Of a stretch of DNA of 64,000 nucleotides, positions 1-64,000 are shown in pieces (the first letter of the stretch is position 1; each line of letters opens with the position of its first letter). The stretch covers positions 12,456 to 76,455 of the forward strand of contig CBDCYO010000001.1 in the NCBI GenBank assembly GCA_965224255.1, written 5' to 3'. The notes under the pieces were generated by a model, which saw nothing but the letters and a program-made list of their open reading frames with translations, ran no database searches and was not told where the DNA came from. The stretch comes from Dehalococcoidia bacterium (lineage in GTDB: Bacteria; Chloroflexota; Dehalococcoidia; UBA6926). The position numbers were made by a program, and so were the translations under genes.

Positions 1-174
1 ACCCGTTGCCTCCAGCAACACCATGGCCGGACCTAGATCCACCATCTGGGAGACCAATTCCTTGATTCCGGTCTCGTCGTAGGACACGACCCATCTCTGT
101 CCCGTAGGCTGGACTGCAACGTCCACCTGCGCCTTTGAGACATCAATGCCTACGAATCTCGGTTCTCCTTCCAT
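1..174 (-). CDS. IS110-family transposase, N-terminal part (gene runs off the window start)
   Basis: RC translation gives [58 protein letters not shown], the DEDD N-terminal domain. Near-identical to copy at 50109-50891. Confidence 0.8.
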   Translation of the reverse strand, partial: MEGEPRFVGIDVSKAQVDVAVQPTGQRWVVSYDETGIKELVSQMVDLGPAMVLLEATG

Positions 175-360
175 CGGTACCTCCTGTGTGAACGTCGGCC
201 CTTCCTTGTCGGCCCTTCCTTGCATGATGCGGGCGCAATTGGCCCGGGCAACTGTTCGGGCTCTATCAGGATAGGATGCGACGACCAGGCTGGCCCACGG
301 TTTTCTTCAACCCAGGTTGGATCGGTCTGTCGCATCCCTACGTACCATACAAGGTTGTGC
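1..360 (-). mobile_element. IS110-family element copy 1 (partial; ~99% identical over 1-360 to 50701-51070)
   Basis: Direct repeat of 360 bp with about 4 mismatches. Identity ends at ccatacaagg (360 / 51070), marking the IS end about 190 bp upstream of the transposase start. Confidence 0.8.
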
Positions 361-467
361 GCCATCACCTGCACGGCCAGCCAGGCGCCGTTGGCGGCGA
401 AACGGGAAGGCTGCGGGATCCGCGTTCCTGGGGCATCCTGGAGAATCCCCGCGTGGGCGGATTCACA

Positions 468-640
468 TAATGACCCTATTGGGCGAACCAACGCGGGTAT
501 CAATAAGATGTAGGCCGCTGGAAAGATGGAGGCCCACATGGGGTTCGCCAAGGCGTTTCAGTAGTCTTTCCGGCGGGTGATTAACGACAATTGATCCTGC
601 CAGCCTGTTGCCTCACCGGAAAATGTTACCGAAAATTTAT
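468..640. repeat. mosaic of short IS-terminal-like repeat pieces X/Y/Z (X also at 9552-9591 inverted and 63742-63782; Y at ~57218-57234; Z at ~28785-28830)
   Basis: taatgaccc..gggtatcaataag (X), gtgattaacgacaatt (Y), cctgttgcctca..aatgttaccgaaa (Z) recur at the listed places. Confidence 0.4.
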
Positions 641-838
641 GGGCAAGCTACGTGAGTGGAAGCATAGGCAAGATGGCGAAGCGAGAATCATTGGCAACAC
701 CGCAAGACCGGTACCGGAGTTCTTCCAAGAAGGACAAGAGGCGGGTCCGTGATCGGTGATAGCATGCTGTGTCCGGACACCGGCGTTCTCATCGTGCGGG
801 CTCAGCCCGCTCAAATTTGCCTCCGGAGGTGGGATAGC

Positions 839-1369
839 ATGAGTATCAGAGATGTAAGGCAGGCGATCGTTGAAGTGCGCGGTCGCATACAAGAATGGGA
901 TGACCTCGGTCCTGATTTGAACAATTGGTTGGAGGAACACACTCGCTACGCCCTCATCGACCCTATTTTGGCTGCGCTGGGTTGGAATATCCACGAGCCG
1001 AAAGAATGCCATCCACAGTGGAAATATCCTGATGGCGAGGGTTGGGTTGATTACGCCTTGCACACTCCCGCCGAAATGGAGCACATCGCCACCCGCGAAA
1101 TCGCACCTTACATCATCATTGAGGCTAAGGCACTCCGGACCGCTCTTGACGGTGAACCGTTGCAGCAACTTGAGAAATACGCCACCGCGCGCCCACGGAT
1201 GCGCGGTGGTTATGCTGTCCTCACAGACGGTAACTACTGGCGGATCTACGATCCGGCCGGCCGGAGTGCCTTCGCAAATAGGACACCGACCTCGGTCTCC
1301 GTGTTGGGGACCAGCCTTGATGAGTCCTCGCGGACGCTATACGAACACTTGGCTAGGCCCAAACCATAG
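839..1369 (+). CDS. standalone HsdR_N-like (Type I restriction R-subunit N-terminal PD-(D/E)xK) domain protein
   Basis: ORF 749-1369; likely ATG at 839. Motifs EEHTRYALIDPIL..LGW, DYAL, YIIIEAKAL, LTDGNYWRIY match the HsdR N-terminal domain pattern. Confidence 0.6.
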   Translation: MSIRDVRQAIVEVRGRIQEWDDLGPDLNNWLEEHTRYALIDPILAALGWNIHEPKECHPQWKYPDGEGWVDYALHTPAEMEHIATREIAPYIIIEAKALRTALDGEPLQQLEKYATARPRMRGGYAVLTDGNYWRIYDPAGRSAFANRTPTSVSVLGTSLDESSRTLYEHLARPKP

Positions 1370-1480
1370 AGGTCAGCCAATGCGGAGTTAAGGCTGCACA
1401 GGATGTCCAGGTTGGCCCTGGTCCAAATGGTTGGATCGGCGAAGTTGGTCAGGGTCGGAACCCGCGCGGTCAGTCTAGCG

Positions 1481-1509
1481 ATGGCAGACTTCCGTTCAAA
1501 CTCTGCCAC
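1481..1509. repeat. hairpin element H1 (ATGGCAGA[C/G]TT-loop-AA[G/C]TCTGCCA family)
   Basis: atggcagacttccgttcaaactctgccac; convergent intergenic region. Confidence 0.7.
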
Positions 1510-1590
1510 TTTCCCGCCTATGTGCGTACCGGGGACATGAGCGAGTTCGAAGTGGGGAAACCCCTAAACAGAAGGCGTACCATCAGACAG

Positions 1591-1989
1591 TCACTCCTTC
1601 TCCCGCCAGGTGCGCTCTGGATCCATGAGAGGCATCAGCGGCTTCGGCAATTCCGCTGCTTCAGTTTCATCAAGCCACTCACGAAATACGTCCCCTTGGC
1701 ACGACGCGTAGCCTTCCAGCCAAGCCATCCTTTCGTATGTCACGGACACCCTGCTATCCAACGCTTCAGCGGGTTCCTGCGCAGCCTCGAGGCGGCGTAC
1801 TATGTCCCAATATCTATTTTCCTGACGGGTTTCCGCGATTCCTATGAAAACCGCGAAAAGCACAAAAGCACCGGATATTAATGCAGGGCTAATCCATTGC
1901 GACACAGGGGTACCTCTTTCGTAAGACGGTTGCACTTTGACGGTAGAAAGTAGTGATCGTTGCAACGACGCACGAAAGATCGCTCGCAC
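1591..1989 (-). CDS. hypothetical membrane protein (one predicted TM helix)
   Basis: ORF track. Hydrophobic segment ISPALISGAFVLFAVFIGI. Alternative GTG start after AAGAGG gives MSQWISPAL.... Confidence 0.35.
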   Translation of the reverse strand: MRAIFRASLQRSLLSTVKVQPSYERGTPVSQWISPALISGAFVLFAVFIGIAETRQENRYWDIVRRLEAAQEPAEALDSRVSVTYERMAWLEGYASCQGDVFREWLDETEAAELPKPLMPLMDPERTWREKE

Positions 1990-2053
1990 GAGTCGATGAA
2001 CAACACGATCATAGTTTCAGGCCACTAACCCACCTCGGTCAACTTGCCGAAGA

Positions 2054-2274
2054 ATGGCAGATTTCAGCGTAAAGTCTGCCATTTTTGGGCGCCCTGGTCC
2101 GGAGTTGGGTGCCGCCGCAAGCACAGCGCTGGCGCGAATCGGCAGCGAAATGGCAGAGTTGCTAATGAACTCTGCCATGCCAACGTCGAAAGGCCTCTGG
2201 CTATGTGCTTGCAACGGCGGCGGCGATCGGCCCAAGGCATTAAAAATGGCAGACTTTACTTGGAAGTCTGCCAT
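2054..2274. repeat. three hairpin elements H2-H4, spaced about 95 bp apart (2054-2082, 2150-2178, 2246-2274)
   Basis: Each has 11-bp stems atggcaga[t/g/c]tt / aa[a/c/g]tctgccat with different 7-nt loops. The central stem base covaries. Confidence 0.8.
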
Positions 2275-2277
2275 CGC

Positions 2278-2321
2278 TAGTACTCAATCAATCTTGGAAT
2301 TGAAGGGATAGAGGCGATGCA
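2278..2321 (-). mobile_element. IS630-family terminal remnant (~44 bp, about 95% identical to the end of the IS630 element at 61919-61965)
   Basis: tagtactcaatcaat[c/g]ttggaattgaagggatagaggcgatgca is shared with 61919-61965. It encodes the ...RLYPFNS(K/N)ID transposase tail. Confidence 0.6.
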
Positions 2322-3142
2322 TGTAATCGGCGACGTAGATGTAACCGGCAGCATCGACGGTGACCCCGGACGGCCGGCTGAACTCGCCATCGCCTCGGCC
2401 GCTGCCGCCGTAGAACGCCAGGTATTGCCCGTCCCGCGAAAACGTCTGGATGCGGTCGTTGCCCCAGTCCGCCACGTACACTCTGCCGTCAGCGCCCACG
2501 ACCGGCCCCAGGGCAGGTTGAGTTCGGCCGGGCTGCTTCCTGGCGTCCTAAGGACGCCAGGAAGCAGCCCTCCGTTGTGAACTTCTGCACCCGGCGGTTG
2601 TAGGCGTCCGCGACGTAAAGGTTGTCGTCACTGTCAAAGACCAGGCCCGACGGGGTGTCCAGCTGACCTTCGCCGGCTCCGTGCTCGCCCCAGATGGACA
2701 GCAGCGCGCCCTCCCGGTCAAACACCGAAATCCGGTGCAATTGCTCGTCGCTGACATACACCCGGTCCCGGCTGTCCAGCGTGCAGGTGGAGGGCCAGAT
2801 GAACCGGCCCGCGGATACGCCGTAAGCGCCGAAGGTCCCGTAGTACTCGCGGTCGATGTCGCACATGGTGAAGCAGACGCCCCGCGTGACGTTTTCCAGA
2901 GAACGGTTGCGACGCACATCCGCCCGTCGGCGGCGATGGCCGTGTCGGTGGGATAGTAGAACCCCCGGCCTTCCATGGTAATCATGCCCAGAGTAAGACG
3001 GTATTCGAGTAATTGGATTGCTCTGTCCCGAATTGTGGTCATGGTCTTTCTGCACCCATCCGGTTGGGCTAGGCCCAGAAGAGATTCCGAAATTCCATTC
3101 CGTCATTCCGGCGAAAGCGGAGATCTCATCGAAGCGGACCAC
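2284..3142 (-). pseudogene. NHL-repeat protein gene, multiply frameshifted, fused to IS630 remnant at its 3' end
   Basis: YVADWGNDRIQTF, YVADAYNRRVQKF and YVSDEQLHRISVF NHL-type repeats are split over several reading frames (2284-2499, 2489-3142, 2548-3042). Confidence 0.6.
2531..2569. repeat. 39-bp perfect palindrome (18-bp arms, TAA spacer) inside the NHL pseudogene
   Basis: ggctgcttcctggcgtcc taa ggacgccaggaagcagcc; arms are exact reverse complements. Confidence 0.9.
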
Positions 3143-3213
3143 CAGCCTTTAGCGGGTCGTAGAGTTCGGCGCGGTAGCCTTTGCCGCCTGGCCACAGTAT
3201 GCCGCACGCATCG

Positions 3214-4719
3214 TCAGTTCTGTTGCGTATTCTTTGCGGACAACTCCGAGCGAGGAAAAACGCGTCCGCCAAGGATGACGACATCAATAGCATCGAAAGC
3301 GGACACGTCATTCATCGGGTTTTTGGTCATTAACAACAAGTCGGCGCGTTTGCCTTCCTCTACCGTACCTATTTCTTCTTGCAGACCAAAAAACTCCGCA
3401 TTTGCAATCGTCGCGGCGCGAAACAACTGAGCAGGAGTGACGCCAGCATCCAGCCAACGCTGCATTTCCATAAAGCCGTTAAGGCCGGGAGGATTGGCGT
3501 AGGTGGGACTGCTCGGGGTGTCGGTGCCGAAACTTAACCGCCCGCCATTCGAAGCAAGATAGGAGAGCGCCGAGGTGACGCCGGCTATCGGCGCATCGCC
3601 CAATTCCTCCCAGTGGCCGCTTTCCACTACTCGCGCCACTCTCGGATTATCGAGCATTCGATTGCGAAACCACCGCCCATCATCGGTTTTATACCAGTCG
3701 ATGAGGCTTTGCGGCAGCACGTCCTGCAATTCGTAACCGGAGAGATAGTCCGGGTTGTGCAGGTCACGCTCTCCATAGAGCACCTGCATGGTAGGTTGCC
3801 AAACGATGTTTCGTTCAATGATGGCATCAAGGATCAGGGTAACCTCCGGGTTTAGCCTGGCTGCGGGTCGCTCATCCCAATTCCACATCCCGTGGGCCAA
3901 ACCATCGACACCCGTTTCAACTCCGAAAGCTTGAGCGGATTGCGAATTGGCGTGCAGTAGCACCGGCATTCCCTGCTCGTTTGCGGCGGTCACCAGATCC
4001 CGCATCATCTCTTTGGTGGGTAAGGGCAAATCGTCCTGAAGACCAAACCCCGGTTCAAAAAACGTCTTCACGCAGATGGCGCCGTCATCATGCATATTTG
4101 CGACGACAGCCTGCGGCATATGTTCTTCTGGGTCATATTTGACAGGGAATTCATCAGCGCGCGCCTCGTCAAACAGGAAATACGGCGCAACACGGTAACG
4201 AACAGATTTTGGTATGAAGTTCATCGGATATCCGTCGAATACGGGCGCCGGTCCACAAAAATAAGCGTGCGGGCGAACGTCTTGCTTGTTCCACTCTTCG
4301 ACCACACCGGGCGGCGACGCCAAATCAATCACCGTGGTAAAGCCGTAATAGAGATAACTGCGTGGGATCTGTCGGCGGGCATCGCGGGCGATGTTCGGAT
4401 AGTCATTTTCATGCAAGTCGGTCATTCCTGGTATATCGCTCAAATGGGTATGAGCGTCAATCAGTCCAGGCGTCAGGTAGCGTCCTGCACCGTCGATCAC
4501 TTGATCTGACTCGTGGGCGCTCTGTGCAATCTCGCGCCCGATCACAGCGATCCGCCCCTCACGCACCAGAACGTTCGTCAACTCGGACGGCACATCCCGC
4601 TCCGGCGAGACAATGACCACATTTTTAATTAGAAGGCCATTCGCCACGATTTCGCTCGTATCTGTGGTACATCCAATTATGGCTAGTGCGAAGCAGAAAG
4701 TGGCCAGGTAAATTTTCAT
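3214..4719 (-). CDS. amidohydrolase-family metal-dependent hydrolase, predicted lipoprotein
   Basis: 501 aa. Signal MKIYLATFCFALAIIGC. GLIDAHTHL metal-binding motif. Amidohydrolase fold features throughout. Confidence 0.85.
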   Translation of the reverse strand: MKIYLATFCFALAIIGCTTDTSEIVANGLLIKNVVIVSPERDVPSELTNVLVREGRIAVIGREIAQSAHESDQVIDGAGRYLTPGLIDAHTHLSDIPGMTDLHENDYPNIARDARRQIPRSYLYYGFTTVIDLASPPGVVEEWNKQDVRPHAYFCGPAPVFDGYPMNFIPKSVRYRVAPYFLFDEARADEFPVKYDPEEHMPQAVVANMHDDGAICVKTFFEPGFGLQDDLPLPTKEMMRDLVTAANEQGMPVLLHANSQSAQAFGVETGVDGLAHGMWNWDERPAARLNPEVTLILDAIIERNIVWQPTMQVLYGERDLHNPDYLSGYELQDVLPQSLIDWYKTDDGRWFRNRMLDNPRVARVVESGHWEELGDAPIAGVTSALSYLASNGGRLSFGTDTPSSPTYANPPGLNGFMEMQRWLDAGVTPAQLFRAATIANAEFFGLQEEIGTVEEGKRADLLLMTKNPMNDVSAFDAIDVVILGGRVFPRSELSAKNTQQN

Positions 4720-4837
4720 CTCGTCGCTTATCCTCGTAGCTGGTGTCCCTCGTCAACTATATTTGCTTATTTGTCGTCGACTAGTTTTGCCGGTTCACGT
4801 CCCCGGCCGGTGACCTCTGGGAGCTGGTGATCAGGGA

Positions 4838-5644
4838 TCACTCGATATAGATCGAACCGTTCGAAGTAGTCAGCGTTAGATCAGTATCGCCGTCTCCAAT
4901 CACGGCAGCCAAACGGTTATTGTGGCGGGTCGCGGAGGCAACCGAGAGGGCCGATCCCATCACGATATCGCCGTTACTGGTCTCCGCATCCACACTCAAG
5001 CTGACCAGCCCGCCTTCGAGCAGAGTAGTGATGTTCCCGTTGGAAGTCTTGAACCGATTGTTCGTTCCGCGTGCCAGTTCTCCCTGGAAGCGAATCCCGC
5101 CGTTGTAAGTCCTGATGTTGAAGGTTCCTCGGCCATCATCGACCTCGATCTGTCCGTTGGAGGTTGTGATGTCGTATACCCCTTCCACGTCAACGGCTTT
5201 GATGGCTCCGTTAAACGTCACCAGCTCTACAGCGCCGATTATATTGCGCAAGCTGATGATTCCATTCTCGGCCCTCACGTGTATGTTCGAACTCCGCGGC
5301 ACGATGACCTCAATGTTAGCCCGCCGTCCCTGCGGGAAGAAATTGGCCCAGAGGCCAATCCCTCGAGCCGTAACGCTGACCGTATTCCCGTTCTGTACTG
5401 CCTCGTACGCCATTCGGTCAGGACGGCGCAATTCCGCCACCACATTTACGTGTTGATCGTGCACTCCGCCGTACACCTTAACGCTACCGTTGAAGTCCTT
5501 GACGACCAGTGTGGGCACATCCGTAATCGCGAATGTGTCGTTTCTGCTCACCTCCGGCCAAGCTTCATGCCACGGTGAGAACCCACAGGCTGCCGTGACC
5601 GACGCAATGGCCGCCAACAAAAAGCACAGGCTAATCAATCGCAT
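4838..5644 (-). CDS. DUF4097-like putative adhesin/lipoprotein
   Basis: Repetitive beta-rich TSNG(Q/N/S)I motifs; signal MRLISLCFLLAAIASVTAAC. The ORF track allows a longer N-terminus (to 5698). Confidence 0.6.
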   Translation of the reverse strand: MRLISLCFLLAAIASVTAACGFSPWHEAWPEVSRNDTFAITDVPTLVVKDFNGSVKVYGGVHDQHVNVVAELRRPDRMAYEAVQNGNTVSVTARGIGLWANFFPQGRRANIEVIVPRSSNIHVRAENGIISLRNIIGAVELVTFNGAIKAVDVEGVYDITTSNGQIEVDDGRGTFNIRTYNGGIRFQGELARGTNNRFKTSNGNITTLLEGGLVSLSVDAETSNGDIVMGSALSVASATRHNNRLAAVIGDGDTDLTLTTSNGSIYIE

Positions 5645-6011
5645 GGCTACCTCCCTTGCTAATGCGCAGTGGTCGAACGCAGACCGCGTAAAACCCACCC
5701 GCCGGAACTTGAACCGGGTGCTCCATCCCCTGACGCGAAGGGTTATCGCGACGCATTCTATTTCTTTGGGCAGACCGCTGACCCCTAGTCGTCGTCAGGT
5801 GGTGACGGCATGAGGGCGAAGATTATACCGCAACCGTCGCGGCCATTTAGGTTCGTGGTGCCCCAAGGGGACGGCGGGCCGTTCCCAGTAGGGCTGCGTT
5901 TCCAAAAGCTGCAGGGTCGGTGCCAGATGTCTCAGTTGACCTATCGGAGTTTCGCTAGTCGTAGACCAGCGCGCTATCTCTTCCGAGCTGAACTCGATTG
6001 CGGACGATTCC

Positions 6012-7577
6012 GGCTGGACTTTGTACAAAAGTTAGATACGTGGCGGAATCGGCGCACTTCGTGCTGTGGCTGGCCTACTGACATATTCAACTATCGGGGT
6101 TGAAACCTCGGCTTTGTACAATCAAGCGGCATAGGCTAGCGTGTCGAGCATCCTGTGGTACAAGAGGCGCGGGACTTTTATCGATTCGTGCTCGCGCTCG
6201 GACGGCATAAAAGTTCCCTGCTGCACCCAGAGGTGTCGTCTGACCAGGGCGACGGCGTCGGCGAAGGAAGGGCTGGTTTTGTCATACCACGCCGCGGTGC
6301 GCGGCGCCATGGCGCCACGCTGTTCGATCAGGATATCCGCTGCCAGCGTCACCACGCTGAACAGGCCAAAGAGCGCGGGGGTGGTTCGGGCGATGGCTCG
6401 TTCCGACCACTGGCGCTGGGTTTCCATGCCCAGGTGAGCCCGCAGCTCCTCAAAGGTCACCTCGACCTGCCACCGCAGCAGATACCACTGCAGTATCCGC
6501 AGGGGTTCCGCCTCGGTGTCGGTGCATAGCAAAGCATAGGGCCCGCGGCGCTCCGCCAGGTATCTGATGACGACCCAACGTATGGGAAGGCGCGGCGGCC
6601 CGCCGTGGTACCACAGCGCTACGCCCGAAGCGAGCTCGACCATGGCGGTACTGCCGTCGGAACCGGTGGCGCGGTAGGGAATCCATGCGGTAGGGGTCCA
6701 TTGTGTAGCGGGATCGTCCAGCACCGCCGTGGGACTGGGCAGTCGCGCGCCGACCACCCGGGGCCGCCCGATCTGGCCGGGCCGCCGCGGTGGCGCGGGC
6801 TGGTACCGGGACGCGTCCTTGCGCAGTTTGGTGACGACGACAATCGGCTTTGACATACTCTGGCAATGCCGCAGGAACTCCCGCTTGGCGTAGCCGCCAT
6901 CGGCCACCACCACCAGGTCCCTCTCCGGCAGCCAACGGCGCAGGCAGACCAGCATCTGCTGGGCGTAGTCGGTGAACGTCTTGTGCCGGCGACCTTTGCG
7001 CCGGTCGTAACGGGCCGACACCACCAGCGCGGTCAAAAACGGCAGCGCCCAGTGTCGACCCGCCCATCCGATACGCGTCAGCAACATCAGGCTCACCCAT
7101 TGCAGTCCGGGGGTCATCACCACCTGGTCGTCGGTGGACCGCACCGGATCCCGATACCGCCCCTTGGCCGCAATCTTCCGCCCCCAGCGTCGCTCCACCG
7201 TCTCGTCAATGCCGAACACCAACGGCTCGGTGGATGAACCAAGGCGCCCGGCCAACAGCAGCAACAGCGCCCGGCTCAGTTGCAGCGGCGACCATTGGGC
7301 GCGGTTGAGCACGTGGTGATAGACGGCGAAGTCGCCGTGCTGCCCAATCCCCAGGATGTTGAGGGCGGAGGACACGGTGCGTTTGCCGGGAGACAGGATC
7401 GCTCCCATGGCCAGGAGTTGGGCTTTGCGCCAGGTCCTGGGGTCAAACAGGCGCTCAAAGGGCAGCAGCAGGGTTACCATGACTGCGGGCAGGGTAGGCA
7501 TACTCGACCTCTTGTGGTGATTTGGTCGAGCTTACCCTGTCCTTATAACTTATCTAGCTTTTGTACAAAGTCGAGCC
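6012..7577 (-). mobile_element. IS701/IS4-like insertion sequence (~1.57 kb) with 27-bp terminal inverted repeats
   Basis: IRs GGCTGGACTTTGTACAAAAGTTAGATA (6012-) and RC of 7551-7577 GGCTCGACTTTGTACAAAAGCTAGATA (25/27 identical) flank the transposase gene. Confidence 0.8.
6122..7501 (-). CDS. DDE transposase (IS701/IS4-like family)
   Basis: 459 aa. FGIDETVERRWG, VVADGGYAKREFL and YLLRWQVEVTFEELRAHLG are typical DDE_Tnp_1-like blocks. Confidence 0.85.
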   Translation of the reverse strand: MPTLPAVMVTLLLPFERLFDPRTWRKAQLLAMGAILSPGKRTVSSALNILGIGQHGDFAVYHHVLNRAQWSPLQLSRALLLLLAGRLGSSTEPLVFGIDETVERRWGRKIAAKGRYRDPVRSTDDQVVMTPGLQWVSLMLLTRIGWAGRHWALPFLTALVVSARYDRRKGRRHKTFTDYAQQMLVCLRRWLPERDLVVVADGGYAKREFLRHCQSMSKPIVVVTKLRKDASRYQPAPPRRPGQIGRPRVVGARLPSPTAVLDDPATQWTPTAWIPYRATGSDGSTAMVELASGVALWYHGGPPRLPIRWVVIRYLAERRGPYALLCTDTEAEPLRILQWYLLRWQVEVTFEELRAHLGMETQRQWSERAIARTTPALFGLFSVVTLAADILIEQRGAMAPRTAAWYDKTSPSFADAVALVRRHLWVQQGTFMPSEREHESIKVPRLLYHRMLDTLAYAA

Positions 7578-7595
7578 GAATTGGGTCTGAGATAA

Positions 7596-7665
7596 ACGCG
7601 CGGACACGCGCGCAGCGTTGGTGAGGTGGATTGCCTCATCCAATCACATCCAATCACATCACCAC
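7596..7665 (+). repeat. repeat family R2 copy a (second copy at ~60281-60365, - strand), contains tandem CATCCAATCA units
   Basis: About 80% identity over about 55 bp between gcgcggacacgcgcgcagcgttggtgaggtggattgcctcatccaatcacatc and RC of 60285-60340; both end ..atcgccat. Confidence 0.4.
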
Positions 7666-7741
7666 AATACGACACCATCGCCATCCGGCAGATCATTACG
7701 CCGCAGTCCCATCGGCAGAGCGGCGTACCGAGCATCTCTGT

Positions 7742-8218
7742 TCAACGGGATACCACGGGCGGGGCGGGGTTGCTCAGGTCTATGCCGAATGCACTCGCCA
7801 CCTCTCTGATGCGGGACCATTTGGCGGTGGCGTAATCCGTGGCCTCGTACCGCTGTATCTGCTGTTCCTTCAGTCCCAGCCGGTCCGCCAACTCCTTTTG
7901 ACTGAGACCCTGGGAGATGCGTGCCTTGATGAGCAGGGCTGGTAGGTCGGCAACCACCCGCAGCCTGTCCATTCGGAACTCACCCGCCCTCACCGACTCG
8001 TACTCACGCAACTCGGCTTCCAGGTCGGACAGCTGACTGCTGACCGCATCCGCCTGTGCTTGCGCAATCATGGGATGCACTCCGTCCACCGCCTCGGGCC
8101 GTTCCCTGAGGCCCCGCAGGGTCTGAAGACCATATGGAGTCCCCTGCATTTGACAGCCGACGCACTCTGTGTTAAATGCACTGGCGATCTTGTCATGATC
8201 GGCACAGAATTCGAACAT
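7742..8218 (-). CDS. XRE-family HTH transcriptional regulator with Cys-containing N-terminal region
   Basis: C-terminal LIKARISQGLSQKELADRLGLKEQQIQRYE is a canonical HTH_XRE. N-terminal FCADH...ECVGC may bind metal. Confidence 0.6.
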   Translation of the reverse strand: MFEFCADHDKIASAFNTECVGCQMQGTPYGLQTLRGLRERPEAVDGVHPMIAQAQADAVSSQLSDLEAELREYESVRAGEFRMDRLRVVADLPALLIKARISQGLSQKELADRLGLKEQQIQRYEATDYATAKWSRIREVASAFGIDLSNPAPPVVSR

Positions 8219-8234
8219 CGGATGTATTCATCAG

Positions 8235-9002
8235 ATGAGGTTCTGGATCGAAAACCAAAATTGGAGGAAAGAATTGATCAACAGTATGACGCGGTTGGCG
8301 TTCGAGGGCTGGGGGGACATCCTTGATGATTTCGAAGACGCTGGCCTCCATCCAGATCTGACCTTCAGGTTGTTGTACCGCAAAGACGGGGAAGAGTTTG
8401 TTATCTACCATCCGTTTGGGGAAGTTCGTATGCGGAAGGAATCGAAGCTCCCTGATTTGATGGACGACATTACCTTTGCGTATCTGACCTCCCGGAGGCG
8501 AATTTCTGAATTGCCATTGACGGAAGCCATCGCCCTGTATTCCGAACCTTTCCGGCTGCAAGCAGTTATGGAATGCTGGTTCGACCAGCGGATCCCCGCT
8601 AGGAAGGAGTTCAACGATGCTTTGAGTTTTGCATGGCTGTCCAGCAAACATCTGAATATGCCAGCGATTCTGCATTGGACGTGTGGCGACGACTGGACCT
8701 TTCAGGTAGAAGATCTGTTGGAAGTGTTTAAGGACAACGCCATCGTCACTAATGATGACAACATTAACGTGCCAAGAGAACCGATCGACGTCTTTTCTGC
8801 AGGCTGGCCGAGCACCATCTCGTGGTACTCGTCGCCGGGTGTCGCCAAGGCGAATTTGCCCGGAGACCCGGATGACGGGCCGCATACGATGTTCAGCGCG
8901 ACCGCGTCGCCGGACGCTATTCTGGCGATGTTCAATACCGACTCGGCGCTCGAGTTCGTACTGGACCCAGATTTATTGACGGACATCAAGCCGGTTGCCT
9001 GA
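8235..9002 (+). CDS. hypothetical protein (lower-GC gene); true start possibly TTG 8273 or ATG 8286
   Basis: 255-aa ORF with protein-like composition; GGAGGAAAG RBS-like sequence at about 8261. The antisense ORF 8193-8885 looks less protein-like. Confidence 0.5.
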   Translation: MRFWIENQNWRKELINSMTRLAFEGWGDILDDFEDAGLHPDLTFRLLYRKDGEEFVIYHPFGEVRMRKESKLPDLMDDITFAYLTSRRRISELPLTEAIALYSEPFRLQAVMECWFDQRIPARKEFNDALSFAWLSSKHLNMPAILHWTCGDDWTFQVEDLLEVFKDNAIVTNDDNINVPREPIDVFSAGWPSTISWYSSPGVAKANLPGDPDDGPHTMFSATASPDAILAMFNTDSALEFVLDPDLLTDIKPVA

Positions 9003-9827
9003 TTACCCACAGCGGCCCGCATCCGATCCCGGTCAGCCTCGCCTGCCCGGTTCGCGCCGCTGTGGTTCCTTGGCTCAGACCTCCCCCGGTCCAATCCCCA
9101 CCGGCCCGGAGGCCTCCGCCGGCGGAGGTACGATAATCTTCGAGAGGTCCCTTTCGCAGGCCAACCGGTACCCTGTTTCAGCCATCGATATGGTGAAGCC
9201 AGCAGCGGAGAATCGGGCGGCGCGCCATTTGGAACCAGCCGCCACGGTCTGATGACTGCGCAAATAACAATGTAATTGAGCGTGGAAACTGTGGCAAAGA
9301 GAAAGTGTCAAAGGTGCCCCGGCGGTGCCCGTACCACCTGCTGCCCCTTCTGCCGGCTCACGGCGTCGTCTTGAGGTTTCAGAGCAAGGATGATGAGCAT
9401 TGCCTCAAACCAAATGTTATGAACTCCGGTCGCACAGGGTCTCCTGGTGGATACAGCCATGAAATTCGAGCGCTTAGCCAACGTCATCAGGGAAACCCAC
9501 CGCAACGCATCGGTGGACATGATTTGCCGTGCGCTGTACTCGCGTCCCCCGCCTTATTGATACCCGCCGTGCTTCGCCCAAGGATCATTACGTAAACTTG
9601 GCCGAGTATCAGCCGCAGGCGTTGCACGTCGGGAACCAAGACCCGTTGCGACGTCGGTTGGCCTTGTTCACCCCGCACTTCCCGTAGATCGGCGCCCCGG
9701 ACCCGCCTGGCGATGCTGCTGGCCAGCTGGTGCCAGCGCCAGCGCTGCCTGCTCTGTTCTCTGGTCGGTGAACGCCGCGAATTGGCAGGCCCTGCCCAAA
9801 CGGCAGAGCGTCGGCGACCGGAGGCCG

Positions 9828-10572
9828 TCAAAAGAGGTCAGCGTCGTGGCCGAGCCACTTCCTGATGAGGGCGTTCAGTGAGCCGTCATCTTTCATTTCG
9901 CTGATGGCCTGGTCCAGCTTGTCCTTTAACGGACCATCGTCTTCCCGAACGCCGACACCGGTACCGAAGTCGAGCTTCACCTCAGGGCCAACGATGGTCA
10001 GCCTTCCCTCGTATCCCACCATACTCTCATGAGCGAACTCCCGGTCCACCAGCGCCGCATCCACTTCGCCGCTCAACACGGCCTCAACAGGTTCTGAGGC
10101 CAGTTTGTACTCCAACAGCGTTACCCCTGTTTGGGACATAAGATAGCTGGCCTGGATCGTGGCCACCTGAGCGGCCACCTTGCCATTGGCCGCTTCGTCG
10201 CCGTCACCGGCCAGAGCTACGTAGACCGACCGGCCGGGCGGGATGTACGGCTGAGTGAAATCGATGACTTCATCCCGCTCATCGGTGATGCTCATCCCGG
10301 CCAGGATAGTGTCGTACTTGCCGTCCAGCAAGTTGGGGATGATGGTGTCCCATTCGTTGGTTACCCACGTGCACTCAAGATTGGCCCGCCGGCACAGCTC
10401 ATCACCCAACTCCCGCTCCAATCCGTCGACCTCACCATCATCGTTGATGAAATTGAAAGGGGGATAGGCCCCCTCGGTCCCCATACGGACAACATCGGGC
10501 GCACTGGAGCACGACAGAGAAACGGCAAGGAGTACCGCAAGCATTGCAACGAAGAAGATGGGTCTGATCATG
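9828..10572 (-). CDS. ABC transporter substrate-binding protein, family 3 (amino-acid type), lipoprotein
   Basis: MIRPIFFVAMLAVLLAVSLSCSS signal with lipobox. SBP_bac_3-like blocks (DTIIPNLLDGKYD, GMSITDERDEVIDFTQPY). Confidence 0.8.
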
Positions 10573-10960
10573 TTCGTTTTCCACCTTGTTGCCGTTCGCT
10601 GAAACGTCGTCCATTTCATGTGCAATTGGCCCGAGTGCACTTTGAGCTTACCGGAAAGGGCCGCTCTTTCCGCTAGGATTTTACGTCGTGGAAAGTTGCC
10701 GGTCGACCAGTGTCGGAACACGGAGCGGCGCCGTCCGGAAACCGGTCACCGGTGGCCAGAGACCGTAAGAGCGCCGGATTCTGCGCAACGACGAACATCG
10801 TCCGCCGCGGCAGTCGAAATACGTCACCGGCGCAAGACCTGGGCGACCGGCGATTGAGCACAACATCGGGTCCGGAGCTGGACACCGGGCCGGTTTTGAG
10901 GCGCACAATAGGCCGTTACGTAATGCGGGCCAACTTGTCCGCATTGACCCTTCGCTTGGT

Positions 10961-11086
10961 ATGGCAGAGTTCATAAGCGAAGTCTGCCGCCGTCAGCAAC
11001 TTTCCGGCTGGCCGTCCCGAAGGACGTGCGGACCCGACCTGAGCCGAGCCGCCGAAAATAGCAGACTTGTACCCAAAGTCTGCCAT
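10961..11086. repeat. hairpin elements H5 (10961-10990) and H6 (11058-11086) upstream of hsdM
   Basis: atggcagagttcataagcgaagtctgccgc and atagcagacttgtacccaaagtctgccat. Confidence 0.7.
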
Positions 11087-11254
11087 CCTTATACTCCCAA
11101 CGTGAGCTCAGATCATAACCAACTCCTTGTACCGAACCTACCGGAGCTGGAACAACTTGGGCATCCTGCACCGACTCGACTCCGCCTCGGTAGACCTTAT
11201 TGGGCTGGATTGGCCTGATGGCGGCGTTGGCAAACGAGCGGTAATTGGCTCTAG

Positions 11255-13420
11255 ATGGTGCCTGTGCCGGAGAAAAGACGGGCGTGCAGGAGAGGCAAAC
11301 ATCCATTGATTGCGGACCACTTTACAGGTATCGAGAAGTTTGAGGCGGATCTGTGGAAGGTCGCGGACAACCTGCGGGCCAATTCGAACCTAGCGTCAAA
11401 TGAATACTTCATGCCCATCCTGGGCGTGATCTTCCTGCGGCATGCGACGAACCGGTACGATGCGGCGGTGGCAGCGATAGATGCAGAAAAGGCCACAGGG
11501 GATATGCCTGACCGCCCGCTGGTCGAGGCCGACTTCGCTAGGCGAGGCTCCATGATGTTGCCCGAGGCTGCGCGCTACGACGCCCTCCTAGAAATCCCGA
11601 AGGACGGCAATCTCGGAGCGGCCGTGAATGCCGCCATGGAGATGATCGAAGACCACTACCCGCCCCTACGGGGACAGCTGCCGAAGGATTACGCACACTT
11701 CGACAATGACGTCCTAGAAGAAATGATGCGAACCTTCGATTCGGAGGCACTCCGCAAGGCCTCGGGCGACGTGCTCGGCCGCATCTATGAATATTTCCTT
11801 GCCGAATTCTCGAAGCTAGGCGCGCACGACAATGGCGAGTTCTTCACGCCACCCTCAATCGTCCAGACCATAGTCAATGTGATCGAGCCGGATCACGGCA
11901 CCGTCTTTGACCCCGCCGCCGGTTCTTGCGGCATGTTCGTGCAAACGGGCCATTTCATTGAGGACAAAGGCGAAGACACAATGGAAAGGGTCACGTTCTT
12001 CGGCCACGAGAAGAACGAAACGACCGCTAAGCTCGCCCAGATCAATCTCGCCGTACATGGGCTACAGGGCAACATAAGGGCCGGAAATGAAGCGATCACT
12101 TATTACAATGACCCCCATGAACTGGTAGGGCAGTGCGATTTCGTCATGGCCAATCCACCTTTCAATGTGGACGAGGTTGACGAGGAAAAGGTGAAGAGTG
12201 ACCCACGCCTACCGTTTGGTTTGCCCGGGGTGAACAATTCCAAGAAGGTGTCCAATGCCAATTTTCTTTGGATGCAATATTTCTATAGCTACCTCAACGA
12301 GAACGGCCGTGCTGGCGTCGTGATGTCGTCGCAGGCATCAAACGCAGGAGGAGATCAGGCAACCGTGCGGCGAAAACTGGTCGAGAGCGGTGCTGTGGAT
12401 GTGATGGTCGATATCCGCAACAAATTTTTCTATAGGAATGCCGTCCCATGCCAACTCTGGTTCTTTGACCGGTCGAAAGAGCGGGATGATAACCGCCGTG
12501 ACCAAGTCCTGATGCTCGACGCGCGCAACATCTATCGCAAGGTCACAACTCGGATCTTCGACTTCAGTCCCGAACAGCAGAAGAACATCACCGCCATCGT
12601 GTGGCTCTACCGGGGCCAGTCGGAACGGTTCCTCAACCTAGTTGAGAGGTACCTCAGGCAGGCCATCGACGAAGGACGAGCGACTACTACGATGCTCTCC
12701 AAGTTCCAGGGGAGTTTGGACAAGCTTAGCGGTCTGGCGGAACCCTTCGCAACAGAGAAGCGTGATCCCGATCCGCTGCTCGAAACTTGGACGGAACTCA
12801 TCTCCACGAAGGATACGCTGTCGGCAGACGTTGAGGTTTTCGTGACCGAGGTAGCGGCGCGGACCTTTGAATGGGAGCAACGCGAGGACGGTTCCACGCG
12901 TGGGAACGCTGAACTGCACGTCGCGCGTGAAAGCTTGCGCGAAATGGCGGGGCACTGTCAGGACTTGACCAAGCAGGTCGATCTTGCCACGAGGTTGTCT
13001 GGGAGGGCTGTCGAGATCGCGACGAAGGAACTCGACGCGCGTAAATCTGAACTCTGGACCAATAGGGATATCAACGCTACGCGCAGGGAGCTTGAGGATG
13101 TACGAGTTGCAACCGTCGAAGCGCTGCGTCGGGCGCGGCACTACGTTCGTGAGGCCGACTGGCTGCAGGAGCGTTTTCCGGATGCCGGCCTGCGTGATGT
13201 CGAGGGGTTAGTGAAGTTGGTGGATCTGAGCGACATCGAAGCGCTTGATTGGAGTCTCACTCCTAGCCGCTACGTAGGACTCGCCCCAGAGGAGATGGAC
13301 GAGGATTTCGTTTTTGAGGAAACGATGCGGGCAATCCACATCGAAATGAATGAGCTGAACGAGGAAGCAGTGGAACTGGCGGCGCGGATCGCTCGGAACT
13401 TTTTGGAGTTGGGGGTGTGA
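11255..13420 (+). CDS. hsdM: Type I restriction-modification system DNA methyltransferase subunit HsdM (N6-adenine)
   Basis: FTPPSIVQTIV, DPAAGSCGMF (motif I), CDFVMANPPFN (motif IV) and an N-terminal HsdM_N-like helix (FEADLWKVADNLRAN). Alternative TTG start at 11308 after AGGAGAGG. Confidence 0.92.
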   Translation: MVPVPEKRRACRRGKHPLIADHFTGIEKFEADLWKVADNLRANSNLASNEYFMPILGVIFLRHATNRYDAAVAAIDAEKATGDMPDRPLVEADFARRGSMMLPEAARYDALLEIPKDGNLGAAVNAAMEMIEDHYPPLRGQLPKDYAHFDNDVLEEMMRTFDSEALRKASGDVLGRIYEYFLAEFSKLGAHDNGEFFTPPSIVQTIVNVIEPDHGTVFDPAAGSCGMFVQTGHFIEDKGEDTMERVTFFGHEKNETTAKLAQINLAVHGLQGNIRAGNEAITYYNDPHELVGQCDFVMANPPFNVDEVDEEKVKSDPRLPFGLPGVNNSKKVSNANFLWMQYFYSYLNENGRAGVVMSSQASNAGGDQATVRRKLVESGAVDVMVDIRNKFFYRNAVPCQLWFFDRSKERDDNRRDQVLMLDARNIYRKVTTRIFDFSPEQQKNITAIVWLYRGQSERFLNLVERYLRQAIDEGRATTTMLSKFQGSLDKLSGLAEPFATEKRDPDPLLETWTELISTKDTLSADVEVFVTEVAARTFEWEQREDGSTRGNAELHVARESLREMAGHCQDLTKQVDLATRLSGRAVEIATKELDARKSELWTNRDINATRRELEDVRVATVEALRRARHYVREADWLQERFPDAGLRDVEGLVKLVDLSDIEALDWSLTPSRYVGLAPEEMDEDFVFEETMRAIHIEMNELNEEAVELAARIARNFLELGV

Positions 13421-14637
13421 GTTTTCGAATACGGAAACTTGGCGAGCTGGGTAGATTTCGAAATGGCCTCAACTACTCGAGATCAAACTTCGGCCGTGGA
13501 CTAAAAGTGATCAGCGTCAAGGATTTCGGAGACCGCTGGAGACCTGAACTTGCCGTTTTGGATGAGATCGATCCGGCAGGGGTACGTGCAGCGCAGTGCG
13601 ATTTACGTCGAGGCGACATCCTATTTGTGCGCTCGAACGGAAATAAAGACCTGATCGGTAGATCAATGCTCATTGAGCATGATCTTGACGACGTCTCGTT
13701 TTCGGGTTTTTGTATCCGTTTCAGACCAGCAGAACCTGAGGATAAATCGAAGTTTTTGTCTCTCTATTTCAGAACACCCATATTCCGTCGGACGCTTTCT
13801 CTCCACGGCACGGGTACCAACATCAACAACCTCAACCAATCGATACTGGAGCAAATGGATGTACCATGGCCCGAAACGGTGGCACGAGAGCGTATCGTCG
13901 ATATTGCTGGAACCTACGACGGCTTAATAGAGAATAACCGGCGGCGGATTGAGTTGTTGGAGGAAACGGCGGGGGTGCTCTACCGCGAGTGGTTCGTCCG
14001 CTTCCGCTTCCCAGGCTACCAATACGTCAAGGTAATCGACGGCCTTCCGGAAGGGTGGGAGAGGCGGACATTCAATGATGTTTGCGATGCGGTGGGAGGC
14101 GGGACGCCCAAGACATCGCGACCAGATTATTGGACCGACGGCGATATCCCTTGGTACACACCCACAGACGTCACGCGCAATCCGTGCTTAGCCCTTCTGG
14201 ATAGCGCAACTAAGATAACGGAAGCAGGGCTGCGGGGATCGTCTGCAAAAATGCTTCCGGCTGGAACCGTGTTAATGACAAGTCGCGCGTCTGTTGGTTT
14301 CTTCGGAATTATTGAGGCTCCTTCGTGCACTAATCAGGGTTTCATCAGCATCGTCCCCAATGACCAATGCGCCAAGATGTATTTGCTCTACAACCTCATG
14401 CATCGGGTGGAGGAAATCCGGTCTCATGCTGGCGGTGCAACCTACAAGGAAATTAGCAAAGGGAAATTCAGGGCCTTCCCTATCGTGCTTCCCGAAGGGA
14501 CACTCCTTCAACAGTTCGAGAAGCAGGCATCGACACTTCATGCCCAAGTTCGTACACTTCATCAATCAAACCAGAAACTCGCACAAGCCCGCGACCTTCT
14601 ACTGCCGCGCCTGATGAGTGGGGAGATTACGGTTTGA
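13417..14637 (+). CDS. hsdS: Type I R-M specificity subunit HsdS (two target-recognition domains)
   Basis: GTG start overlapping hsdM stop (GTGA). Central conserved ERIVDIAGTYDGLIENNRRRIELLEE and C-terminal LLPRLMSGEI repeats; lower GC typical of TRDs. Confidence 0.9.
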   Translation: MSFRIRKLGELGRFRNGLNYSRSNFGRGLKVISVKDFGDRWRPELAVLDEIDPAGVRAAQCDLRRGDILFVRSNGNKDLIGRSMLIEHDLDDVSFSGFCIRFRPAEPEDKSKFLSLYFRTPIFRRTLSLHGTGTNINNLNQSILEQMDVPWPETVARERIVDIAGTYDGLIENNRRRIELLEETAGVLYREWFVRFRFPGYQYVKVIDGLPEGWERRTFNDVCDAVGGGTPKTSRPDYWTDGDIPWYTPTDVTRNPCLALLDSATKITEAGLRGSSAKMLPAGTVLMTSRASVGFFGIIEAPSCTNQGFISIVPNDQCAKMYLLYNLMHRVEEIRSHAGGATYKEISKGKFRAFPIVLPEGTLLQQFEKQASTLHAQVRTLHQSNQKLAQARDLLLPRLMSGEITV

Positions 14638-14674
14638 CGCCTGCTGCCGACACGAGCATATGAGGGAGTGAGCG

Positions 14675-17600
14675 ATGGCGGTGACATCCATCAACAGCGA
14701 AGACCGGCTGGTGCAGGTGACTTTTGCCCAGCACCTTGAGCAGGCGCTGGGTTGGGACAGCATCTACGCCTGGAACCAGGAAACCTTTGGGCCGGACGGC
14801 ACCCTGGGCCGTGCCAATACCAAAGAGGCGGTGCTGACCCGTGACGTGCGAGCAGCTCTGGAACGGCTCAATCCTGAGCTGCCGGCTTCCGCCATCGAGG
14901 ACACGGTGCGGAAATTGGCGGCCTATGACGTCAGCCGTTCGATGGTGCAGCATAACCGCGATTTCTACCGTCTGATCCGCGGTGGCGTTCCCGTCGAATA
15001 CCGCGACGACAAAGGCAGCCTCCGAACAGCCCGTGCCCGGGTGATCGACTTCGACAACGCACCGGGTACCAATCGCTTCCTCGCCGTGCGCGAGTTGAAG
15101 CTTACCGGTTTCCGAACGCCGAACTACAATCGCCGCGCCGATCTGGTCTGTTTCGTCAACGGCCTGCCGCTGGTCTTCATCGAGCTGAAGGCGGTCTACA
15201 AGAACATCCGCGAGGCCTTTGAAAACAACCTCTCCGATTACATGGACGAGAGAGTCATTGCCCATGCCTTCCACCACAACGCCTTCCTGATCGTTTCCAA
15301 CGGCGACCGCGCCCGTTTCGGCTCTATCACCAGCCAGTGGGAGCATTTCGCCGAGTGGAAGCGGCTCGATGAGGCGGACACGGGCAGTCTGGAAGCCGAG
15401 GTGTTGTTGAACGGTATGCTGGCCCATGACCGGCTGCTGGACATCGTCGAAAACTTCATCCTGTTCGACGACAGCAAGCCAGGCGCCACGCGCAAGGTGA
15501 TCGCTCGCAACCACCAGGTTCTGGGCGTCAATCGAGCCGTCGAGTCGGTTCGCCGGCAGGAAGAGTTGAAGCTGGAGTTCCCGCCAGTGCGGCGTTTGGA
15601 ACACCGCGTCGTGGAACTTCCGCTGGAATCCCGAATTCCCACCGAGCACGAGTTGATGCAGGGTCGGGCCCGAGCGGCGTCCCCTTTCATTCCAGCAGGA
15701 CCGATAGAAATTATCGAGCGGGCACATCCCGACCTCGGCCGGCTCGGCGTGTTCTGGCATACCCAGGGTAGCGGCAAGTCCTATTCCATGGCGTTTTTTG
15801 CCGAGAAGGTGCGGCGGAAGGTGCAAGGCAACTTCACATTCCTGCTGATGACCGACCGCAATGACCTTGATAGCCAGATCTACAGAACCTTCATCGGATG
15901 CGGCATCGCTGACAATCAGACACCGCGCGCCGCGTCGGGCGACGATCTGGAAAAGCGGCTGCAAGAAAACCCCAGCTACCTCTTCAGCCTGATCCACAAG
16001 TTCAACAAAGATGTCGATCCTAAACAACCGTACAGTGAGCGCGACGACATCATCGTCATTTCGGACGAGGCACACCGTACCCAGGCGGGACGGCTGGCGC
16101 GCAATATGCGCAACGCGCTGCCGAACGCGTCCTTCATCGGGTTCACCGGCACACCTCTGTTCACACAGGACGAGCTGACGAGGCGAATTTTCGGCGACTA
16201 CGTCTCGCGTTACGATTTCAAGCGGTCCGAGGAAGACGGCGCCACCGTCAAGCTGGTCTACGAAAACCGCGGCGAGATGCTGGGTGTCGCCCGGAAAGAT
16301 CTAAACGACCTGATCGCGGCCAAGATCGAGGAGGCCGAGCTCGATCCTGACCAGGAGGCGCTGCTCGACAAACTGCTGGGCCAGGACTACGAGGTGATCA
16401 CAGCGGATGCACGGCTCGAGAAGATTGCGGCCGATTTCGTCGAGCACTGTGCAACCCGATGGCAATCGGGCAAGTCGATGCTGGTCTGCATCGACAAAAT
16501 CACCTGCGCACGGATGCTGCAACTCATCGTACCCAGGTGGAAGGTGAAAGTCTTTGCGGTCCGCGCTGCAGCTGGAGCGAAGCGAGCGGAGGCCAAGGCG
16601 GCAAATGACGAGAGTGTCCGCGATGCCCTCGCGGAGCAAGCTCAAGAGCTGGCAGCCCAAGCCGATTGGCTGGACGAGACGATCGTCGAGATCATCATAA
16701 GCGAGGCGCAGAACGAGGTCTCCGACTTCAAGAAGTGGGGATTCGATATCATCCCGCACCGCGCCCGAATCAAGCAGGGTTTTGAGACGCCGGATGGCCG
16801 GCGCGTTGATGTTGAAGATGCATTCAAGGATCCGGATCATCCATTCCGTGTTGCCATCGTCTGCGCCATGTGGTTGACCGGTTTCGACGTGGAATGTCTG
16901 TCAACTCTCTACATCGACAAACCCATGAAAGCGCACAGTTTGATGCAGGCGATCGCGCGGGCGAACCGGGTCTATCCCGGAAAGGATTTCGGTCTGATTG
17001 TCGACTACAACGGCATGTTGAGAAGCCTGCGGGAGGCTCTGGCGCAATACGCCCTCGGCGACGATGGGGGAGATGACGGTCCGATCGTCGAGCCTATTGA
17101 GGAGCGTTTACAGGCACTGATCGAAGCTATCGAGGCGACGGAGGCACACCTTCGCGGCCTCGGTTTTGACCCGAGGTCATTAATCGGCTCGACTGGTTTC
17201 GCACGGATTAAGGGCCTGAAGGATGCAGTCGAGGCCGTTTACACCAGCGACGAGGATAAGCGCCGGTTCGAGGTGCTAGCCAGGCAGGTGTTCATTCGTT
17301 TCAAGGCGCTACTGACCGAACCTTCGGCGTTCGCCTACGCTGAGCGGCATGACAACATCGAGGCGATCTACAAGAAACTCGCCGAGCGGCGCGACACGGC
17401 GGACGTAACGGAGCTGCTCAAAGAACTACACCGGATAGTGAACGAGGCCATCCGCACTCAAGAGCCGGGTGAAGATCAGGCAGAGGGGTTGACCTTCGAT
17501 CTCAGCCAGATCGATATGGAAACACTGCGGGACGAGTTCGCGAAGAAGGTTCGCCGCAAGGCGACGACGCTACAAGACATTCGCGACATCGTTGAGCAAA

Positions 17601-18088
17601 AACTCGTTGAGATGCTCGCGCGTAATCCGTTGCGCATGGACTACCAACAAAAATATGAGGAGATCGTCGCGGCCTACAACCGCGAGAAAGATCGTGTCAC
17701 CATAGAGGAAACGTTCCGGCGACTAACCGAGCTGATGGTCGAACTCGACGCCGAACAGAGTCGTGCAGTACAGGAAGGCCTCGACGAGGATGAGTTGGCC
17801 CTGTTCGATCTGCTGAAGAAAGACGGTTTGAATAGGTCCGACCGCGAAAAAGTCAAACAGTCAAGCCGGGAACTCCTCAAGGCAATCAAAAAACGACTGG
17901 CCGAACTAGACCGATTCTGGGAGAAAGAGCAGACCAAGGCGGAAATGGAGGTATTCATCCTCGACGCAGTCTTCGTTAAACTCCCGACCTCGGCCTTTTC
18001 CTCAGAGGAAAAGCGGACAGTTGCCTCCGATGTTTATAACCACGTCTGGCAGCAGGCCCTCAGCCGCCAGTTTGCGATCGCGGCGTGA
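14675..18088 (+). CDS. hsdR: Type I restriction enzyme endonuclease/helicase subunit HsdR
   Basis: 1137 aa; TQGSGKS (Walker A), VISDEAHRTQ (DEAH), FTGTPLF motifs; RBS GAGGGAG upstream of ATG 14675. Confidence 0.95.
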   Translation: MAVTSINSEDRLVQVTFAQHLEQALGWDSIYAWNQETFGPDGTLGRANTKEAVLTRDVRAALERLNPELPASAIEDTVRKLAAYDVSRSMVQHNRDFYRLIRGGVPVEYRDDKGSLRTARARVIDFDNAPGTNRFLAVRELKLTGFRTPNYNRRADLVCFVNGLPLVFIELKAVYKNIREAFENNLSDYMDERVIAHAFHHNAFLIVSNGDRARFGSITSQWEHFAEWKRLDEADTGSLEAEVLLNGMLAHDRLLDIVENFILFDDSKPGATRKVIARNHQVLGVNRAVESVRRQEELKLEFPPVRRLEHRVVELPLESRIPTEHELMQGRARAASPFIPAGPIEIIERAHPDLGRLGVFWHTQGSGKSYSMAFFAEKVRRKVQGNFTFLLMTDRNDLDSQIYRTFIGCGIADNQTPRAASGDDLEKRLQENPSYLFSLIHKFNKDVDPKQPYSERDDIIVISDEAHRTQAGRLARNMRNALPNASFIGFTGTPLFTQDELTRRIFGDYVSRYDFKRSEEDGATVKLVYENRGEMLGVARKDLNDLIAAKIEEAELDPDQEALLDKLLGQDYEVITADARLEKIAADFVEHCATRWQSGKSMLVCIDKITCARMLQLIVPRWKVKVFAVRAAAGAKRAEAKAANDESVRDALAEQAQELAAQADWLDETIVEIIISEAQNEVSDFKKWGFDIIPHRARIKQGFETPDGRRVDVEDAFKDPDHPFRVAIVCAMWLTGFDVECLSTLYIDKPMKAHSLMQAIARANRVYPGKDFGLIVDYNGMLRSLREALAQYALGDDGGDDGPIVEPIEERLQALIEAIEATEAHLRGLGFDPRSLIGSTGFARIKGLKDAVEAVYTSDEDKRRFEVLARQVFIRFKALLTEPSAFAYAERHDNIEAIYKKLAERRDTADVTELLKELHRIVNEAIRTQEPGEDQAEGLTFDLSQIDMETLRDEFAKKVRRKATTLQDIRDIVEQKLVEMLARNPLRMDYQQKYEEIVAAYNREKDRVTIEETFRRLTELMVELDAEQSRAVQEGLDEDELALFDLLKKDGLNRSDREKVKQSSRELLKAIKKRLAELDRFWEKEQTKAEMEVFILDAVFVKLPTSAFSSEEKRTVASDVYNHVWQQALSRQFAIAA

Positions 18089-18473
18089 CGGGCCATCTTG
18101 ATGGGTTGATGACAGATGCCGAAACAAATGGAGATCCACCCACAGCAAATTGACCCCAATGCATCCCGCTTGTCGTGCAGAGGGTAGCGTAGATGCTACG
18201 AACCGGTTGATGCCGTATGCTGTTCTTCATGTGGCCCAGCGCAGTTTGCACTTATCACGACCGGACATACGCAGAGCGCACGGGCAGTAGCCGAGACTGG
18301 GTGCCCGCCGCCGCAGTGCACCTTAGTTCAAACTATTGCAGTTTGCTTGAACTTTATCCCAGCGTCTCCTCTTAGTGCCGTCAAAGTTTCAATAGAAGTT
18401 GCCGTTCTCCAAATCCCAAAGGCGGGTACGGTTGCTACTGCAGGCACGGGGACAGGGCCGGATTCCTTGCACG

Positions 18474-18502
18474 ATGGCAGACTTTGAACGGAAGTCTGCC
18501 AT
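18474..18502. repeat. hairpin element H7 between convergent hsdR and the Dam-ParB-nuclease cassette
   Basis: atggcagactttgaacggaagtctgccat, perfect 11-bp stem. Confidence 0.8.
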
Positions 18503-18652
18503 GCTGGTTCAGCCGGCAAACCGAATGATCAACTCAATTCGCTGCGAGTACGGTTCCGCTATGGACTTCTGCCGGAGCATGTCAATCGACTTAACAGCCT
18601 TGGGTGAGTTGACGGACTATTGCATCCAGCCAACCCTGAGATCGTTGAGTAA

Positions 18653-19618
18653 TCAAACCGCAGGCAATCCATTGGCGATGGCGGCCGCTCGTGTCCAAGC
18701 AGACATGTATGCCAGGGTCTGGGACGAAATTGTTTCGCATAACTCGATTACTCGCGACCGATCGAACAAAATGCCGGCGTACGTAGACCTCTTGTACCAA
18801 CGGTCTTCGGGCAACTCATCCGTGATGAAAAACATGCGGACCGGGTCAACTGCTGGCATGCTGTCGAACCAATTTTTACAAAACGCATCGGGCTTGAGCC
18901 TTGTGAATTGTTCTTCGTAGTGGGTGCCGGTTTTACATTGCCCGAATCCAATCAACTTGCCTTGTCTGTCGTCGTTGAACGGATTCCAGACCACCACATC
19001 AAGTCCATCATCTTTTGCTTAGGGATTGCCGCCCGATCTGTTTTTGTAGGTACTCCCTTCACCTATTTGCTGACAAAGCGCCTTCACCCGGTCTGAAAAG
19101 CTTCGAGTATCACTGGATGTACCGAACACAAAGCTTCGGGACCCGTCTCCGAAATATCGACTAGCGACCTCTGCACAAAGTTGCTCGAATAATTCAGTCC
19201 CATCAATGCCCGCATGCTTCTTGTTTAGGTTCATATCCAATCGGGTTGCCAAGAGCAAATATTTGTACACGGTTTGGCGAGGGTTGCCGCCGCCCTGGCG
19301 CCATTGAAGTGAACTACCAGTGTGGTCCAACTCGAAAGGATACCCTGAACCGTACGCTTCCGTGCGTTCTTCGACGAGCTCGAATGCTCCCTTCACCCAC
19401 TCATACAATTCGTCGATTTCGAGAACGCCGTTTGCATGGTCGTTCTCTTCAGGTTTGGCTAGTTGGTTAGAGACGTGCCTATCGGACGCCATGCCACTTT
19501 GCCAAGATATGAGCTCACTGAAATCTGCGACGTCCAGTTGCCATGCCAGTAGTTCGTTGTAGTCTGCTTGGTCTTGGTCAGTCGGTCGAGCTGGAAGTTC
19601 CTTGGGCCATTTGAACAC
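18653..19618 (-). pseudogene. PD-(D/E)xK-like putative nuclease interrupted by one in-frame TAA (ORFs 19019-19618 and 18653-18997 are in the same frame)
   Basis: GTG start after GAGGTGA RBS, 13 bp downstream of the ParB-like stop. ...STYKNRSGGNP*AKDDGLDVVVWNPFNDDRQGKLIGFGQCKTG carries a D...(Q)xK PD-(D/E)xK-like motif. Confidence 0.4.
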
Positions 19619-19630
19619 GGGTGGTCACCT

Positions 19631-20731
19631 CTACGGTCGCGAGGGCTGAGGCCTTGGTGAAGCGAATTGTTTGCGCACCATCTCTGCGTGAAGGTCCGTA
19701 GCTAAAGCGACGACTCCATCAGCAGTCGCAAGCAATTCGCCGGATCCGTCATACCCGTCTGATAGCATTGCCCGCGCCTCACGCAAGCTCTCCATGGCCG
19801 CGACCAAGGATTCCTCGAATCGATTAGTCGGGGGACGACTCGCCGCAAACGCCGCTTGGAGGTTGCTCGTATTGCGTAGACTGGCTACCGCCGACCGATT
19901 TCCCAGTACTGCGTCCAATTGACGGAGGTGTGGGTTCTGGGATCGTATGATGGGACGTGCATCCTTGCGCTTACTACCGTATAACCATAGGCATAGTTCA
20001 CCAAGTTCCGTTCGTTTTTCCGAAGGGACGGGCTCCGGGTCCTCCGCTTCCTCTGAGGTCAGTCCGATATACGAACTGATGCCAGGATAATCTAGTCCCG
20101 TATAAAGATGGGAGAATGAAAAATGTCGGTGCCACCGATCTTCGCGGCGAAAAACCTCCCAATCCTCAGCTTGTTCGATAACTTTCAGCCCACGAAAAAG
20201 CCTCTGGACCGTGTTGTGGTTGTCGCCAATCTGCTGCGCGATCTGTACCAAAGAGACGTTGAAGGTTTGGTTGACCGAAGCGACATATCGTGCTTTTGCG
20301 TAGCTGCCCCACTTAGCTGGACCGTTGACGTGTTTGAAACCGAGAAACCTCCAAGTGTCTTCTCGCGTATCTATCAGACAAGGTAGGCGGTTCAGCCCAT
20401 CAAGTAGGTCGGCCGCAATCGTCGGGATATTGGCTTTCACCTGCCGGGCGACGGCGGGGTCCCTGATTGCCTTGACTGCTGCCAGCCGACGGTTTCCTTC
20501 GATAACGACAAATTTGTCTGACTCCTCCACCACGATTAGAGGCTCGTGTCGGAAGAACCCGCTGGCCGTGATGGACATCACTAATTCCTGCACATCCTCC
20601 GTTTCCCACAGTATCTTGATGATGTCCATTTCATTTTGGATCGGCGAGTCGAAAAATTCGGCAAGCCTCGGATTCTTCACATCGAACTCGAGTTGGTCGA
20701 CGTCGATGTCGGTAACCGTTGGCGTAGTCAT
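19631..20731 (-). CDS. ParB/Srx-like nuclease-domain protein with HTH-like region
   Basis: HEPLIVVEESDKFVVIEGNRRLAAVKAI matches the ParB GxRR box. ATG overlaps the Dam stop (ATGA at ~20728-20731). Confidence 0.75.
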   Translation of the reverse strand: MTTPTVTDIDVDQLEFDVKNPRLAEFFDSPIQNEMDIIKILWETEDVQELVMSITASGFFRHEPLIVVEESDKFVVIEGNRRLAAVKAIRDPAVARQVKANIPTIAADLLDGLNRLPCLIDTREDTWRFLGFKHVNGPAKWGSYAKARYVASVNQTFNVSLVQIAQQIGDNHNTVQRLFRGLKVIEQAEDWEVFRREDRWHRHFSFSHLYTGLDYPGISSYIGLTSEEAEDPEPVPSEKRTELGELCLWLYGSKRKDARPIIRSQNPHLRQLDAVLGNRSAVASLRNTSNLQAAFAASRPPTNRFEESLVAAMESLREARAMLSDGYDGSGELLATADGVVALATDLHAEMVRKQFASPRPQPSRP

Positions 20732-21630
20732 GGCGTTTGCACCATCTGTTGGTTGGGTATTGGCTCGGGACCGCAGGATGAAACCCATGCGGACGGGCGT
20801 TGCACGTAAGGTGGCGTAATCAGCAGTTCGAACGTTTTCTTCTTCTGTTGCAAGCTATATTGCAAACCAATATCCGAGATATTGCAGTCGGCGTAGAGCC
20901 CTCTGATTAGTTGGGAGTCATCGTATGAGGCTACCCATTGGACCGATTGCTGTCGCCGCAAGTACCGAGCGAGTTTGCCGTGGTCTTTTGTGTCGTAATC
21001 GTTCAAATACAGGCGACTCCCCTTCGAGACGTAAGGTGGATCCAAATACACGAAGACCTGCTTGCGGCGGTTACCTTTAGGAAGGTGGGTAGTCAAGAAT
21101 CGCAACGCGTCGTCATTGGTAACCTGGATTTGGTCTCGCTGTTCAGCAACTCGGACGATTCGTTCAGCGAGGGCTTGCCGGTTGAAACGCGCATCCATGC
21201 GCCACGTTCCAGTCTGGGAATATCCGCCTATCGGTGCCGAACCGAGCAGGATGCCAGAGCGATTGCACCGGTTCAAATAAAACGTGGCAAATCCGAGATC
21301 GAACGTGCTATGCAGGGTTGGTTGTAGGCAGATTTCTTTTTGCTTTCGCCATTGGTTTACGTTCAATTCAACCGACATGATCGCATCGGCAAATCGTTCA
21401 TGTTCGTTGAGAATAGCCTGCCAGAACGCGTAAATCTTCGGGTCGAGATCGTTCAGCAGTAACTCAGAAACCACGCCCTCGCGCAAAAGCCGAAGGGCTG
21501 CTCCGGCTCCGCCTGCAAACGGTTCGAAGTATCTACATTCCCTGAGACCGTTGGTTTCTATGAAACAACCCAATAGACCGGCCAGCGAACCCTTACCTCC
21601 CGGATAACGTAAAGGGCTATACGTTCTCAT
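20728..21630 (-). CDS. Dam-like (D12 class) N6-adenine DNA methyltransferase
   Basis: N-terminal LRYPGGK, FEPFAGGAG and DPPY motifs diagnostic of the Dam/MethyltransfD12 family. Confidence 0.9.
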   Translation of the reverse strand: MRTYSPLRYPGGKGSLAGLLGCFIETNGLRECRYFEPFAGGAGAALRLLREGVVSELLLNDLDPKIYAFWQAILNEHERFADAIMSVELNVNQWRKQKEICLQPTLHSTFDLGFATFYLNRCNRSGILLGSAPIGGYSQTGTWRMDARFNRQALAERIVRVAEQRDQIQVTNDDALRFLTTHLPKGNRRKQVFVYLDPPYVSKGSRLYLNDYDTKDHGKLARYLRRQQSVQWVASYDDSQLIRGLYADCNISDIGLQYSLQQKKKTFELLITPPYVQRPSAWVSSCGPEPIPNQQMVQTP

Positions 21631-21953
21631 GCCAACTCGACTTTGCCGTACTAATTGCGGTCATTCTAATCGAATTCAATTGGAAACAACAAAGACTGCC
21701 AGGCTCTCGGGAACCTGGTCTGGCCTGTAACGCGGGACACGATTGCGGGCGCTACCTAACAACCTCGAGCTACGACGCTGCCCACCGACGCCACGTAGTT
21801 GCGATTGGAGTCGAACGGCGAGTCCAGATAGATGAGGTAGACCGACGCTGAATTGAGGCCGCACGAGATGCCCAGGTTGTCCCCTGTCCAAATGGTTCGA
21901 TCGGCAGAATTGGTCATGGGAAAATGCCAACTGGACAGTCGAGCGATGGCAGA

Positions 21954-22063
21954 GTTTGAGCACAACTCTGCCACTTTTGTTGGGTCTGCGGTGGCCTCTA
22001 CTCGGAGGCCATCTGGTGACAATGGGTCCTTTTGGCAGAGTTAGTCTGAGTGTATTCTGCCAT
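21954..22063. repeat. hairpin elements H8 (21954-21982) and degenerate H9 (22031-22063) between Dam start and integrase fragment
   Basis: atggcagagtttgagcacaactctgccac; tttggcagagttagtctgagtgtattctgccat. Confidence 0.7.
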
Positions 22064-22602
22064 CATGGAAGTACCACATTACTGGACTGCCGGCCAGGTG
22101 GGCCGTCTGCTGGACGCGCTGGCGGCGCACAATCGGCATCAGGCTCGCACCGCGGTGCTCATCATGTGGCGCACCGGCTTGCGGGTAGGCGAGGTCCTCG
22201 AACTCGAGTGGCGAGACCTCGACTACTGGGGTCGTCCGGAAGTCGAAGAGCCGGCGGGCTCGCACGGTGCGCTTGCATGGCGACCTGGTGCAGCTGTTCG
22301 CGAACTGGCCGTCCAGCCGGTCCCCGCGGGACAAGGTTGTGGGCCTGGCGATGCGGACGACGCTGCGGCACATCGCTGACGGCATCGGGTGGGCGGACTT
22401 GGACGAGGAATCCCCAGGTACTGGGAAGCGGCGCGCTGGTGCCCATTCCCTGCGGCACAGTACTGCCAGGCATTGGCTGATGGTCGGGAAGGTTCCGCTG
22501 AACGTGGTCTCGCAATGGCTTGGCCACGCGAATCTCCAGGTAACGCTCCGGATCTACCTGCCCATCGTGGGCAGCGACTACGGCATGGATGCTGTGCCGT
22601 AG
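22050..22602 (+). pseudogene. tyrosine recombinase (phage-integrase family) catalytic-domain fragment, frameshifted
   Basis: TGLRVGEVLELEWRDLD (first catalytic Arg region) then, in another frame, AHSLRHSTARHWL...LGHANLQVTLRIYLP (HxxR, H, Y). N-terminal DNA-binding domain absent. Confidence 0.7.
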
Positions 22603-22867
22603 AACGCGGATCTTCCCACGGTGCTGGCGGCCGGATGGTATCTCTCCCCCATGAACTGCACGTTGGGCCTAAGAGCCTATCCTAAAAACTCCAGGGAAAT
22701 GGCAGGACCAGTATGCTGAGGTGCGCCGCACGCTGGGCGATTTGGGCTTCACCGCCCACATATTGTAAAGTAGGCGATCTCCGCGACGACCTGCCGGAGC
22801 CGGGACTCCAGCCGTGCTTTCATGCCGTGGAGTTCTCCAATCCGCGCAAACACTGGAGGTGTACGCG

Positions 22868-23422
22868 ATGGCCGTATGGGTAGTGAGACAATCCGAGCCG
22901 AAAGGGGGCGCATGGGACAAAATTGCTTTAGAAAACGGGGTTGTCGTCATCGACTTCGGGCTTGAGACGGATATTTCCAATTTCCGCGACCGACGAGCAA
23001 TGGAAGACTATCTCCGACAAAATGCGCACGCTCTGTACGGTTACAGATCTGGCCCTCCCGGAAGGGTACGACATGCAGTGGGACAAGTATGGCGGTTTTA
23101 CAAGTGCATCGCGCCTGGAGACATAGCGGTCTACCACGTTTGGGAGGACGAAAGACGGGTTCGAGTGGGCGAGTTTCTGGAAGGTGGTGCCTATCAGAAG
23201 GAGTTCCCAAATTACTGCGAAGGTTGGAGATCAGAGAAACCAGATCCCATCATGTTTCAGGTTCGTTCAGTGCAGTGGTTAGCAACGGACATTCCCATGT
23301 CCGCTTTTGTCCCTGATTTGAAATTGGATGCACCTGGCACCGTCTACAAACCGTCATACGTTGACGCCGATGCCCACGTTCGGGAGGTTCTGCAAAAACA
23401 CCGAAACGCCGGATCGCCCTGA
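22868..23422 (+). CDS. hypothetical protein, possible PUA/EVE-like beta-barrel segment
   Basis: GGAGG RBS before ATG 22868. IAPGDIAVYHVWEDERRVRVGEF resembles the EVE/PUA GD..FYHS strand; lower GC. Confidence 0.45.
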   Translation: MAVWVVRQSEPKGGAWDKIALENGVVVIDFGLETDISNFRDRRAMEDYLRQNAHALYGYRSGPPGRVRHAVGQVWRFYKCIAPGDIAVYHVWEDERRVRVGEFLEGGAYQKEFPNYCEGWRSEKPDPIMFQVRSVQWLATDIPMSAFVPDLKLDAPGTVYKPSYVDADAHVREVLQKHRNAGSP

Positions 23423-23447
23423 TGTCGAAAACAAGGACAGGATTATG

Positions 23448-23618
23448 AGTAGGCGCAGACGAAGCCGAAGGAATAAGGAAGAGACGGTGATGATCCAAGG
23501 GACGGAAGTCCCGAAATCGCAAGCAAAAAAAGTCGTTTGGGTTGCGTTGGGCTTCGCGGGCTTCGGCTTCTTGGTCATGTTAGCCTGCACCGCGATGTTG
23601 GTGAGTGCCGCAGATTGA
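23448..23618 (+). CDS. small Arg-rich single-TM protein
   Basis: MSRRRRSRRNKEE... followed by VVWVALGFAGFGFLVMLACTAMLV. Confidence 0.3.
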   Translation, partial: SRRRRSRRNKEETVMIQGTEVPKSQAKKVVWVALGFAGFGFLVMLACTAMLVSAAD

Positions 23619-23645
23619 AAACGAACCGAACAGTACTCCAGTCGA

Positions 23646-23930
23646 GTGTTACTCCGCTTTAAGGTGGTGGCGCTGTCGATGCGGAGTGCGCTGCGTCACA
23701 TTGCCGACGGCATTGAGTGGGCTGGTCTCGATGAGGAATCTCCAGGTACGGGTAAGCGACGTGTACGAGCTCACAGCTTGCGGCACAGCGCGGCTCGGCA
23801 CTGGTTGATGGTTGGGAAGGTCCCACTGAACGTGGTTTCGCAATGGCTGGGCCATTCCTCTGTGCAGATCACCCTGCGAATTTACTTGCCTATCGTGGGG
23901 AGCGACTACGGCATGGAATCTGTTCCGTAA
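23646..23930 (+). pseudogene. second tyrosine-recombinase C-terminal fragment (paralogous to 22330-22602)
   Basis: AHSLRHSAARHWLMVGKVPLNVVSQWLGHSSVQITLRIYLPIVGSDYGMESVP is about 85% identical to the first fragment. Confidence 0.65.
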
Positions 23931-23987
23931 AAGTTTCTGGTTATACCTGCAGTGCGCCCGTCGCCGACGGGTGAGAACTTGATGAAA

Positions 23988-24014
23988 AACGGCCGTTATT
24001 CGGCCGTTTTTTCT
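23988..24014 (+). terminator. intrinsic terminator
   Basis: aaaaacggccgttattcggccgttttttctt: 8-bp GC stem, 5-nt loop, T-run. Confidence 0.7.
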
Positions 24015-24180
24015 TGTATCAGCGTGCTGGCAAAATCGGATATTTTCCAGCCGTAAATTGCCGGTTTCGTTCGGGAATCGACGCCAAAACGGGATTTAAA
24101 CTGGTGTCTCATTAAGGGTTAACCCGGGAAGATTGCGGAAACGGCCACGGAGATGACGTTAGCATATCGGCGAGAGCGTA

Positions 24181-24519
24181 ATGCTCCGGCGGAGAGACAT
24201 GGTCGAAAGGTCCGAAATAAGTACGTGTAAGACGCCCGTTGAGCTGGTTGACGCTGCAGCGTTCGTCACCGAATGGTGGGAGAACGCGGAGGGTCGCCGG
24301 CTCTTTGGTGAGAAGGGTGGATACACCGTTTTCGCCGTCGAGTTCCGGGATGGCTGTCGATTCTTCGATTACACCCAGGGAGGCGTGTTTGAGCGCGTTT
24401 CGGAATTGGGGTTTGGGCCGGTCGAGGTCTGGCGCAACAATTTCTTATCGGAACACGGTCGTGTGATGGCCTACGTGGTTCGGTGCGTGGCCGCGGACCT
24501 CGCCGTGACTGATGCGTTA
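24181..24519 (+). pseudogene. hypothetical gene disrupted by IS5-family insertion (3' part continues in frame at ~25384-25573)
   Basis: Removing the IS plus one TTA copy joins ...VTDAL to ELVTRLVVAPPGG... in frame. Confidence 0.5.
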
Positions 24520-25380
24520 GAACCTGTCTACGATCTCTGAAATAGGTTAAGCTGAGACTATTATCAGGGGAGGGGTAATCATGTCTCATTCCTATTCCAG
24601 CGACATCAGCCGGGAGCAATTCGTCCGGATTCTGCCGACGTTGGAGTCGGCCCGACGCCGGACCAAGCCCCGCACCGTGGACTTGTATGACGTTTTCTGC
24701 GGCGTGCTGTACCTCTTGAAAAGCGGGTGCCAGTGGCGAATGCTGCCCGCGGACTTCCCCAATTGGCGTACTTGCTACCAGTATTTCCGGCAATGGAGCG
24801 AGCGGCCTGGCCCGGGTCAGGATTCCATTCTGGAGCAAGTCCTAAAAAAAATCGGTTGGCGCGGCCCGACAAAGCAATGGACGGAAAGAGCAGACCAGCT
24901 TCTGTATCGTGGACTCCCAGAGCGTCAAGAACACGGACACCGCTGGGCACAAGGGCTATGACGCAGGCAAGAAGGTGTCGGGAATCAAGCGTCATATCGC
25001 GGTGGACACGCAAGGATTGCCCCATGCGATACACGTGACTACCGCCGACGTCACCGACCGGGCCGGGGCTTTGGCGATGTTTGACCGGCGCCGAGACGGC
25101 CTCAGTCAAGTGCAGAACGTGCTGGTGGACGGGGGTTACACCGGAAAGCCCTTTGCCACTGCGGTGCAAGGCCTGTTGGGAGCCTCGGTGGAAGTGGTGA
25201 AACGCAACGAACTGCACACCTTCGTGGTGCTGCCAAAGCGATGGGTGGTGGAGCGGTCTTTCGCCTGGCTGGAAAAGTGCCGCCGACTCTGGAAGAACTG
25301 CGAAAGGAAGCTCAATACCAGCCTGCAAATGGTGGTGCTTGCCTTCACGGTGCTAATCCTAAAAAGATTGTAGACAGGTT
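24520..25380 (+). mobile_element. IS5-family (IS427-group-like) insertion sequence with TTA target duplication
   Basis: Terminal IRs GAACCTGTCTAC / GTAGACAGGTTC flanked by tta on both sides; about 860 bp. Confidence 0.85.
24581..25373 (+). CDS. IS5-family transposase, OrfA-OrfB joined by programmed frameshift
   Basis: OrfA MSHSYSSDISREQF...CQWRMLP; OrfB ...GIKRHIAVDTQGLPH...VLVDGGY...WVVERSFAWL; A8 slippery run at about 24843. Confidence 0.8.
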
Positions 25381-25622
25381 CTTAGAGCTGGTGACCCGGC
25401 TGGTGGTGGCCCCGCCTGGGGGGATGCTGCCGCTGGGGAGAGGGGTGCTGGAGCACCCGGAGTGCTTCCTCGGTGAGCACGCGCTGGAGCCGGTGACGAT
25501 GAGCTTTGGGGAGTGGGTGAAGACCCGCGAGACGGCCGAGACCAAGGGATCGGTAAGTTCACTCATCCCTTAACGGGTACATACAAGGTAGGGCCTGGCG
25601 CACCATAACCCGGAGGAAATCC

Positions 25623-25949
25623 ATGAAGAGCCCGGAGGAACGTCGAGCGGAAGACCGCCGCCGTCGCACCGAGCGACAGAGGGAAAGACGTAGTCAGGAC
25701 AGGATCTGCGGGTATTGCAGGGAACCCGCCACCGCAGGCCTCATCGAGTGGTTCGGGCGCGGCACACGGTCTCTGCTCATTCCCATCTGCCGCAGTTGCC
25801 TGGCCAGGCTGGGGGCCCGCTGTCGGGATATGGATGAGGTCGGCCCCTGGTGCCACCTCGATGAGCAGAGACCGTGTGCCGATTGCTCAGTGGCGAGCCC
25901 GGCTGAGAAATCAGAACGGAGCTTTCTCCGTCGGCTATTCTCAGGATGA
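25623..25949 (+). CDS. Arg-rich, Cys-rich small protein (putative zinc ribbon)
   Basis: GGAGG RBS; eleven Cys including CGYC and CRSC pairs. Confidence 0.45.
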   Translation: MKSPEERRAEDRRRRTERQRERRSQDRICGYCREPATAGLIEWFGRGTRSLLIPICRSCLARLGARCRDMDEVGPWCHLDEQRPCADCSVASPAEKSERSFLRRLFSG

Positions 25950-26034
25950 CTATTTTGCAAAAACCGCCGAAAGGGGGAAGTTCTGTACAAGGTGCTGGGC
26001 AATCTGAAAAGGAGACGACTTGCAGGAGGTAGTT

Positions 26035-26946
26035 ATGGACGAGGATCTGAAAAATTTGACAAAGCTCCCGTGGGCGTCAATTCCGGAGTTGGCCGGCTTC
26101 CGCTATATAAACCGGACCACCGTGTCCCGCAAAGAGGAGGAGTGGAACCAGGATGGACTGGTCGTTGTCAAACACGGTGGCTTTTTGGTGCGGCCGCGGG
26201 CCAGGTTGTTGAGCACCACGGGAGGGCTGATCCAGGTTTTTCCTCAGCAGCATGATCACCTGGGACCCGATCATGACTATCACGAGCATGACCCCTTCCA
26301 CCCGGAATGGGAAGACCATGAACATCCCGGTTTTTTCAACGGTTATAACGGAGCTCTCGACCTCTGGGAGAAGTTGGAGCGGATCGAGATGTGGTACCCC
26401 GCGGCCCCGGAGGTGCTGCTGGGCGAGGGCGCTGCCTGGACCCACGACGGCAAAGCCCGGAAGATCTTGTCCTGGCGGTGGCTGCGGAACACCAGGTTCG
26501 TAGAGGCAGTCGCGACCTACGAGGACGACTATCGGATCTTCTTCGGCCACATCGGCCGGTCGGTTACAGAGAGGATGCTGGAGTACCGGTGGACAAACCG
26601 CTTTCCCGACGTTCACGACGGCCGGCTCCACACGCTGGTCATGCGGTCCAGCGGCGAACGGGAGGAACGCCTGCGAAACGAGCTGGCCGACCCGCCGGAC
26701 CCTGACTTGGACTACAACCCCAAGCCTTCGGCCTACGTCATTTCCACGCCCGATATCCGCGGGGTCGAGCTGGCCTGTAGGATCCTGCCCAGAGACGCGG
26801 GATATCTCTACCTCGTGGGACCGCCGCCCGGTCAACGCTTCTACCTGGGCCGGGCGGAGCCCGCCCCTCATGACGACGTCGCCGACGCATTCGAAACCCT
26901 CAATTTCGGAGACCGGCTGCCGCAGGACCTGTGCCCTGCAGAATAA
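26035..26946 (+). CDS. hypothetical protein
   Basis: CAGGAGG RBS 6 nt before ATG 26035; long protein-like ORF (track 26020-26946). Confidence 0.55.
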   Translation: MDEDLKNLTKLPWASIPELAGFRYINRTTVSRKEEEWNQDGLVVVKHGGFLVRPRARLLSTTGGLIQVFPQQHDHLGPDHDYHEHDPFHPEWEDHEHPGFFNGYNGALDLWEKLERIEMWYPAAPEVLLGEGAAWTHDGKARKILSWRWLRNTRFVEAVATYEDDYRIFFGHIGRSVTERMLEYRWTNRFPDVHDGRLHTLVMRSSGEREERLRNELADPPDPDLDYNPKPSAYVISTPDIRGVELACRILPRDAGYLYLVGPPPGQRFYLGRAEPAPHDDVADAFETLNFGDRLPQDLCPAE

Positions 26947-26969
26947 CGACTGACGAGAAGGAGGATGGC

Positions 26970-28259
26970 ATGGTGATCAGGGGACGTGGCGCGTTCCGTC
27001 CGGAGCTGCCGGCAGAGATGAAAAGGCTCGAGCGGCTCAACGGGGTGTTGCCCTACAAGGTCTTTGAAAATATCGAGCACTATTCGGGCCTGAGCGACCC
27101 GCAGTTGGCGGACCTGCTGGACGTGAGGCCCAGCAGGCTCGCCGATGCTCTGGCTCAGCTCAACCAGGGAGAGGACGAGGAGAAGATCGCAGCCGCGGTG
27201 GCCTGGTTCAACGAGGCCACGGGGGAGGATGAAAATGCTGATAGGAACACCATCGGAGATCTGCTGAGAGAGGCCAACCGTGGCGAACTATTGGTGCGGA
27301 TACCCGTGTACACCGGACCGGAGGGCGAACTGACTTCCAATGTGGCCCTGGTACCCCTGCTCGAAGACGGGACCTTGCCAGCACCCCGGTTTCACATGAA
27401 TTACGTTTCCGTGGAAGGGACCATCATCATCCAGCACAGGGATGCGACCTCCCTCGCCGCCATACGCCGCAGGGCATATGAGGATGTCCGCAAGGACCAC
27501 AATGGATACGCGCCTCAGCTGACCCACACCCACCAGCAGAACGGATGCCTCGTGGCGATGTCACTGCACGAATACCCCGTTTCTGCCGGGTACCGGGGTG
27601 CTCTGTATCTGCCGGGCGGGCAGCAGCTCGTGCCGGACGCCCGGCTGACAGCCCACGTCTACCAAAGCGATCTCCCCACGGAGTTCATGCGCGGGGGCCA
27701 TTGGATCCGGTGGGGCGAACAAGGCAGGGCAGAGCGGGAGGAGATCCGGCGGCAGCTGGAACGGTACGTACCCGAGGCACGCCGGCTCGGCGGCCTGTCC
27801 GTTGCCTGCCTGTGCGAGAACGAGGCAGTGATCGAGGTGGTCAGGGATGAAGCTGCGAACATCGCCCGGGACTACGACGTGGCGCTCCATGCCCTAGCGG
27901 TACTGAAGGACACCGTCACCGTGGGTGATGCGGCTCCGGGTAGGCCGGACTTTATCCGTCCGATCTACGTGGTCAAGCAGTGGTATGTCGAATACGAACG
28001 CTCGGCAACCACTCCCGTCGCCATCCGGAACAAGCTGATGCCCTATTTCCGTGCGGTGCGTCGCGGCTACGACTGCCCTGTGATCGTTATCTGCGAGACC
28101 CAGAGAGCTGCACAGATCTTCCGGCAGCAACACGGGAACCTGCAGCGGGAGCTGGGTGTTTCGTTCCTGCTCATCACGTCCACCTACGCCCAGGTGACGG
28201 CCGGGGACCAGTTTGATACCTGCTGGGACCTAGACGGACATCCCATCAGGTTGATTTAA
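26970..28259 (+). CDS. hypothetical protein, translationally coupled to 26035-26946
   Basis: GAGAAGGAGGA RBS overlapping upstream stop; ATG 26970 in frame with ORF 26931-28259. Confidence 0.55.
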   Translation: MVIRGRGAFRPELPAEMKRLERLNGVLPYKVFENIEHYSGLSDPQLADLLDVRPSRLADALAQLNQGEDEEKIAAAVAWFNEATGEDENADRNTIGDLLREANRGELLVRIPVYTGPEGELTSNVALVPLLEDGTLPAPRFHMNYVSVEGTIIIQHRDATSLAAIRRRAYEDVRKDHNGYAPQLTHTHQQNGCLVAMSLHEYPVSAGYRGALYLPGGQQLVPDARLTAHVYQSDLPTEFMRGGHWIRWGEQGRAEREEIRRQLERYVPEARRLGGLSVACLCENEAVIEVVRDEAANIARDYDVALHALAVLKDTVTVGDAAPGRPDFIRPIYVVKQWYVEYERSATTPVAIRNKLMPYFRAVRRGYDCPVIVICETQRAAQIFRQQHGNLQRELGVSFLLITSTYAQVTAGDQFDTCWDLDGHPIRLI

Positions 28260-28579
28260 CCACCTGGAAACTCGCGTGCATCCCAAGCACTCATTTTGTC
28301 CCCCTGGGGGGTAGTTTCAGGGTCTGAGACCCCACCCCGTGAGGGCATGCACGGCAATTTCCAAGTTTGCGAGCCCCTTGATCAGCGGAAATTCGCGTGC
28401 GGGGCGGCCATCCCTCGCCTGAACGCCACGCGGTGGGGAGGCTAATATAGGGATCACGAGTTTTCGTGGCTGAATACGGGGGGCTAGCGTGCATTTCCCG
28501 TGCGACCGGTTTCGCGCCGCATTCCAGCCTCCGGGGCCGGGCTATGGGCCGTGTCCTGCAGCGGGTTGAGGTCACCGGT

Positions 28580-29043
28580 TGGGGAACATGCCGAGGCTTG
28601 TCAATGAGTGTGAGGACACCTTGGCAGTCACCGTAGACGGCCAGGGGAATGCCGAATAGTCGGATGAATCCCTCCATCAGCAGAAGGTAGCCCCGAGTGT
28701 CCTCCTCGGGTCTGAAGAGAGCATTGGCCACGTTGCCGGTGGCGTTGTCCCGCGACAACCATAATTGCCGATTCCTGTTGCCTCATTCAGGAATGTTACC
28801 GAAACTTTAGCACTTGGGGTCCGCCCCAACCAGCGCTAATTCCGGCATTGCAGGGAGTTCCGCCATGGGCTCACCAGCGGCGGCGTAGACTAGCTCTTTG
28901 CTCATGATGCCGCGCCACTGCCGCACTCTGCGCTGCAGCGTGCGCAGGTGAGCCCGGTTGAAACGATCTGGTTCAGCCTCTTGCAATCGGCCCAGCAATA
29001 CCACCGCACTGGCGTCCGGGTCTTCCTGCAACCAGCCCAGCAC
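28580..29043 (-). pseudogene. possible IS remnant: a C-terminal-like fragment (28807-29043) and an N-terminal-like fragment (28580-28758) either side of terminal piece Z (~28785-28830)
   Basis: ...LQRRVRQWRG tail-like fragment; MSRDNATGNVANALFRPEEDTRGYLLLMEGFIRLF fragment. Family not assignable. Confidence 0.25.
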
Positions 29044-29652
29044 GTCGCACCATACTCCTTCGAAAGGGTCTGGCCGAGTTCGCCAGGTGCGGGGATTCCT
29101 GGCGGAGCCTCAGGTACACGGCTTTGCGCCTCTACTTGAAGAATCACCGCCGTCCGGATTAGTTCCGCATGGTCGGCACCAAGTGAACCGATGGGCGCTC
29201 AAAACCGCCCGAGTTTTCCCGGCGGCAATAACCTGCCGAACCTTCGCCTCGACGTCACGATGGTTTTGCGATCGACCGCGGTTTCGTCGAGTGCTGGGCC
29301 CCCGATGCCACAGACGCGTTTCAGGTCGGCTCTTTCAGCGAGATTGCGCGCAACCGCATGGTGCGAATATCGAACAAGCAAATAAGAACAGCCATCACAT
29401 GGACAGGATCCGAATGTTTCATCCGAGCTCCGACCTGCGAGGCTGACCTACGCTGGTAAGGAGTTCATCGACAACCTCAACAACCCCTCGGTCAAGGCCG
29501 TGGCCGTGGCAGCTGTCAAACAATGAGGGCTGTCGGTGATAATGCAAATGGTGACGGAAGCGGCCAAGCAATTAATCCCGACGGAACAATCCGCCGCCAG
29601 GTCTTACGTCGCAGTCGGCTCAGCAGAATAGTCCAGGTCCTGATTGTCTACC

Positions 29653-29684
29653 AGTCAATGAGATGGGTGTTCAATGAGATGGGT
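29653..29684. repeat. perfect 16-bp tandem duplication
   Basis: caatgagatgggtgtt caatgagatgggtgtt. Confidence 0.8.
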
Positions 29685-29971
29685 GTTCCGCGTAAGCATC
29701 CCTGACGATCCAGCTTGGCCGCGCTGGCCGCCAGCAGCTGCTCTCAAAAGCAACCGTTTTGCTGAAGCAATACGTGGCGGTCGCCAGATCATGCCGGTCA
29801 GCCTGAGCCTGATTGGTAAAATCGGCGTCAATTAACTCCTGCTGCTTTCTCGCACGGACGTGTCCGCGATGATGACTCTGCTGCCCGGTGGGTCAATTCC
29901 ATATCGGTGCTGCCGCACATGACAACGTCGGCAGTCACACAGGGTGATCGTAATAATACATTGCGTAAATA

Positions 29972-30003
29972 GTATGCCTTGCGCCGATGCACAACTGAGG
30001 CGA
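29972..30003 (+). promoter_or_regulatory. candidate promoter of the AbiEi-like gene (TTGCGC-17 bp-GATAAT), predicting a near-leaderless transcript
   Basis: -10 GATAAT ends about 10 nt before ATG 30014; AT-rich island in GC-rich context. Confidence 0.3.
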
Positions 30004-30013
30004 TAATAGCATT

Positions 30014-31087
30014 ATGAGAGCACCATCAGGACAACAGGCAGTGCGGCTGGCCGAGGACAGGCTGGCTCAGATATTCAGCGCAATCGGCCAGGCTGATCAC
30101 TTCGACATCGAGCTGCACGCCAAAGACGGCGACGAACGCAGTCAATCGGATGCTGTCATCACCATTGCCGGCCGCAGCTTCGTGCTGGAATGCAAGAGTT
30201 CCGGTTCACTCGGCCCGGTAGCAATGGCAGTTAATCGACTGGCCCAAGTCCCGTCCAACTCCCCTGATCCGGTGATCCCGTTGCTGGCGGTCCCCCACAT
30301 GGGCGCGTCAGCACGGGCTTACTGTGAGCAGAACGGCGTGGCCTGGCTGGACCTCTCCGGCAACGGGAGAATCGTGGCGCCTGGGATGTTCTACCAAGAG
30401 GTGGGACACCCCAACCGATTCCCCCGGTCCGGCCGACCGGAAAGCGCCTTCGGTCCCAAGGGTTCCCGTATAACCAGGCAGCTTCTCAAGGATCCGGAAA
30501 CGCCGGTCCGTCAGCGCGACCTGGCTTCCAGCACCGGTTTGAACGAAGGCCACGTCAGCCGGATCGTCAACAAACTGGTGGATATGGATCTCGTGCAGCG
30601 CGGCGATGACGGCATCAGCGTTACTGACCAAAACCTTCTGCTTGACGCTTGGCGTGAGGAGTATCGCTTCGACCGGCATACCGTCATACGCGGGTATGTG
30701 GCGGCTAGGTCGGGCGACGCGTTGGCCCGTTCACTAGCTCAGAAACTGGACGAGTTCGAGATGTCTTATGCCGTAACCGGATTGCCAGCCGCCTGGTTGT
30801 GGACCCGGTACGCCGGGTTCCGGCTCGTCACCGCTTATCTCGCCGATTTCCCATCGGCTGGATTGATGACGGATCTGGGTTTTCGGGAAGAGCCACGCGG
30901 CGCCAACACGTGGCTGGTGATCCCCAACGACGAGGGGGTATTCCATGGAGCCAGCCAGGTAGACGGCGTACGATGCGTCCATCCGGTGCAGGCGTATCTG
31001 GACCTGAAGGACCATCCGGAGCGGTCACAGGAAGCTGCCGAAGAACTGAGGAGCCGGTTGCTCGCAGGAAGTCCCGTTGACCGCTAA
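30014..31087 (+). CDS. AbiEi-like Type IV TA antitoxin/regulator with an extra N-terminal PD-(D/E)xK-like domain
   Basis: Residues about 40-65 FDIELHAKDGDERSQSDAVITIAGRSFVLECKS (D...ExK). Central wHTH VRQRDLASSTGLNEGHVSRIVNKLVDMDLV. AbiEi-like C-terminal domain. Confidence 0.55.
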   Translation: MRAPSGQQAVRLAEDRLAQIFSAIGQADHFDIELHAKDGDERSQSDAVITIAGRSFVLECKSSGSLGPVAMAVNRLAQVPSNSPDPVIPLLAVPHMGASARAYCEQNGVAWLDLSGNGRIVAPGMFYQEVGHPNRFPRSGRPESAFGPKGSRITRQLLKDPETPVRQRDLASSTGLNEGHVSRIVNKLVDMDLVQRGDDGISVTDQNLLLDAWREEYRFDRHTVIRGYVAARSGDALARSLAQKLDEFEMSYAVTGLPAAWLWTRYAGFRLVTAYLADFPSAGLMTDLGFREEPRGANTWLVIPNDEGVFHGASQVDGVRCVHPVQAYLDLKDHPERSQEAAEELRSRLLAGSPVDR

Positions 31088-31919
31088 ACCGACCACATGG
31101 GACGGATATTCCAACGACCAGCTGGACATCGTCACCCGCGCCTGTCTCTACGTTTTCACCAAGCTGGGTGATCTGTGCGACGATGTTGTGGTGGTAGGCG
31201 GCTTGGTGCCTTACCTCCTGGTGGACCAGGATGACCCGCCGACATTGCTGGGGACCCACTCCGGCACCATGGACCTCGACCTGGGGCTGGCGCTCGCGAT
31301 CCTGGATGAACAGCGATATCAGGACTTGAGCGCACGGTTGCGCAGCGCGGGATTTTCTCCAGACGTGAACAGCGCCGGCAACACAACCCTGCAACGCTGG
31401 GTCACCAACTCGGGACCGCACGTAACCATAGACTTCCTGATTCCTCCGCAGGCTGCGAACGGCCAGCCAGGCAGACTTTTCCACATCGAAAACGACTTTG
31501 CCGCGATCATCACTGAGGGACTTGGCCTGGCCTTTCGCGACCGGCGATCGGTGACGTTATCGGGCTACACGCTTGCAGACGAGCGCGCCACCAGAGAGAT
31601 TCCGGTGTGCGGTCCGGGCGCTTTCACCGTGCTCAAGGCTCTGGCCTTTCGGAACCGGGGCGAAAACAAGGACGCCTACGACCTGCATTACGTGCTGAGC
31701 GGTCTGGGCATCAACGAAGTCGCCCACTGCCTGCGGTCGCTCTTGCCAGATGCCCGGGTCAAGAAAACGTTGACCATCATCGGGAACGAGTTCACCGTGC
31801 GCGACGCCACGGGACCGAGGCGGGTGGCTCAGTTCCTGACCAACGGTCCGGACGATGATATTCAGGCGGACGTCGTCGGCAATGCGGTTGCGCTGCTAAA
31901 CGCGATGGGAATGACTTAA
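31077..31919 (+). CDS. AbiEii/DUF1814-family nucleotidyltransferase toxin
   Basis: TTG start after AGGAAG RBS, overlapping upstream stop. VVVGGLVPYLL...GTMDLDL (GG...D.D) and KDAYDLHYVL signature blocks. Confidence 0.75.
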   Translation: MTAKPTTWDGYSNDQLDIVTRACLYVFTKLGDLCDDVVVVGGLVPYLLVDQDDPPTLLGTHSGTMDLDLGLALAILDEQRYQDLSARLRSAGFSPDVNSAGNTTLQRWVTNSGPHVTIDFLIPPQAANGQPGRLFHIENDFAAIITEGLGLAFRDRRSVTLSGYTLADERATREIPVCGPGAFTVLKALAFRNRGENKDAYDLHYVLSGLGINEVAHCLRSLLPDARVKKTLTIIGNEFTVRDATGPRRVAQFLTNGPDDDIQADVVGNAVALLNAMGMT

Positions 31920-32031
31920 GACTGCGGACCGCCTTCAGGCGGCCGTAGAGTTTCGACGAAGCAACATACCGCTTCGAAGACAAAGGTTTGCCAAGACCCG
32001 CCCGCAAGTCAAGAATGGAGAAGGGACAGCC

Positions 32032-33801
32032 GTGCTTCAGATTGCATCCGGCAAATTGTTCCGGAAGAAACCCGGCCAGCGCAATGAGTTGCGAGGCGTA
32101 CTGTACACGAACCTGCGGGTGTACGACAGAGTGATTGAGACTTCCGCAGGCCGTTTACTGTCCACGAGCAACCTGCACGACTCGAAAACGTTGGTGTACG
32201 AGTTAGCCGAACTCATCGAGGATGATCCCGGCCCAGGAGTGATCGCATCACACGGTATTGATCCGTACCTGAGCGACTTTGCAACCGTCGTATCCTTCGT
32301 CCTCAACGTGACCTGCACGCCGGACCACGACCTAACCCTTAGGTTGCTCAGCGGACGCCCCAGTCCGTCAGTTCAGTTCCCTCCTAACAAACTGGTCGCT
32401 CGGGCGTTCGATGACATGGTCTGGTGCCAGCCTCGGGACGAAATCCAGCTGTTCGAGATGGTTGCTCAACTCATCAGCCTGAAGCGCGAGAGTTTCCTGG
32501 CGGCCATGCGGTCCATACGCTCCTACGTCACCGGATTGCATAGGCTCGCCGATGACCATGAGCTGGCTTACACACTGCTGGTAGTAGCCATTGAGTCGCT
32601 GGCGCCGGAATTCGACGACTCCAATCCACAGTGGTCAGACTACGACCAGCGGAAGCGTCTTGCCATCGATAAAGCCCTGGTCGGTGCGGATGAGGGTTTG
32701 GCTACGCGAGTCAGAGAAGCTTTGCTGGCAACCGAGCACGTTGCGTTGGGCCGGCGCTTCCGTGAGTTCGCTCTGGAACACTTGGAGCCGTCCTACTTCC
32801 GGAAGGAAGCCCAAGGTTTGGTCAATCCCGTGGGATATTCCGACCTGGAAGTCGCGTTGCGGCAGGCATACAACTTGCGCTCCGACTATGTTCACGAACT
32901 AGCAGAACTACCCGCGATACTGAAGCTGCCGGGTTTCGGGGACACGGCTCCACTGGGTCGCCAGGCAGTGCTGACATTTCAAGGACTAGCTCGTCTGGCT
33001 CGCCATGTGATCGCGACATTCATCCAGAGACAACCCAAGGTTCACCGGGAAGCGTACGATTACCGGCTCGAACTGCCCGGCGTGGCAAGAGTCGAGCTGG
33101 AACCTCGATACTGGGTCGGTCGCGCTGACAACCTGCACAACAACGCGGGACGTCGACGCTTGGAAGGTTTCCTGAAACAGGCCACGGCGTGTCTGCTCCA
33201 AGGAGAAGGAGCTTCCGTTACTAACCTGAGGGACGTGCTGTTGGAAGTCGAGAGAATGCTCGCCCAGATGAGCGCTCACCAACGGCGGCCGTTCATCGCG
33301 CTCTACATCCTATTCAACACGATGGCATTGGGAAACGAGAAGATGGATCAATTTGAGGAGCTCACGAAGCACTACTGGGAGGAGTTTGCCCAGCCAGCGA
33401 TAGAGTCCATGCTGACGTTTCTGGCGTTGGGTATCGACCCCGAGTGGTCTCTCACCGAGCATCGCGAGGTCCACGACACTTACTTCCGGGAGAAGCACCA
33501 CAAGAACGGCCTGAGAGTTCCTCCCGCTCTGGAAGCAGGGCTCTGCCTGACTCTCGCCGAGCATTACCGCCTGGCAGGCGACGTTGTGCAGGCACGCGCA
33601 CTCATCACATCAGCTGCGGAGAATCATCCTGGCCACGCTCCTCTGCTCGACCTTGAGCAGAACTTCGACCCTGCCCAGGAGATCAACTGGATGAATACGG
33701 TCAGACCACCTCGGGTTGATGAAGATGACAAAGACCCTGCGGGAGGAACCGGCGACCGAGATGCGAAAGGGGCAACATCGGAGGTGTTCGGAAAACCATA
33801 A
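32032..33801 (+). CDS. large hypothetical protein with HEPN-like Rx4H motif
   Basis: GTG start after GGAGAAGGGA RBS. ALRQAYNLRSDYVHELAEL contains R-x4-H. No other recognisable domain. Confidence 0.5.
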   Translation: MLQIASGKLFRKKPGQRNELRGVLYTNLRVYDRVIETSAGRLLSTSNLHDSKTLVYELAELIEDDPGPGVIASHGIDPYLSDFATVVSFVLNVTCTPDHDLTLRLLSGRPSPSVQFPPNKLVARAFDDMVWCQPRDEIQLFEMVAQLISLKRESFLAAMRSIRSYVTGLHRLADDHELAYTLLVVAIESLAPEFDDSNPQWSDYDQRKRLAIDKALVGADEGLATRVREALLATEHVALGRRFREFALEHLEPSYFRKEAQGLVNPVGYSDLEVALRQAYNLRSDYVHELAELPAILKLPGFGDTAPLGRQAVLTFQGLARLARHVIATFIQRQPKVHREAYDYRLELPGVARVELEPRYWVGRADNLHNNAGRRRLEGFLKQATACLLQGEGASVTNLRDVLLEVERMLAQMSAHQRRPFIALYILFNTMALGNEKMDQFEELTKHYWEEFAQPAIESMLTFLALGIDPEWSLTEHREVHDTYFREKHHKNGLRVPPALEAGLCLTLAEHYRLAGDVVQARALITSAAENHPGHAPLLDLEQNFDPAQEINWMNTVRPPRVDEDDKDPAGGTGDRDAKGATSEVFGKP

Positions 33802-33815
33802 CCATTACCCAGCGC

Positions 33816-35336
33816 ATGGGATTTCCAGATGAAAAACAATGGTCAATAAGCCAGGAGGACAATTTGAACGAACCGCGTGTACCGGAAGCTATTGATCTGC
33901 AGCAGAAATGGCGACTCGGCGAGCAGTTGGGAGCCGGGGGATTTGCCGACGTCTATCGGGCCCGGTCGGGGAACGGAACATCGGCAGTGGTCAAGCTCGT
34001 CCGCAAGCTGCCCGGTACCCATCGCGAACTCCTGTTTGTGGATTTGGACGACGTGCCCAATGTCGTGCCCATCATCGACTGGGGTGAACACGACGACTAT
34101 TGGGTGCTGGTGATGCCGGAAGCAGAGAAGTCGCTCCGCGACCGCCTCATTGAAGTCGAAGGTCGGCTTGATACGTCCGAAGCCGTCCCGATACTCATTG
34201 ACGTCGCCCAGGCGCTTGTAGCCATGGAAAGCCGCGTCGTGCACCGGGACATCAAGCCGGAGAACATCCTCCTGCTGGATGGCAGCTGGCGCCTTGCGGA
34301 CTTCGGTATCGCCCGTTACGCCGAGGCCACCACCGCGCCGGACACGCTGAAGTACTCGATGTCCCGCGCCTACGCCGCGCCTGAGCAGTGGCGAGGCGAG
34401 AGGGCCAGCAGCGCTACGGACGTGTACGCTTTGGGGGTTGTGGCATATGAACTCCTGACGGGACAGCTTCCGTTCCAGGGAGTCGACCTGCGGCAACAGC
34501 ACTTGGAAGAGACCCCAGAGACCATCTCAGGCATTCCCGACAGGCTGCGATCCCTGGTGAACGAATGCTTGTACAAGGGCCCCGAAGCACGCCCACGGCC
34601 TCAGAATCTTCTGGCGCGGTTGCAGGGAAGTATGCAAGCGGCCTCCGCGGCAGCATCTCGCCTGCAACAGGCCAACGCTCTGGCCGTACAGAGAAAAGCG
34701 GAGGATGAGCGTCAACAGTCTGCAGCCCAAGTCGAAGCGGAGCGGCGGAGAACGCTTCGGGCCGCAGCCGAACAGTCGTTGGAAACCACTCTGGCCCTGC
34801 TCCATCAGCAGATTGCGGACAACGCGCCAGCAGTCCGTGTAGCAGGTTCCCCTCCCCGAAGCTGGGCTTTGAACGACGCCACTTTGCGCATGGGCACGAT
34901 CACGCTAGCTGTTCCGAAACCCGACGAACGTATGCAATTGCCGTTCGACGTAGTGGCCCATACATCGATCAGCCTCTCCGTTCCCCGAGACCGATACGGG
35001 TACACAGGCCGTTCCCACTCGTTGTGGTATTGCGACGCCCAGCACGAGGGAGGGTTCCGGTGGTACGAAACGGCCTTCATGATCACCTTTGGTGGGTCCG
35101 AAAGGCGGGGCTTTGCACCCTTCGATATGCACCCGGGCGATCCCGACGCAATGCTAGCCCTGTCGCCGGTGATGCATACTCACCAGGTGGCTTGGCCATT
35201 CACTCCGATTGACCAGGGGGACGAGGACGCTTTCATCGAACAGTGGATGGGGTGGATCGGCGAGGCCGCACAAAGCCAGATGCGCCGTCCGAGCACGCTA
35301 CCGGAAGTAAACCCCCAAGGTTCGTGGCGACGATGA
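33816..35336 (+). CDS. Hanks-type Ser/Thr protein kinase with ~230-aa C-terminal domain of unknown function
   Basis: LGAGGFADVY...AVVK, HRDIKPENILL, DFG, APE motifs. Alternative TTG start 33876 after GGAGGA. Confidence 0.85.
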   Translation: MGFPDEKQWSISQEDNLNEPRVPEAIDLQQKWRLGEQLGAGGFADVYRARSGNGTSAVVKLVRKLPGTHRELLFVDLDDVPNVVPIIDWGEHDDYWVLVMPEAEKSLRDRLIEVEGRLDTSEAVPILIDVAQALVAMESRVVHRDIKPENILLLDGSWRLADFGIARYAEATTAPDTLKYSMSRAYAAPEQWRGERASSATDVYALGVVAYELLTGQLPFQGVDLRQQHLEETPETISGIPDRLRSLVNECLYKGPEARPRPQNLLARLQGSMQAASAAASRLQQANALAVQRKAEDERQQSAAQVEAERRRTLRAAAEQSLETTLALLHQQIADNAPAVRVAGSPPRSWALNDATLRMGTITLAVPKPDERMQLPFDVVAHTSISLSVPRDRYGYTGRSHSLWYCDAQHEGGFRWYETAFMITFGGSERRGFAPFDMHPGDPDAMLALSPVMHTHQVAWPFTPIDQGDEDAFIEQWMGWIGEAAQSQMRRPSTLPEVNPQGSWRR

Positions 35337-35609
35337 TGTTGCAGGAGCGCATGACCGTTTACTGTAAGGACCCCAAGGCAAAGCGGGAAACAATACCCGG
35401 ACGTCCCTTTGGCCTCACCGGCCCGATCAGCGGGGGACCGTCGCCATCGCCGCCGTAAACCACGGTGATGAGACGGCGCGTAGCGAATGCTCGGGCGCGA
35501 TGGTCTGGCCCGACGCCAGTTCCACGCGGACGCCAGTTCCATGCTGACAAGCTGACAACGCGTGCAACGTCCGGCCAGCGGGGTGAGCGCCGGCCGGACG
35601 TGCGGGGTG

Positions 35610-36314
35610 CTACTGGACCCGAACGTTCAGCGACGGATTGTCGCCATCGCCGGGTGCAGTGATGGTGAAGTGGAGGTGGATATCGATGTGGACATCATCT
35701 CCGTCCCGGACCGTCACCGCTCCGCCGCTCACCGTCAGGGTCGCCGCCTTCGGCGGCTGGGCCGGTCTGGCGGCAGCGGGCCGCCGGTTCAGCTTCTCCA
35801 CCTCCTCGGAGATCAACCGCTTGCCCAGCTGCTTCTGCACCTGGTCCCCTTCGGGCAGGTCGGCAAGACTGGCCACCAGGTCGTCCAGACCCGACAGAAG
35901 CTTGACCTTGCTGCCCCGCATCTCCTCCAGGATGTCCGGGTCTGGGGTCATGTCGGTGAACACCATCACGGGGATGACGTAGCAGCCGAAGTCCAGGTCC
36001 TGGGACAGCCGGTCCTTGATGGACATGGCCGCATCCCAGGCCTCTTCCCGGACGTTGCCCATCGGCGTGACGGCGCCGTCCTCGGCGTGGCGGTACCATC
36101 CACCGTCTCGCACGGACCATTGGTCGTGCAGGAAGGTGAGAGCGTAGCGGCCGTTGCCCTCCAGCAGGACCAGGCAGTCGGGGGCGGGGTCGCCGGGGGC
36201 CACCAGGGGCCACCACAGCGCCTGGCCGGACCGGTCGCTCTGCTCAAACTGCTGGCAGATCTCGATCTCCTTCAGGGTCATGGGGCGGTTGTCATCGGTT
36301 TTCACGACTTTCAT
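35610..36314 (-). CDS. NERD-like domain protein, degenerate (lacks the conserved K), paralog of 38869-39585
   Basis: DCLVLLEGNGRYALTFLH aligns with DYAVWIEGLGRFALQVKG of the paralog; YVIPVMVFTDMTPDPDI vs YVIPVLMFPDMEPDLAI. Confidence 0.55.
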   Translation of the reverse strand: MKVVKTDDNRPMTLKEIEICQQFEQSDRSGQALWWPLVAPGDPAPDCLVLLEGNGRYALTFLHDQWSVRDGGWYRHAEDGAVTPMGNVREEAWDAAMSIKDRLSQDLDFGCYVIPVMVFTDMTPDPDILEEMRGSKVKLLSGLDDLVASLADLPEGDQVQKQLGKRLISEEVEKLNRRPAAARPAQPPKAATLTVSGGAVTVRDGDDVHIDIHLHFTITAPGDGDNPSLNVRVQ

Positions 36315-36324
36315 GTTTAATCAC

Positions 36325-36350
36325 CTTTTGTTGTTGTTGCGATTGTGATT
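36325..36350 (-). repeat. CA-rich tandem repeat in 5' leader of NERD-like gene ((CAA)n / CAATCACAATCG on the coding strand)
   Basis: + strand ttttgttgttgttgcgattgtgattgg immediately upstream (on - strand) of the RBS AAAAGGTG. Confidence 0.6.
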
Positions 36351-36564
36351 GGAAGGTTGCGCCGGGTCCGCAGAAACGGAAGCGGGCCGACCCGGGAAGG
36401 TCCCGGATCGGCCCGCGGCAGCTGCGGCCAGGCTTTGGATGGTGAATGATGGTGAATTGGGGGCAGAATGTCGCCCCCCTGCGGGTAGCGCTCGCCCAGC
36501 GGTCGGGGGCGGCCCCCGGGCCGTGGCATTGCCAGCGGTTTCATGACGCATGATGATTTTCACT

Positions 36565-36595
36565 TCCTTGTGGTGTGGTGTGGTGTGGTATGGAC
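36565..36595 (-). repeat. (CCACA)3-4 tandem repeat followed by AAGGAAG RBS-like sequence
   Basis: + strand cttgtggtgtggtgtggtgtggtatgg; RC CCACACCACACCACACCACAAGGAAGTGAAAATCATCATG. Confidence 0.6.
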
Positions 36596-36850
36596 GGGGC
36601 CTGCGCGACCTTTCCCGAGGGTTGGCAGTGCGTTCGCCAGCGCTCGGTTTTCACGTCCCACAGCCGTCCGTGGTCCGGGTCCGGGATCAGCCGGTACCGG
36701 AGCGCCAGGGGGAACGACGGCCACCATACAGAGGACGATGGCCAAGACCAGCGGCGTCCCGGTAAGACGCTGCGCCCCTGGTGACGTTGACCAGCTCGAC
36801 TGCAGGGACGACGGCGCAGATGCGGTTTCGCCGCCATCGGCGCGGCGCCC

Positions 36851-38587
36851 TCAGGACGGCACTTGCCCCAAATGCACGTCCACGCCCATCAGGCGCAGCA
36901 TCACCCGCCCCGTCACCGGCGCGGCCTCCCGCGTGGAGCCCTTCTCCCTGGGCTCGAACCGCTGGCGGGCCAGCGCCTCAATGTCCCTCTGGCACAGTTC
37001 TCTCCAACGGCGGGCCTCATCCCAGATGTCGCCAAAACGCTGGTGCACCGGACCACCGGCCGTGAGCACCAGCAGCCGCTCGGCTCGGGAGAAGGCCACG
37101 TAATGCTGGCGCATGTGGTCGAAGGCCGCAATGAGCCGGGCGGGCTCTGCGTCAGACCGGAGATAGTACGGCCCCAACGACCTGCCCACCGGATCCACGT
37201 TGGGATTGTGTAAATCAAGAGACCCCACGATCACCACCGGCCACTGCCTTCCCTTGGACTGGTGAATGGTCGTCACGGTCACCGCTCCTTGGGAGCGTCT
37301 CCGGCCTCGTTCCCCGCGACCGGAGCCAGCCGGCACGCAGCGCGCGGGAATGCCCGCATCATTCAGGGCGTCCAGATAGGGTCCGGACACATCATCCTGT
37401 ACGCTGTGCAACAGCAACGCCACCTGGTGATAACCCTCAATCACTCGGCGGCTTTTCAGAAACCGCAGCAGATCAGCCAGCTGCCTTCCCTCGTCGTCGG
37501 GGTCGCGCCCCTCGACGGCGATCACCGCCGGGTAATCGTCGTACCCGCACGGGTCGTGGGGAACTATGGTCTTGGCATGGCGGAAGGGCGCGCCTTCGGG
37601 ATCGGGGTTGGACCAGTCCGCCGACCACATCCACCCGTCATACGCCCTGACGATGTCGGGGTGGCTGCGGTAGTTGACGGTGAGCTCCACCACCCGGCAG
37701 TCGTGGAAGCGCTCGCCGAACCCGAGAATATTGCGCACCGTGGCGCCGCGGAAACGGTACAGGGACTGGTCCTCGTCGCCGACCACGCACAGGTTGCCGT
37801 GCGCTGCGGACAGCCGCGTCAGGATGCGTTCCTGCACGTGGCTGGTGTCCTGACACTCATCACACATCAGGTACCGTATGCCACCGGAGATTGCATCGGC
37901 GACGTCATCGTCATCCAGCAGCAGGTCTGCCCAGGCCTGCAGGTGGGCGAAGTCGGCGGCGTTCTCATCCAGCAGCAGGCGCGCGTAGCGCCGGTAGCAG
38001 CGGCCCACGGCGGCAATGAAGGAACTGCGGGAACGGGTCAGGTTCCGGGGATTGATCACCTCATCGCAGATCCGCTCGAAGTACTTGAGCGCGCCCTTCA
38101 CCACCGCCGGGGGACGTCGCCAGCCCCGGCCCTCCAGATCCAACATGTCGGGGCCGAAAACGTCGTCGAACCGCCGATGCAGCAGGTTCGCCTGCTGATC
38201 GTTGTCCAGCAGGCGGAAACCGCGCCTCAAACCCACCCGCTCGGGGTGTTCGGCCAGGAGCCGTCCGCACAGGCTGTGGATGGTGCACACGCGCGTGCGG
38301 CCGGTGCTGACTCCGTAATCCGCCGCGCTGGCCACGGCGTCAAACCTCTGGCGCAGCTCACCGGCCGCGTCCGCGTTGTAGGTGCACAGCAGCAACTCCT
38401 CCGGCCGGGCCAGCCCCCGCAATAGGATGTTGGCTCCCCGGAGCGCCAGCGTCAGGGTCTTGCCGGCGCCGGGACCGGCGACGCCCAGCGTGGGGCCGTC
38501 CAGGCTGCTGATCAGCTCCAGCTGTCCGGCGTCCAGCTGCGGGTAGAGGGACAAAATGACGGGCGCTACGCCCGCGGTGGTTTTCAT
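36851..38587 (-). CDS. UvrD/Rep-family SF1 DNA helicase (compact, 578 aa)
   Basis: GPGAGKT (I), TYNADAAGEL (Ia), CDECQDTS (II), VVGDEDQSLYRFRGA (III), NYRSHPDIV (IV), TIHQSKGRQWPVVIV (V), YVAFSRAERLLVLT (VI). Confidence 0.9.
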   Translation of the reverse strand: MKTTAGVAPVILSLYPQLDAGQLELISSLDGPTLGVAGPGAGKTLTLALRGANILLRGLARPEELLLCTYNADAAGELRQRFDAVASAADYGVSTGRTRVCTIHSLCGRLLAEHPERVGLRRGFRLLDNDQQANLLHRRFDDVFGPDMLDLEGRGWRRPPAVVKGALKYFERICDEVINPRNLTRSRSSFIAAVGRCYRRYARLLLDENAADFAHLQAWADLLLDDDDVADAISGGIRYLMCDECQDTSHVQERILTRLSAAHGNLCVVGDEDQSLYRFRGATVRNILGFGERFHDCRVVELTVNYRSHPDIVRAYDGWMWSADWSNPDPEGAPFRHAKTIVPHDPCGYDDYPAVIAVEGRDPDDEGRQLADLLRFLKSRRVIEGYHQVALLLHSVQDDVSGPYLDALNDAGIPARCVPAGSGRGERGRRRSQGAVTVTTIHQSKGRQWPVVIVGSLDLHNPNVDPVGRSLGPYYLRSDAEPARLIAAFDHMRQHYVAFSRAERLLVLTAGGPVHQRFGDIWDEARRWRELCQRDIEALARQRFEPREKGSTREAAPVTGRVMLRLMGVDVHLGQVPS

Positions 38588-38599
38588 ATCTGTTCACTC

Positions 38600-38640
38600 C
38601 AGAATGGGTTTTGGGATTGGTTTTGGGATTGAGGTTGGGG
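38600..38640 (-). repeat. 12-bp tandem repeat (CAATCCCAAAAC x2) in helicase 5' leader
   Basis: + strand gggttttgggattggttttgggattg; RC ...CAATCCCAAAACCAATCCCAAAACCC...ATG. Confidence 0.7.
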
Positions 38641-38868
38641 GGATGGCAACGACAGCCAATGGCAGCAACATCCAATGGCGGCGGCGGCGATGGGCACGCT
38701 GCCGGTCGGGTCGGGTCGGATGCGCCCGTCATCCGCATGGAAAAGCGCCGGTGACCATCGGCCGACCGGCGCCGACGGCGCACGCATGTGGGCGCCCGGC
38801 CGGACTGCGACGACGAGATGCCGCCTATGCGTTGGACCAGGGCGTGGACTTCCCGGCAATATGGGCAG

Positions 38869-39585
38869 TTATCCCACCGGTCGCACGCCGCGGGCGCCGG
38901 TCGTCGTGACATCCACACCGACCAACGTCAGCCGAAGCGTCCCGGTATATTGCCGTCGCTCTGAGCCGGAAACCGGCTGACCCGCCGCATCGGCACCGCA
39001 GCGCTTCCCGAACTTTTCCAGGTAGATCAACCCGTCGGTCACCGCATGCACCTCGCGGGCGATGCGGCCCATCCCCAGAGCCTCCGATACCCGGCGGCTC
39101 CGAACAATCTTCTCCAAGTCAGCCAACAGGTTGCCGACGCCCCAGATCACGTACACTCCCGTGCGCTTGGCCAATTGATTGATGGCCAGATCGGGCTCCA
39201 TGTCCGGAAACATCAACACCGGAATGACGTACGGGTTGTAGTGGGTTTCGGCCAGCTCCTTGATGTCGTCGTGCCAGTCCAACGCAGCCAGCTTGGCCTC
39301 GTCCAGCGGGCACGACTTGACCGGCTGGAGGCCGTCCCGGGTCTTCAAATACCACTCGCCGTCGATGAGCAAGTAGCGGCCGCCCTTCACCTGCAGCGCG
39401 AAGCGGCCCAGCCCTTCGATCCACACGGCGTAGTCAAGCTCGATGTGTTCATATCCCTTGCGCCACTCGTAATAGCAAAAGCCCCGGCGGTCGCTGCCTG
39501 CCAGGGCTTCGTAAACTCGTCTTTCCGCCTGCCGCTTCGGCTTCCTGCGGCGGCCGGACGGAAACTCTCGCGGGTACATTCTCAT
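38869..39585 (-). CDS. NERD (nuclease-related domain) protein
   Basis: AERRVYEALAG...IELDYAVWIEGLGRFALQVKGGRY fits the NERD pattern (E..V..L ... ID.vv ... iEvK). Confidence 0.75.
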   Translation of the reverse strand: MRMYPREFPSGRRRKPKRQAERRVYEALAGSDRRGFCYYEWRKGYEHIELDYAVWIEGLGRFALQVKGGRYLLIDGEWYLKTRDGLQPVKSCPLDEAKLAALDWHDDIKELAETHYNPYVIPVLMFPDMEPDLAINQLAKRTGVYVIWGVGNLLADLEKIVRSRRVSEALGMGRIAREVHAVTDGLIYLEKFGKRCGADAAGQPVSGSERRQYTGTLRLTLVGVDVTTTGARGVRPVG

Positions 39586-39748
39586 GGGTTATTGTTGCTC
39601 CTTTGATGCGCTGCTTTTGATATTGTCACGGGATGAGATATTCACTCGCCGACACCAACGCCCGACCAGAATGGCGTCTGGGTTGCTCGGTCCTAAACCG
39701 GTTTCGCGCTGTTCACCATCACCACGCCGCCCGAGGAGACGATGCTCC

Positions 39749-40475
39749 ATGCCTCTGAAACTGCTCAACTGGAATGTCGAGTGGGCCGCGGCCAAGTGGA
39801 AAGCGGCGGAGCTGCAGCGCCGCATTGCCCAGCACGCTGCGGACATCGTCTGTCTCACCGAGACCGACACCGCGCGTTTGGCGTTGACAGGCGGCTACTC
39901 CATCTGCGCCCAGGACAACTGGGGTCAACCCTTCCGAAAGGGTCAGGAGGGGCAGGCGGAAGGTCCTGCTGTGGTCCAGAGCGCCCTGGGAGGCCGTGGC
40001 TGCTGTTGGCCACGCATCGCTCCCGCCCGGGCGATTCGTGGCCGGCGTCACCCAAACCAGCGTCGGCGAGGTAACGGTGATCGGCGTCTGCATTCCCTAC
40101 TCCGGCTCGCGAGTGGGTACCCGTTGGGACCGGAAGATGTGGCAGGACCACGAGGAGTATCTGGCTGGCCTGGCCGGATTGCTGAAACGGGCTCCCAGAA
40201 CGCGCCTCGTCGTGGTGGGAGATTTCAACCAGCGGATCGGGCAACGCAGTGCAACGCCGCTCCGCCTCCGCGCAGCCCTCCAGTCCACCCTCGGGCCGAA
40301 CCTGTTGATCGCCACCGCGGGCCTGGGCTTTCAGGGGCGGAGAACCATCGACCACATCGCGTTGAGCCAAGACCTCGCCGCCGACTCCCTCGGCGTCATC
40401 AGCAACGTCCATCAGGACGGGAATCTGTCGGACCATTTCGGCGTTGTTGCCGACCTTTCCGTTCGGGGTATGTAA
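39749..40475 (+). pseudogene. endonuclease/exonuclease/phosphatase (EEP) family gene with a frameshift in a G-run (~39935-39950)
   Basis: N-terminal MPLKLLNWNVEW...IVCLTETD in one frame; C-terminal ...VIGVCIPYSG...VVVGDFNQ...TIDHIA...SDHFGVVADL in the other (ORF 39996-40475). Confidence 0.6.
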
Positions 40476-40698
40476 CAGAAGATCCCGGCCAGGAACGCAT
40501 GGCTATCGCCGGCTCCGCCACCAACACGACCAAACCGACGGCGTGCAGCGGCCATCCAGGGTACAACCGGATATCGGTTGCGCCGTGGGTTCGTTGATGG
40601 GCACGGTGCGGAGTTGCGGGTTCGGCTCCTGTTATCGTGCGCAGGGAGGCAACCGCGATGGCTGAGCGTAGCTACATCAGAGCATCGTTTGCGACAAC

Positions 40699-42882
40699 TT
40701 ACAGCCCGTTATCGTCCAGCAAATCTTCAATCTGCGCGAGACTTAACCCGGCTTCACGCTGGATTTTCCGCACGCACGACTTGGCGCCGTTCTCCACGTT
40801 GGGCGTGCCGAACGCCTCGTGCTCACGGCCTTGGAGAGCCGTCACCGCTTTGCGGATGTTGGACCAGCTCTGATGGGTCTGGCTGCGGATCGCCTTCACT
40901 CGTTCCCATCTCCCGTCACCGGCATCAACCAGATCCGTCAGCGACCCCGCAATGCGGGGCTTCAGCAGCGTGGCGCCTCGGGCCGTGGTTGATCGAGGCT
41001 GGCCACATTCAGGCAGCCGTGAAACGTCGCTGCCGTACTGTTGGTCATCGCCGACCATATCCGGCATCAGATCGGCCTCATGAGCCTGACGGTTCAGCAG
41101 ATGCATCGCTTTATCCCGTGAGCTGGTGAAAATCGCCCGCTTGTCCACCGGCCTGTTTTCCAGTTCGTTCAGCTCATCTTGCCACCGGACCAATTCCGAG
41201 CGCAGATTTCCTTCCCACTCACCGAATATACGACGCTCCTGCACCCGGTTCGGAGGGTCCGGCAAGGCGCCGACATACTCGCTGAACAATCTCTCCAGTT
41301 CATCGTCGTCGTTCAACGCCGATTGACGCTGGCTTATCCAACGGCGCAGTTCGTTCCTCCGGGCGTCGCTCGCCCCCGCGCTGCTCTGCCGCTCCGCCTC
41401 AAGGAGTTCCTTGAACAGGGCGGACAGCCGGTTGGCGAGTTCATCGTCAATCTCGGCGTCGCCGGGGAAAGTCATGGCGTCCTCCGGGTCATGCTGGCCA
41501 ACCAGTTCATCCAACGGCGGCGCGATGGGCAGGTGCGCCTGGATATGGGCGTCGATGTGGCAAAGGTCGCAGACCCGCGCGTGGCCATCGCCGCAGTGAC
41601 CCTCGTATTGCCAGCGTTTGTGAGCCCGCCACCGACCGCAGCGATTGCAGTCTTTGCCGAAGGCGTGCCCACAGCCCAGGCAGTGGTGGCTGGCGGCGGG
41701 AGATGCCACGCCACACCAGGATGTGGGACACCAGACCACCGGCGGTGCGCCCAATGCCGGGGCTCCCCGCGCTGCCAACGACCATTCACAGCGTTTCTCG
41801 GGCAGCCCGTGGGTCAAGGCGTTCGCGGCCAAATCCAGAATCAGACAATCGCCTCGATCAGGTTTGGGTCGCAGGCCTCGGCCCACCATCTGCAGGTAGA
41901 GCGCAAGGCTCAGCGTGGGTCGGGCGATGATAACGCAGGATGCGTCGGGCAGGTCGAACCCCTCGGTGGCGACAATAACGTTGACCAGGACTTTGACACT
42001 CCCGTCCCGAAATCCTGCGATCGCCCCGTCGCGTGCTCTGCGTTCGGTGTCGCCCAATATGACCACGGCGCGGACGCCGGCATCATTGAACACGGAGGTC
42101 AGATTGTGAGCGTGATCAACGGATACGGCATACGCGATGGTGGGGCGGTTGTTGGCATGCTGTCGCCAGAAGGCCAGCGCCCCGGCGGTCATTACGTCCG
42201 GGTCGTCCCGGTTGGCCTGCGCTATGCCGGCTTCGGTGTAATCGCCGAGGCGGTGATCTATCGCGCCACCCGAGATACGCCGCTCCACGACAGGCAACAA
42301 TACTCGGGCCGAGCACAGGAATGGAGGATCGTGAACCTGCAGGTCGGCAGTCTGTGGTCCACAGAGCAGGTCGTCAAACAGGTGGTCGAACCCCTCTGTT
42401 TCCGACCTGCGCCACGGGGTCGCGGTCATGCCGACGATGGGGCCGGGCCACTGCTCCATGGCCCGCGCCCAGCCTGCGGCGGCGGCGTGGTGAGCCTCGT
42501 CGATCACCATCAGGTCGTTCGGATTGTAACGGTTCCAGACCTGACGTCTGTCAGTGCGTCGACCTACGGTCTGAGCCATGAGAATGACGACCCCGCCGTC
42601 CATGGCCGGGGCGTCGGTTCCCGGTGGCCAGCGGATATTCGTCCTTGCCGAAACGCCGGCATCGGCCAGCATCCCACGGGTCTGCTCGGCCAGCTCCTTG
42701 CGGTGGGTGAGCCAGACCGCCTTGCGGTTATCGTCTAGCCAACGGGCAAGCAGGGCGCCGCCGATGACGGTCTTGCCGCCTCCGGTGGGTAATTAGAGCA
42801 TCAGCCGCCCTTTGGGATAACCAGCCAGGGCGTTCTGAACCCGGCTGAGAAGGTCCTGCTGATAGGGGCGGAGTTGGCGCAT
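40699..42882 (-). pseudogene. SF2 DEAD/DEAH-box (ResIII-like) helicase with Cys-rich zinc-finger region; in-frame TAA at codon ~29
   Basis: RC of 42760-42882 gives MRQLRPYQQDLL...GRLML*LPTGGGKT (Walker A after stop). Downstream: VIDEAHH, MTATP, VATEGFDLP, QMVGRGLR; CPTSWC...CLGCGH...CNRCG...CDLCH. Confidence 0.7.
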
Positions 42883-44330
42883 GACGACGCAATTCTATCC
42901 ACCTGCCGGCCGGGGTCAAACACGGAGTTACGCCTCACTCCGGTCCTCACCACATCCGGGGACTTCACCAATTCGGATTGCGGGCTACGGCCGAGATTCA
43001 GCATCTATGCTCTTGCGCTGGGAACCGCCTGGCGATGTTCCAACTCACCACCCTGATCATGACATCCGCCTCCGCGGGACCAGTCGCCGGACCGGCTTGT
43101 CCCGGCTGCCCATAAATGTCCGATAAATAGCCCTTATCATACTTTTATGACGGCCTCATTTTTCGGCGCTGATGGTGTCTATTTTCAACGTGATTAGGCA
43201 GGCATGGTAATGGGGGATCCAAGCGGGAACGCCGCCGCGCCATCCCGTAGCCCAGCCCTTCGTGCTCCAGCCCGGCTTGACCCTCCCCGCCAGCCTCATT
43301 GCGATGCTACCCGCAATCTGGACCGGGCCTCAGGCCCTCACTCCAGCCTGGATACTCCGCTCCCACAGGGAACGGACGCTCCCTGGTTTCGTCGCCCGTT
43401 CCACCACTCATCAACGCAGGCATCCTGCGGGGAGAGTCATGGTAAAAATCGACCTGATCGTAACCTAGGACACCCCTGATGATGTCATCTCCGTCCTCCG
43501 CCTGATCGCCTTGGGCAAGGCGGCGGCGGAAAGGCCAGCCAGCGCCGACAGGGTGGCCGCTGCACCAGCCACAGACCCGGAGCCAATCACCGCAGTCCAG
43601 GCCGCTCCGGCGACAGTCCCCGCGGGACACTGGGCCGACGACCACGTGACTGCTTTCTGGCGGTTCCTCACCGATGACGTCCGCGACATCTACCGCCTGG
43701 TGGCCCATAGCAACAGGCACACCATCGCGCGCGATTCCCTGCTCAACGCCGTGTGAATCACCGCCCGCCCACTCTCCGGCCGACTGTCCTCAACAGGGCC
43801 ACGCCGTACGACGCATCCGCCTCCATCACAACCCCAGCCTGCCCCACCCCATGTCCTTCGACAACCAGTCCGACACCTACCGGATGCGACCCGACATCGC
43901 CGATGCCATCCTCCGGCTCAATCTCTGAACTCCGGCGCACTGACGGCCGGAGACTCTGTCCGCACCCTGGCCTGGCTGAGGAGGCGGAGCGGCAAACGTC
44001 GTGTTTTGGTGTCCCGAAATTGGGGGATTGCGACCAACCGGTCCAGCTCGCTCCCCACGCTGTAATCGGCCGGCACGACGCAGTGGACCCGTCCGGCTTC
44101 CGAAGTGTCCACAACGCTACATTGGCCGCTTTTTTAGAAAACCGGAAGGCTATGGTTCTTTCGCCCTTGTGGTTGAAAACTCCGCAATCTTGTAGTTCCG
44201 ACGCTAGGCATTCAGCATCGCCACTCTGTTAACCTTTGACACGGTGAATATGCCACCCGGTAAATTTGCGGTTTCGTCAATTGCCGTAGTCACGTAGCTA
44301 AAACACCAGCCTTACAGAAAGGAATAGCGT

Positions 44331-45017
44331 ATGGCAACTATCGGCTTCGTATCCTGGAAAGGCGGCACCGGCAAGACCCTCCTCGCGTTCAATACCGCCG
44401 AGAGGGCAACGGCTGCCGGCATCAAAACGGTTTTGTGCGACTTCGACCCTCAGCCCACATCCTTGCGTCAATGCCAACTCCGCGCCACCCACAGCCCCAA
44501 CGCTCCCAAGCTCAACGCCGTGAAAGGCTCATTGTCCGGAGACGGCATTGCGGCCCTCCAGAAGATGGCACTGACTGGCGACCAAGAACTCCTAGTCTGC
44601 GATATGCCCGGTGCCGATTCATTCACCATGGACCACGCCCTAGGCATCCTTGACCTGATCCTGATACCCATAACGGCCGCGCCCTACGAAATCATGATCA
44701 CGGCGAATCTGGTACATCGTGGCGTACAAAATGGCTGGAACATGGCCCTTGTACCCAATAACCTGCCGTCCATCAAGACCCGCCGCCAGCAGTTGCTAGT
44801 CACCCTAACTGGAATGGGCATCCCGATAGCGCCCGCAAGTTTGATCCGTCGTGTTACCCACTGGGACGCTATCCTGGCCGGCTTGGGAGTCTGCGAGTTC
44901 GCCCCCAATAGCCCGGCCGCCGCCGAGATGCAGGTGCTATGGGATTGGCTGTCCAAACAGATCAGTCTTATCGAAAACCAACAGCCTGATCTTAACGAGG
45001 AGATTCTCTATGCCTGA
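44331..45017 (+). CDS. parA: ParA/MinD-family partition ATPase
   Basis: GAAAGGAA RBS; deviant Walker A SWKGGTGKT; DFDPQ. Confidence 0.9.
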   Translation: MATIGFVSWKGGTGKTLLAFNTAERATAAGIKTVLCDFDPQPTSLRQCQLRATHSPNAPKLNAVKGSLSGDGIAALQKMALTGDQELLVCDMPGADSFTMDHALGILDLILIPITAAPYEIMITANLVHRGVQNGWNMALVPNNLPSIKTRRQQLLVTLTGMGIPIAPASLIRRVTHWDAILAGLGVCEFAPNSPAAAEMQVLWDWLSKQISLIENQQPDLNEEILYA

Positions 45018-45375
45018 CGGACGCACCGCCGACCTCCAGTCGCTTTCCACTACAACCGAGCTAGATTTCCCCGAGTTGGGCGCTCCGCAACTCGACCCCA
45101 ACCTAATATCCTTGGACGAACTTGACGACGAGACCATGCGGGAATACTTGCTGCAACGGGGATTCGAGATGCACCACCGGCGTTCCCCGAAGGGCGTCAT
45201 ATCTCGCACAGATGACGTGAAGGGGAAAAAGCGACTCACTTCCCATATCACGGTTGCACTACGCCGCAGCATCCAGTACGCCACCATTGAGGCAGACATG
45301 ACCTTGTCGGAAATTACTGAAGAAGCACTCAGGGACTGGCTGAACAAAAGGGGTTTCCGACAGCCGGGGCAATAG
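45014..45375 (+). CDS. ParG-like ribbon-helix-helix partition/regulatory protein
   Basis: Start overlaps parA stop; C-terminal KKRLTSHITVALRRSIQYATIEADMTLSEITEEALRDWL is RHH-like. Confidence 0.6.
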
Positions 45376-45573
45376 ACTGTCCACTGCCCCAATGCACAAC
45401 ATTTTGCCCAACTGGCGAACGATAGCCCGAAATCCAGCGACCAATGCTTGACAACCTACCTAAATAGCCGTTAGTCTCAATTCAGTCGCAAAAGGCCCCG
45501 TTTGCCACAATTTGGCGCACTCTGTAACCAATCGCATCACGGCCACGAGACTGACGGCGACTTGGAGCCTAAC

Positions 45574-45774
45574 ATGACGACGAGCACGGAAAAACGCAGG
45601 CGACGCGCTACCGCGAATCTAGATAACGAAACGTGGAAACGCCTCGATCGAATTGTAAAACGTGACGGTTTGAAGCCATCCGAGATACTGAAGCTCGCGG
45701 TAGCCGACTACCTACGCAAAGACGAACTCGCTTACCCTTTGAACCTACCGTCCGCGACGGACCGGCGCCTATGA
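45574..45774 (+). CDS. RHH/CopG-family small DNA-binding protein
   Basis: RRATANLDNETWKRLDRIVKRDGLKPSEILKLAVADYL; the ORF track allows an earlier start at 45502. Confidence 0.45.
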   Translation: MTTSTEKRRRRATANLDNETWKRLDRIVKRDGLKPSEILKLAVADYLRKDELAYPLNLPSATDRRL

Positions 45775-45796
45775 ACGGCTATGAAATTTAGATAAT

Positions 45797-45845
45797 AAAA
45801 AAGGCCAATCGACTTTCTGACGGAGGATTGGCCTAACAAATACCC
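45797..45845 (-). terminator. hairpin plus T-run (reads as terminator on - strand; A-run on + strand, possibly bidirectional)
   Basis: aaaaaaaggccaatc...gattggcct: 8-bp stem AGGCCAAT/ATTGGCCT; on - strand followed by TTTTTTTATTATC. Confidence 0.4.
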
Positions 45846-46261
45846 ACCCCACCAAAGCAAAGACGGGATTACACGGTCGCTCGCGATGAGTGCCGATAGG
45901 GTATTCTTATGCCAAAGATAGCACATCCTACAGAACGTAACAATACTAGGACCACCCCATTCGGTGCAATTCCCGGGCAAGGACGCCACAGCGGCCGGGA
46001 CACTGTGGAACACAGGGACCCCGACCAACAGCCGAGGCGTACCGTCTACACCCGCATGATTGCCATAGACTCCGATCGAATCGGAGTTGCGACATCGGCA
46101 GGCAAGCTGGATAAACCCAACCAGCACGTGCTCAACCTGTCGCGCCACTGCCGTCGAGACAAGATCATGCTGGCGGACAGAGACATCCCGCCGCGGCACC
46201 AGCTGTCCTACCCTGATATTGGAGAAAGCACGGTCGCGGAGAATGGCAATACCGCATCAAG

Positions 46262-47479
46262 ATGCGGCCAGCCATGACAACCCACCAGAACGGCAAAAGA
46301 GTTTCCGTAACGCAAAACGGCAAAACTTTTTCGGCTGACACAGAACCGCCGGCCAACACGGTGGCTGATCGGGTCTACGAGATAATCGACGACCTATCCG
46401 GCAAGGCGGGCAAGCCGGTGTGGTTTGCTCAGAAGGAACTTGCCGAGTTTCTAGGAGTAACGCCGCAGACACTGTCGCTGGCCATCAGCGAACTCAAAGC
46501 CGACGGGCTGATCAGCGTAACGCGAACGGGCAAGAAGTTCTCTTACATGGCTATCCGGACAGAGACACAACTCCCAATGATAGCAGCCATCACGGCCCAG
46601 CGGTCCCGTACGGAGTCAATAGCTGCAGAGGCCCCACCAAATGACGCGCCTGCCAATGATGCCAATCACGAGGAACCCACCAAAACCAAGCCGACAGCTT
46701 CGGAGACCATATGTGAAGATGACCTTAAGTTAACCATAAGTACAGATGAAGTACCGCCGAAGCAACTCCAAAGTTCACCTGAAGCTCAGCACGATGATGG
46801 GTTAAGGACCCAACAAAGCCACCGCAAGAAAGGCCGAAAGAACTCCCAATCATCGGGTAAATCAACACCGTTCAAGCCGATAACTGCAAAAAACGCAGAC
46901 GCTGATGAAATCTGGCGCAAAGCTATGACGAAAATCAAGTTGTCCCTACCGACAGACCTCTATGATTCGTTCTTGGCTCCTACAGCAGCCCTCAGCCTAA
47001 CGGAGAGCGAAATCACGATAGCAACACAGTCTGACTTCGCCAAGGAATGGCTCATGTTGCCACTCCACCACACCATCGCGGCCGAGGCGGTCATGTCGGT
47101 CACCAACCGCACACTAGAAGTCCGGTATGAAGTCGAACCAGATGCATGCTCGCCAATTCCACCAAAAGCTAATGATTCTGCACCACTGCAACGCACGGAC
47201 CTAGATTCGTCACCCTGCCCCTCATGCGGTGCAGGTACCATGCAGCCGACTACCTGGCAGAGTGTCATGGCGTTGCCAGGCGATACGTACTTTTGTCGCA
47301 ACACAGGCTCGTGCTCCAGGCTTTGGAATTCGATTGTCGGCGAGTTCTGGTCCCCACACCAAAGCGAGCTAGGCCCGACGGAAGTTAGAGACCGGTTGAA
47401 GCAGCAGCTGACGCAAGTCGCTGGGCCCACGCGCGCGCGCGCCGGCCCGGTTCCCGGTAACTTAAAGTTACCGTATTAA
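46262..47479 (+). CDS. replication-initiator-like protein: N-terminal wHTH, low-complexity linker, DnaA_N-like C-terminal segment
   Basis: VWFAQKELAEFLGVTPQTLSLAISELKADGLISV (HTH). EIWRKAMTKIKLSLPTDLYDSFLAPTAALSLTESEITIATQSDFAKEWL resembles the DnaA N-terminal domain. Lower GC. Confidence 0.55.
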   Translation: MRPAMTTHQNGKRVSVTQNGKTFSADTEPPANTVADRVYEIIDDLSGKAGKPVWFAQKELAEFLGVTPQTLSLAISELKADGLISVTRTGKKFSYMAIRTETQLPMIAAITAQRSRTESIAAEAPPNDAPANDANHEEPTKTKPTASETICEDDLKLTISTDEVPPKQLQSSPEAQHDDGLRTQQSHRKKGRKNSQSSGKSTPFKPITAKNADADEIWRKAMTKIKLSLPTDLYDSFLAPTAALSLTESEITIATQSDFAKEWLMLPLHHTIAAEAVMSVTNRTLEVRYEVEPDACSPIPPKANDSAPLQRTDLDSSPCPSCGAGTMQPTTWQSVMALPGDTYFCRNTGSCSRLWNSIVGEFWSPHQSELGPTEVRDRLKQQLTQVAGPTRARAGPVPGNLKLPY

Positions 47480-47519
47480 TACGAAACTATCTTTTTGAAC
47501 CGGGCCGGCCCGGTTCAAA
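47440..47519. promoter_or_regulatory. cluster of palindromes and direct repeats at Rep gene 3' end, followed by ~600-bp AT-richer non-coding region (candidate origin)
   Basis: GGTAACTTAAAGTTACC and TTGAACCGGGCCGGCCCGGTTCAA palindromes; GCCGGCCCGGTTC twice. Confidence 0.3.
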
Positions 47520-48114
47520 ATCAGCCAGAATAAAGCGTGAAATTCCTGTCGAGTTCGAGAATTTACCAGTACGCCAGTTGGTTAGGTTCAGACTCTGCAA
47601 GTTTTGCAACTTACGGTCTTACCAGCATACGAATACGCACCGTCACAAATTCGCATAGTGACATAGTTACAGCTACACGACTACGTCAATCCGGAAGGTA
47701 GTGGACTTGCATATCCCACGTTTACAACCGTTGTTGGTAGGCCGGAGATAGCTTGCAACATAGAGCAGTGGGCCAGGTTATCTCGGTTGATGGTGAGCCA
47801 GTACACAGCGACCGCCGCCAAGATTAGCGTCTATTACTGGGCCCCGGGGGGCGCGCCACGGTTCTGGGTTCGATATCACAACATTCCCTGGAGGAACTTG
47901 GGCAGCCAACGATGGCGCGGTGCTAAGGTCTGGATGCTGACCTGAAGGAGCCGGATTTGCGAACACAACCGGGGCAGGACTGGGAACATATGTTGGCGTG
48001 GCAGTTCAGGCAACTGCTTCCGGTGGAGGAATATCTGGATGAACTGCCCAGCGTATTCGCCTGGCTGGCTTCGGAAACTTCTATCAACGACCCTATACCG
48101 GTGTTATCGTTACT

Positions 48115-49506
48115 ATGGAAAACCTGAGTGATATCCTGCGCCGTACCGTCTCAAACCGGCCCAGTCGCCCGGTCGATGACACGGTTCATGACCAGCCTAC
48201 TCGTTCTGATGCCGGGAAGTGCCCGATCTGCAATGGAGTGGGATGGCTGACGACCAACGTTCCCGTGACCCACCCTGATTTCGGGCGGGTTTATCCGTGT
48301 GAATGTCAGGAGTCCGATCTCAACGGTGCGCGGCGTAGCAAAGCCCTGGAGCGTTACAGCCGGCTGGGAATTCTCCGAGAGTCTACTTTTGCTGCTGTGA
48401 ACCCCGCTGGTCCCACGGCTGACATTGTCAGCACCCGTGCCTTCGTCGCGGTTCTGGATGCGGCAGTCCGATATGCTGAGGATCCGTTCGGTTGGTTTAC
48501 CATCACTGGCCCCAGCGGCGCTGGCAAGACCTATTTGGCCGCTGCGATTGTCAACCGGCAGATTGACCTGGGCAACCCTGCTCTGCTGATCACCGCTGCT
48601 GACCTGTTGGATTACCTCAGGACCGGCTTTGACAACGACTACGAAGAGCCCAGCTTCGCCGATATGTTCGAACAGGTCCGCAATGCTTCGTTCCTGGCGT
48701 TGGATAACTTGCCGGTTAATCCCACGACGTCGTGGGGGCAGGACCGGTTGTTACAGCTGCTGGCGCACCGCCATTCGGTGCGATTGCCAACGGTGATCAC
48801 CGTGCGGGGTTCCCTTGACCAGGCGGATGACTTCCTCAGAACCCGCCTCAATACTGCTGACGGCTTCTCCAAGGTGTACAGCTTGGGCCGCCCGGTAAAT
48901 GTCGCCATGCGCAAACTGGGAGAGATACCCGCGGCTATGGCGGACCGCATGACGTTCGATGCTTTCCGGACCGATGGTGGCGGCATATTCACTCCCGAGG
49001 AGGCCGCCGCTTTTGCGGTCGCCCACGCCTACGTCAAACGCTGGGCCCATGCCGAACGTCCGAATGGATGGCTGATGCTCATGGGGCCCTATGGAGTGGG
49101 CAAGACCCACCTGGCCGTGGCGGCTGCCGTGGTGCGCCGGAATCTGGGCGATGATGTGTACTTTTCCACCGTCGCCAATTTGCTGGACCACCTACGGGCT
49201 GCTTATAGTCCTGATAGCGCCGTCGCTCACGCTGACCTGCTGATGCGGATCAGCAGCGCCCAGTTGCTGGTGCTGGATGACCTGGGAGCGGAGCGCAACA
49301 CGCCCTTCGCCGAGGATAAGCTCTTCCAGATCGTCAATCACCGTTATGAGGAGCGTCTGCCCACCATCATCACCACGTCGGACCGGCTGTCCGACATTGA
49401 TGCGGCCCGCCCGCGTATCGCGTCGCGCCTCCTGGACAAGATGGTGGTTACCGTGCTGCCACTGCAGGGGCCGGACTATCGTAGACACAGCGTTCCCGGG
49501 GGATAA
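48115..49506 (+). CDS. tandem DnaC/IstB-like AAA+ ATPase (two modules) with N-terminal Cys4 zinc-binding motif; putative helicase loader
   Basis: CPICNGVGW...YPCEC. Module 1 GPSGAGKTYLAAAI with degenerate Walker B FLALDNL. Module 2 GPYGVGKTHLAVAA with LLVLDDLG. Confidence 0.8.
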   Translation: MENLSDILRRTVSNRPSRPVDDTVHDQPTRSDAGKCPICNGVGWLTTNVPVTHPDFGRVYPCECQESDLNGARRSKALERYSRLGILRESTFAAVNPAGPTADIVSTRAFVAVLDAAVRYAEDPFGWFTITGPSGAGKTYLAAAIVNRQIDLGNPALLITAADLLDYLRTGFDNDYEEPSFADMFEQVRNASFLALDNLPVNPTTSWGQDRLLQLLAHRHSVRLPTVITVRGSLDQADDFLRTRLNTADGFSKVYSLGRPVNVAMRKLGEIPAAMADRMTFDAFRTDGGGIFTPEEAAAFAVAHAYVKRWAHAERPNGWLMLMGPYGVGKTHLAVAAAVVRRNLGDDVYFSTVANLLDHLRAAYSPDSAVAHADLLMRISSAQLLVLDDLGAERNTPFAEDKLFQIVNHRYEERLPTIITTSDRLSDIDAARPRIASRLLDKMVVTVLPLQGPDYRRHSVPGG

Positions 49507-49889
49507 ATCGCTCAGTATCCATAGACCTCAGCCGGACAATGACGTCGGCGACGTCCGGAACCATCCGGTATTGCGCGGATCGGGAGTCGATCGGCATGAG
49601 CGCCTTTGCGGCGAGATCGATGCGGACGAAAAGTTGGCGAGGTGGACTTCGCGTGACGGTACCGGGTGGATTTAATGATGCTACCAGGTGGAATCAGAGA
49701 CGACCTGGCACTCAGATACTCGTTGTGAGCACGGTGGCCAACCGGTCGAGGCGCTGGAGCATGCGTGACACGGCCTCTGTGCAGGGCACTGCATCTATGG
49801 TCAGGCTAACGATGGTCGATCAACGTGGGGTTGTCCGGAGTGCGCGCCGAGTGGAGGTACGCAGTTGGCGAAGGTGTCAAGGGCGGGGG

Positions 49890-51070
<1,181 letters not shown>

Positions 51071-51477
51071 GGGCGACGCTGACCGACCGTTGGCTAGCGT
51101 AGCGCCACCTGGAGGATGGGAATACGGCGCCCTGATTATGGGGGACGCGGGGACAAGGGGACGTGTTTTGGTGTCCCGTTTCGGCGGTCCAGCCTACTGA
51201 AAAAGGGAAAGCCCCTATTGCACTACCGTCAGACAGGGGCCAAGGCGATCCCGAAAGATGTGCCAGCCGGCCCGTTCCGCCAGATGGATTGCCGGGGACG
51301 ACCGGCCGTTTGCAGAAGGTGTGGCCGCGGCGCACAGAATGTCGTAGCCGAAAGGTTCTCGGGGACCAACGGCGGCGGCAACCCAGCGTCGTTAGGTGTT
51401 ACGCACCACTATCTCGGCTCGGGCCGTGCATTGCCCAGGCGTGTCGGGCGCCGGTCGCGTCAGATGGCGTCGCCGGT

Positions 51478-51505
51478 GCGAAACGGGGTGTCGTAGTCGG
51501 GGTGT
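51478..51505. repeat. 14-bp perfect tandem duplication
   Basis: ggggtgtcgtagtc ggggtgtcgtagtc. Confidence 0.8.
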
Positions 51506-51778
51506 CGTAGTCGGGGAAGCCCTCGTTCGATTACGTTGCGAGTAGGAGAGGTTGTAGACTTGATCATAGACTTGCCGGCCCAGCCTGCTGAAATTAATGA
51601 CGCTACCCCGTGCAGATAGGGCTGATTGTTTACTCAGAATCACCCTTGACGCCAAGCACACCCCCAAGCTCTGGGAGGGCAGTTGCGGTGTCGGATCAAG
51701 AGGCAGTTGACGTCAGTCGGAAGGATTGGTGAGAATAGCATCGGATTTGGGAAGGAATAGGGAGCGCGGAGTAAGCCA

Positions 51779-52243
51779 ATGACCACTGCGAGGATTCCGG
51801 AACTGCGGAAAGCGCACACCCGGACCCGGGCGCAATTGGCCAGGGCGGCCGTACGGTACGGCAAACGGGCACTGGCCGGTCGTGGGTCCGGCGAGGACGG
51901 TCCGCCTTCGGACCAGGAGGTAGCGCTGCTGCGGGAGCTGTTGGTTGCCGCCGAGGCCATGACGGCGGCGGCGAGGGAACACCGGGCCGCCGCCAACTGG
52001 CAACCCCAGCAACAGCCCTGGGCGGGTGTCGCCGGAGCCAACCCCGACCCACTGTCGGGGTTGTGGTGGGCGGCGTTCCGGCTGGACACGGCCCAGGCTG
52101 CTGGGGATCCGGCGGCGACCATCGAGGCTGGGAAGGCATTGCAGGAGGCGGCGATCGCCTTCTGCGAAGTGGACCGCACCGGCGGCGTCCGGGCCGGCAA
52201 GGCGGCTGACGATGCCGGCAACCCGGCCTTGGATTCCGGCTGA
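51779..52243 (+). CDS. hypothetical protein
   Basis: GGAG RBS before ATG 51779; Ala-rich but consistent frame. Antisense ORFs 51640-52335 judged spurious. Confidence 0.35.
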   Translation: MTTARIPELRKAHTRTRAQLARAAVRYGKRALAGRGSGEDGPPSDQEVALLRELLVAAEAMTAAAREHRAAANWQPQQQPWAGVAGANPDPLSGLWWAAFRLDTAQAAGDPAATIEAGKALQEAAIAFCEVDRTGGVRAGKAADDAGNPALDSG

Positions 52244-52561
52244 TTGCCGGGTAGGCAACGAACCGGGTAGGTGTTAGGTGTAATGACGCTACCGGGTAGA
52301 TAGAGGTTGCATACATACTCAGCGACGCTCTGCACCGGGGATAACCGAGGGCGTCGAGTCGGCAGTTGAGGACTGAGGAAAATGCCTACCGACGACGGCG
52401 CGGCGAGATGCGGCGTCCGGCATCGCTAGCGCCACGCTGGCCGGTTGCCATTCGTCCATGTCAGGCCCGTCACCGATCCCCTCCGCTCTCGCCGGTAGTC
52501 ATGGGTCGATCCGACCGGTTGCGCGACTCAGGGGGCGGTTGGCGCCGAGCATGGTCGCGGT

Positions 52562-53656
52562 CTACGGGGCTGCCAGGTTGCGGGTCAGGTTGTAGATGAA
52601 CCAGCCGTCGCCGTTGCGGAAAACCACCAGGCGGTTGGGCTGGGCGCGCGGCACGGCGCCGATGCCGTCGTGGTACGGCTCCCAATGCACCACCGAGCCG
52701 TAGGCCAACCGGATACTGAGGCCCGGTCCACGAAAATGCAGGTGTTCGCTGGCCACCGCCAATTGGCCGCGTGCCACGGATTCCCAGCCCTGGTCTGGCA
52801 CGTGGCGGTCCACGAACGACTGGGGCCGGTAATAGGGGAGATCCCGGTCCGGCGCCGCCACGCCGGTGATGGTGGTCGACGGCTCCGGAGGCAGCTGGCC
52901 CTGGCAACACTCCACGTCGTCAAAGAGCCACACCAGCTGCTCCGACCTGCGCAGCAGTGCGGACGAGGGCGCGCCTTGCGGGAAATTCATGCGCTGGGGG
53001 ACCAGACCGGCCGCGGCTTCGGCAATGGCAGCACCCTGAACGAACTGGCGCAGCATCCCGTGATGGTCCAGCTGGGCATCGTCCAGGTCGAAATGCCGAG
53101 CGTAGTACAGCAGCGCGGCCTCCCGGTCCAGGTCGATGCCCACATCGCCCAGTTGACGCGCTACCGCGGCCTCCCAGGCCGGCAGCATCAGCTCGCGGCC
53201 CTCCTCATGGGAAAGGTCGGAGCGTTGCAAAAGGTTCGACACCCGCTCCATCCGTGGCGACCGCTGGCGCGTCGCCAGGGCAGCGCGCGCCGCCGCGGCC
53301 AGCAGCGACGCCCTGCGGTCGTCAGGGGTCTGGGACGCCGGATGATGGCCGTCTCGGAACTCCCGCAACCGGGCCGTTTCCGACTGGGTCAGCACGTCAT
53401 CCACCATTCGGTTCAGGTCGGACAGATGCCAGCCGGCGGCCAGAACGGCGTGCAGGTATTCGATTGGCACGTAGCACTGCTGAGCCAGTCCATCCAGAAT
53501 GCGCAGCATTCGCCGCTGGGTGAAATCGGGCCGGCCGGAGGCGGCCACCACCAGATCAACCAGCTGCGCCAAACCCTGACGGTAAGTTGCGGCGCACTGG
53601 CGATGGTTGCTGCGCAACCAACCGGCGCGGTGACCACAAAATCGGCAATGGCCCAT
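52562..53656 (-). CDS. hypothetical protein with N-terminal CRFC...H zinc-ribbon-like motif
   Basis: Likely start MGHCRFCGHRAG; protein-like C-terminus ...NRLVVFRNGDGWFIYNLTRNL. Confidence 0.4.
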   Translation of the reverse strand: MGHCRFCGHRAGWLRSNHRQCAATYRQGLAQLVDLVVAASGRPDFTQRRMLRILDGLAQQCYVPIEYLHAVLAAGWHLSDLNRMVDDVLTQSETARLREFRDGHHPASQTPDDRRASLLAAAARAALATRQRSPRMERVSNLLQRSDLSHEEGRELMLPAWEAAVARQLGDVGIDLDREAALLYYARHFDLDDAQLDHHGMLRQFVQGAAIAEAAAGLVPQRMNFPQGAPSSALLRRSEQLVWLFDDVECCQGQLPPEPSTTITGVAAPDRDLPYYRPQSFVDRHVPDQGWESVARGQLAVASEHLHFRGPGLSIRLAYGSVVHWEPYHDGIGAVPRAQPNRLVVFRNGDGWFIYNLTRNLAAP

Positions 53657-54379
53657 CGCGGTCTCCCGGGTGAAACTGAGGCCAATGATATGACATAACC
53701 GAGGCAGAGACCCGTGGTTGACAGTTATTGCCGTATGGCATAGTATGTATTGTGAACGCTGGGGTGGCTGGGACACTCCACCCGTTACGAACCGAGGGGC
53801 GCAAGCCCGTCAGCACTGGAGGTGGGAAGTGGTTTCGTTGATTACGCTAAACCATAGATGGCAGGGTGACATGGTTGGCCCGGTGGGCGACGCTGCCGCG
53901 GCCTGATTCGTTTCCCGCAATCAGAGCCGTCCTGAGAACCGGCAGAGTTGCCGACCGGGCCGCCAACGGCATTCGGGGTTCCCGCCAGGGAATGGCCGAG
54001 CCGATACCGAACACCAGCCAGGCGCCGATGTACAGTCGGCGTCTGGCTCTTTTTATGAGTGATCTTCCTGGCATTCGATGGTAGTTCCGTCCGGCATCGC
54101 GGCTGCCGGTGAGACTGACCGCCGGGGCTGAAACCTGACCGCTGCAGGGGGCCGGCCTGACGGGACGATCAGCTCAGACCCAGGGCCTACGCTTGGAGAA
54201 GGACTTGGCGGACTCGGGAGTGGGCAGGCCACGCTGTTCCAGGAGCAGCAGGGCCATGCGGCGGAACTCCTCCCGGTCGTGGCGGGAGATCACCGCCTGC
54301 TCGTGGGCCTCGGAGATGGCACCGGATAGCCCAGACCCAGCTGGCACTGCTTGACCAGCATGGCGTGGCGCTGCTGAGA

Positions 54380-54612
54380 GTAGAGTCCTGGGAAGACCGC
54401 GGGCAGCATTCGCCACTGGCAGCCGCTTTTCAGGAGGTACAGTACGCCGCAGAAAACGTCGTACAAGTCCACGGTGCGGGGCTTGGTCCGACGGCGGGCC
54501 GACTCCAACGTCGGCAGAATACGGGCGAATTGCTCCCGGCTGATGTCGCTGGGATAGGAATGAGACATGATTACCCCTCCCCTGATAATAGTCTCAACTT
54601 AACCTATTTCGG
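54380..54612 (-). mobile_element. truncated second copy of the IS5-family element (left IR plus about 55 codons of OrfA)
   Basis: RC matches 24519-24750 (agaacctgtct..gatctc.gaaataggttaag.tgagactattatcaggggaggggtaatcATG...); identity ends after ...CQWRMLPA. Confidence 0.7.
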
Positions 54613-54638
54613 AGATCGGAGACAGGTTCTAAAATGGG

Positions 54639-54923
54639 TCAATCGTGCCCAGCAGCACGGGCCAGCCGTTCTCTCATCCGATCCCGCAGCAGCCGGAGCC
54701 TGGCTTCCTCGGCCTGACGCGCATCGTAGAGCTCGCTCATGCGTCGCAGTGCGTCCGGAGCGTCGGGCCGGCGACCCCTGGCCAGCGCGGCCGTAACCGA
54801 CGTCGGCTGGACGCCAATGGCGCTGGCCACCCGCCGGATGGTTTCGCCCACTTCAAAACAGTCGCCGGCGGCGTTGGCAACCGGGGTAGTGAACACGGTG
54901 GTCGAAGGCCTGGGCATGAGCAA
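54639..54923 (-). CDS. small HTH protein with C-terminal Arg/Leu-rich coiled coil (IS3 OrfA-like or MerR/excisionase-like)
   Basis: GETIRRVASAIGVQPTSVTAALARGRR then ELYDARQAEEARLRLLRDRMRE. Confidence 0.35.
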   Translation of the reverse strand: MLMPRPSTTVFTTPVANAAGDCFEVGETIRRVASAIGVQPTSVTAALARGRRPDAPDALRRMSELYDARQAEEARLRLLRDRMRERLARAAGHD

Positions 54924-55814
54924 TTACCCGCAGCTATAACAGGTTTCGAAAAAACGCCCATTGCGGCGCTTGCCTACGCTATTGATGAGGCACACCGGGC
55001 AGAGGGGTGCGTTCTCATCCTAGCCGTCCCCGAGGCGTCGCTGTCCCGGCGCCCCTGGCTCTGCCGCCGCCGCGGGGCTGAGCAGCCGGCATGGGTGCTC
55101 AGCGGCTTGGCCCGAGGGCAGCGCCAGCGTGGGCGGCTTCCCGAAGCGATCGGCGTACTCCTGCTGGGTCAGTAGAACCTGGCCCAGCTGTCCGCAGCAA
55201 GGGCAACAGAGGATTTCCATGCAACATCCCAAAGTGCCCACGACCGGGCAGACGATTCGGCAGCAAATGCTACACGTGTGGTATAAATTGAACAAGGTTG
55301 AAGGGAGCACCGCGACATGATGGACAACCAGATGCCTATTGACCCCAAGCCGCTCTGTCGCTGCGTCCTCTGCATACACGACGCGATGAGGAATCTGGTC
55401 GCCGCCGTCGCCCGACGAGAAGGCGCGGACCCAGGCCAGGTAACCGGCGTGGTGTGCGGACTGAGGGCCAAGCCTTCGATCGAGCCCGGGCTTAACCGGG
55501 CTGGCTGCTGGCCAACGGGTACGAGTGGACACCCTGCGGCCGCAGGCTGCAGCTGGTGGAAAGGTAGAGCAGAATGCCAGCGCCGGTGAACATCGATCGT
55601 GAAGCCCGCACCGGAAGCGGGCGCTTGCTAGTCGATTGTTACTGCACCAGTTGCGACGAGTACTCGGGCGGTGGACTCTGCCGGGTATGCCAGCGCGCCG
55701 TCGACTACGGGCTGCCGGCCTCGGCCGATCAACCCCTGCAGCCGGAACGCCCACCGGTGGAGCCGGATGTGTCGACCGACGACGTGGCTCCTACGTCCAG
55801 GCTTTTCTGAGGTG

Positions 55815-56156
55815 GATGATGGCATTCAGTACACTGCCACGCTCGATTATGTCGTCAGCGTTCGGGTCGTGGACGATGAGAACAATCCGGTGGCGAATTG
55901 CAACGAAGACGGTGTTGCAGGCAGTTATCTACTCTATACCGTTCCGGACGACCGGAGTTGGGGGCGCAAGGTAACGCTTTCAGCATTATGCATTTCAGGA
56001 CTGGGCAGTAAAACACTGGTGGTTGAACTTCTGAACGGGTCGTCGGAATACCTGGGGCGCGCGGAGTTCGTGTTGAGTACGGAACGGGACATCGTGGGAC
56101 AACTGAACGAGGCGGGCATCCCGTCGCCTATGGAAACGGCGACCCATCGACATTGA
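55815..56156 (+). CDS. hypothetical protein (GTG start)
   Basis: Protein-like C-terminal part of ORF 55671-56156 (VDDGIQYTATLDYVVSVRVVDDENNPV...). Confidence 0.3.
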   Translation, partial: DDGIQYTATLDYVVSVRVVDDENNPVANCNEDGVAGSYLLYTVPDDRSWGRKVTLSALCISGLGSKTLVVELLNGSSEYLGRAEFVLSTERDIVGQLNEAGIPSPMETATHRH

Positions 56157-56175
56157 TCGGAACCTGATCGCCGAC

Positions 56176-56442
56176 GTGTTGGACGACATCCGCCGCGAAG
56201 CGAGGTGCGAGATGATGGAACGAGCTACCACCGCACAGCTGCGGTACCTGGAGCGGCTACTGGCCAACGCCAACACCACTTGGCCGATGGTCAAGGGTCG
56301 CTGGGCCGAAGCGCCCGCTCGCTTTGACGAGTTGGACACACAGCAGGCCGGCGCACTGATCGCCGCGTTGCGTCGGCATGGCCACGTTCCGGCGAACCAC
56401 AGCCTGGGTGGCGGGCCACCCAGACGGCAAGACACTGATTGA
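56176..56442 (+). CDS. hypothetical small protein
   Basis: ORF track. Confidence 0.3.
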   Translation: MLDDIRREARCEMMERATTAQLRYLERLLANANTTWPMVKGRWAEAPARFDELDTQQAGALIAALRRHGHVPANHSLGGGPPRRQDTD

Positions 56443-56903
56443 TGCAGCGCGATTCCGTAAATGAGGCAACAGGAACCAGCCCAGCGGGGAAGAGAACATC
56501 GGCTGTGGACACTGTTCCGGAGCCGGGGACAATGGCAACTTCTGGAACATTGGTGCCCGGCCGCTGGACGGAGGAGCTGGCTGCCGATTTCACGGCGGGT
56601 CTGGAGGTCGTGGCCAGACGGGTTATGTTCCAAGTGTGGCGGGCGGGTGAAAGGGGTATCCACCGCAATGTACTTTGCCAACGGGCCGACCTGACGCCGG
56701 TGGAGTTGCGCTCGTTGCTGATAAGGATGGGCCACGTGCTGAGGAGGTTCCAGCGGGAGCGGGGCCTGGCGCTGTCCCGGCCGGTGGCGGCCAACAGCCC
56801 GTTGCAGAGCTACTTAGTCGGTCCCGACTTTGCCGCGGCGGCGTCCGGTCTGTTCGGCGAGAGGACGGCGGACCAGCTGTCCAGTGGCTTGCGGCGCCCC
56901 TGA
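56439..56903 (+). CDS. wHTH-containing hypothetical protein (gene A, copy 1)
   Basis: ERGIHRNVLCQRADLTPVELRSLLIRMGHVLRRFQ; paralog at 61409-61921 (~80% aa identity). Confidence 0.5.
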   Translation: MMQRDSVNEATGTSPAGKRTSAVDTVPEPGTMATSGTLVPGRWTEELAADFTAGLEVVARRVMFQVWRAGERGIHRNVLCQRADLTPVELRSLLIRMGHVLRRFQRERGLALSRPVAANSPLQSYLVGPDFAAAASGLFGERTADQLSSGLRRP

Positions 56904-56906
56904 CGA

Positions 56907-57209
56907 ATGCGTGTCATACGGCACCTGGAAGAACGAACCGTGCACCGGTTGTTGAACACGCTGACGATAATGGTCGGCCTGTTGGTTATGCTGGCCTGCG
57001 GAGGTGACACCGACGACCGTATGTTGCATCGATACGCCAAATGCCTGACGGACACCAACACCACCCTGCATCGCCTGACCGTGTCCAGCGCCCTCGGGAC
57101 TGTTCCGCTGAGTGCCGAGGCGATGGAGGAGCGGTTGCGTGGTCAACTGGAGAGAGGGGAGCTCACCATGGGGAAGATCAGGGCCGACTACGCCCACTAC
57201 TGTAAATAG
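56907..57209 (+). CDS. small putative lipoprotein (gene B, copy 1)
   Basis: LLNTLTIMVGLLVMLACGGD signal/lipobox-like; paralog at 63177-. Confidence 0.5.
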   Translation: MRVIRHLEERTVHRLLNTLTIMVGLLVMLACGGDTDDRMLHRYAKCLTDTNTTLHRLTVSSALGTVPLSAEAMEERLRGQLERGELTMGKIRADYAHYCK

Positions 57210-57264
57210 GAGCCGGTGATTAACGACAATTAGTCCGACGCTTTGACGCCGGGCAAGTGATTTT

Positions 57265-58869
57265 ATGGTTGAAGTGTTCGCCGGTATCCTGGGAGGAGTA
57301 GGGCTGCTCTTTTTCGGGATGTGGATGCTGTCGGAGAATCTGAAGGCGCTGGTTGGCCCCCGGCTGCGGATGCTGGCCAGCCGTTTGGCCGACAACCGTT
57401 TTGCGGCATTCGGCTGGGGGTCGCTGGCCGGCGCGATTACCCAGAGTTCGCCGGCGGTTACCTTTATCACCGTCAGCATGGTGCGGTCGGGGCTGATTTC
57501 CGCGCGGCAGGGTTATCCCATCGCGCTGGGCGCCCAGTTGGGCGTGGGACTTATCCTGCTGATAGTTACCCTGGACATCAGGCTGGTCGCCCTCGGTGGC
57601 CTGGGCGTGGGGAGCATCGTGATTACGCGAGCCCGGCGGGGCAATTACCGGGCAACCGGCGCAATGCTGTTCGGAATCGCCGCGCTGTTGTTCGGTCTGG
57701 CGCTAATCAAGGAGTCGGCTGCGCCCCTGGCGGACCAGCCGTGGTTCCGGGCCGCGCTGGACATCTCAACCCGTTCCATCCTGCTGTCGTTCGTCCTCGG
57801 GGCGCTGCTCACGTTCATGGTGCAGGCGCTGGTGCCGGTAGTGGCCTTCGGCATCGGGCTGGCCGCGGCAAATCTGGTGGGCGTCGAACAGGTGTTGATG
57901 TATATCTACGGCTCTTACGTCGGCCTCGGCATCAGCGTAGTGGTGGTTTCCGCAAACTTGAGGGGCACCGCCCGCCAGATCGGTATGTTCTGGGCCGGCC
58001 AGTGTTTCTTCTCAGCGGCGATACTGGTTCCCCTGCTCTACGTGGAGGTGTACCTCGGCGTACCGCTGGTCAAGGCCGCCGTAACCGCCCTGGACATCGG
58101 CCTGGGCCCTCAAATGGCCATCGCCGTCATCATTTTCGGTATGCCTTCCCGCATCATCGTGCTGTCCGCTCCGGAGTGGACCATGCGATTGTTCTCCCGT
58201 TTCTGGCCGGCCAGCGACGAAGAACAGCAGTCCCAGACCCGGTACATCCACGACCGGGCCATTGACGACGTTGACACGGCCCTGGACCTGGTGCACCTGG
58301 AGCAGGCCCGGGTGCTCCGGACCTTCTCGGATTACCTGGACAGAGCCCGTATGGGAGAGGCCCTGGGCACGGTCCGCGACTCCACTCGGGAAGTCAACGC
58401 TCGGATCGACGAGTTTCTGGGTGAGCTGTCCCGTCAGCACCCCGGCGTCAGCGGCGAACGCCATAGCGCCATGCTGAACCGCCAGAGGTTGATCGCCTGG
58501 CTGGAAGAACAGTTCGCGACTCTGCCCGACGTACTGCGGCAGTTACCCGGAGATCCCGCGCTGGAAGCCTTCCGCGCGAGCGTGGTGGAGGGGACCGATG
58601 CCGCCTTTCTGATCTTCCTGGATGCCCTGGAAGACGACGATCCCGAATCCTGGGAGTTTGTCGTTGAGCTGATGGGAGACCGCCGGGTGATGATGCAGGA
58701 AGTCCGGTCCAGGTACCTGCCCACCGAACCGGACGATGACCCTGAGCGCCGCTGTCTTATCGTCGAGGCCACCAACGCCGTGGAGAACATTTTTTTCCTG
58801 CTGGCCCAGCTGATGCGCGAATTCCATACCGACGACGCCCTGCTGCCGTCCTCCTCATCGGAGCGATGA
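57265..58869 (+). CDS. Na+/phosphate cotransporter family protein (NptA-like) with C-terminal PhoU-like domain
   Basis: GSLAGAITQSSPAVTFITVSMV signature repeated in second half (VPVVAFGIGLAAANLVG). Confidence 0.85.
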   Translation: MVEVFAGILGGVGLLFFGMWMLSENLKALVGPRLRMLASRLADNRFAAFGWGSLAGAITQSSPAVTFITVSMVRSGLISARQGYPIALGAQLGVGLILLIVTLDIRLVALGGLGVGSIVITRARRGNYRATGAMLFGIAALLFGLALIKESAAPLADQPWFRAALDISTRSILLSFVLGALLTFMVQALVPVVAFGIGLAAANLVGVEQVLMYIYGSYVGLGISVVVVSANLRGTARQIGMFWAGQCFFSAAILVPLLYVEVYLGVPLVKAAVTALDIGLGPQMAIAVIIFGMPSRIIVLSAPEWTMRLFSRFWPASDEEQQSQTRYIHDRAIDDVDTALDLVHLEQARVLRTFSDYLDRARMGEALGTVRDSTREVNARIDEFLGELSRQHPGVSGERHSAMLNRQRLIAWLEEQFATLPDVLRQLPGDPALEAFRASVVEGTDAAFLIFLDALEDDDPESWEFVVELMGDRRVMMQEVRSRYLPTEPDDDPERRCLIVEATNAVENIFFLLAQLMREFHTDDALLPSSSSER

Positions 58870-59461
58870 TTGCGCCGGCCAAGGAGCCATGCTGTTGCCG
58901 ATCCTGGTCGATGTTCGATATCGAAACTTTGCGGACATTCTGCAAGCCATGCGCCGACTCATGCATATGTAAACGGCGGCGGCCAAGTACGGTCTTCGCT
59001 CGCTGGCCAGCCGCTACTATCAACTCAGCAAGGAAATCCACGACCTGAAGGCCGAGCTGGAACGACTCACCAGGACGGCAGCGCCAGCCCTGGTCAGTGT
59101 CTTCGGCGTAGGACCAGACACCGCGGCGACACTGCTGATCGCTGCTGGGAGCAACCCGGAACGCCTCCACTCAGAAGCCGCCTTCGCATCCTTGTGCGGA
59201 GTGAGCCCGATACCTGCTTCCTCCGGCAAGACCAACCGGCACCGGCTCAACTGCGGCGGCGACCGCCAGGCCAATGCGGCCCTCTATCGCATCGTCCTGG
59301 TCAGGCTTCGTCATGACGTCCGGACCAAGGCATACATGCGTCGCCGCACCGGAGATGGAATGAGCAAGAGTGAGGTTATCCGTTGCCTGAAACGCTACGT
59401 TGCCCGCGAGGTCTTCTCCGTCCTAAAGAACTCCTCGTGGACGGTTGGCAGCGCAGCTTGA
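58870..59461 (+). pseudogene. IS110-family (IS1111-like) transposase C-terminal fragment; N-terminal DEDD domain missing
   Basis: VFGVGPDTAATLLIAAGSNPERLHSEAAFASLCGVSPIPASSGKTNRHRLN ... LKRYVAREVF across two frames; unrelated to the IS110 copies at 1-360 and 49890-51070. Confidence 0.7.
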
Positions 59462-59802
59462 CATCTATAGGAGCATCATTCTCGCTGGACTGTTAGCCAC
59501 TGACCTAATCGTAGAGCATCGACACTATTGACCATAGAAAATGCAATCCGCAACGGCTGCACTCATGCGCGGCACGTAAATCATCGACCAGCCAGACCGC
59601 CTCAACAGCGACGTCGGGCTTCAGCGCGCCCTGCACGGCGCTATGTAAAGCACCGCGGCGACACTGCGTCGGCAGTCGCCGAATCGTCCTGGGCCAGTCG
59701 GGCAGAACTACGTTTCAGCAGCCAAGGCAACAGCCCACATCGCCCCGAATCCGGCGCACCACAGATTACGGATATCGTGCCGACGCCGCCGACTTGAACA
59801 AT

Positions 59803-59973
59803 CCTACGATGCAGGGAGAGCGCCGATGCGGAACTTCTTCGTGCCGCAGTCAACGCAGATGGCCTGGGCGGCAGCGCGGCCGTTCTTCATGGTGACGGCC
59901 TCGATGTCCCTGGAGGCGGTCTTGGCCTTGCACTTGACGCAGTAGATTTCGACGGCTTCGGAAGGGGTGGTCA
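59803..59973 (-). CDS. 56-aa zinc-ribbon protein (CxxC...CxxC), below the ORF-track length cutoff
   Basis: AGGAG RBS 8 nt before ATG. MTTPSEAVEIYCVKCKAKTASRDIEAVTMKNGRAAAQAICVDCGTKKFRIGALPAS; resembles small actinobacterial DUF5679-type proteins. Confidence 0.5.
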
Positions 59974-60329
59974 TGGATGGACGCTCCTGAAGAGGGAATG
60001 ACTGTCGTCATTGTAACCCGCCGCGGCGCCTCGCCCGACCCGCCGCCGGTGCCGGCATTCTGGTGACACTTGCCCCTTACGCCGCAGGCCACCAGCCGAA
60101 TAGAATGGTCTCACCGCTGCGGGAGTGCGGTCGACGAACTGCTGACCGCCCGCAGCGGACATACAACGCGGGTTGCGTTGCTCGTTGCCTACGATACGTC
60201 CGTCGTTGCTGGCCAGCAGGTTCCGCGAAGGCCGCCTGTTGGAACCCCAGGGCGGTCATAAGCCAGGCAAATGTGGCCGATAGCTCATGGCGATCCACAT
60301 CGTGATGTGATCGGATGCGGTAATCCACA

Positions 60330-60725
60330 TCACCCACGCTGCGCTCGGGTTCGCGCAGCGATCTCGGATGTGAGCCGAGCCAGGTCCCTGATATGGGACA
60401 TCGCCTGTTCCCGCTCCGCTCCATTCAGGCGTCGCCGGTACCGACGAAAGGTGTGCCTGAACTGGCGGGTCCCGTTTTGAAGTCGCTCCAAACGCTGGGT
60501 CTGGCTGTCGTTGGGAGTGGCCGGCCCCAGCCCCAGCATGGGGAATTCGCCAATCCCCCCGCGTCGCACTGTCGCAGCTCGCAGAATCCGGTAGACGGCC
60601 GCGACGTGCTGAGCAATTTGAGATCGCTCCTCCGGTGTACCATCCGGAGCGTGATCGGCTGCCGTCGTCGTCGCCTTCGCCAGCTGTCGCCCAATCGTCA
60701 GGAATATGTAGGTTCTCGATAACAT
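60330..60725 (-). CDS. hypothetical protein
   Basis: GGGAG RBS before ATG (MLSRTYIFLTIGRQ...). 3' end lies in repeat R2 copy b. Confidence 0.25.
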   Translation of the reverse strand: MLSRTYIFLTIGRQLAKATTTAADHAPDGTPEERSQIAQHVAAVYRILRAATVRRGGIGEFPMLGLGPATPNDSQTQRLERLQNGTRQFRHTFRRYRRRLNGAEREQAMSHIRDLARLTSEIAARTRAQRG

Positions 60726-61164
60726 CGTCTCCCAATCACCGGAAACGCCGTTGGGCACGATGTTACCACCGGGCGTAAAAGTGCCCGACCCCTTCGGATC
60801 AAGCCCTCAGTCGGCAGGTACCCCAATCGTGACAATCAGAACCATCGCCGTAATCTCCATCGTGGTTTTTCCACTCGCCTGTTCGTCGTAATCACTGCGT
60901 CAGGGTCAATGTTCAACGTGAATAGGCTGGGTGAGTAGGCTGGCGATTTACACGGACACTCGTCCACCCTGGGAGCGCGGTGCAGTGACAGATATCAGGT
61001 TGCCGTTTGTCGGTCAATCACCTTCTATTTGAGGCAATCACTCGCCGATAAGCAACCTTTTCATTGCGGCAATGCGGCCGGCAGGACGTATTGTCGTCGA
61101 TCAGGAGTGGGTGAATTGTATAATCTGCATGCAATCAGCCAATCCGATTGGTGCAGGTGCAGCC

Positions 61165-61407
61165 ATGTCGAACTCCATCGTGCGAAGAACGGTCTGGATC
61201 ACCGCCGGCGTATGGGCGGTCCTGATCCTCGCGGTGATAATCCAGTCCATGTTGGGCGTGACGGTAGCCGGCGCCAGGCCGGAAGCCAGCCGGCTGATAA
61301 TCACGATGACGCTGCTGTTCACGGTGGGCACGTCCGTAGTCGCCATTGGCGCGGCAATGGCCATCGGGTGGTGGAGCCGCCGGCGGGCTGCCAGCGGGAA
61401 CGACTGA
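61165..61407 (+). CDS. small two-TM membrane protein
   Basis: MSNSIVRRTVWITAGVWAVLILAVIIQ...LIITMTLLFTVGTSVVAIGAAMAIGWW. Confidence 0.3.
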   Translation: MSNSIVRRTVWITAGVWAVLILAVIIQSMLGVTVAGARPEASRLIITMTLLFTVGTSVVAIGAAMAIGWWSRRRAASGND

Positions 61408-61408
61408 A

Positions 61409-61921
61409 ATGGTGAAGTTGCATCTGGAACTGGAGGGCGAGGTGGGCGAGGTGGTCCGGGTGCTGCGCCGCATCGGCGGCGGGGACAACGCAGGCGGCGA
61501 GGTTCGGGATGGGCCGCGCCCGGCCCCAGCGGAGGAGAGAACAGCGGCTGTGGACACTGTTCCGGAGCCGGGGACAACGGCAACTTCTGCAGCGTTGGCG
61601 CCCGGCCGCTGGACGGAGGAGCTGGCTGCCGACTTCACGGCAGGCCTGGATGTCGTGGCCGGGCCGGTGTTGTGGCACGTGTGGCGGGCGGGCGAAAGGG
61701 GCATCCATCGGAACACACTCTGCCAGAGGACGGACCTTTCGCTGGTGGAGTTGCGCTCGTTGCTGATTAGGATGGGCCGCGTGCTGGGGAGGTTCCAGCG
61801 GGAACGGGGCCTGGCGCTGTCGCGGCCGATGGCGGCCAACAGCCCGTTGCGGAGCTATTTCGTCGATCCCGAATTCGCCGCGGTGGCGTCCGATCTGTTC
61901 AACGAGAGTATGCCGGACTAG
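61409..61921 (+). CDS. gene A copy 2 (wHTH hypothetical), 3' end altered by IS630 insertion
   Basis: ...ERGIHRNTLCQRTDLSLVELRSLLIRMGRVLGRFQ; ends ...FNESMPD* at the IS junction, versus ...FGERTADQLSSGLRRP* in copy 1. Confidence 0.5.
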   Translation: MVKLHLELEGEVGEVVRVLRRIGGGDNAGGEVRDGPRPAPAEERTAAVDTVPEPGTTATSAALAPGRWTEELAADFTAGLDVVAGPVLWHVWRAGERGIHRNTLCQRTDLSLVELRSLLIRMGRVLGRFQRERGLALSRPMAANSPLRSYFVDPEFAAVASDLFNESMPD

Positions 61922-63145
61922 TACTCAATCAATGTTGGAATTGAAGGGATAGAGGCGATGCAATTTGGTTCTGGCGTCCTGGGTGTTGAACCGCCAGTTG
62001 ATGGTGGCCTTGGAGGCGTTGCGCTGGACCTCATAGGCGTTGATGGCTCGCTGCAGGGCAGTCTCGTCGGGATTACGCCCCTGGAGACAGGCCCGGGTCA
62101 ACACGCTGAACTCGATCTCCGCCATGTTCAGCCAACTGGCGTGCTTGGGCGTGTGGTGAAATTCCAGCCGCTTCACGATGCGCCGAGCTTCGGCGGCGGG
62201 GAAGGTCTCGTAGAGGGAGGCCATACGATGGGTATTCAGATTGTCCAGCACCACGCGGACCACCGGAGCATCGGGGTAGGCCTCATCCACCAGCCACCGC
62301 ATCTGGTTGGCAAAGTCTTCCATGGTGCGTCGCTCGGTGATCGCCACGTGTCGCCAGCCCGCCAGGGGTTCGCAGGTCAGGAAGATGTTGCGGGTACCGC
62401 CGCGGCGATACTCGTAATCCTGACGCCGCGGTTGTCCCGGTTGCACTGGGATGGGCGGCCTGGTGTCGGCCAGCAACTGAGTGGAAGTCTCATCAAAGCA
62501 GACCACCGGCCGGTCTGGGTCGTAGGGCTCAGCATACAAGTCCAGCACGTCCTCCATCGCCGCCACGAATTCACCCCCTACCTTGGGGATGCACCACTGC
62601 TGCTTCCGCCACGGCTGGAGGACGTTTTTTTGAGCCTCAACCGCACCGTCTCATGGGACAGGGACTCCACCAACCCCAACTCCACCACTCGGTCGGCCAA
62701 AAGATGCAGGGTCCAGTAGTCGTGGCCATCGGGCGCTGGGCTGCACGCCAGGGCGATCAGGTGGGCCTCCCCCTTGTCATCAAGCTTCCGGTATCGGTTG
62801 GCCTGGACCCGGTCCTGCAACACGCCATCTAAACCTTCCTCAGCGTACCGCCGTTTGGCGCGGTACACCGTACCCTTGGAGATGTCCAAAGCGGCCGCCA
62901 CCTGTGGTGCGTTCCATCCCGCATCTACTTTCAGCAGGGTGCGCGCTCGGGCGATGATGCGCGCCGAACTTTTGCCGCTGCGAATCAGCTGGCTCAGTCG
63001 CTCACGTTCGTCCGGCGTCAACTGTACCGCGTATTGCTCCAGGGCCATGTTTACCATACCTCCTCTCCACTCTATTTTGCAGTCAGCGTAGCACTTGGAA
63101 GCCTCTCCCTAAAACTACCTACAATGCTGATTTGAACCAGTACTA
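61919..63145 (-). mobile_element. IS630-family insertion sequence (~1.23 kb) bounded by TA dinucleotides
   Basis: Ends TA|GTACTCAATCAATG... and ...GAACCAGTAC|TA. Inserted between gene A' and gene B' of the duplicated cassette. Confidence 0.8.
61925..63057 (-). CDS. IS630-family transposase (OrfA HTH 62578-63057; OrfB DDE 61925-62566; frameshift-joined)
   Basis: OrfA ...SARIIARARTLLKVDAGW..KGTVYRAKRRY. OrfB ...VVCFDETSTQLL...VVLDNLNTH...HTPKHASWLNMAEIEF. Confidence 0.8.
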
Positions 63146-63176
63146 GCTGCCCAGTGGCTTGCGACGCCCTTGAAGA

Positions 63177-63746
63177 ATGCGTGTCATAGGGCGCCTGGAA
63201 GAACCAACCGTGCATCGGTTGTTGAACACGCTGACGATAATGGTTTGCCTGTTGGTTATGCTGGCCTGCGGCGGTGACACCGATGACCGTATGGTGCGTC
63301 GCTACGCCAAATGCCTGACGGACACCAACACCACCCTGCATCGGCTGACCGTGTCCAGCACAATCGGGACTGTTCCGCTAAGTGCAGAGGCGGTGGAGGA
63401 ACGGTTGCGTGGTCAACTGGAGAGAGGGGAGCTCACCATGGGGGGAGATCAGGGCCGACTACGCTCGCTACTGCAAATAGGAGCCGGCGAGAGCTGCGGG
63501 AAGAACGCGGGCGAAAGGCGCTGGGGCGGGGCGCAGTCCGGTATCAAAATGGTCCCCGCCAGGCTGAATGCCAGGTGCGCTATGGTGGCGACGCAATGCG
63601 TCGCGTTTGGCGCGGATTGGATGGCTGGAGAGACGACCGGGGGGCGAATGATGTGGCGCATCCGTAATCGAGAGGGTCCAAAACGGGGCGACGAAAACCG
63701 CCGTCGGGCCGGCGGTAAGAATCACCGCACGAAGCGGTTTACGTAA
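63177..63746 (+). CDS. gene B copy 2; first ~95 aa paralogous to 56907-57209, then reads through into unrelated sequence
   Basis: MRVIGRLEEPTVHRLLNTLTIMVCLLVMLACGGDTDDRMVRRYAKCLTDTNTTLHRLTVSS...; the copy-1 stop context is replaced. Confidence 0.4.
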   Translation: MRVIGRLEEPTVHRLLNTLTIMVCLLVMLACGGDTDDRMVRRYAKCLTDTNTTLHRLTVSSTIGTVPLSAEAVEERLRGQLERGELTMGGDQGRLRSLLQIGAGESCGKNAGERRWGGAQSGIKMVPARLNARCAMVATQCVAFGADWMAGETTGGRMMWRIRNREGPKRGDENRRRAGGKNHRTKRFT

Positions 63747-64000
63747 TGACCCATTGCGCGAAGCACGGCGGGTATCAATAAGACGCAGTTCGCCAGAATG
63801 ATGGGGGCCTTAGTCAAGGCGATTAAGAGGTTGCGGCGATTGTCCTCAACGATGCCAGTTGCTAGCCCATTGCCCATGGGATTCAGGGTGATGGCCAGGC
63901 TGGAACCCACCGGGTAACAGTTCAGAGTCGAGGGGAAATGAGCAGCTGACGGCAGGCGGCGAGAGGATTTAGACCTTGGGCGCGCCAGGTGCCGAAGATG

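Follow-up and report, generated by a model that had tools for sequence, protein, structure and literature searches.

The locus investigated here raises the question of whether three neighbouring genes, two of which encode related NERD-like proteins and one a helicase, merely lie side by side or constitute a functional unit, and, in the latter case, what such a unit might do. They are situated within a stretch of 64,000 nucleotides, referred to as the window. An earlier note, drawn up from the letters of this DNA, had described them as a split "Nhi-like" module of three separate genes on the same strand. Indeed, the ORF listing of the window reveals three neighbouring ORFs, all on the minus strand, which occupy exactly positions 35610-39585. 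In the following, the upstream NERD gene is designated A, the helicase gene B and the downstream NERD paralogue C. In the window, A and B are separate ORFs spaced by 281 bp with a hairpin in between, a separation which is kept in all loci surveyed (gaps of 52-319 bp).

Gene B (36851..38587, minus strand) codes for a compact protein of 578 aa whose previous assignment to the UvrD family is borne out by its match to Pfam UvrD-helicase (1.2e-51), accompanied by matches to AAA_19, UvrD_C and UvrD_C_2. The helicase motifs I, Ia, II (DExQD), III, IV, V and VI are present, and their core residues do not vary among all 23 orthologues (counts out of 23 refer to a set of 23 non-redundant trios). With all motifs intact, B is clearly a UvrD/PcrA-like protein of the SF1A group, predicted to be active as ATPase and helicase; dN/dS values of 0.26-0.47 indicate purifying selection. 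It contains no nuclease domain, and its C-terminal half is divergent and shortened. UvrD and PcrA from the PDB align to residues 17-316 only, and the NCBIfam PcrA, UvrD and Rep equivalogs to residues 14-315 only. B was rejected as an orthologue of PcrA (173.6 bits versus an NCBIfam equivalog cut-off of 911), UvrD (126.8 versus 1144) and Rep (134.7 versus 951) and, likewise, as AddA (82 bits versus a cut-off of 708) and RecB (79 versus 696; NCBIfam). The possibility, considered in the earlier note, of a housekeeping UvrD or PcrA next to NERD genes not conserved with it is excluded by scores of 127-174 bits against cut-offs above 900 and by the conservation of the trio. A PADLOC search, suggested at the same time, yielded nothing for A and C, and the best 25 of 43 matches of B comprise GajB, RTasHel (DRT helicase) and C3a187 ("NERD+UvrD", 4.8e-10), with no Nhi model among these 25. 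Matches of GajB and the DRT helicase are limited to the N-terminal half of B (GajB at best 5e-41), the GajB match to the C-terminal half being weak (1.5e-6), and generic PcrA and UvrD match B at least as well as GajB (6e-51).

Gene A (38869..39585, minus strand, 238 aa) putatively encodes a divergent NERD/PD-(D/E)xK nuclease. The motif previously quoted for it (...IEGLGRFALQVKG) is present, and its putative active site comprises E21, D51 and Q65-x-K67 (Q65-V-K67), the last within GRFALQVKGG. The claim that the upstream NERD keeps its conserved core extends beyond the window since this E-D-Q-x-K set is invariant in 23 of 23 trios. In the predicted model, A adopts a restriction-endonuclease-like alpha/beta fold which matches PD-(D/E)xK nucleases, and dN/dS values of 0.28-0.60 indicate purifying selection. 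A harbours Q instead of the canonical E of ExK; as relatives carry either residue at this position (QxK in 31 and ExK in 15 of 74 members of the A/C family), nuclease activity of A appears plausible. In the NERD nuclease ZwsA the lysine equivalent to that of A is essential (bioRxiv 10.64898/2026.04.06.716636). A is best described as a putative divergent NERD-family PD-(D/E)xK protein whose E...D...QxK site is intact.

The NERD label given to A and C in the earlier note stands in a qualified form. Neither protein matches any Pfam (NERD included), NCBIfam, PADLOC or PHROGs model, even at E<=10, whereas 16 of 74 members of their family match PF08378 (Pfam NERD). Two of these, P0323 (1.1e-8, 36 bits) and P0241 (34 bits), do so full length and above the gathering cut-off of 22.1 bits, and P0323 is in turn similar to both A (35% identity, E 9e-27) and C (27% identity, E 4e-10). 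With relatives but not A and C themselves matching PF08378, the label is transitive only, and on such homology the A/C family is best described as a putative divergent NERD subfamily, one which standard domain scans miss entirely. It comprises about 560 clusters at 50% identity, most members being without a Pfam match. No NERD-helicase fusion occurs among its 150 best representatives, all of which are of at most 377 aa, and some members occur solo, with no accompanying helicase.

Gene C (35610..36314, minus strand, 234 aa) is, as proposed before, a paralogue of A (28% identity over 170 aa, E 7e-16, BLASTP) and catalytically degenerate. The motif quoted for it (...LEGNGRYALTFLH) is present, and the position corresponding to QxK reads T-F-L. 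The absence of the catalytic lysine which had been noticed in the window applies to 23 of 23 trios; Q/E is likewise absent from all 23, D being retained in 14 of them. A phylogeny of the NERD genes had been recommended, and in the tree of NERD family copies the lysine-less ones form one clade, from which it follows that the catalytic asymmetry between A and C is ancient. Since its dN/dS is mostly well below 1 (0.27-0.73, a single pair at very low divergence giving 1.36), C is a maintained gene rather than a pseudogene. In short, it is an anciently inactivated NERD paralogue under purifying selection. The idea that C gained a beta-rich C-terminal tail had to be given up: this tail is beta-rich and longer, but it can be aligned with that of A (LRLTLVGVDVTTT in A versus ATLTVSGGAVTVR in C), which forms a variable beta-hairpin and is longer in other A subfamilies. 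A divergent branch (L048-L050, L052) possesses A and B only, and C is dispensable there. This C-less branch and the solo NERD genes count against the functional reading proposed below.

The neighbourhood of the three genes, whose conservation the earlier note had likewise suggested examining, was surveyed in 48 loci from 26 Dehalococcoidia/SAR202 genomes. Order and strand of A-B-C recur in about 36 of the 48 loci, which is far beyond chance, with all three ORFs intact in 22 of these and with identities as low as about 53% (A), 54% (B) and 35% (C). Even in a distant trio (L058; A 34%, B 51%) the third gene is a degenerate NERD. Apart from the one C pair of low divergence, dN/dS is below 1 for A, B and C. 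A-B-C is thus supported as a real, conserved three-gene unit. Genomes contain up to four, diverged copies, many of which have decayed by frameshifts or IS insertions, a turnover expected of defence or accessory genes. As a counterpoint, addiction modules, too, typically occur in several diverged copies within one genome.

Comparison of the window with the copies L003-L010 by blastn delimits the cassette as a transferable unit spanning 35425..39605 (minus strand). DNA homology with copies in other contexts begins 2-20 nt upstream of the start codon of A and stops about 100-185 nt downstream of C; the borders at 39605 and 35425 are sharp, the flanking genes differ between copies, and a search for terminal repeats, inverted or direct, at these borders gave none. 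Clearly, A-B-C moves about as one block, and the contexts in which it is found vary and are rich in mobilome and defence genes. The variable flanks include transposases, integrases, ParA, a SoFic-like Fic protein and restriction or Abi genes. In the window, the defence genes are a type I R-M system, AbiEi/AbiEii and a mad6/PD-T4-6-like kinase; the SoFic-like Fic gene adjoins A in five loci, and other loci feature a type I REase, DrmD-like and PDC-S01 genes as well as many transposases and integrases nearby. Such a defence-gene neighbourhood cannot be separated here from plain residence in mobilome hot spots.

Each of the three genes is followed by a GC-rich hairpin on the minus strand. The one between A and B (38744..38773) lies about 95 nt past the stop codon of A and is followed by UUUUCC. 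Its 13-bp stem is embedded in a structure of -28 kcal/mol which, taken alone, is not significant against shuffled sequences (z -1.2), but stem and T-run are conserved in W, L005-L009, L011-L014, L022 and L033. It resembles an intrinsic terminator or attenuator. The hairpin between B and C (36382..36416), found by a terminator scan about 70 nt before the start codon of C, consists of a 16-bp stem followed by a T-rich tract and likewise looks like a terminator or attenuator. Its fold (-48.6 kcal/mol, z -6.3) was equalled in stability by none of 200 shuffles, and every trio clade has a hairpin at this position, its sequence differing in L038, L041, L042 and L051. A third hairpin (35567..35601; 14 bp, inverted repeat I16, fold z -3.1) directly follows the stop codon of C. 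The intergenic gaps of the cassette genes (52-536 bp, with terminator-like hairpins) are unusual for complexes translated in tight coupling and count against the functional reading given below.

What, then, might the unit do? A-B-C may well act as a self-contained nuclease-helicase cassette directed against invading DNA such as phages, plasmids or other mobile elements, and from the genomic context defence is its most likely function. The proteins A, B and C would form a complex in which B, after loading at ends, nicks or replication intermediates, translocates along the DNA or unwinds it; DNA exposed in this way would be cut by A. C would be a non-catalytic partner of either A or B. It might form with A a heterodimer whose single active site generates nicks as entry points for B (cf. 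MutH/UvrD and GajA/GajB) or might serve as a DNA-guiding or target-sensing pseudo-nuclease in the manner of RecC or AddB; the role as a regulatory or decoy copy previously ascribed to it is an interpretation of the same kind. By way of the hairpin behind each gene, the three subunits could be expressed to graded extents or separately.

Both NERD domains and UvrD-like helicases have an established place in defence, namely in Nhi-like systems, for which PF08378 is given, in Mokosh I and in Gabija (PMC10952713). In Nhi, a system of nuclease-helicase immunity (Bari et al. 2022, cited after PMC10732053 and PMC10952713), protection from phages likewise relies on a nuclease domain together with an SF1 helicase. 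Nhi is, however, a single fused polypeptide with N-terminal nuclease and C-terminal SF1 helicase, whereas A and B are separate genes and the cassette possesses hairpins between its genes as well as a third, inactive NERD paralogue. The designation "Nhi-like" is best taken as a functional analogy rather than as membership; the single-polypeptide feature is missing, and Nhi is absent from the best 25 of 43 PADLOC matches of B. In the fused NERD-UvrD proteins, a group which takes in PADLOC C3a187, the UG34-associated NERD-helicase (PMC9226505) and NERD and UvrD as listed among putative CRISPR auxiliary genes (PMC10910872), a single polypeptide from a defence context contains both domain families, which by Rosetta-stone logic hints at NERD proteins and UvrD-like helicases acting together. 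A second, dead NERD is missing from these proteins, and A and C do not match C3a187. Gabija, too, combines a UvrD-like protein (GajB, matched by the N-terminal half of B) with a separately encoded nuclease (GajA, an OLD/TOPRIM nickase), and its nick-then-load mechanism provides a plausible analogy. The partners of B, however, are NERD proteins and not GajA-like ATPase/TOPRIM proteins. Assignment of the cassette to Gabija was rejected as it contains no GajA-like ORF and the neighbours A and C match no PADLOC model. TALON, a rare system found largely in Chloroflexota, the same phylum, consists of a YprA-like helicase, a NERD nuclease, TPR-CSD and TBP (PMC12458937). It resembles the cassette in its NERD nuclease with a separately encoded helicase but differs in that this helicase is of the SF2 YprA-like type (B being SF1 UvrD-like), that the cassette has no TPR-CSD or TBP genes and that TALON has no NERD pseudo-paralogue.

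It is unlikely that A-B-C constitutes instead a module for end processing in DNA repair or recombination, i.e. a split analogue of AddAB, AdnAB or RecBCD serving the host or the mobile element which carries it, with B as motor, A as nuclease and C as RecC/AddB-like inactive subunit. The architecture fits: in its domains the trio, like RecBCD and AddAB, unites a motor of UvrD type with a PD-(D/E)xK nuclease and a partner of nuclease fold that is inactivated. In those enzymes DNA is guided by a catalytically dead paralogous part (RecC, or the helicase lobe of AddB), which sets a precedent for a functional pseudo-enzyme subunit. Furthermore, B is weakly similar to AddA, RecB and AdnB (NCBIfam and PDB), and NERD proteins are among the repair-associated genes in Deinococcus (PMC6300522). 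However, the nucleases of these enzymes belong to the RecB family and are fused to the motor, whereas A is of the NERD family, and the NCBIfam scores of B for AddA and RecB fall far under the family cut-offs (10-30 times below). Moreover, their genes are single-copy core genes; multiple, often decayed copies at variable positions, flanked by IS, integrase and defence genes, are a poor fit to core repair.

Quite unlikely, too, is a selfish or addiction module in which C, as antitoxin or dominant-negative partner, neutralises or titrates a toxic nuclease A, with B in a modulating role, or, equally under this heading, a device for competition between mobile elements or for anti-defence in the service of a plasmid or ICE. 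A backbone of this sort is suggested by the ParA genes located within 10 kb in the window and in 10 loci and by the ParB-like, wHTH/DnaA_N and DnaC/IstB-like genes of the window. Diverged, frequently decayed copies resemble toxin-antitoxin families, a pair of active and inactive paralogues is a plausible toxin/antidote pair, and the unequal dS values of genes within one cassette point to recombination and mosaicism. Yet no homologue of A was found in 72,556 PLSDB plasmids, 50,697 phage genomes or IMG/VR contigs. C comes last, after a terminator-like hairpin, whereas antitoxin genes usually come first and are expressed in surplus. The existence of the A+B variant implies that A is not obligatorily toxic without C, and a simple toxin-antitoxin pair needs no helicase of 578 aa. 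That A, B and C are mere neighbours without joint function, or C a decaying duplicate, is very improbable and largely refuted by the synteny and selection data, for, long gaps with terminator-like hairpins and solo NERD relatives notwithstanding, order and orientation are kept across about 36 loci down to 35% identity for C, most C pairs have a dN/dS well below 1, and the copies share the borders of the cassette while the flanks change.

Within the reading as a cassette against invading DNA, we tentatively put forward, as a possibility of limited likelihood, that A-B-C represents an unrecognised three-component immune system, known so far from Dehalococcoidia/SAR202, with C as an obligatory pseudo-nuclease, either forming with A a nickase heterodimer which licenses loading of B or acting as a fast-evolving target sensor. 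It would be a split counterpart of Nhi/RecBCD-type enzymes whose subunits are graded via the conserved hairpins. The earlier claim that the three-gene split is undescribed agrees with the absence of A and C from PADLOC v2 and with our literature search, which found no paper describing the trio. The pairing of NERD and helicase itself being already known, what is new here is most likely a split nuclease-helicase module against mobile elements with a pseudo-nuclease subunit. The large-genome Dehalococcoidia/SAR202 of soil and sea are uncultured, and current catalogues of defence systems represent them poorly. If A-B-C is an immune system, it would present a nuclease-helicase architecture with an inactive effector paralogue as conserved third subunit and would make the function of a pseudo-enzyme in bacterial immunity tractable. 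A function would also be assigned to a large unannotated family, and a start be made on the defence repertoire of the large-genome soil and marine Dehalococcoidia/SAR202.

Three ORFs are found on the minus strand exactly where the earlier note had placed its NERD-helicase-NERD genes, namely gene A (38869-39585, 238 aa), gene B (36851-38587, 578 aa) and gene C (35610-36314, 234 aa), and the motifs quoted there are present in A and C. BLASTP aligns C with A at an E-value of 7e-16 with 28% identity across 170 residues, and by this measure we regard both as genuine paralogues. A simple domain search, however, could not verify their designation as NERD proteins. At thresholds as lax as E<=10, no model from Pfam, NCBIfam, PADLOC or PHROGs picks up A or C, sequence and profile searches of the PDB return chance-level matches only, and the predicted structure of C (pLDDT 52) is of too low confidence for a fold search. 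Homologues of A form 556 clusters at 90% identity, while a combined profile of A and C retrieves 560 clusters (50% identity) at E<=1e-3 and 356 at E<=1e-10, nearly all of which represent stand-alone proteins of 150-300 aa. When 74 diverse members of this wider A/C family were scanned singly, 16 matched PF08378 (NERD) and no other family recurred among them. Two members, P0323 and P0241, match the whole NERD profile above the curated cut-off (1.1e-8 and 3.5e-8, respectively), and P0323 shares 35% identity with A (E 9e-27) and 27% with C (E 4e-10). Because relatives of both proteins match PF08378 and P0323 resembles both, A and C are best assigned to a divergent NERD subfamily missed by standard scans, so that the label proves right by way of family links.

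A conspicuous asymmetry is observed between the active sites of the two paralogues. Throughout 23 non-redundant loci carrying all three genes, A retains invariant E21, D51, Q65 and K67, the latter two embedded in a strictly conserved GRFALQVKGG segment. In all 23 counterparts of C, by contrast, the lysine is gone and replaced by L, M, P or I; the Q/E residue is likewise lost in every case, and the aspartate is kept in only 14. In the NERD nuclease ZwsA the equivalent E, D, E and K have been mutated, the lysine mutant being inactive (bioRxiv 10.64898/2026.04.06.716636). The complete E-D-(Q/E)-x-K signature is carried by 46 of the 74 wider family members, and in a neighbour-joining tree 21 of the 23 lysine-less sequences form a single clade without any lysine-bearing member, which suggests that inactivation happened once, long ago, and that the inactive copy was then retained. 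The proposed asymmetry between an active and an inactive NERD copy is real, general and ancient. The dN/dS ratio of C amounts to 0.27-0.73 in most comparisons (A, 0.28-0.60; B, 0.26-0.47), which rules out that C is a pseudogene. Between clades C evolves fastest, with an identity of 35-47% versus 53-75% for A. The beta-rich tail which C was thought to have gained is not specific to it, as A possesses a beta-hairpin tail that can be aligned with it, and longer tails occur in other A subfamilies. We would like to note that a 36-nt stretch (35417-35452) 200 nt downstream of C is 78% identical to the 3' end of C (35617-35652), encoding 'GDGDGPPLIGPV' compared to 'GDGDNPSLNVRV' in the C tail. It lies within the homology common to the window and the related loci L007 and L008 and looks like what remains of a former C terminus after the tail was replaced or recombined.

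The product of B matches the Pfam families UvrD-helicase (1.2e-51), AAA_19, UvrD_C and UvrD_C_2, and with its 578 residues and complete SF1A motifs it is the UvrD-family helicase that had been recognised from the sequence. Motifs I, Ia, II (DExQD), III, IV, V and VI do not vary among the 23 orthologues compared, and B should therefore be an active SF1A motor; its Walker A lysine belongs to a GKT sequence (residue 43). Only its N-terminal 300 residues align with UvrD, PcrA and Rep in PDB and NCBIfam searches, and since its scores fall 5-9 times below the NCBIfam equivalog cut-offs of these enzymes, B is not a housekeeping orthologue of any of them. Among PADLOC models, B matches those of GajB and of a DRT-associated helicase best, in each case over the N-terminal half only; the C-terminal half resembles GajB weakly (1.5e-6). 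In addition, B matches C3a187, a PADLOC model of a fused NERD+UvrD protein, at 4.8e-10.

With one genome taken per species, a pattern scan yielded 48 loci in 26 genomes, all of them Dehalococcoidia or SAR202 MAGs, with up to four diverged cassette copies per genome. According to tblastn, about 36 of the 48 keep the order and orientation A-B-C, and 22 of them have three intact ORFs, with identities reaching as low as ~53% (A), ~54% (B) and ~35% (C). Among the non-intact loci, some have B or C broken by frameshifts or IS insertions, B is deleted in L021 and L031, and only A is left in L024, L037, L044 and L047. Four further loci (L048, L049, L050 and L052) constitute a divergent A+B branch (A 37-48%, B 49-54% identity) in which even a family HMM search found no third NERD-like gene. 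A distant trio from another metagenome (L058; A 34%, B 51%) again harbours a degenerate third NERD. Some remote members of the A/C family are solo NERD genes; at two loci with such relatives (P0323 and P0231, in L053 2022-5655 and L059 6001-8681), the next three ORFs are small (~160-200 aa) and lack annotation, and some of them may be spurious.

DNA homology between the window and copies in other contexts starts at 39587-39605, 2-20 nt ahead of the A start codon, and stops 80-185 nt past C (35425-35531), and the flanking genes differ from copy to copy. These borders lack convincing terminal repeats, whether inverted or direct, and no HUH or transposase gene lies inside, for which reason we rejected the cassette being a transposon. 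A phage or plasmid origin was likewise discarded, as searches of INPHARED phages, PLSDB plasmids and IMG/VR contigs turned up no homologue of A. For the pair L013 and L014, dS amounts to 0.38 in A, 0.10 in B and 0.03 in C, and this inequality within one cassette pair indicates recombination between cassettes.

When all ORFs lying up to 10 kb either side of 45 loci were clustered, nothing apart from A, B and C occurred in more than 10 loci; hence the kinase, EEP and SNF2 genes adjoining the cassette in the window are not considered parts of the system. The commonest neighbours are ParA, in 10 loci, where a member of the cluster that includes the window's ParA lies at most 10 kb upstream of A, an IstB-like IS21 helper ATPase, in nine, and Fic, in seven; IS transposases, integrases, a PD-T4-6/mad6-like Ser/Thr kinase, type I REase, DrmD-like and PDC-S01 proteins recur as well. 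In five loci belonging to different cassette clades (L005, L007, L016, L017 and L018) a SoFic-like Fic gene (423 aa; PADLOC SoFic 4.8e-76) lies ~1.4 kb upstream of A on the opposite strand and thus divergent to it.

In the window 281 bp lie between A and B and 536 bp between B and C; across loci these gaps measure 52-319 bp and 68-536 bp and are always substantial. GC-rich hairpins on the minus strand follow A (38744-38773, succeeded by UUUUCC), B (36382-36416; 16-bp stem, -48.6 kcal/mol, z -6.3) and C (35567-35601, z -3.1). Those after A and B are conserved in position across clades; in one clade the stem after B differs completely in sequence. RNAalifold gives merely a partial consensus for the B-C hairpin, the divergent clade aligning poorly, so this hairpin is conserved in position but not proven as an RNA element; no Rfam family is found within 34500-41000. 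A possible ORF in the 120 nt preceding C was dismissed, as the hairpin accounts for the conservation of this stretch. B and C each have their own Shine-Dalgarno sequence and, immediately upstream of the start codon, a minus-strand CA-rich leader (38600-38645 and 36320-36360, respectively), that of B bearing a tandem AATCCCAAAAC motif partly conserved in other clades. These leaders may be translation-initiation or regulatory elements, and the hairpins would act as terminators or attenuators providing separate or graded expression of A, B and C.

Taken with the cassette, the other genes of the window give the appearance of a defence island situated on or beside a plasmid- or ICE-like backbone. 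On the plus strand the window contains a complete type I R-M operon (11255-18088; HsdM 721 aa, HsdS 406 aa, HsdR 1137 aa) and an AbiEi-like (wHTH + AbiEi_2)/AbiEii-like nucleotidyltransferase pair (30014-31919), which, since both scores are weak, is taken as a divergent type IV TA/Abi module. A 589-aa plus-strand ORF (32032-33801) without Pfam, PADLOC or PHROGs match directly precedes the Ser/Thr kinase gene (33816-35336, plus; best PADLOC matches mad6, 7e-53, and PD-T4-6); the two stay together in L002 and L006 and may represent a two-gene kinase-based defence candidate. Upstream of A and divergent to it, the endonuclease/exonuclease/phosphatase (EEP) gene (39750-40475, plus) appears frameshifted, its N-terminus (MPLKLLNWNVEW...) lying in the frame of ORF 39584-40597 and its C-terminal half, covering Pfam profile positions 115-225 only, in ORF 39996-40475. 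EEP and the 5' segment of A are 82-90% identical in L006, L012, L013 and L019; in L012 and L013 B and C are more diverged than this segment, i.e. mosaic. The adjacent SNF2/ResIII-type helicase ORF (40699-42672, minus, 657 aa) matches the ResIII profile only from position 98, thus lacking the N-terminal part of the ATPase, resembles the type IV mREase, PbeA and DpdF helicases of PADLOC and is probably a defence gene that has been truncated or frameshifted. Genes for ParB-like (19631-20788, minus), ParA-like (44331-45017, plus), wHTH + DnaA_N (46262-47479, plus) and DnaC/IstB-like AAA+ ATPase (48115-49506, plus) proteins form a partition and replication-initiation set suggesting that the region resides on a plasmid- or ICE-like element.

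The best-supported reading of A-B-C is a split nuclease-helicase module against foreign DNA. The analysis establishes the domain identities, active-site status, synteny, selection and context, and we infer the complex, its substrates and the role in defence. In a presumed complex of the three products, B would start at ends, nicks or replication intermediates and translocate along or unwind the DNA, cleavage would fall to A, and C would be a partner without catalytic activity. Either an A:C heterodimer with a single active site might nick and thereby create a loading site for B (compare MutH/UvrD and GajA/GajB), or C might be a DNA-guiding or sensing pseudo-nuclease comparable to RecC and AddB; a specificity or sensor role would fit, because C evolves fastest between clades. 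One rival, an AddAB-like repair module, draws on the likeness to AddAB, AdnAB and RecBCD, which also combine a motor, a nuclease and a dead paralogous module, yet the trio lacks the RecB nuclease that defines AddAB/RecBCD and does not reach their equivalog scores. A further rival is an addiction or MGE-competition module in which C would be the antidote to A. That A, B and C are mere neighbours is essentially excluded. The refuting case named in the earlier note, a housekeeping helicase with NERD genes not conserved beside it, does not apply, because the order recurs in about 36 loci and B is not a housekeeping orthologue.

With respect to known systems, the comparison with Nhi made in the earlier note leads to one of the closest known systems, Nhi and Nhi-like nuclease-helicases, but Nhi is defined by a single fused polypeptide, a feature that the trio does not share. 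Gabija likewise pairs a nuclease with a UvrD-like helicase, GajB, but the trio lacks the defining GajA. Fused NERD-UvrD proteins and TALON, a Chloroflexota system of NERD and YprA helicase (PMC12458937), are also among the closest known systems, as are AddAB, AdnAB and RecBCD. A three-gene split with an asymmetric NERD pair had been supposed undescribed; indeed, no account of a NERD/UvrD-like/dead-NERD trio was found in the searchable literature, and PADLOC v2 contains neither A nor C. Judged by its sequence features, the trio is best called an undescribed variant among the known nuclease-helicase modules of defence type.
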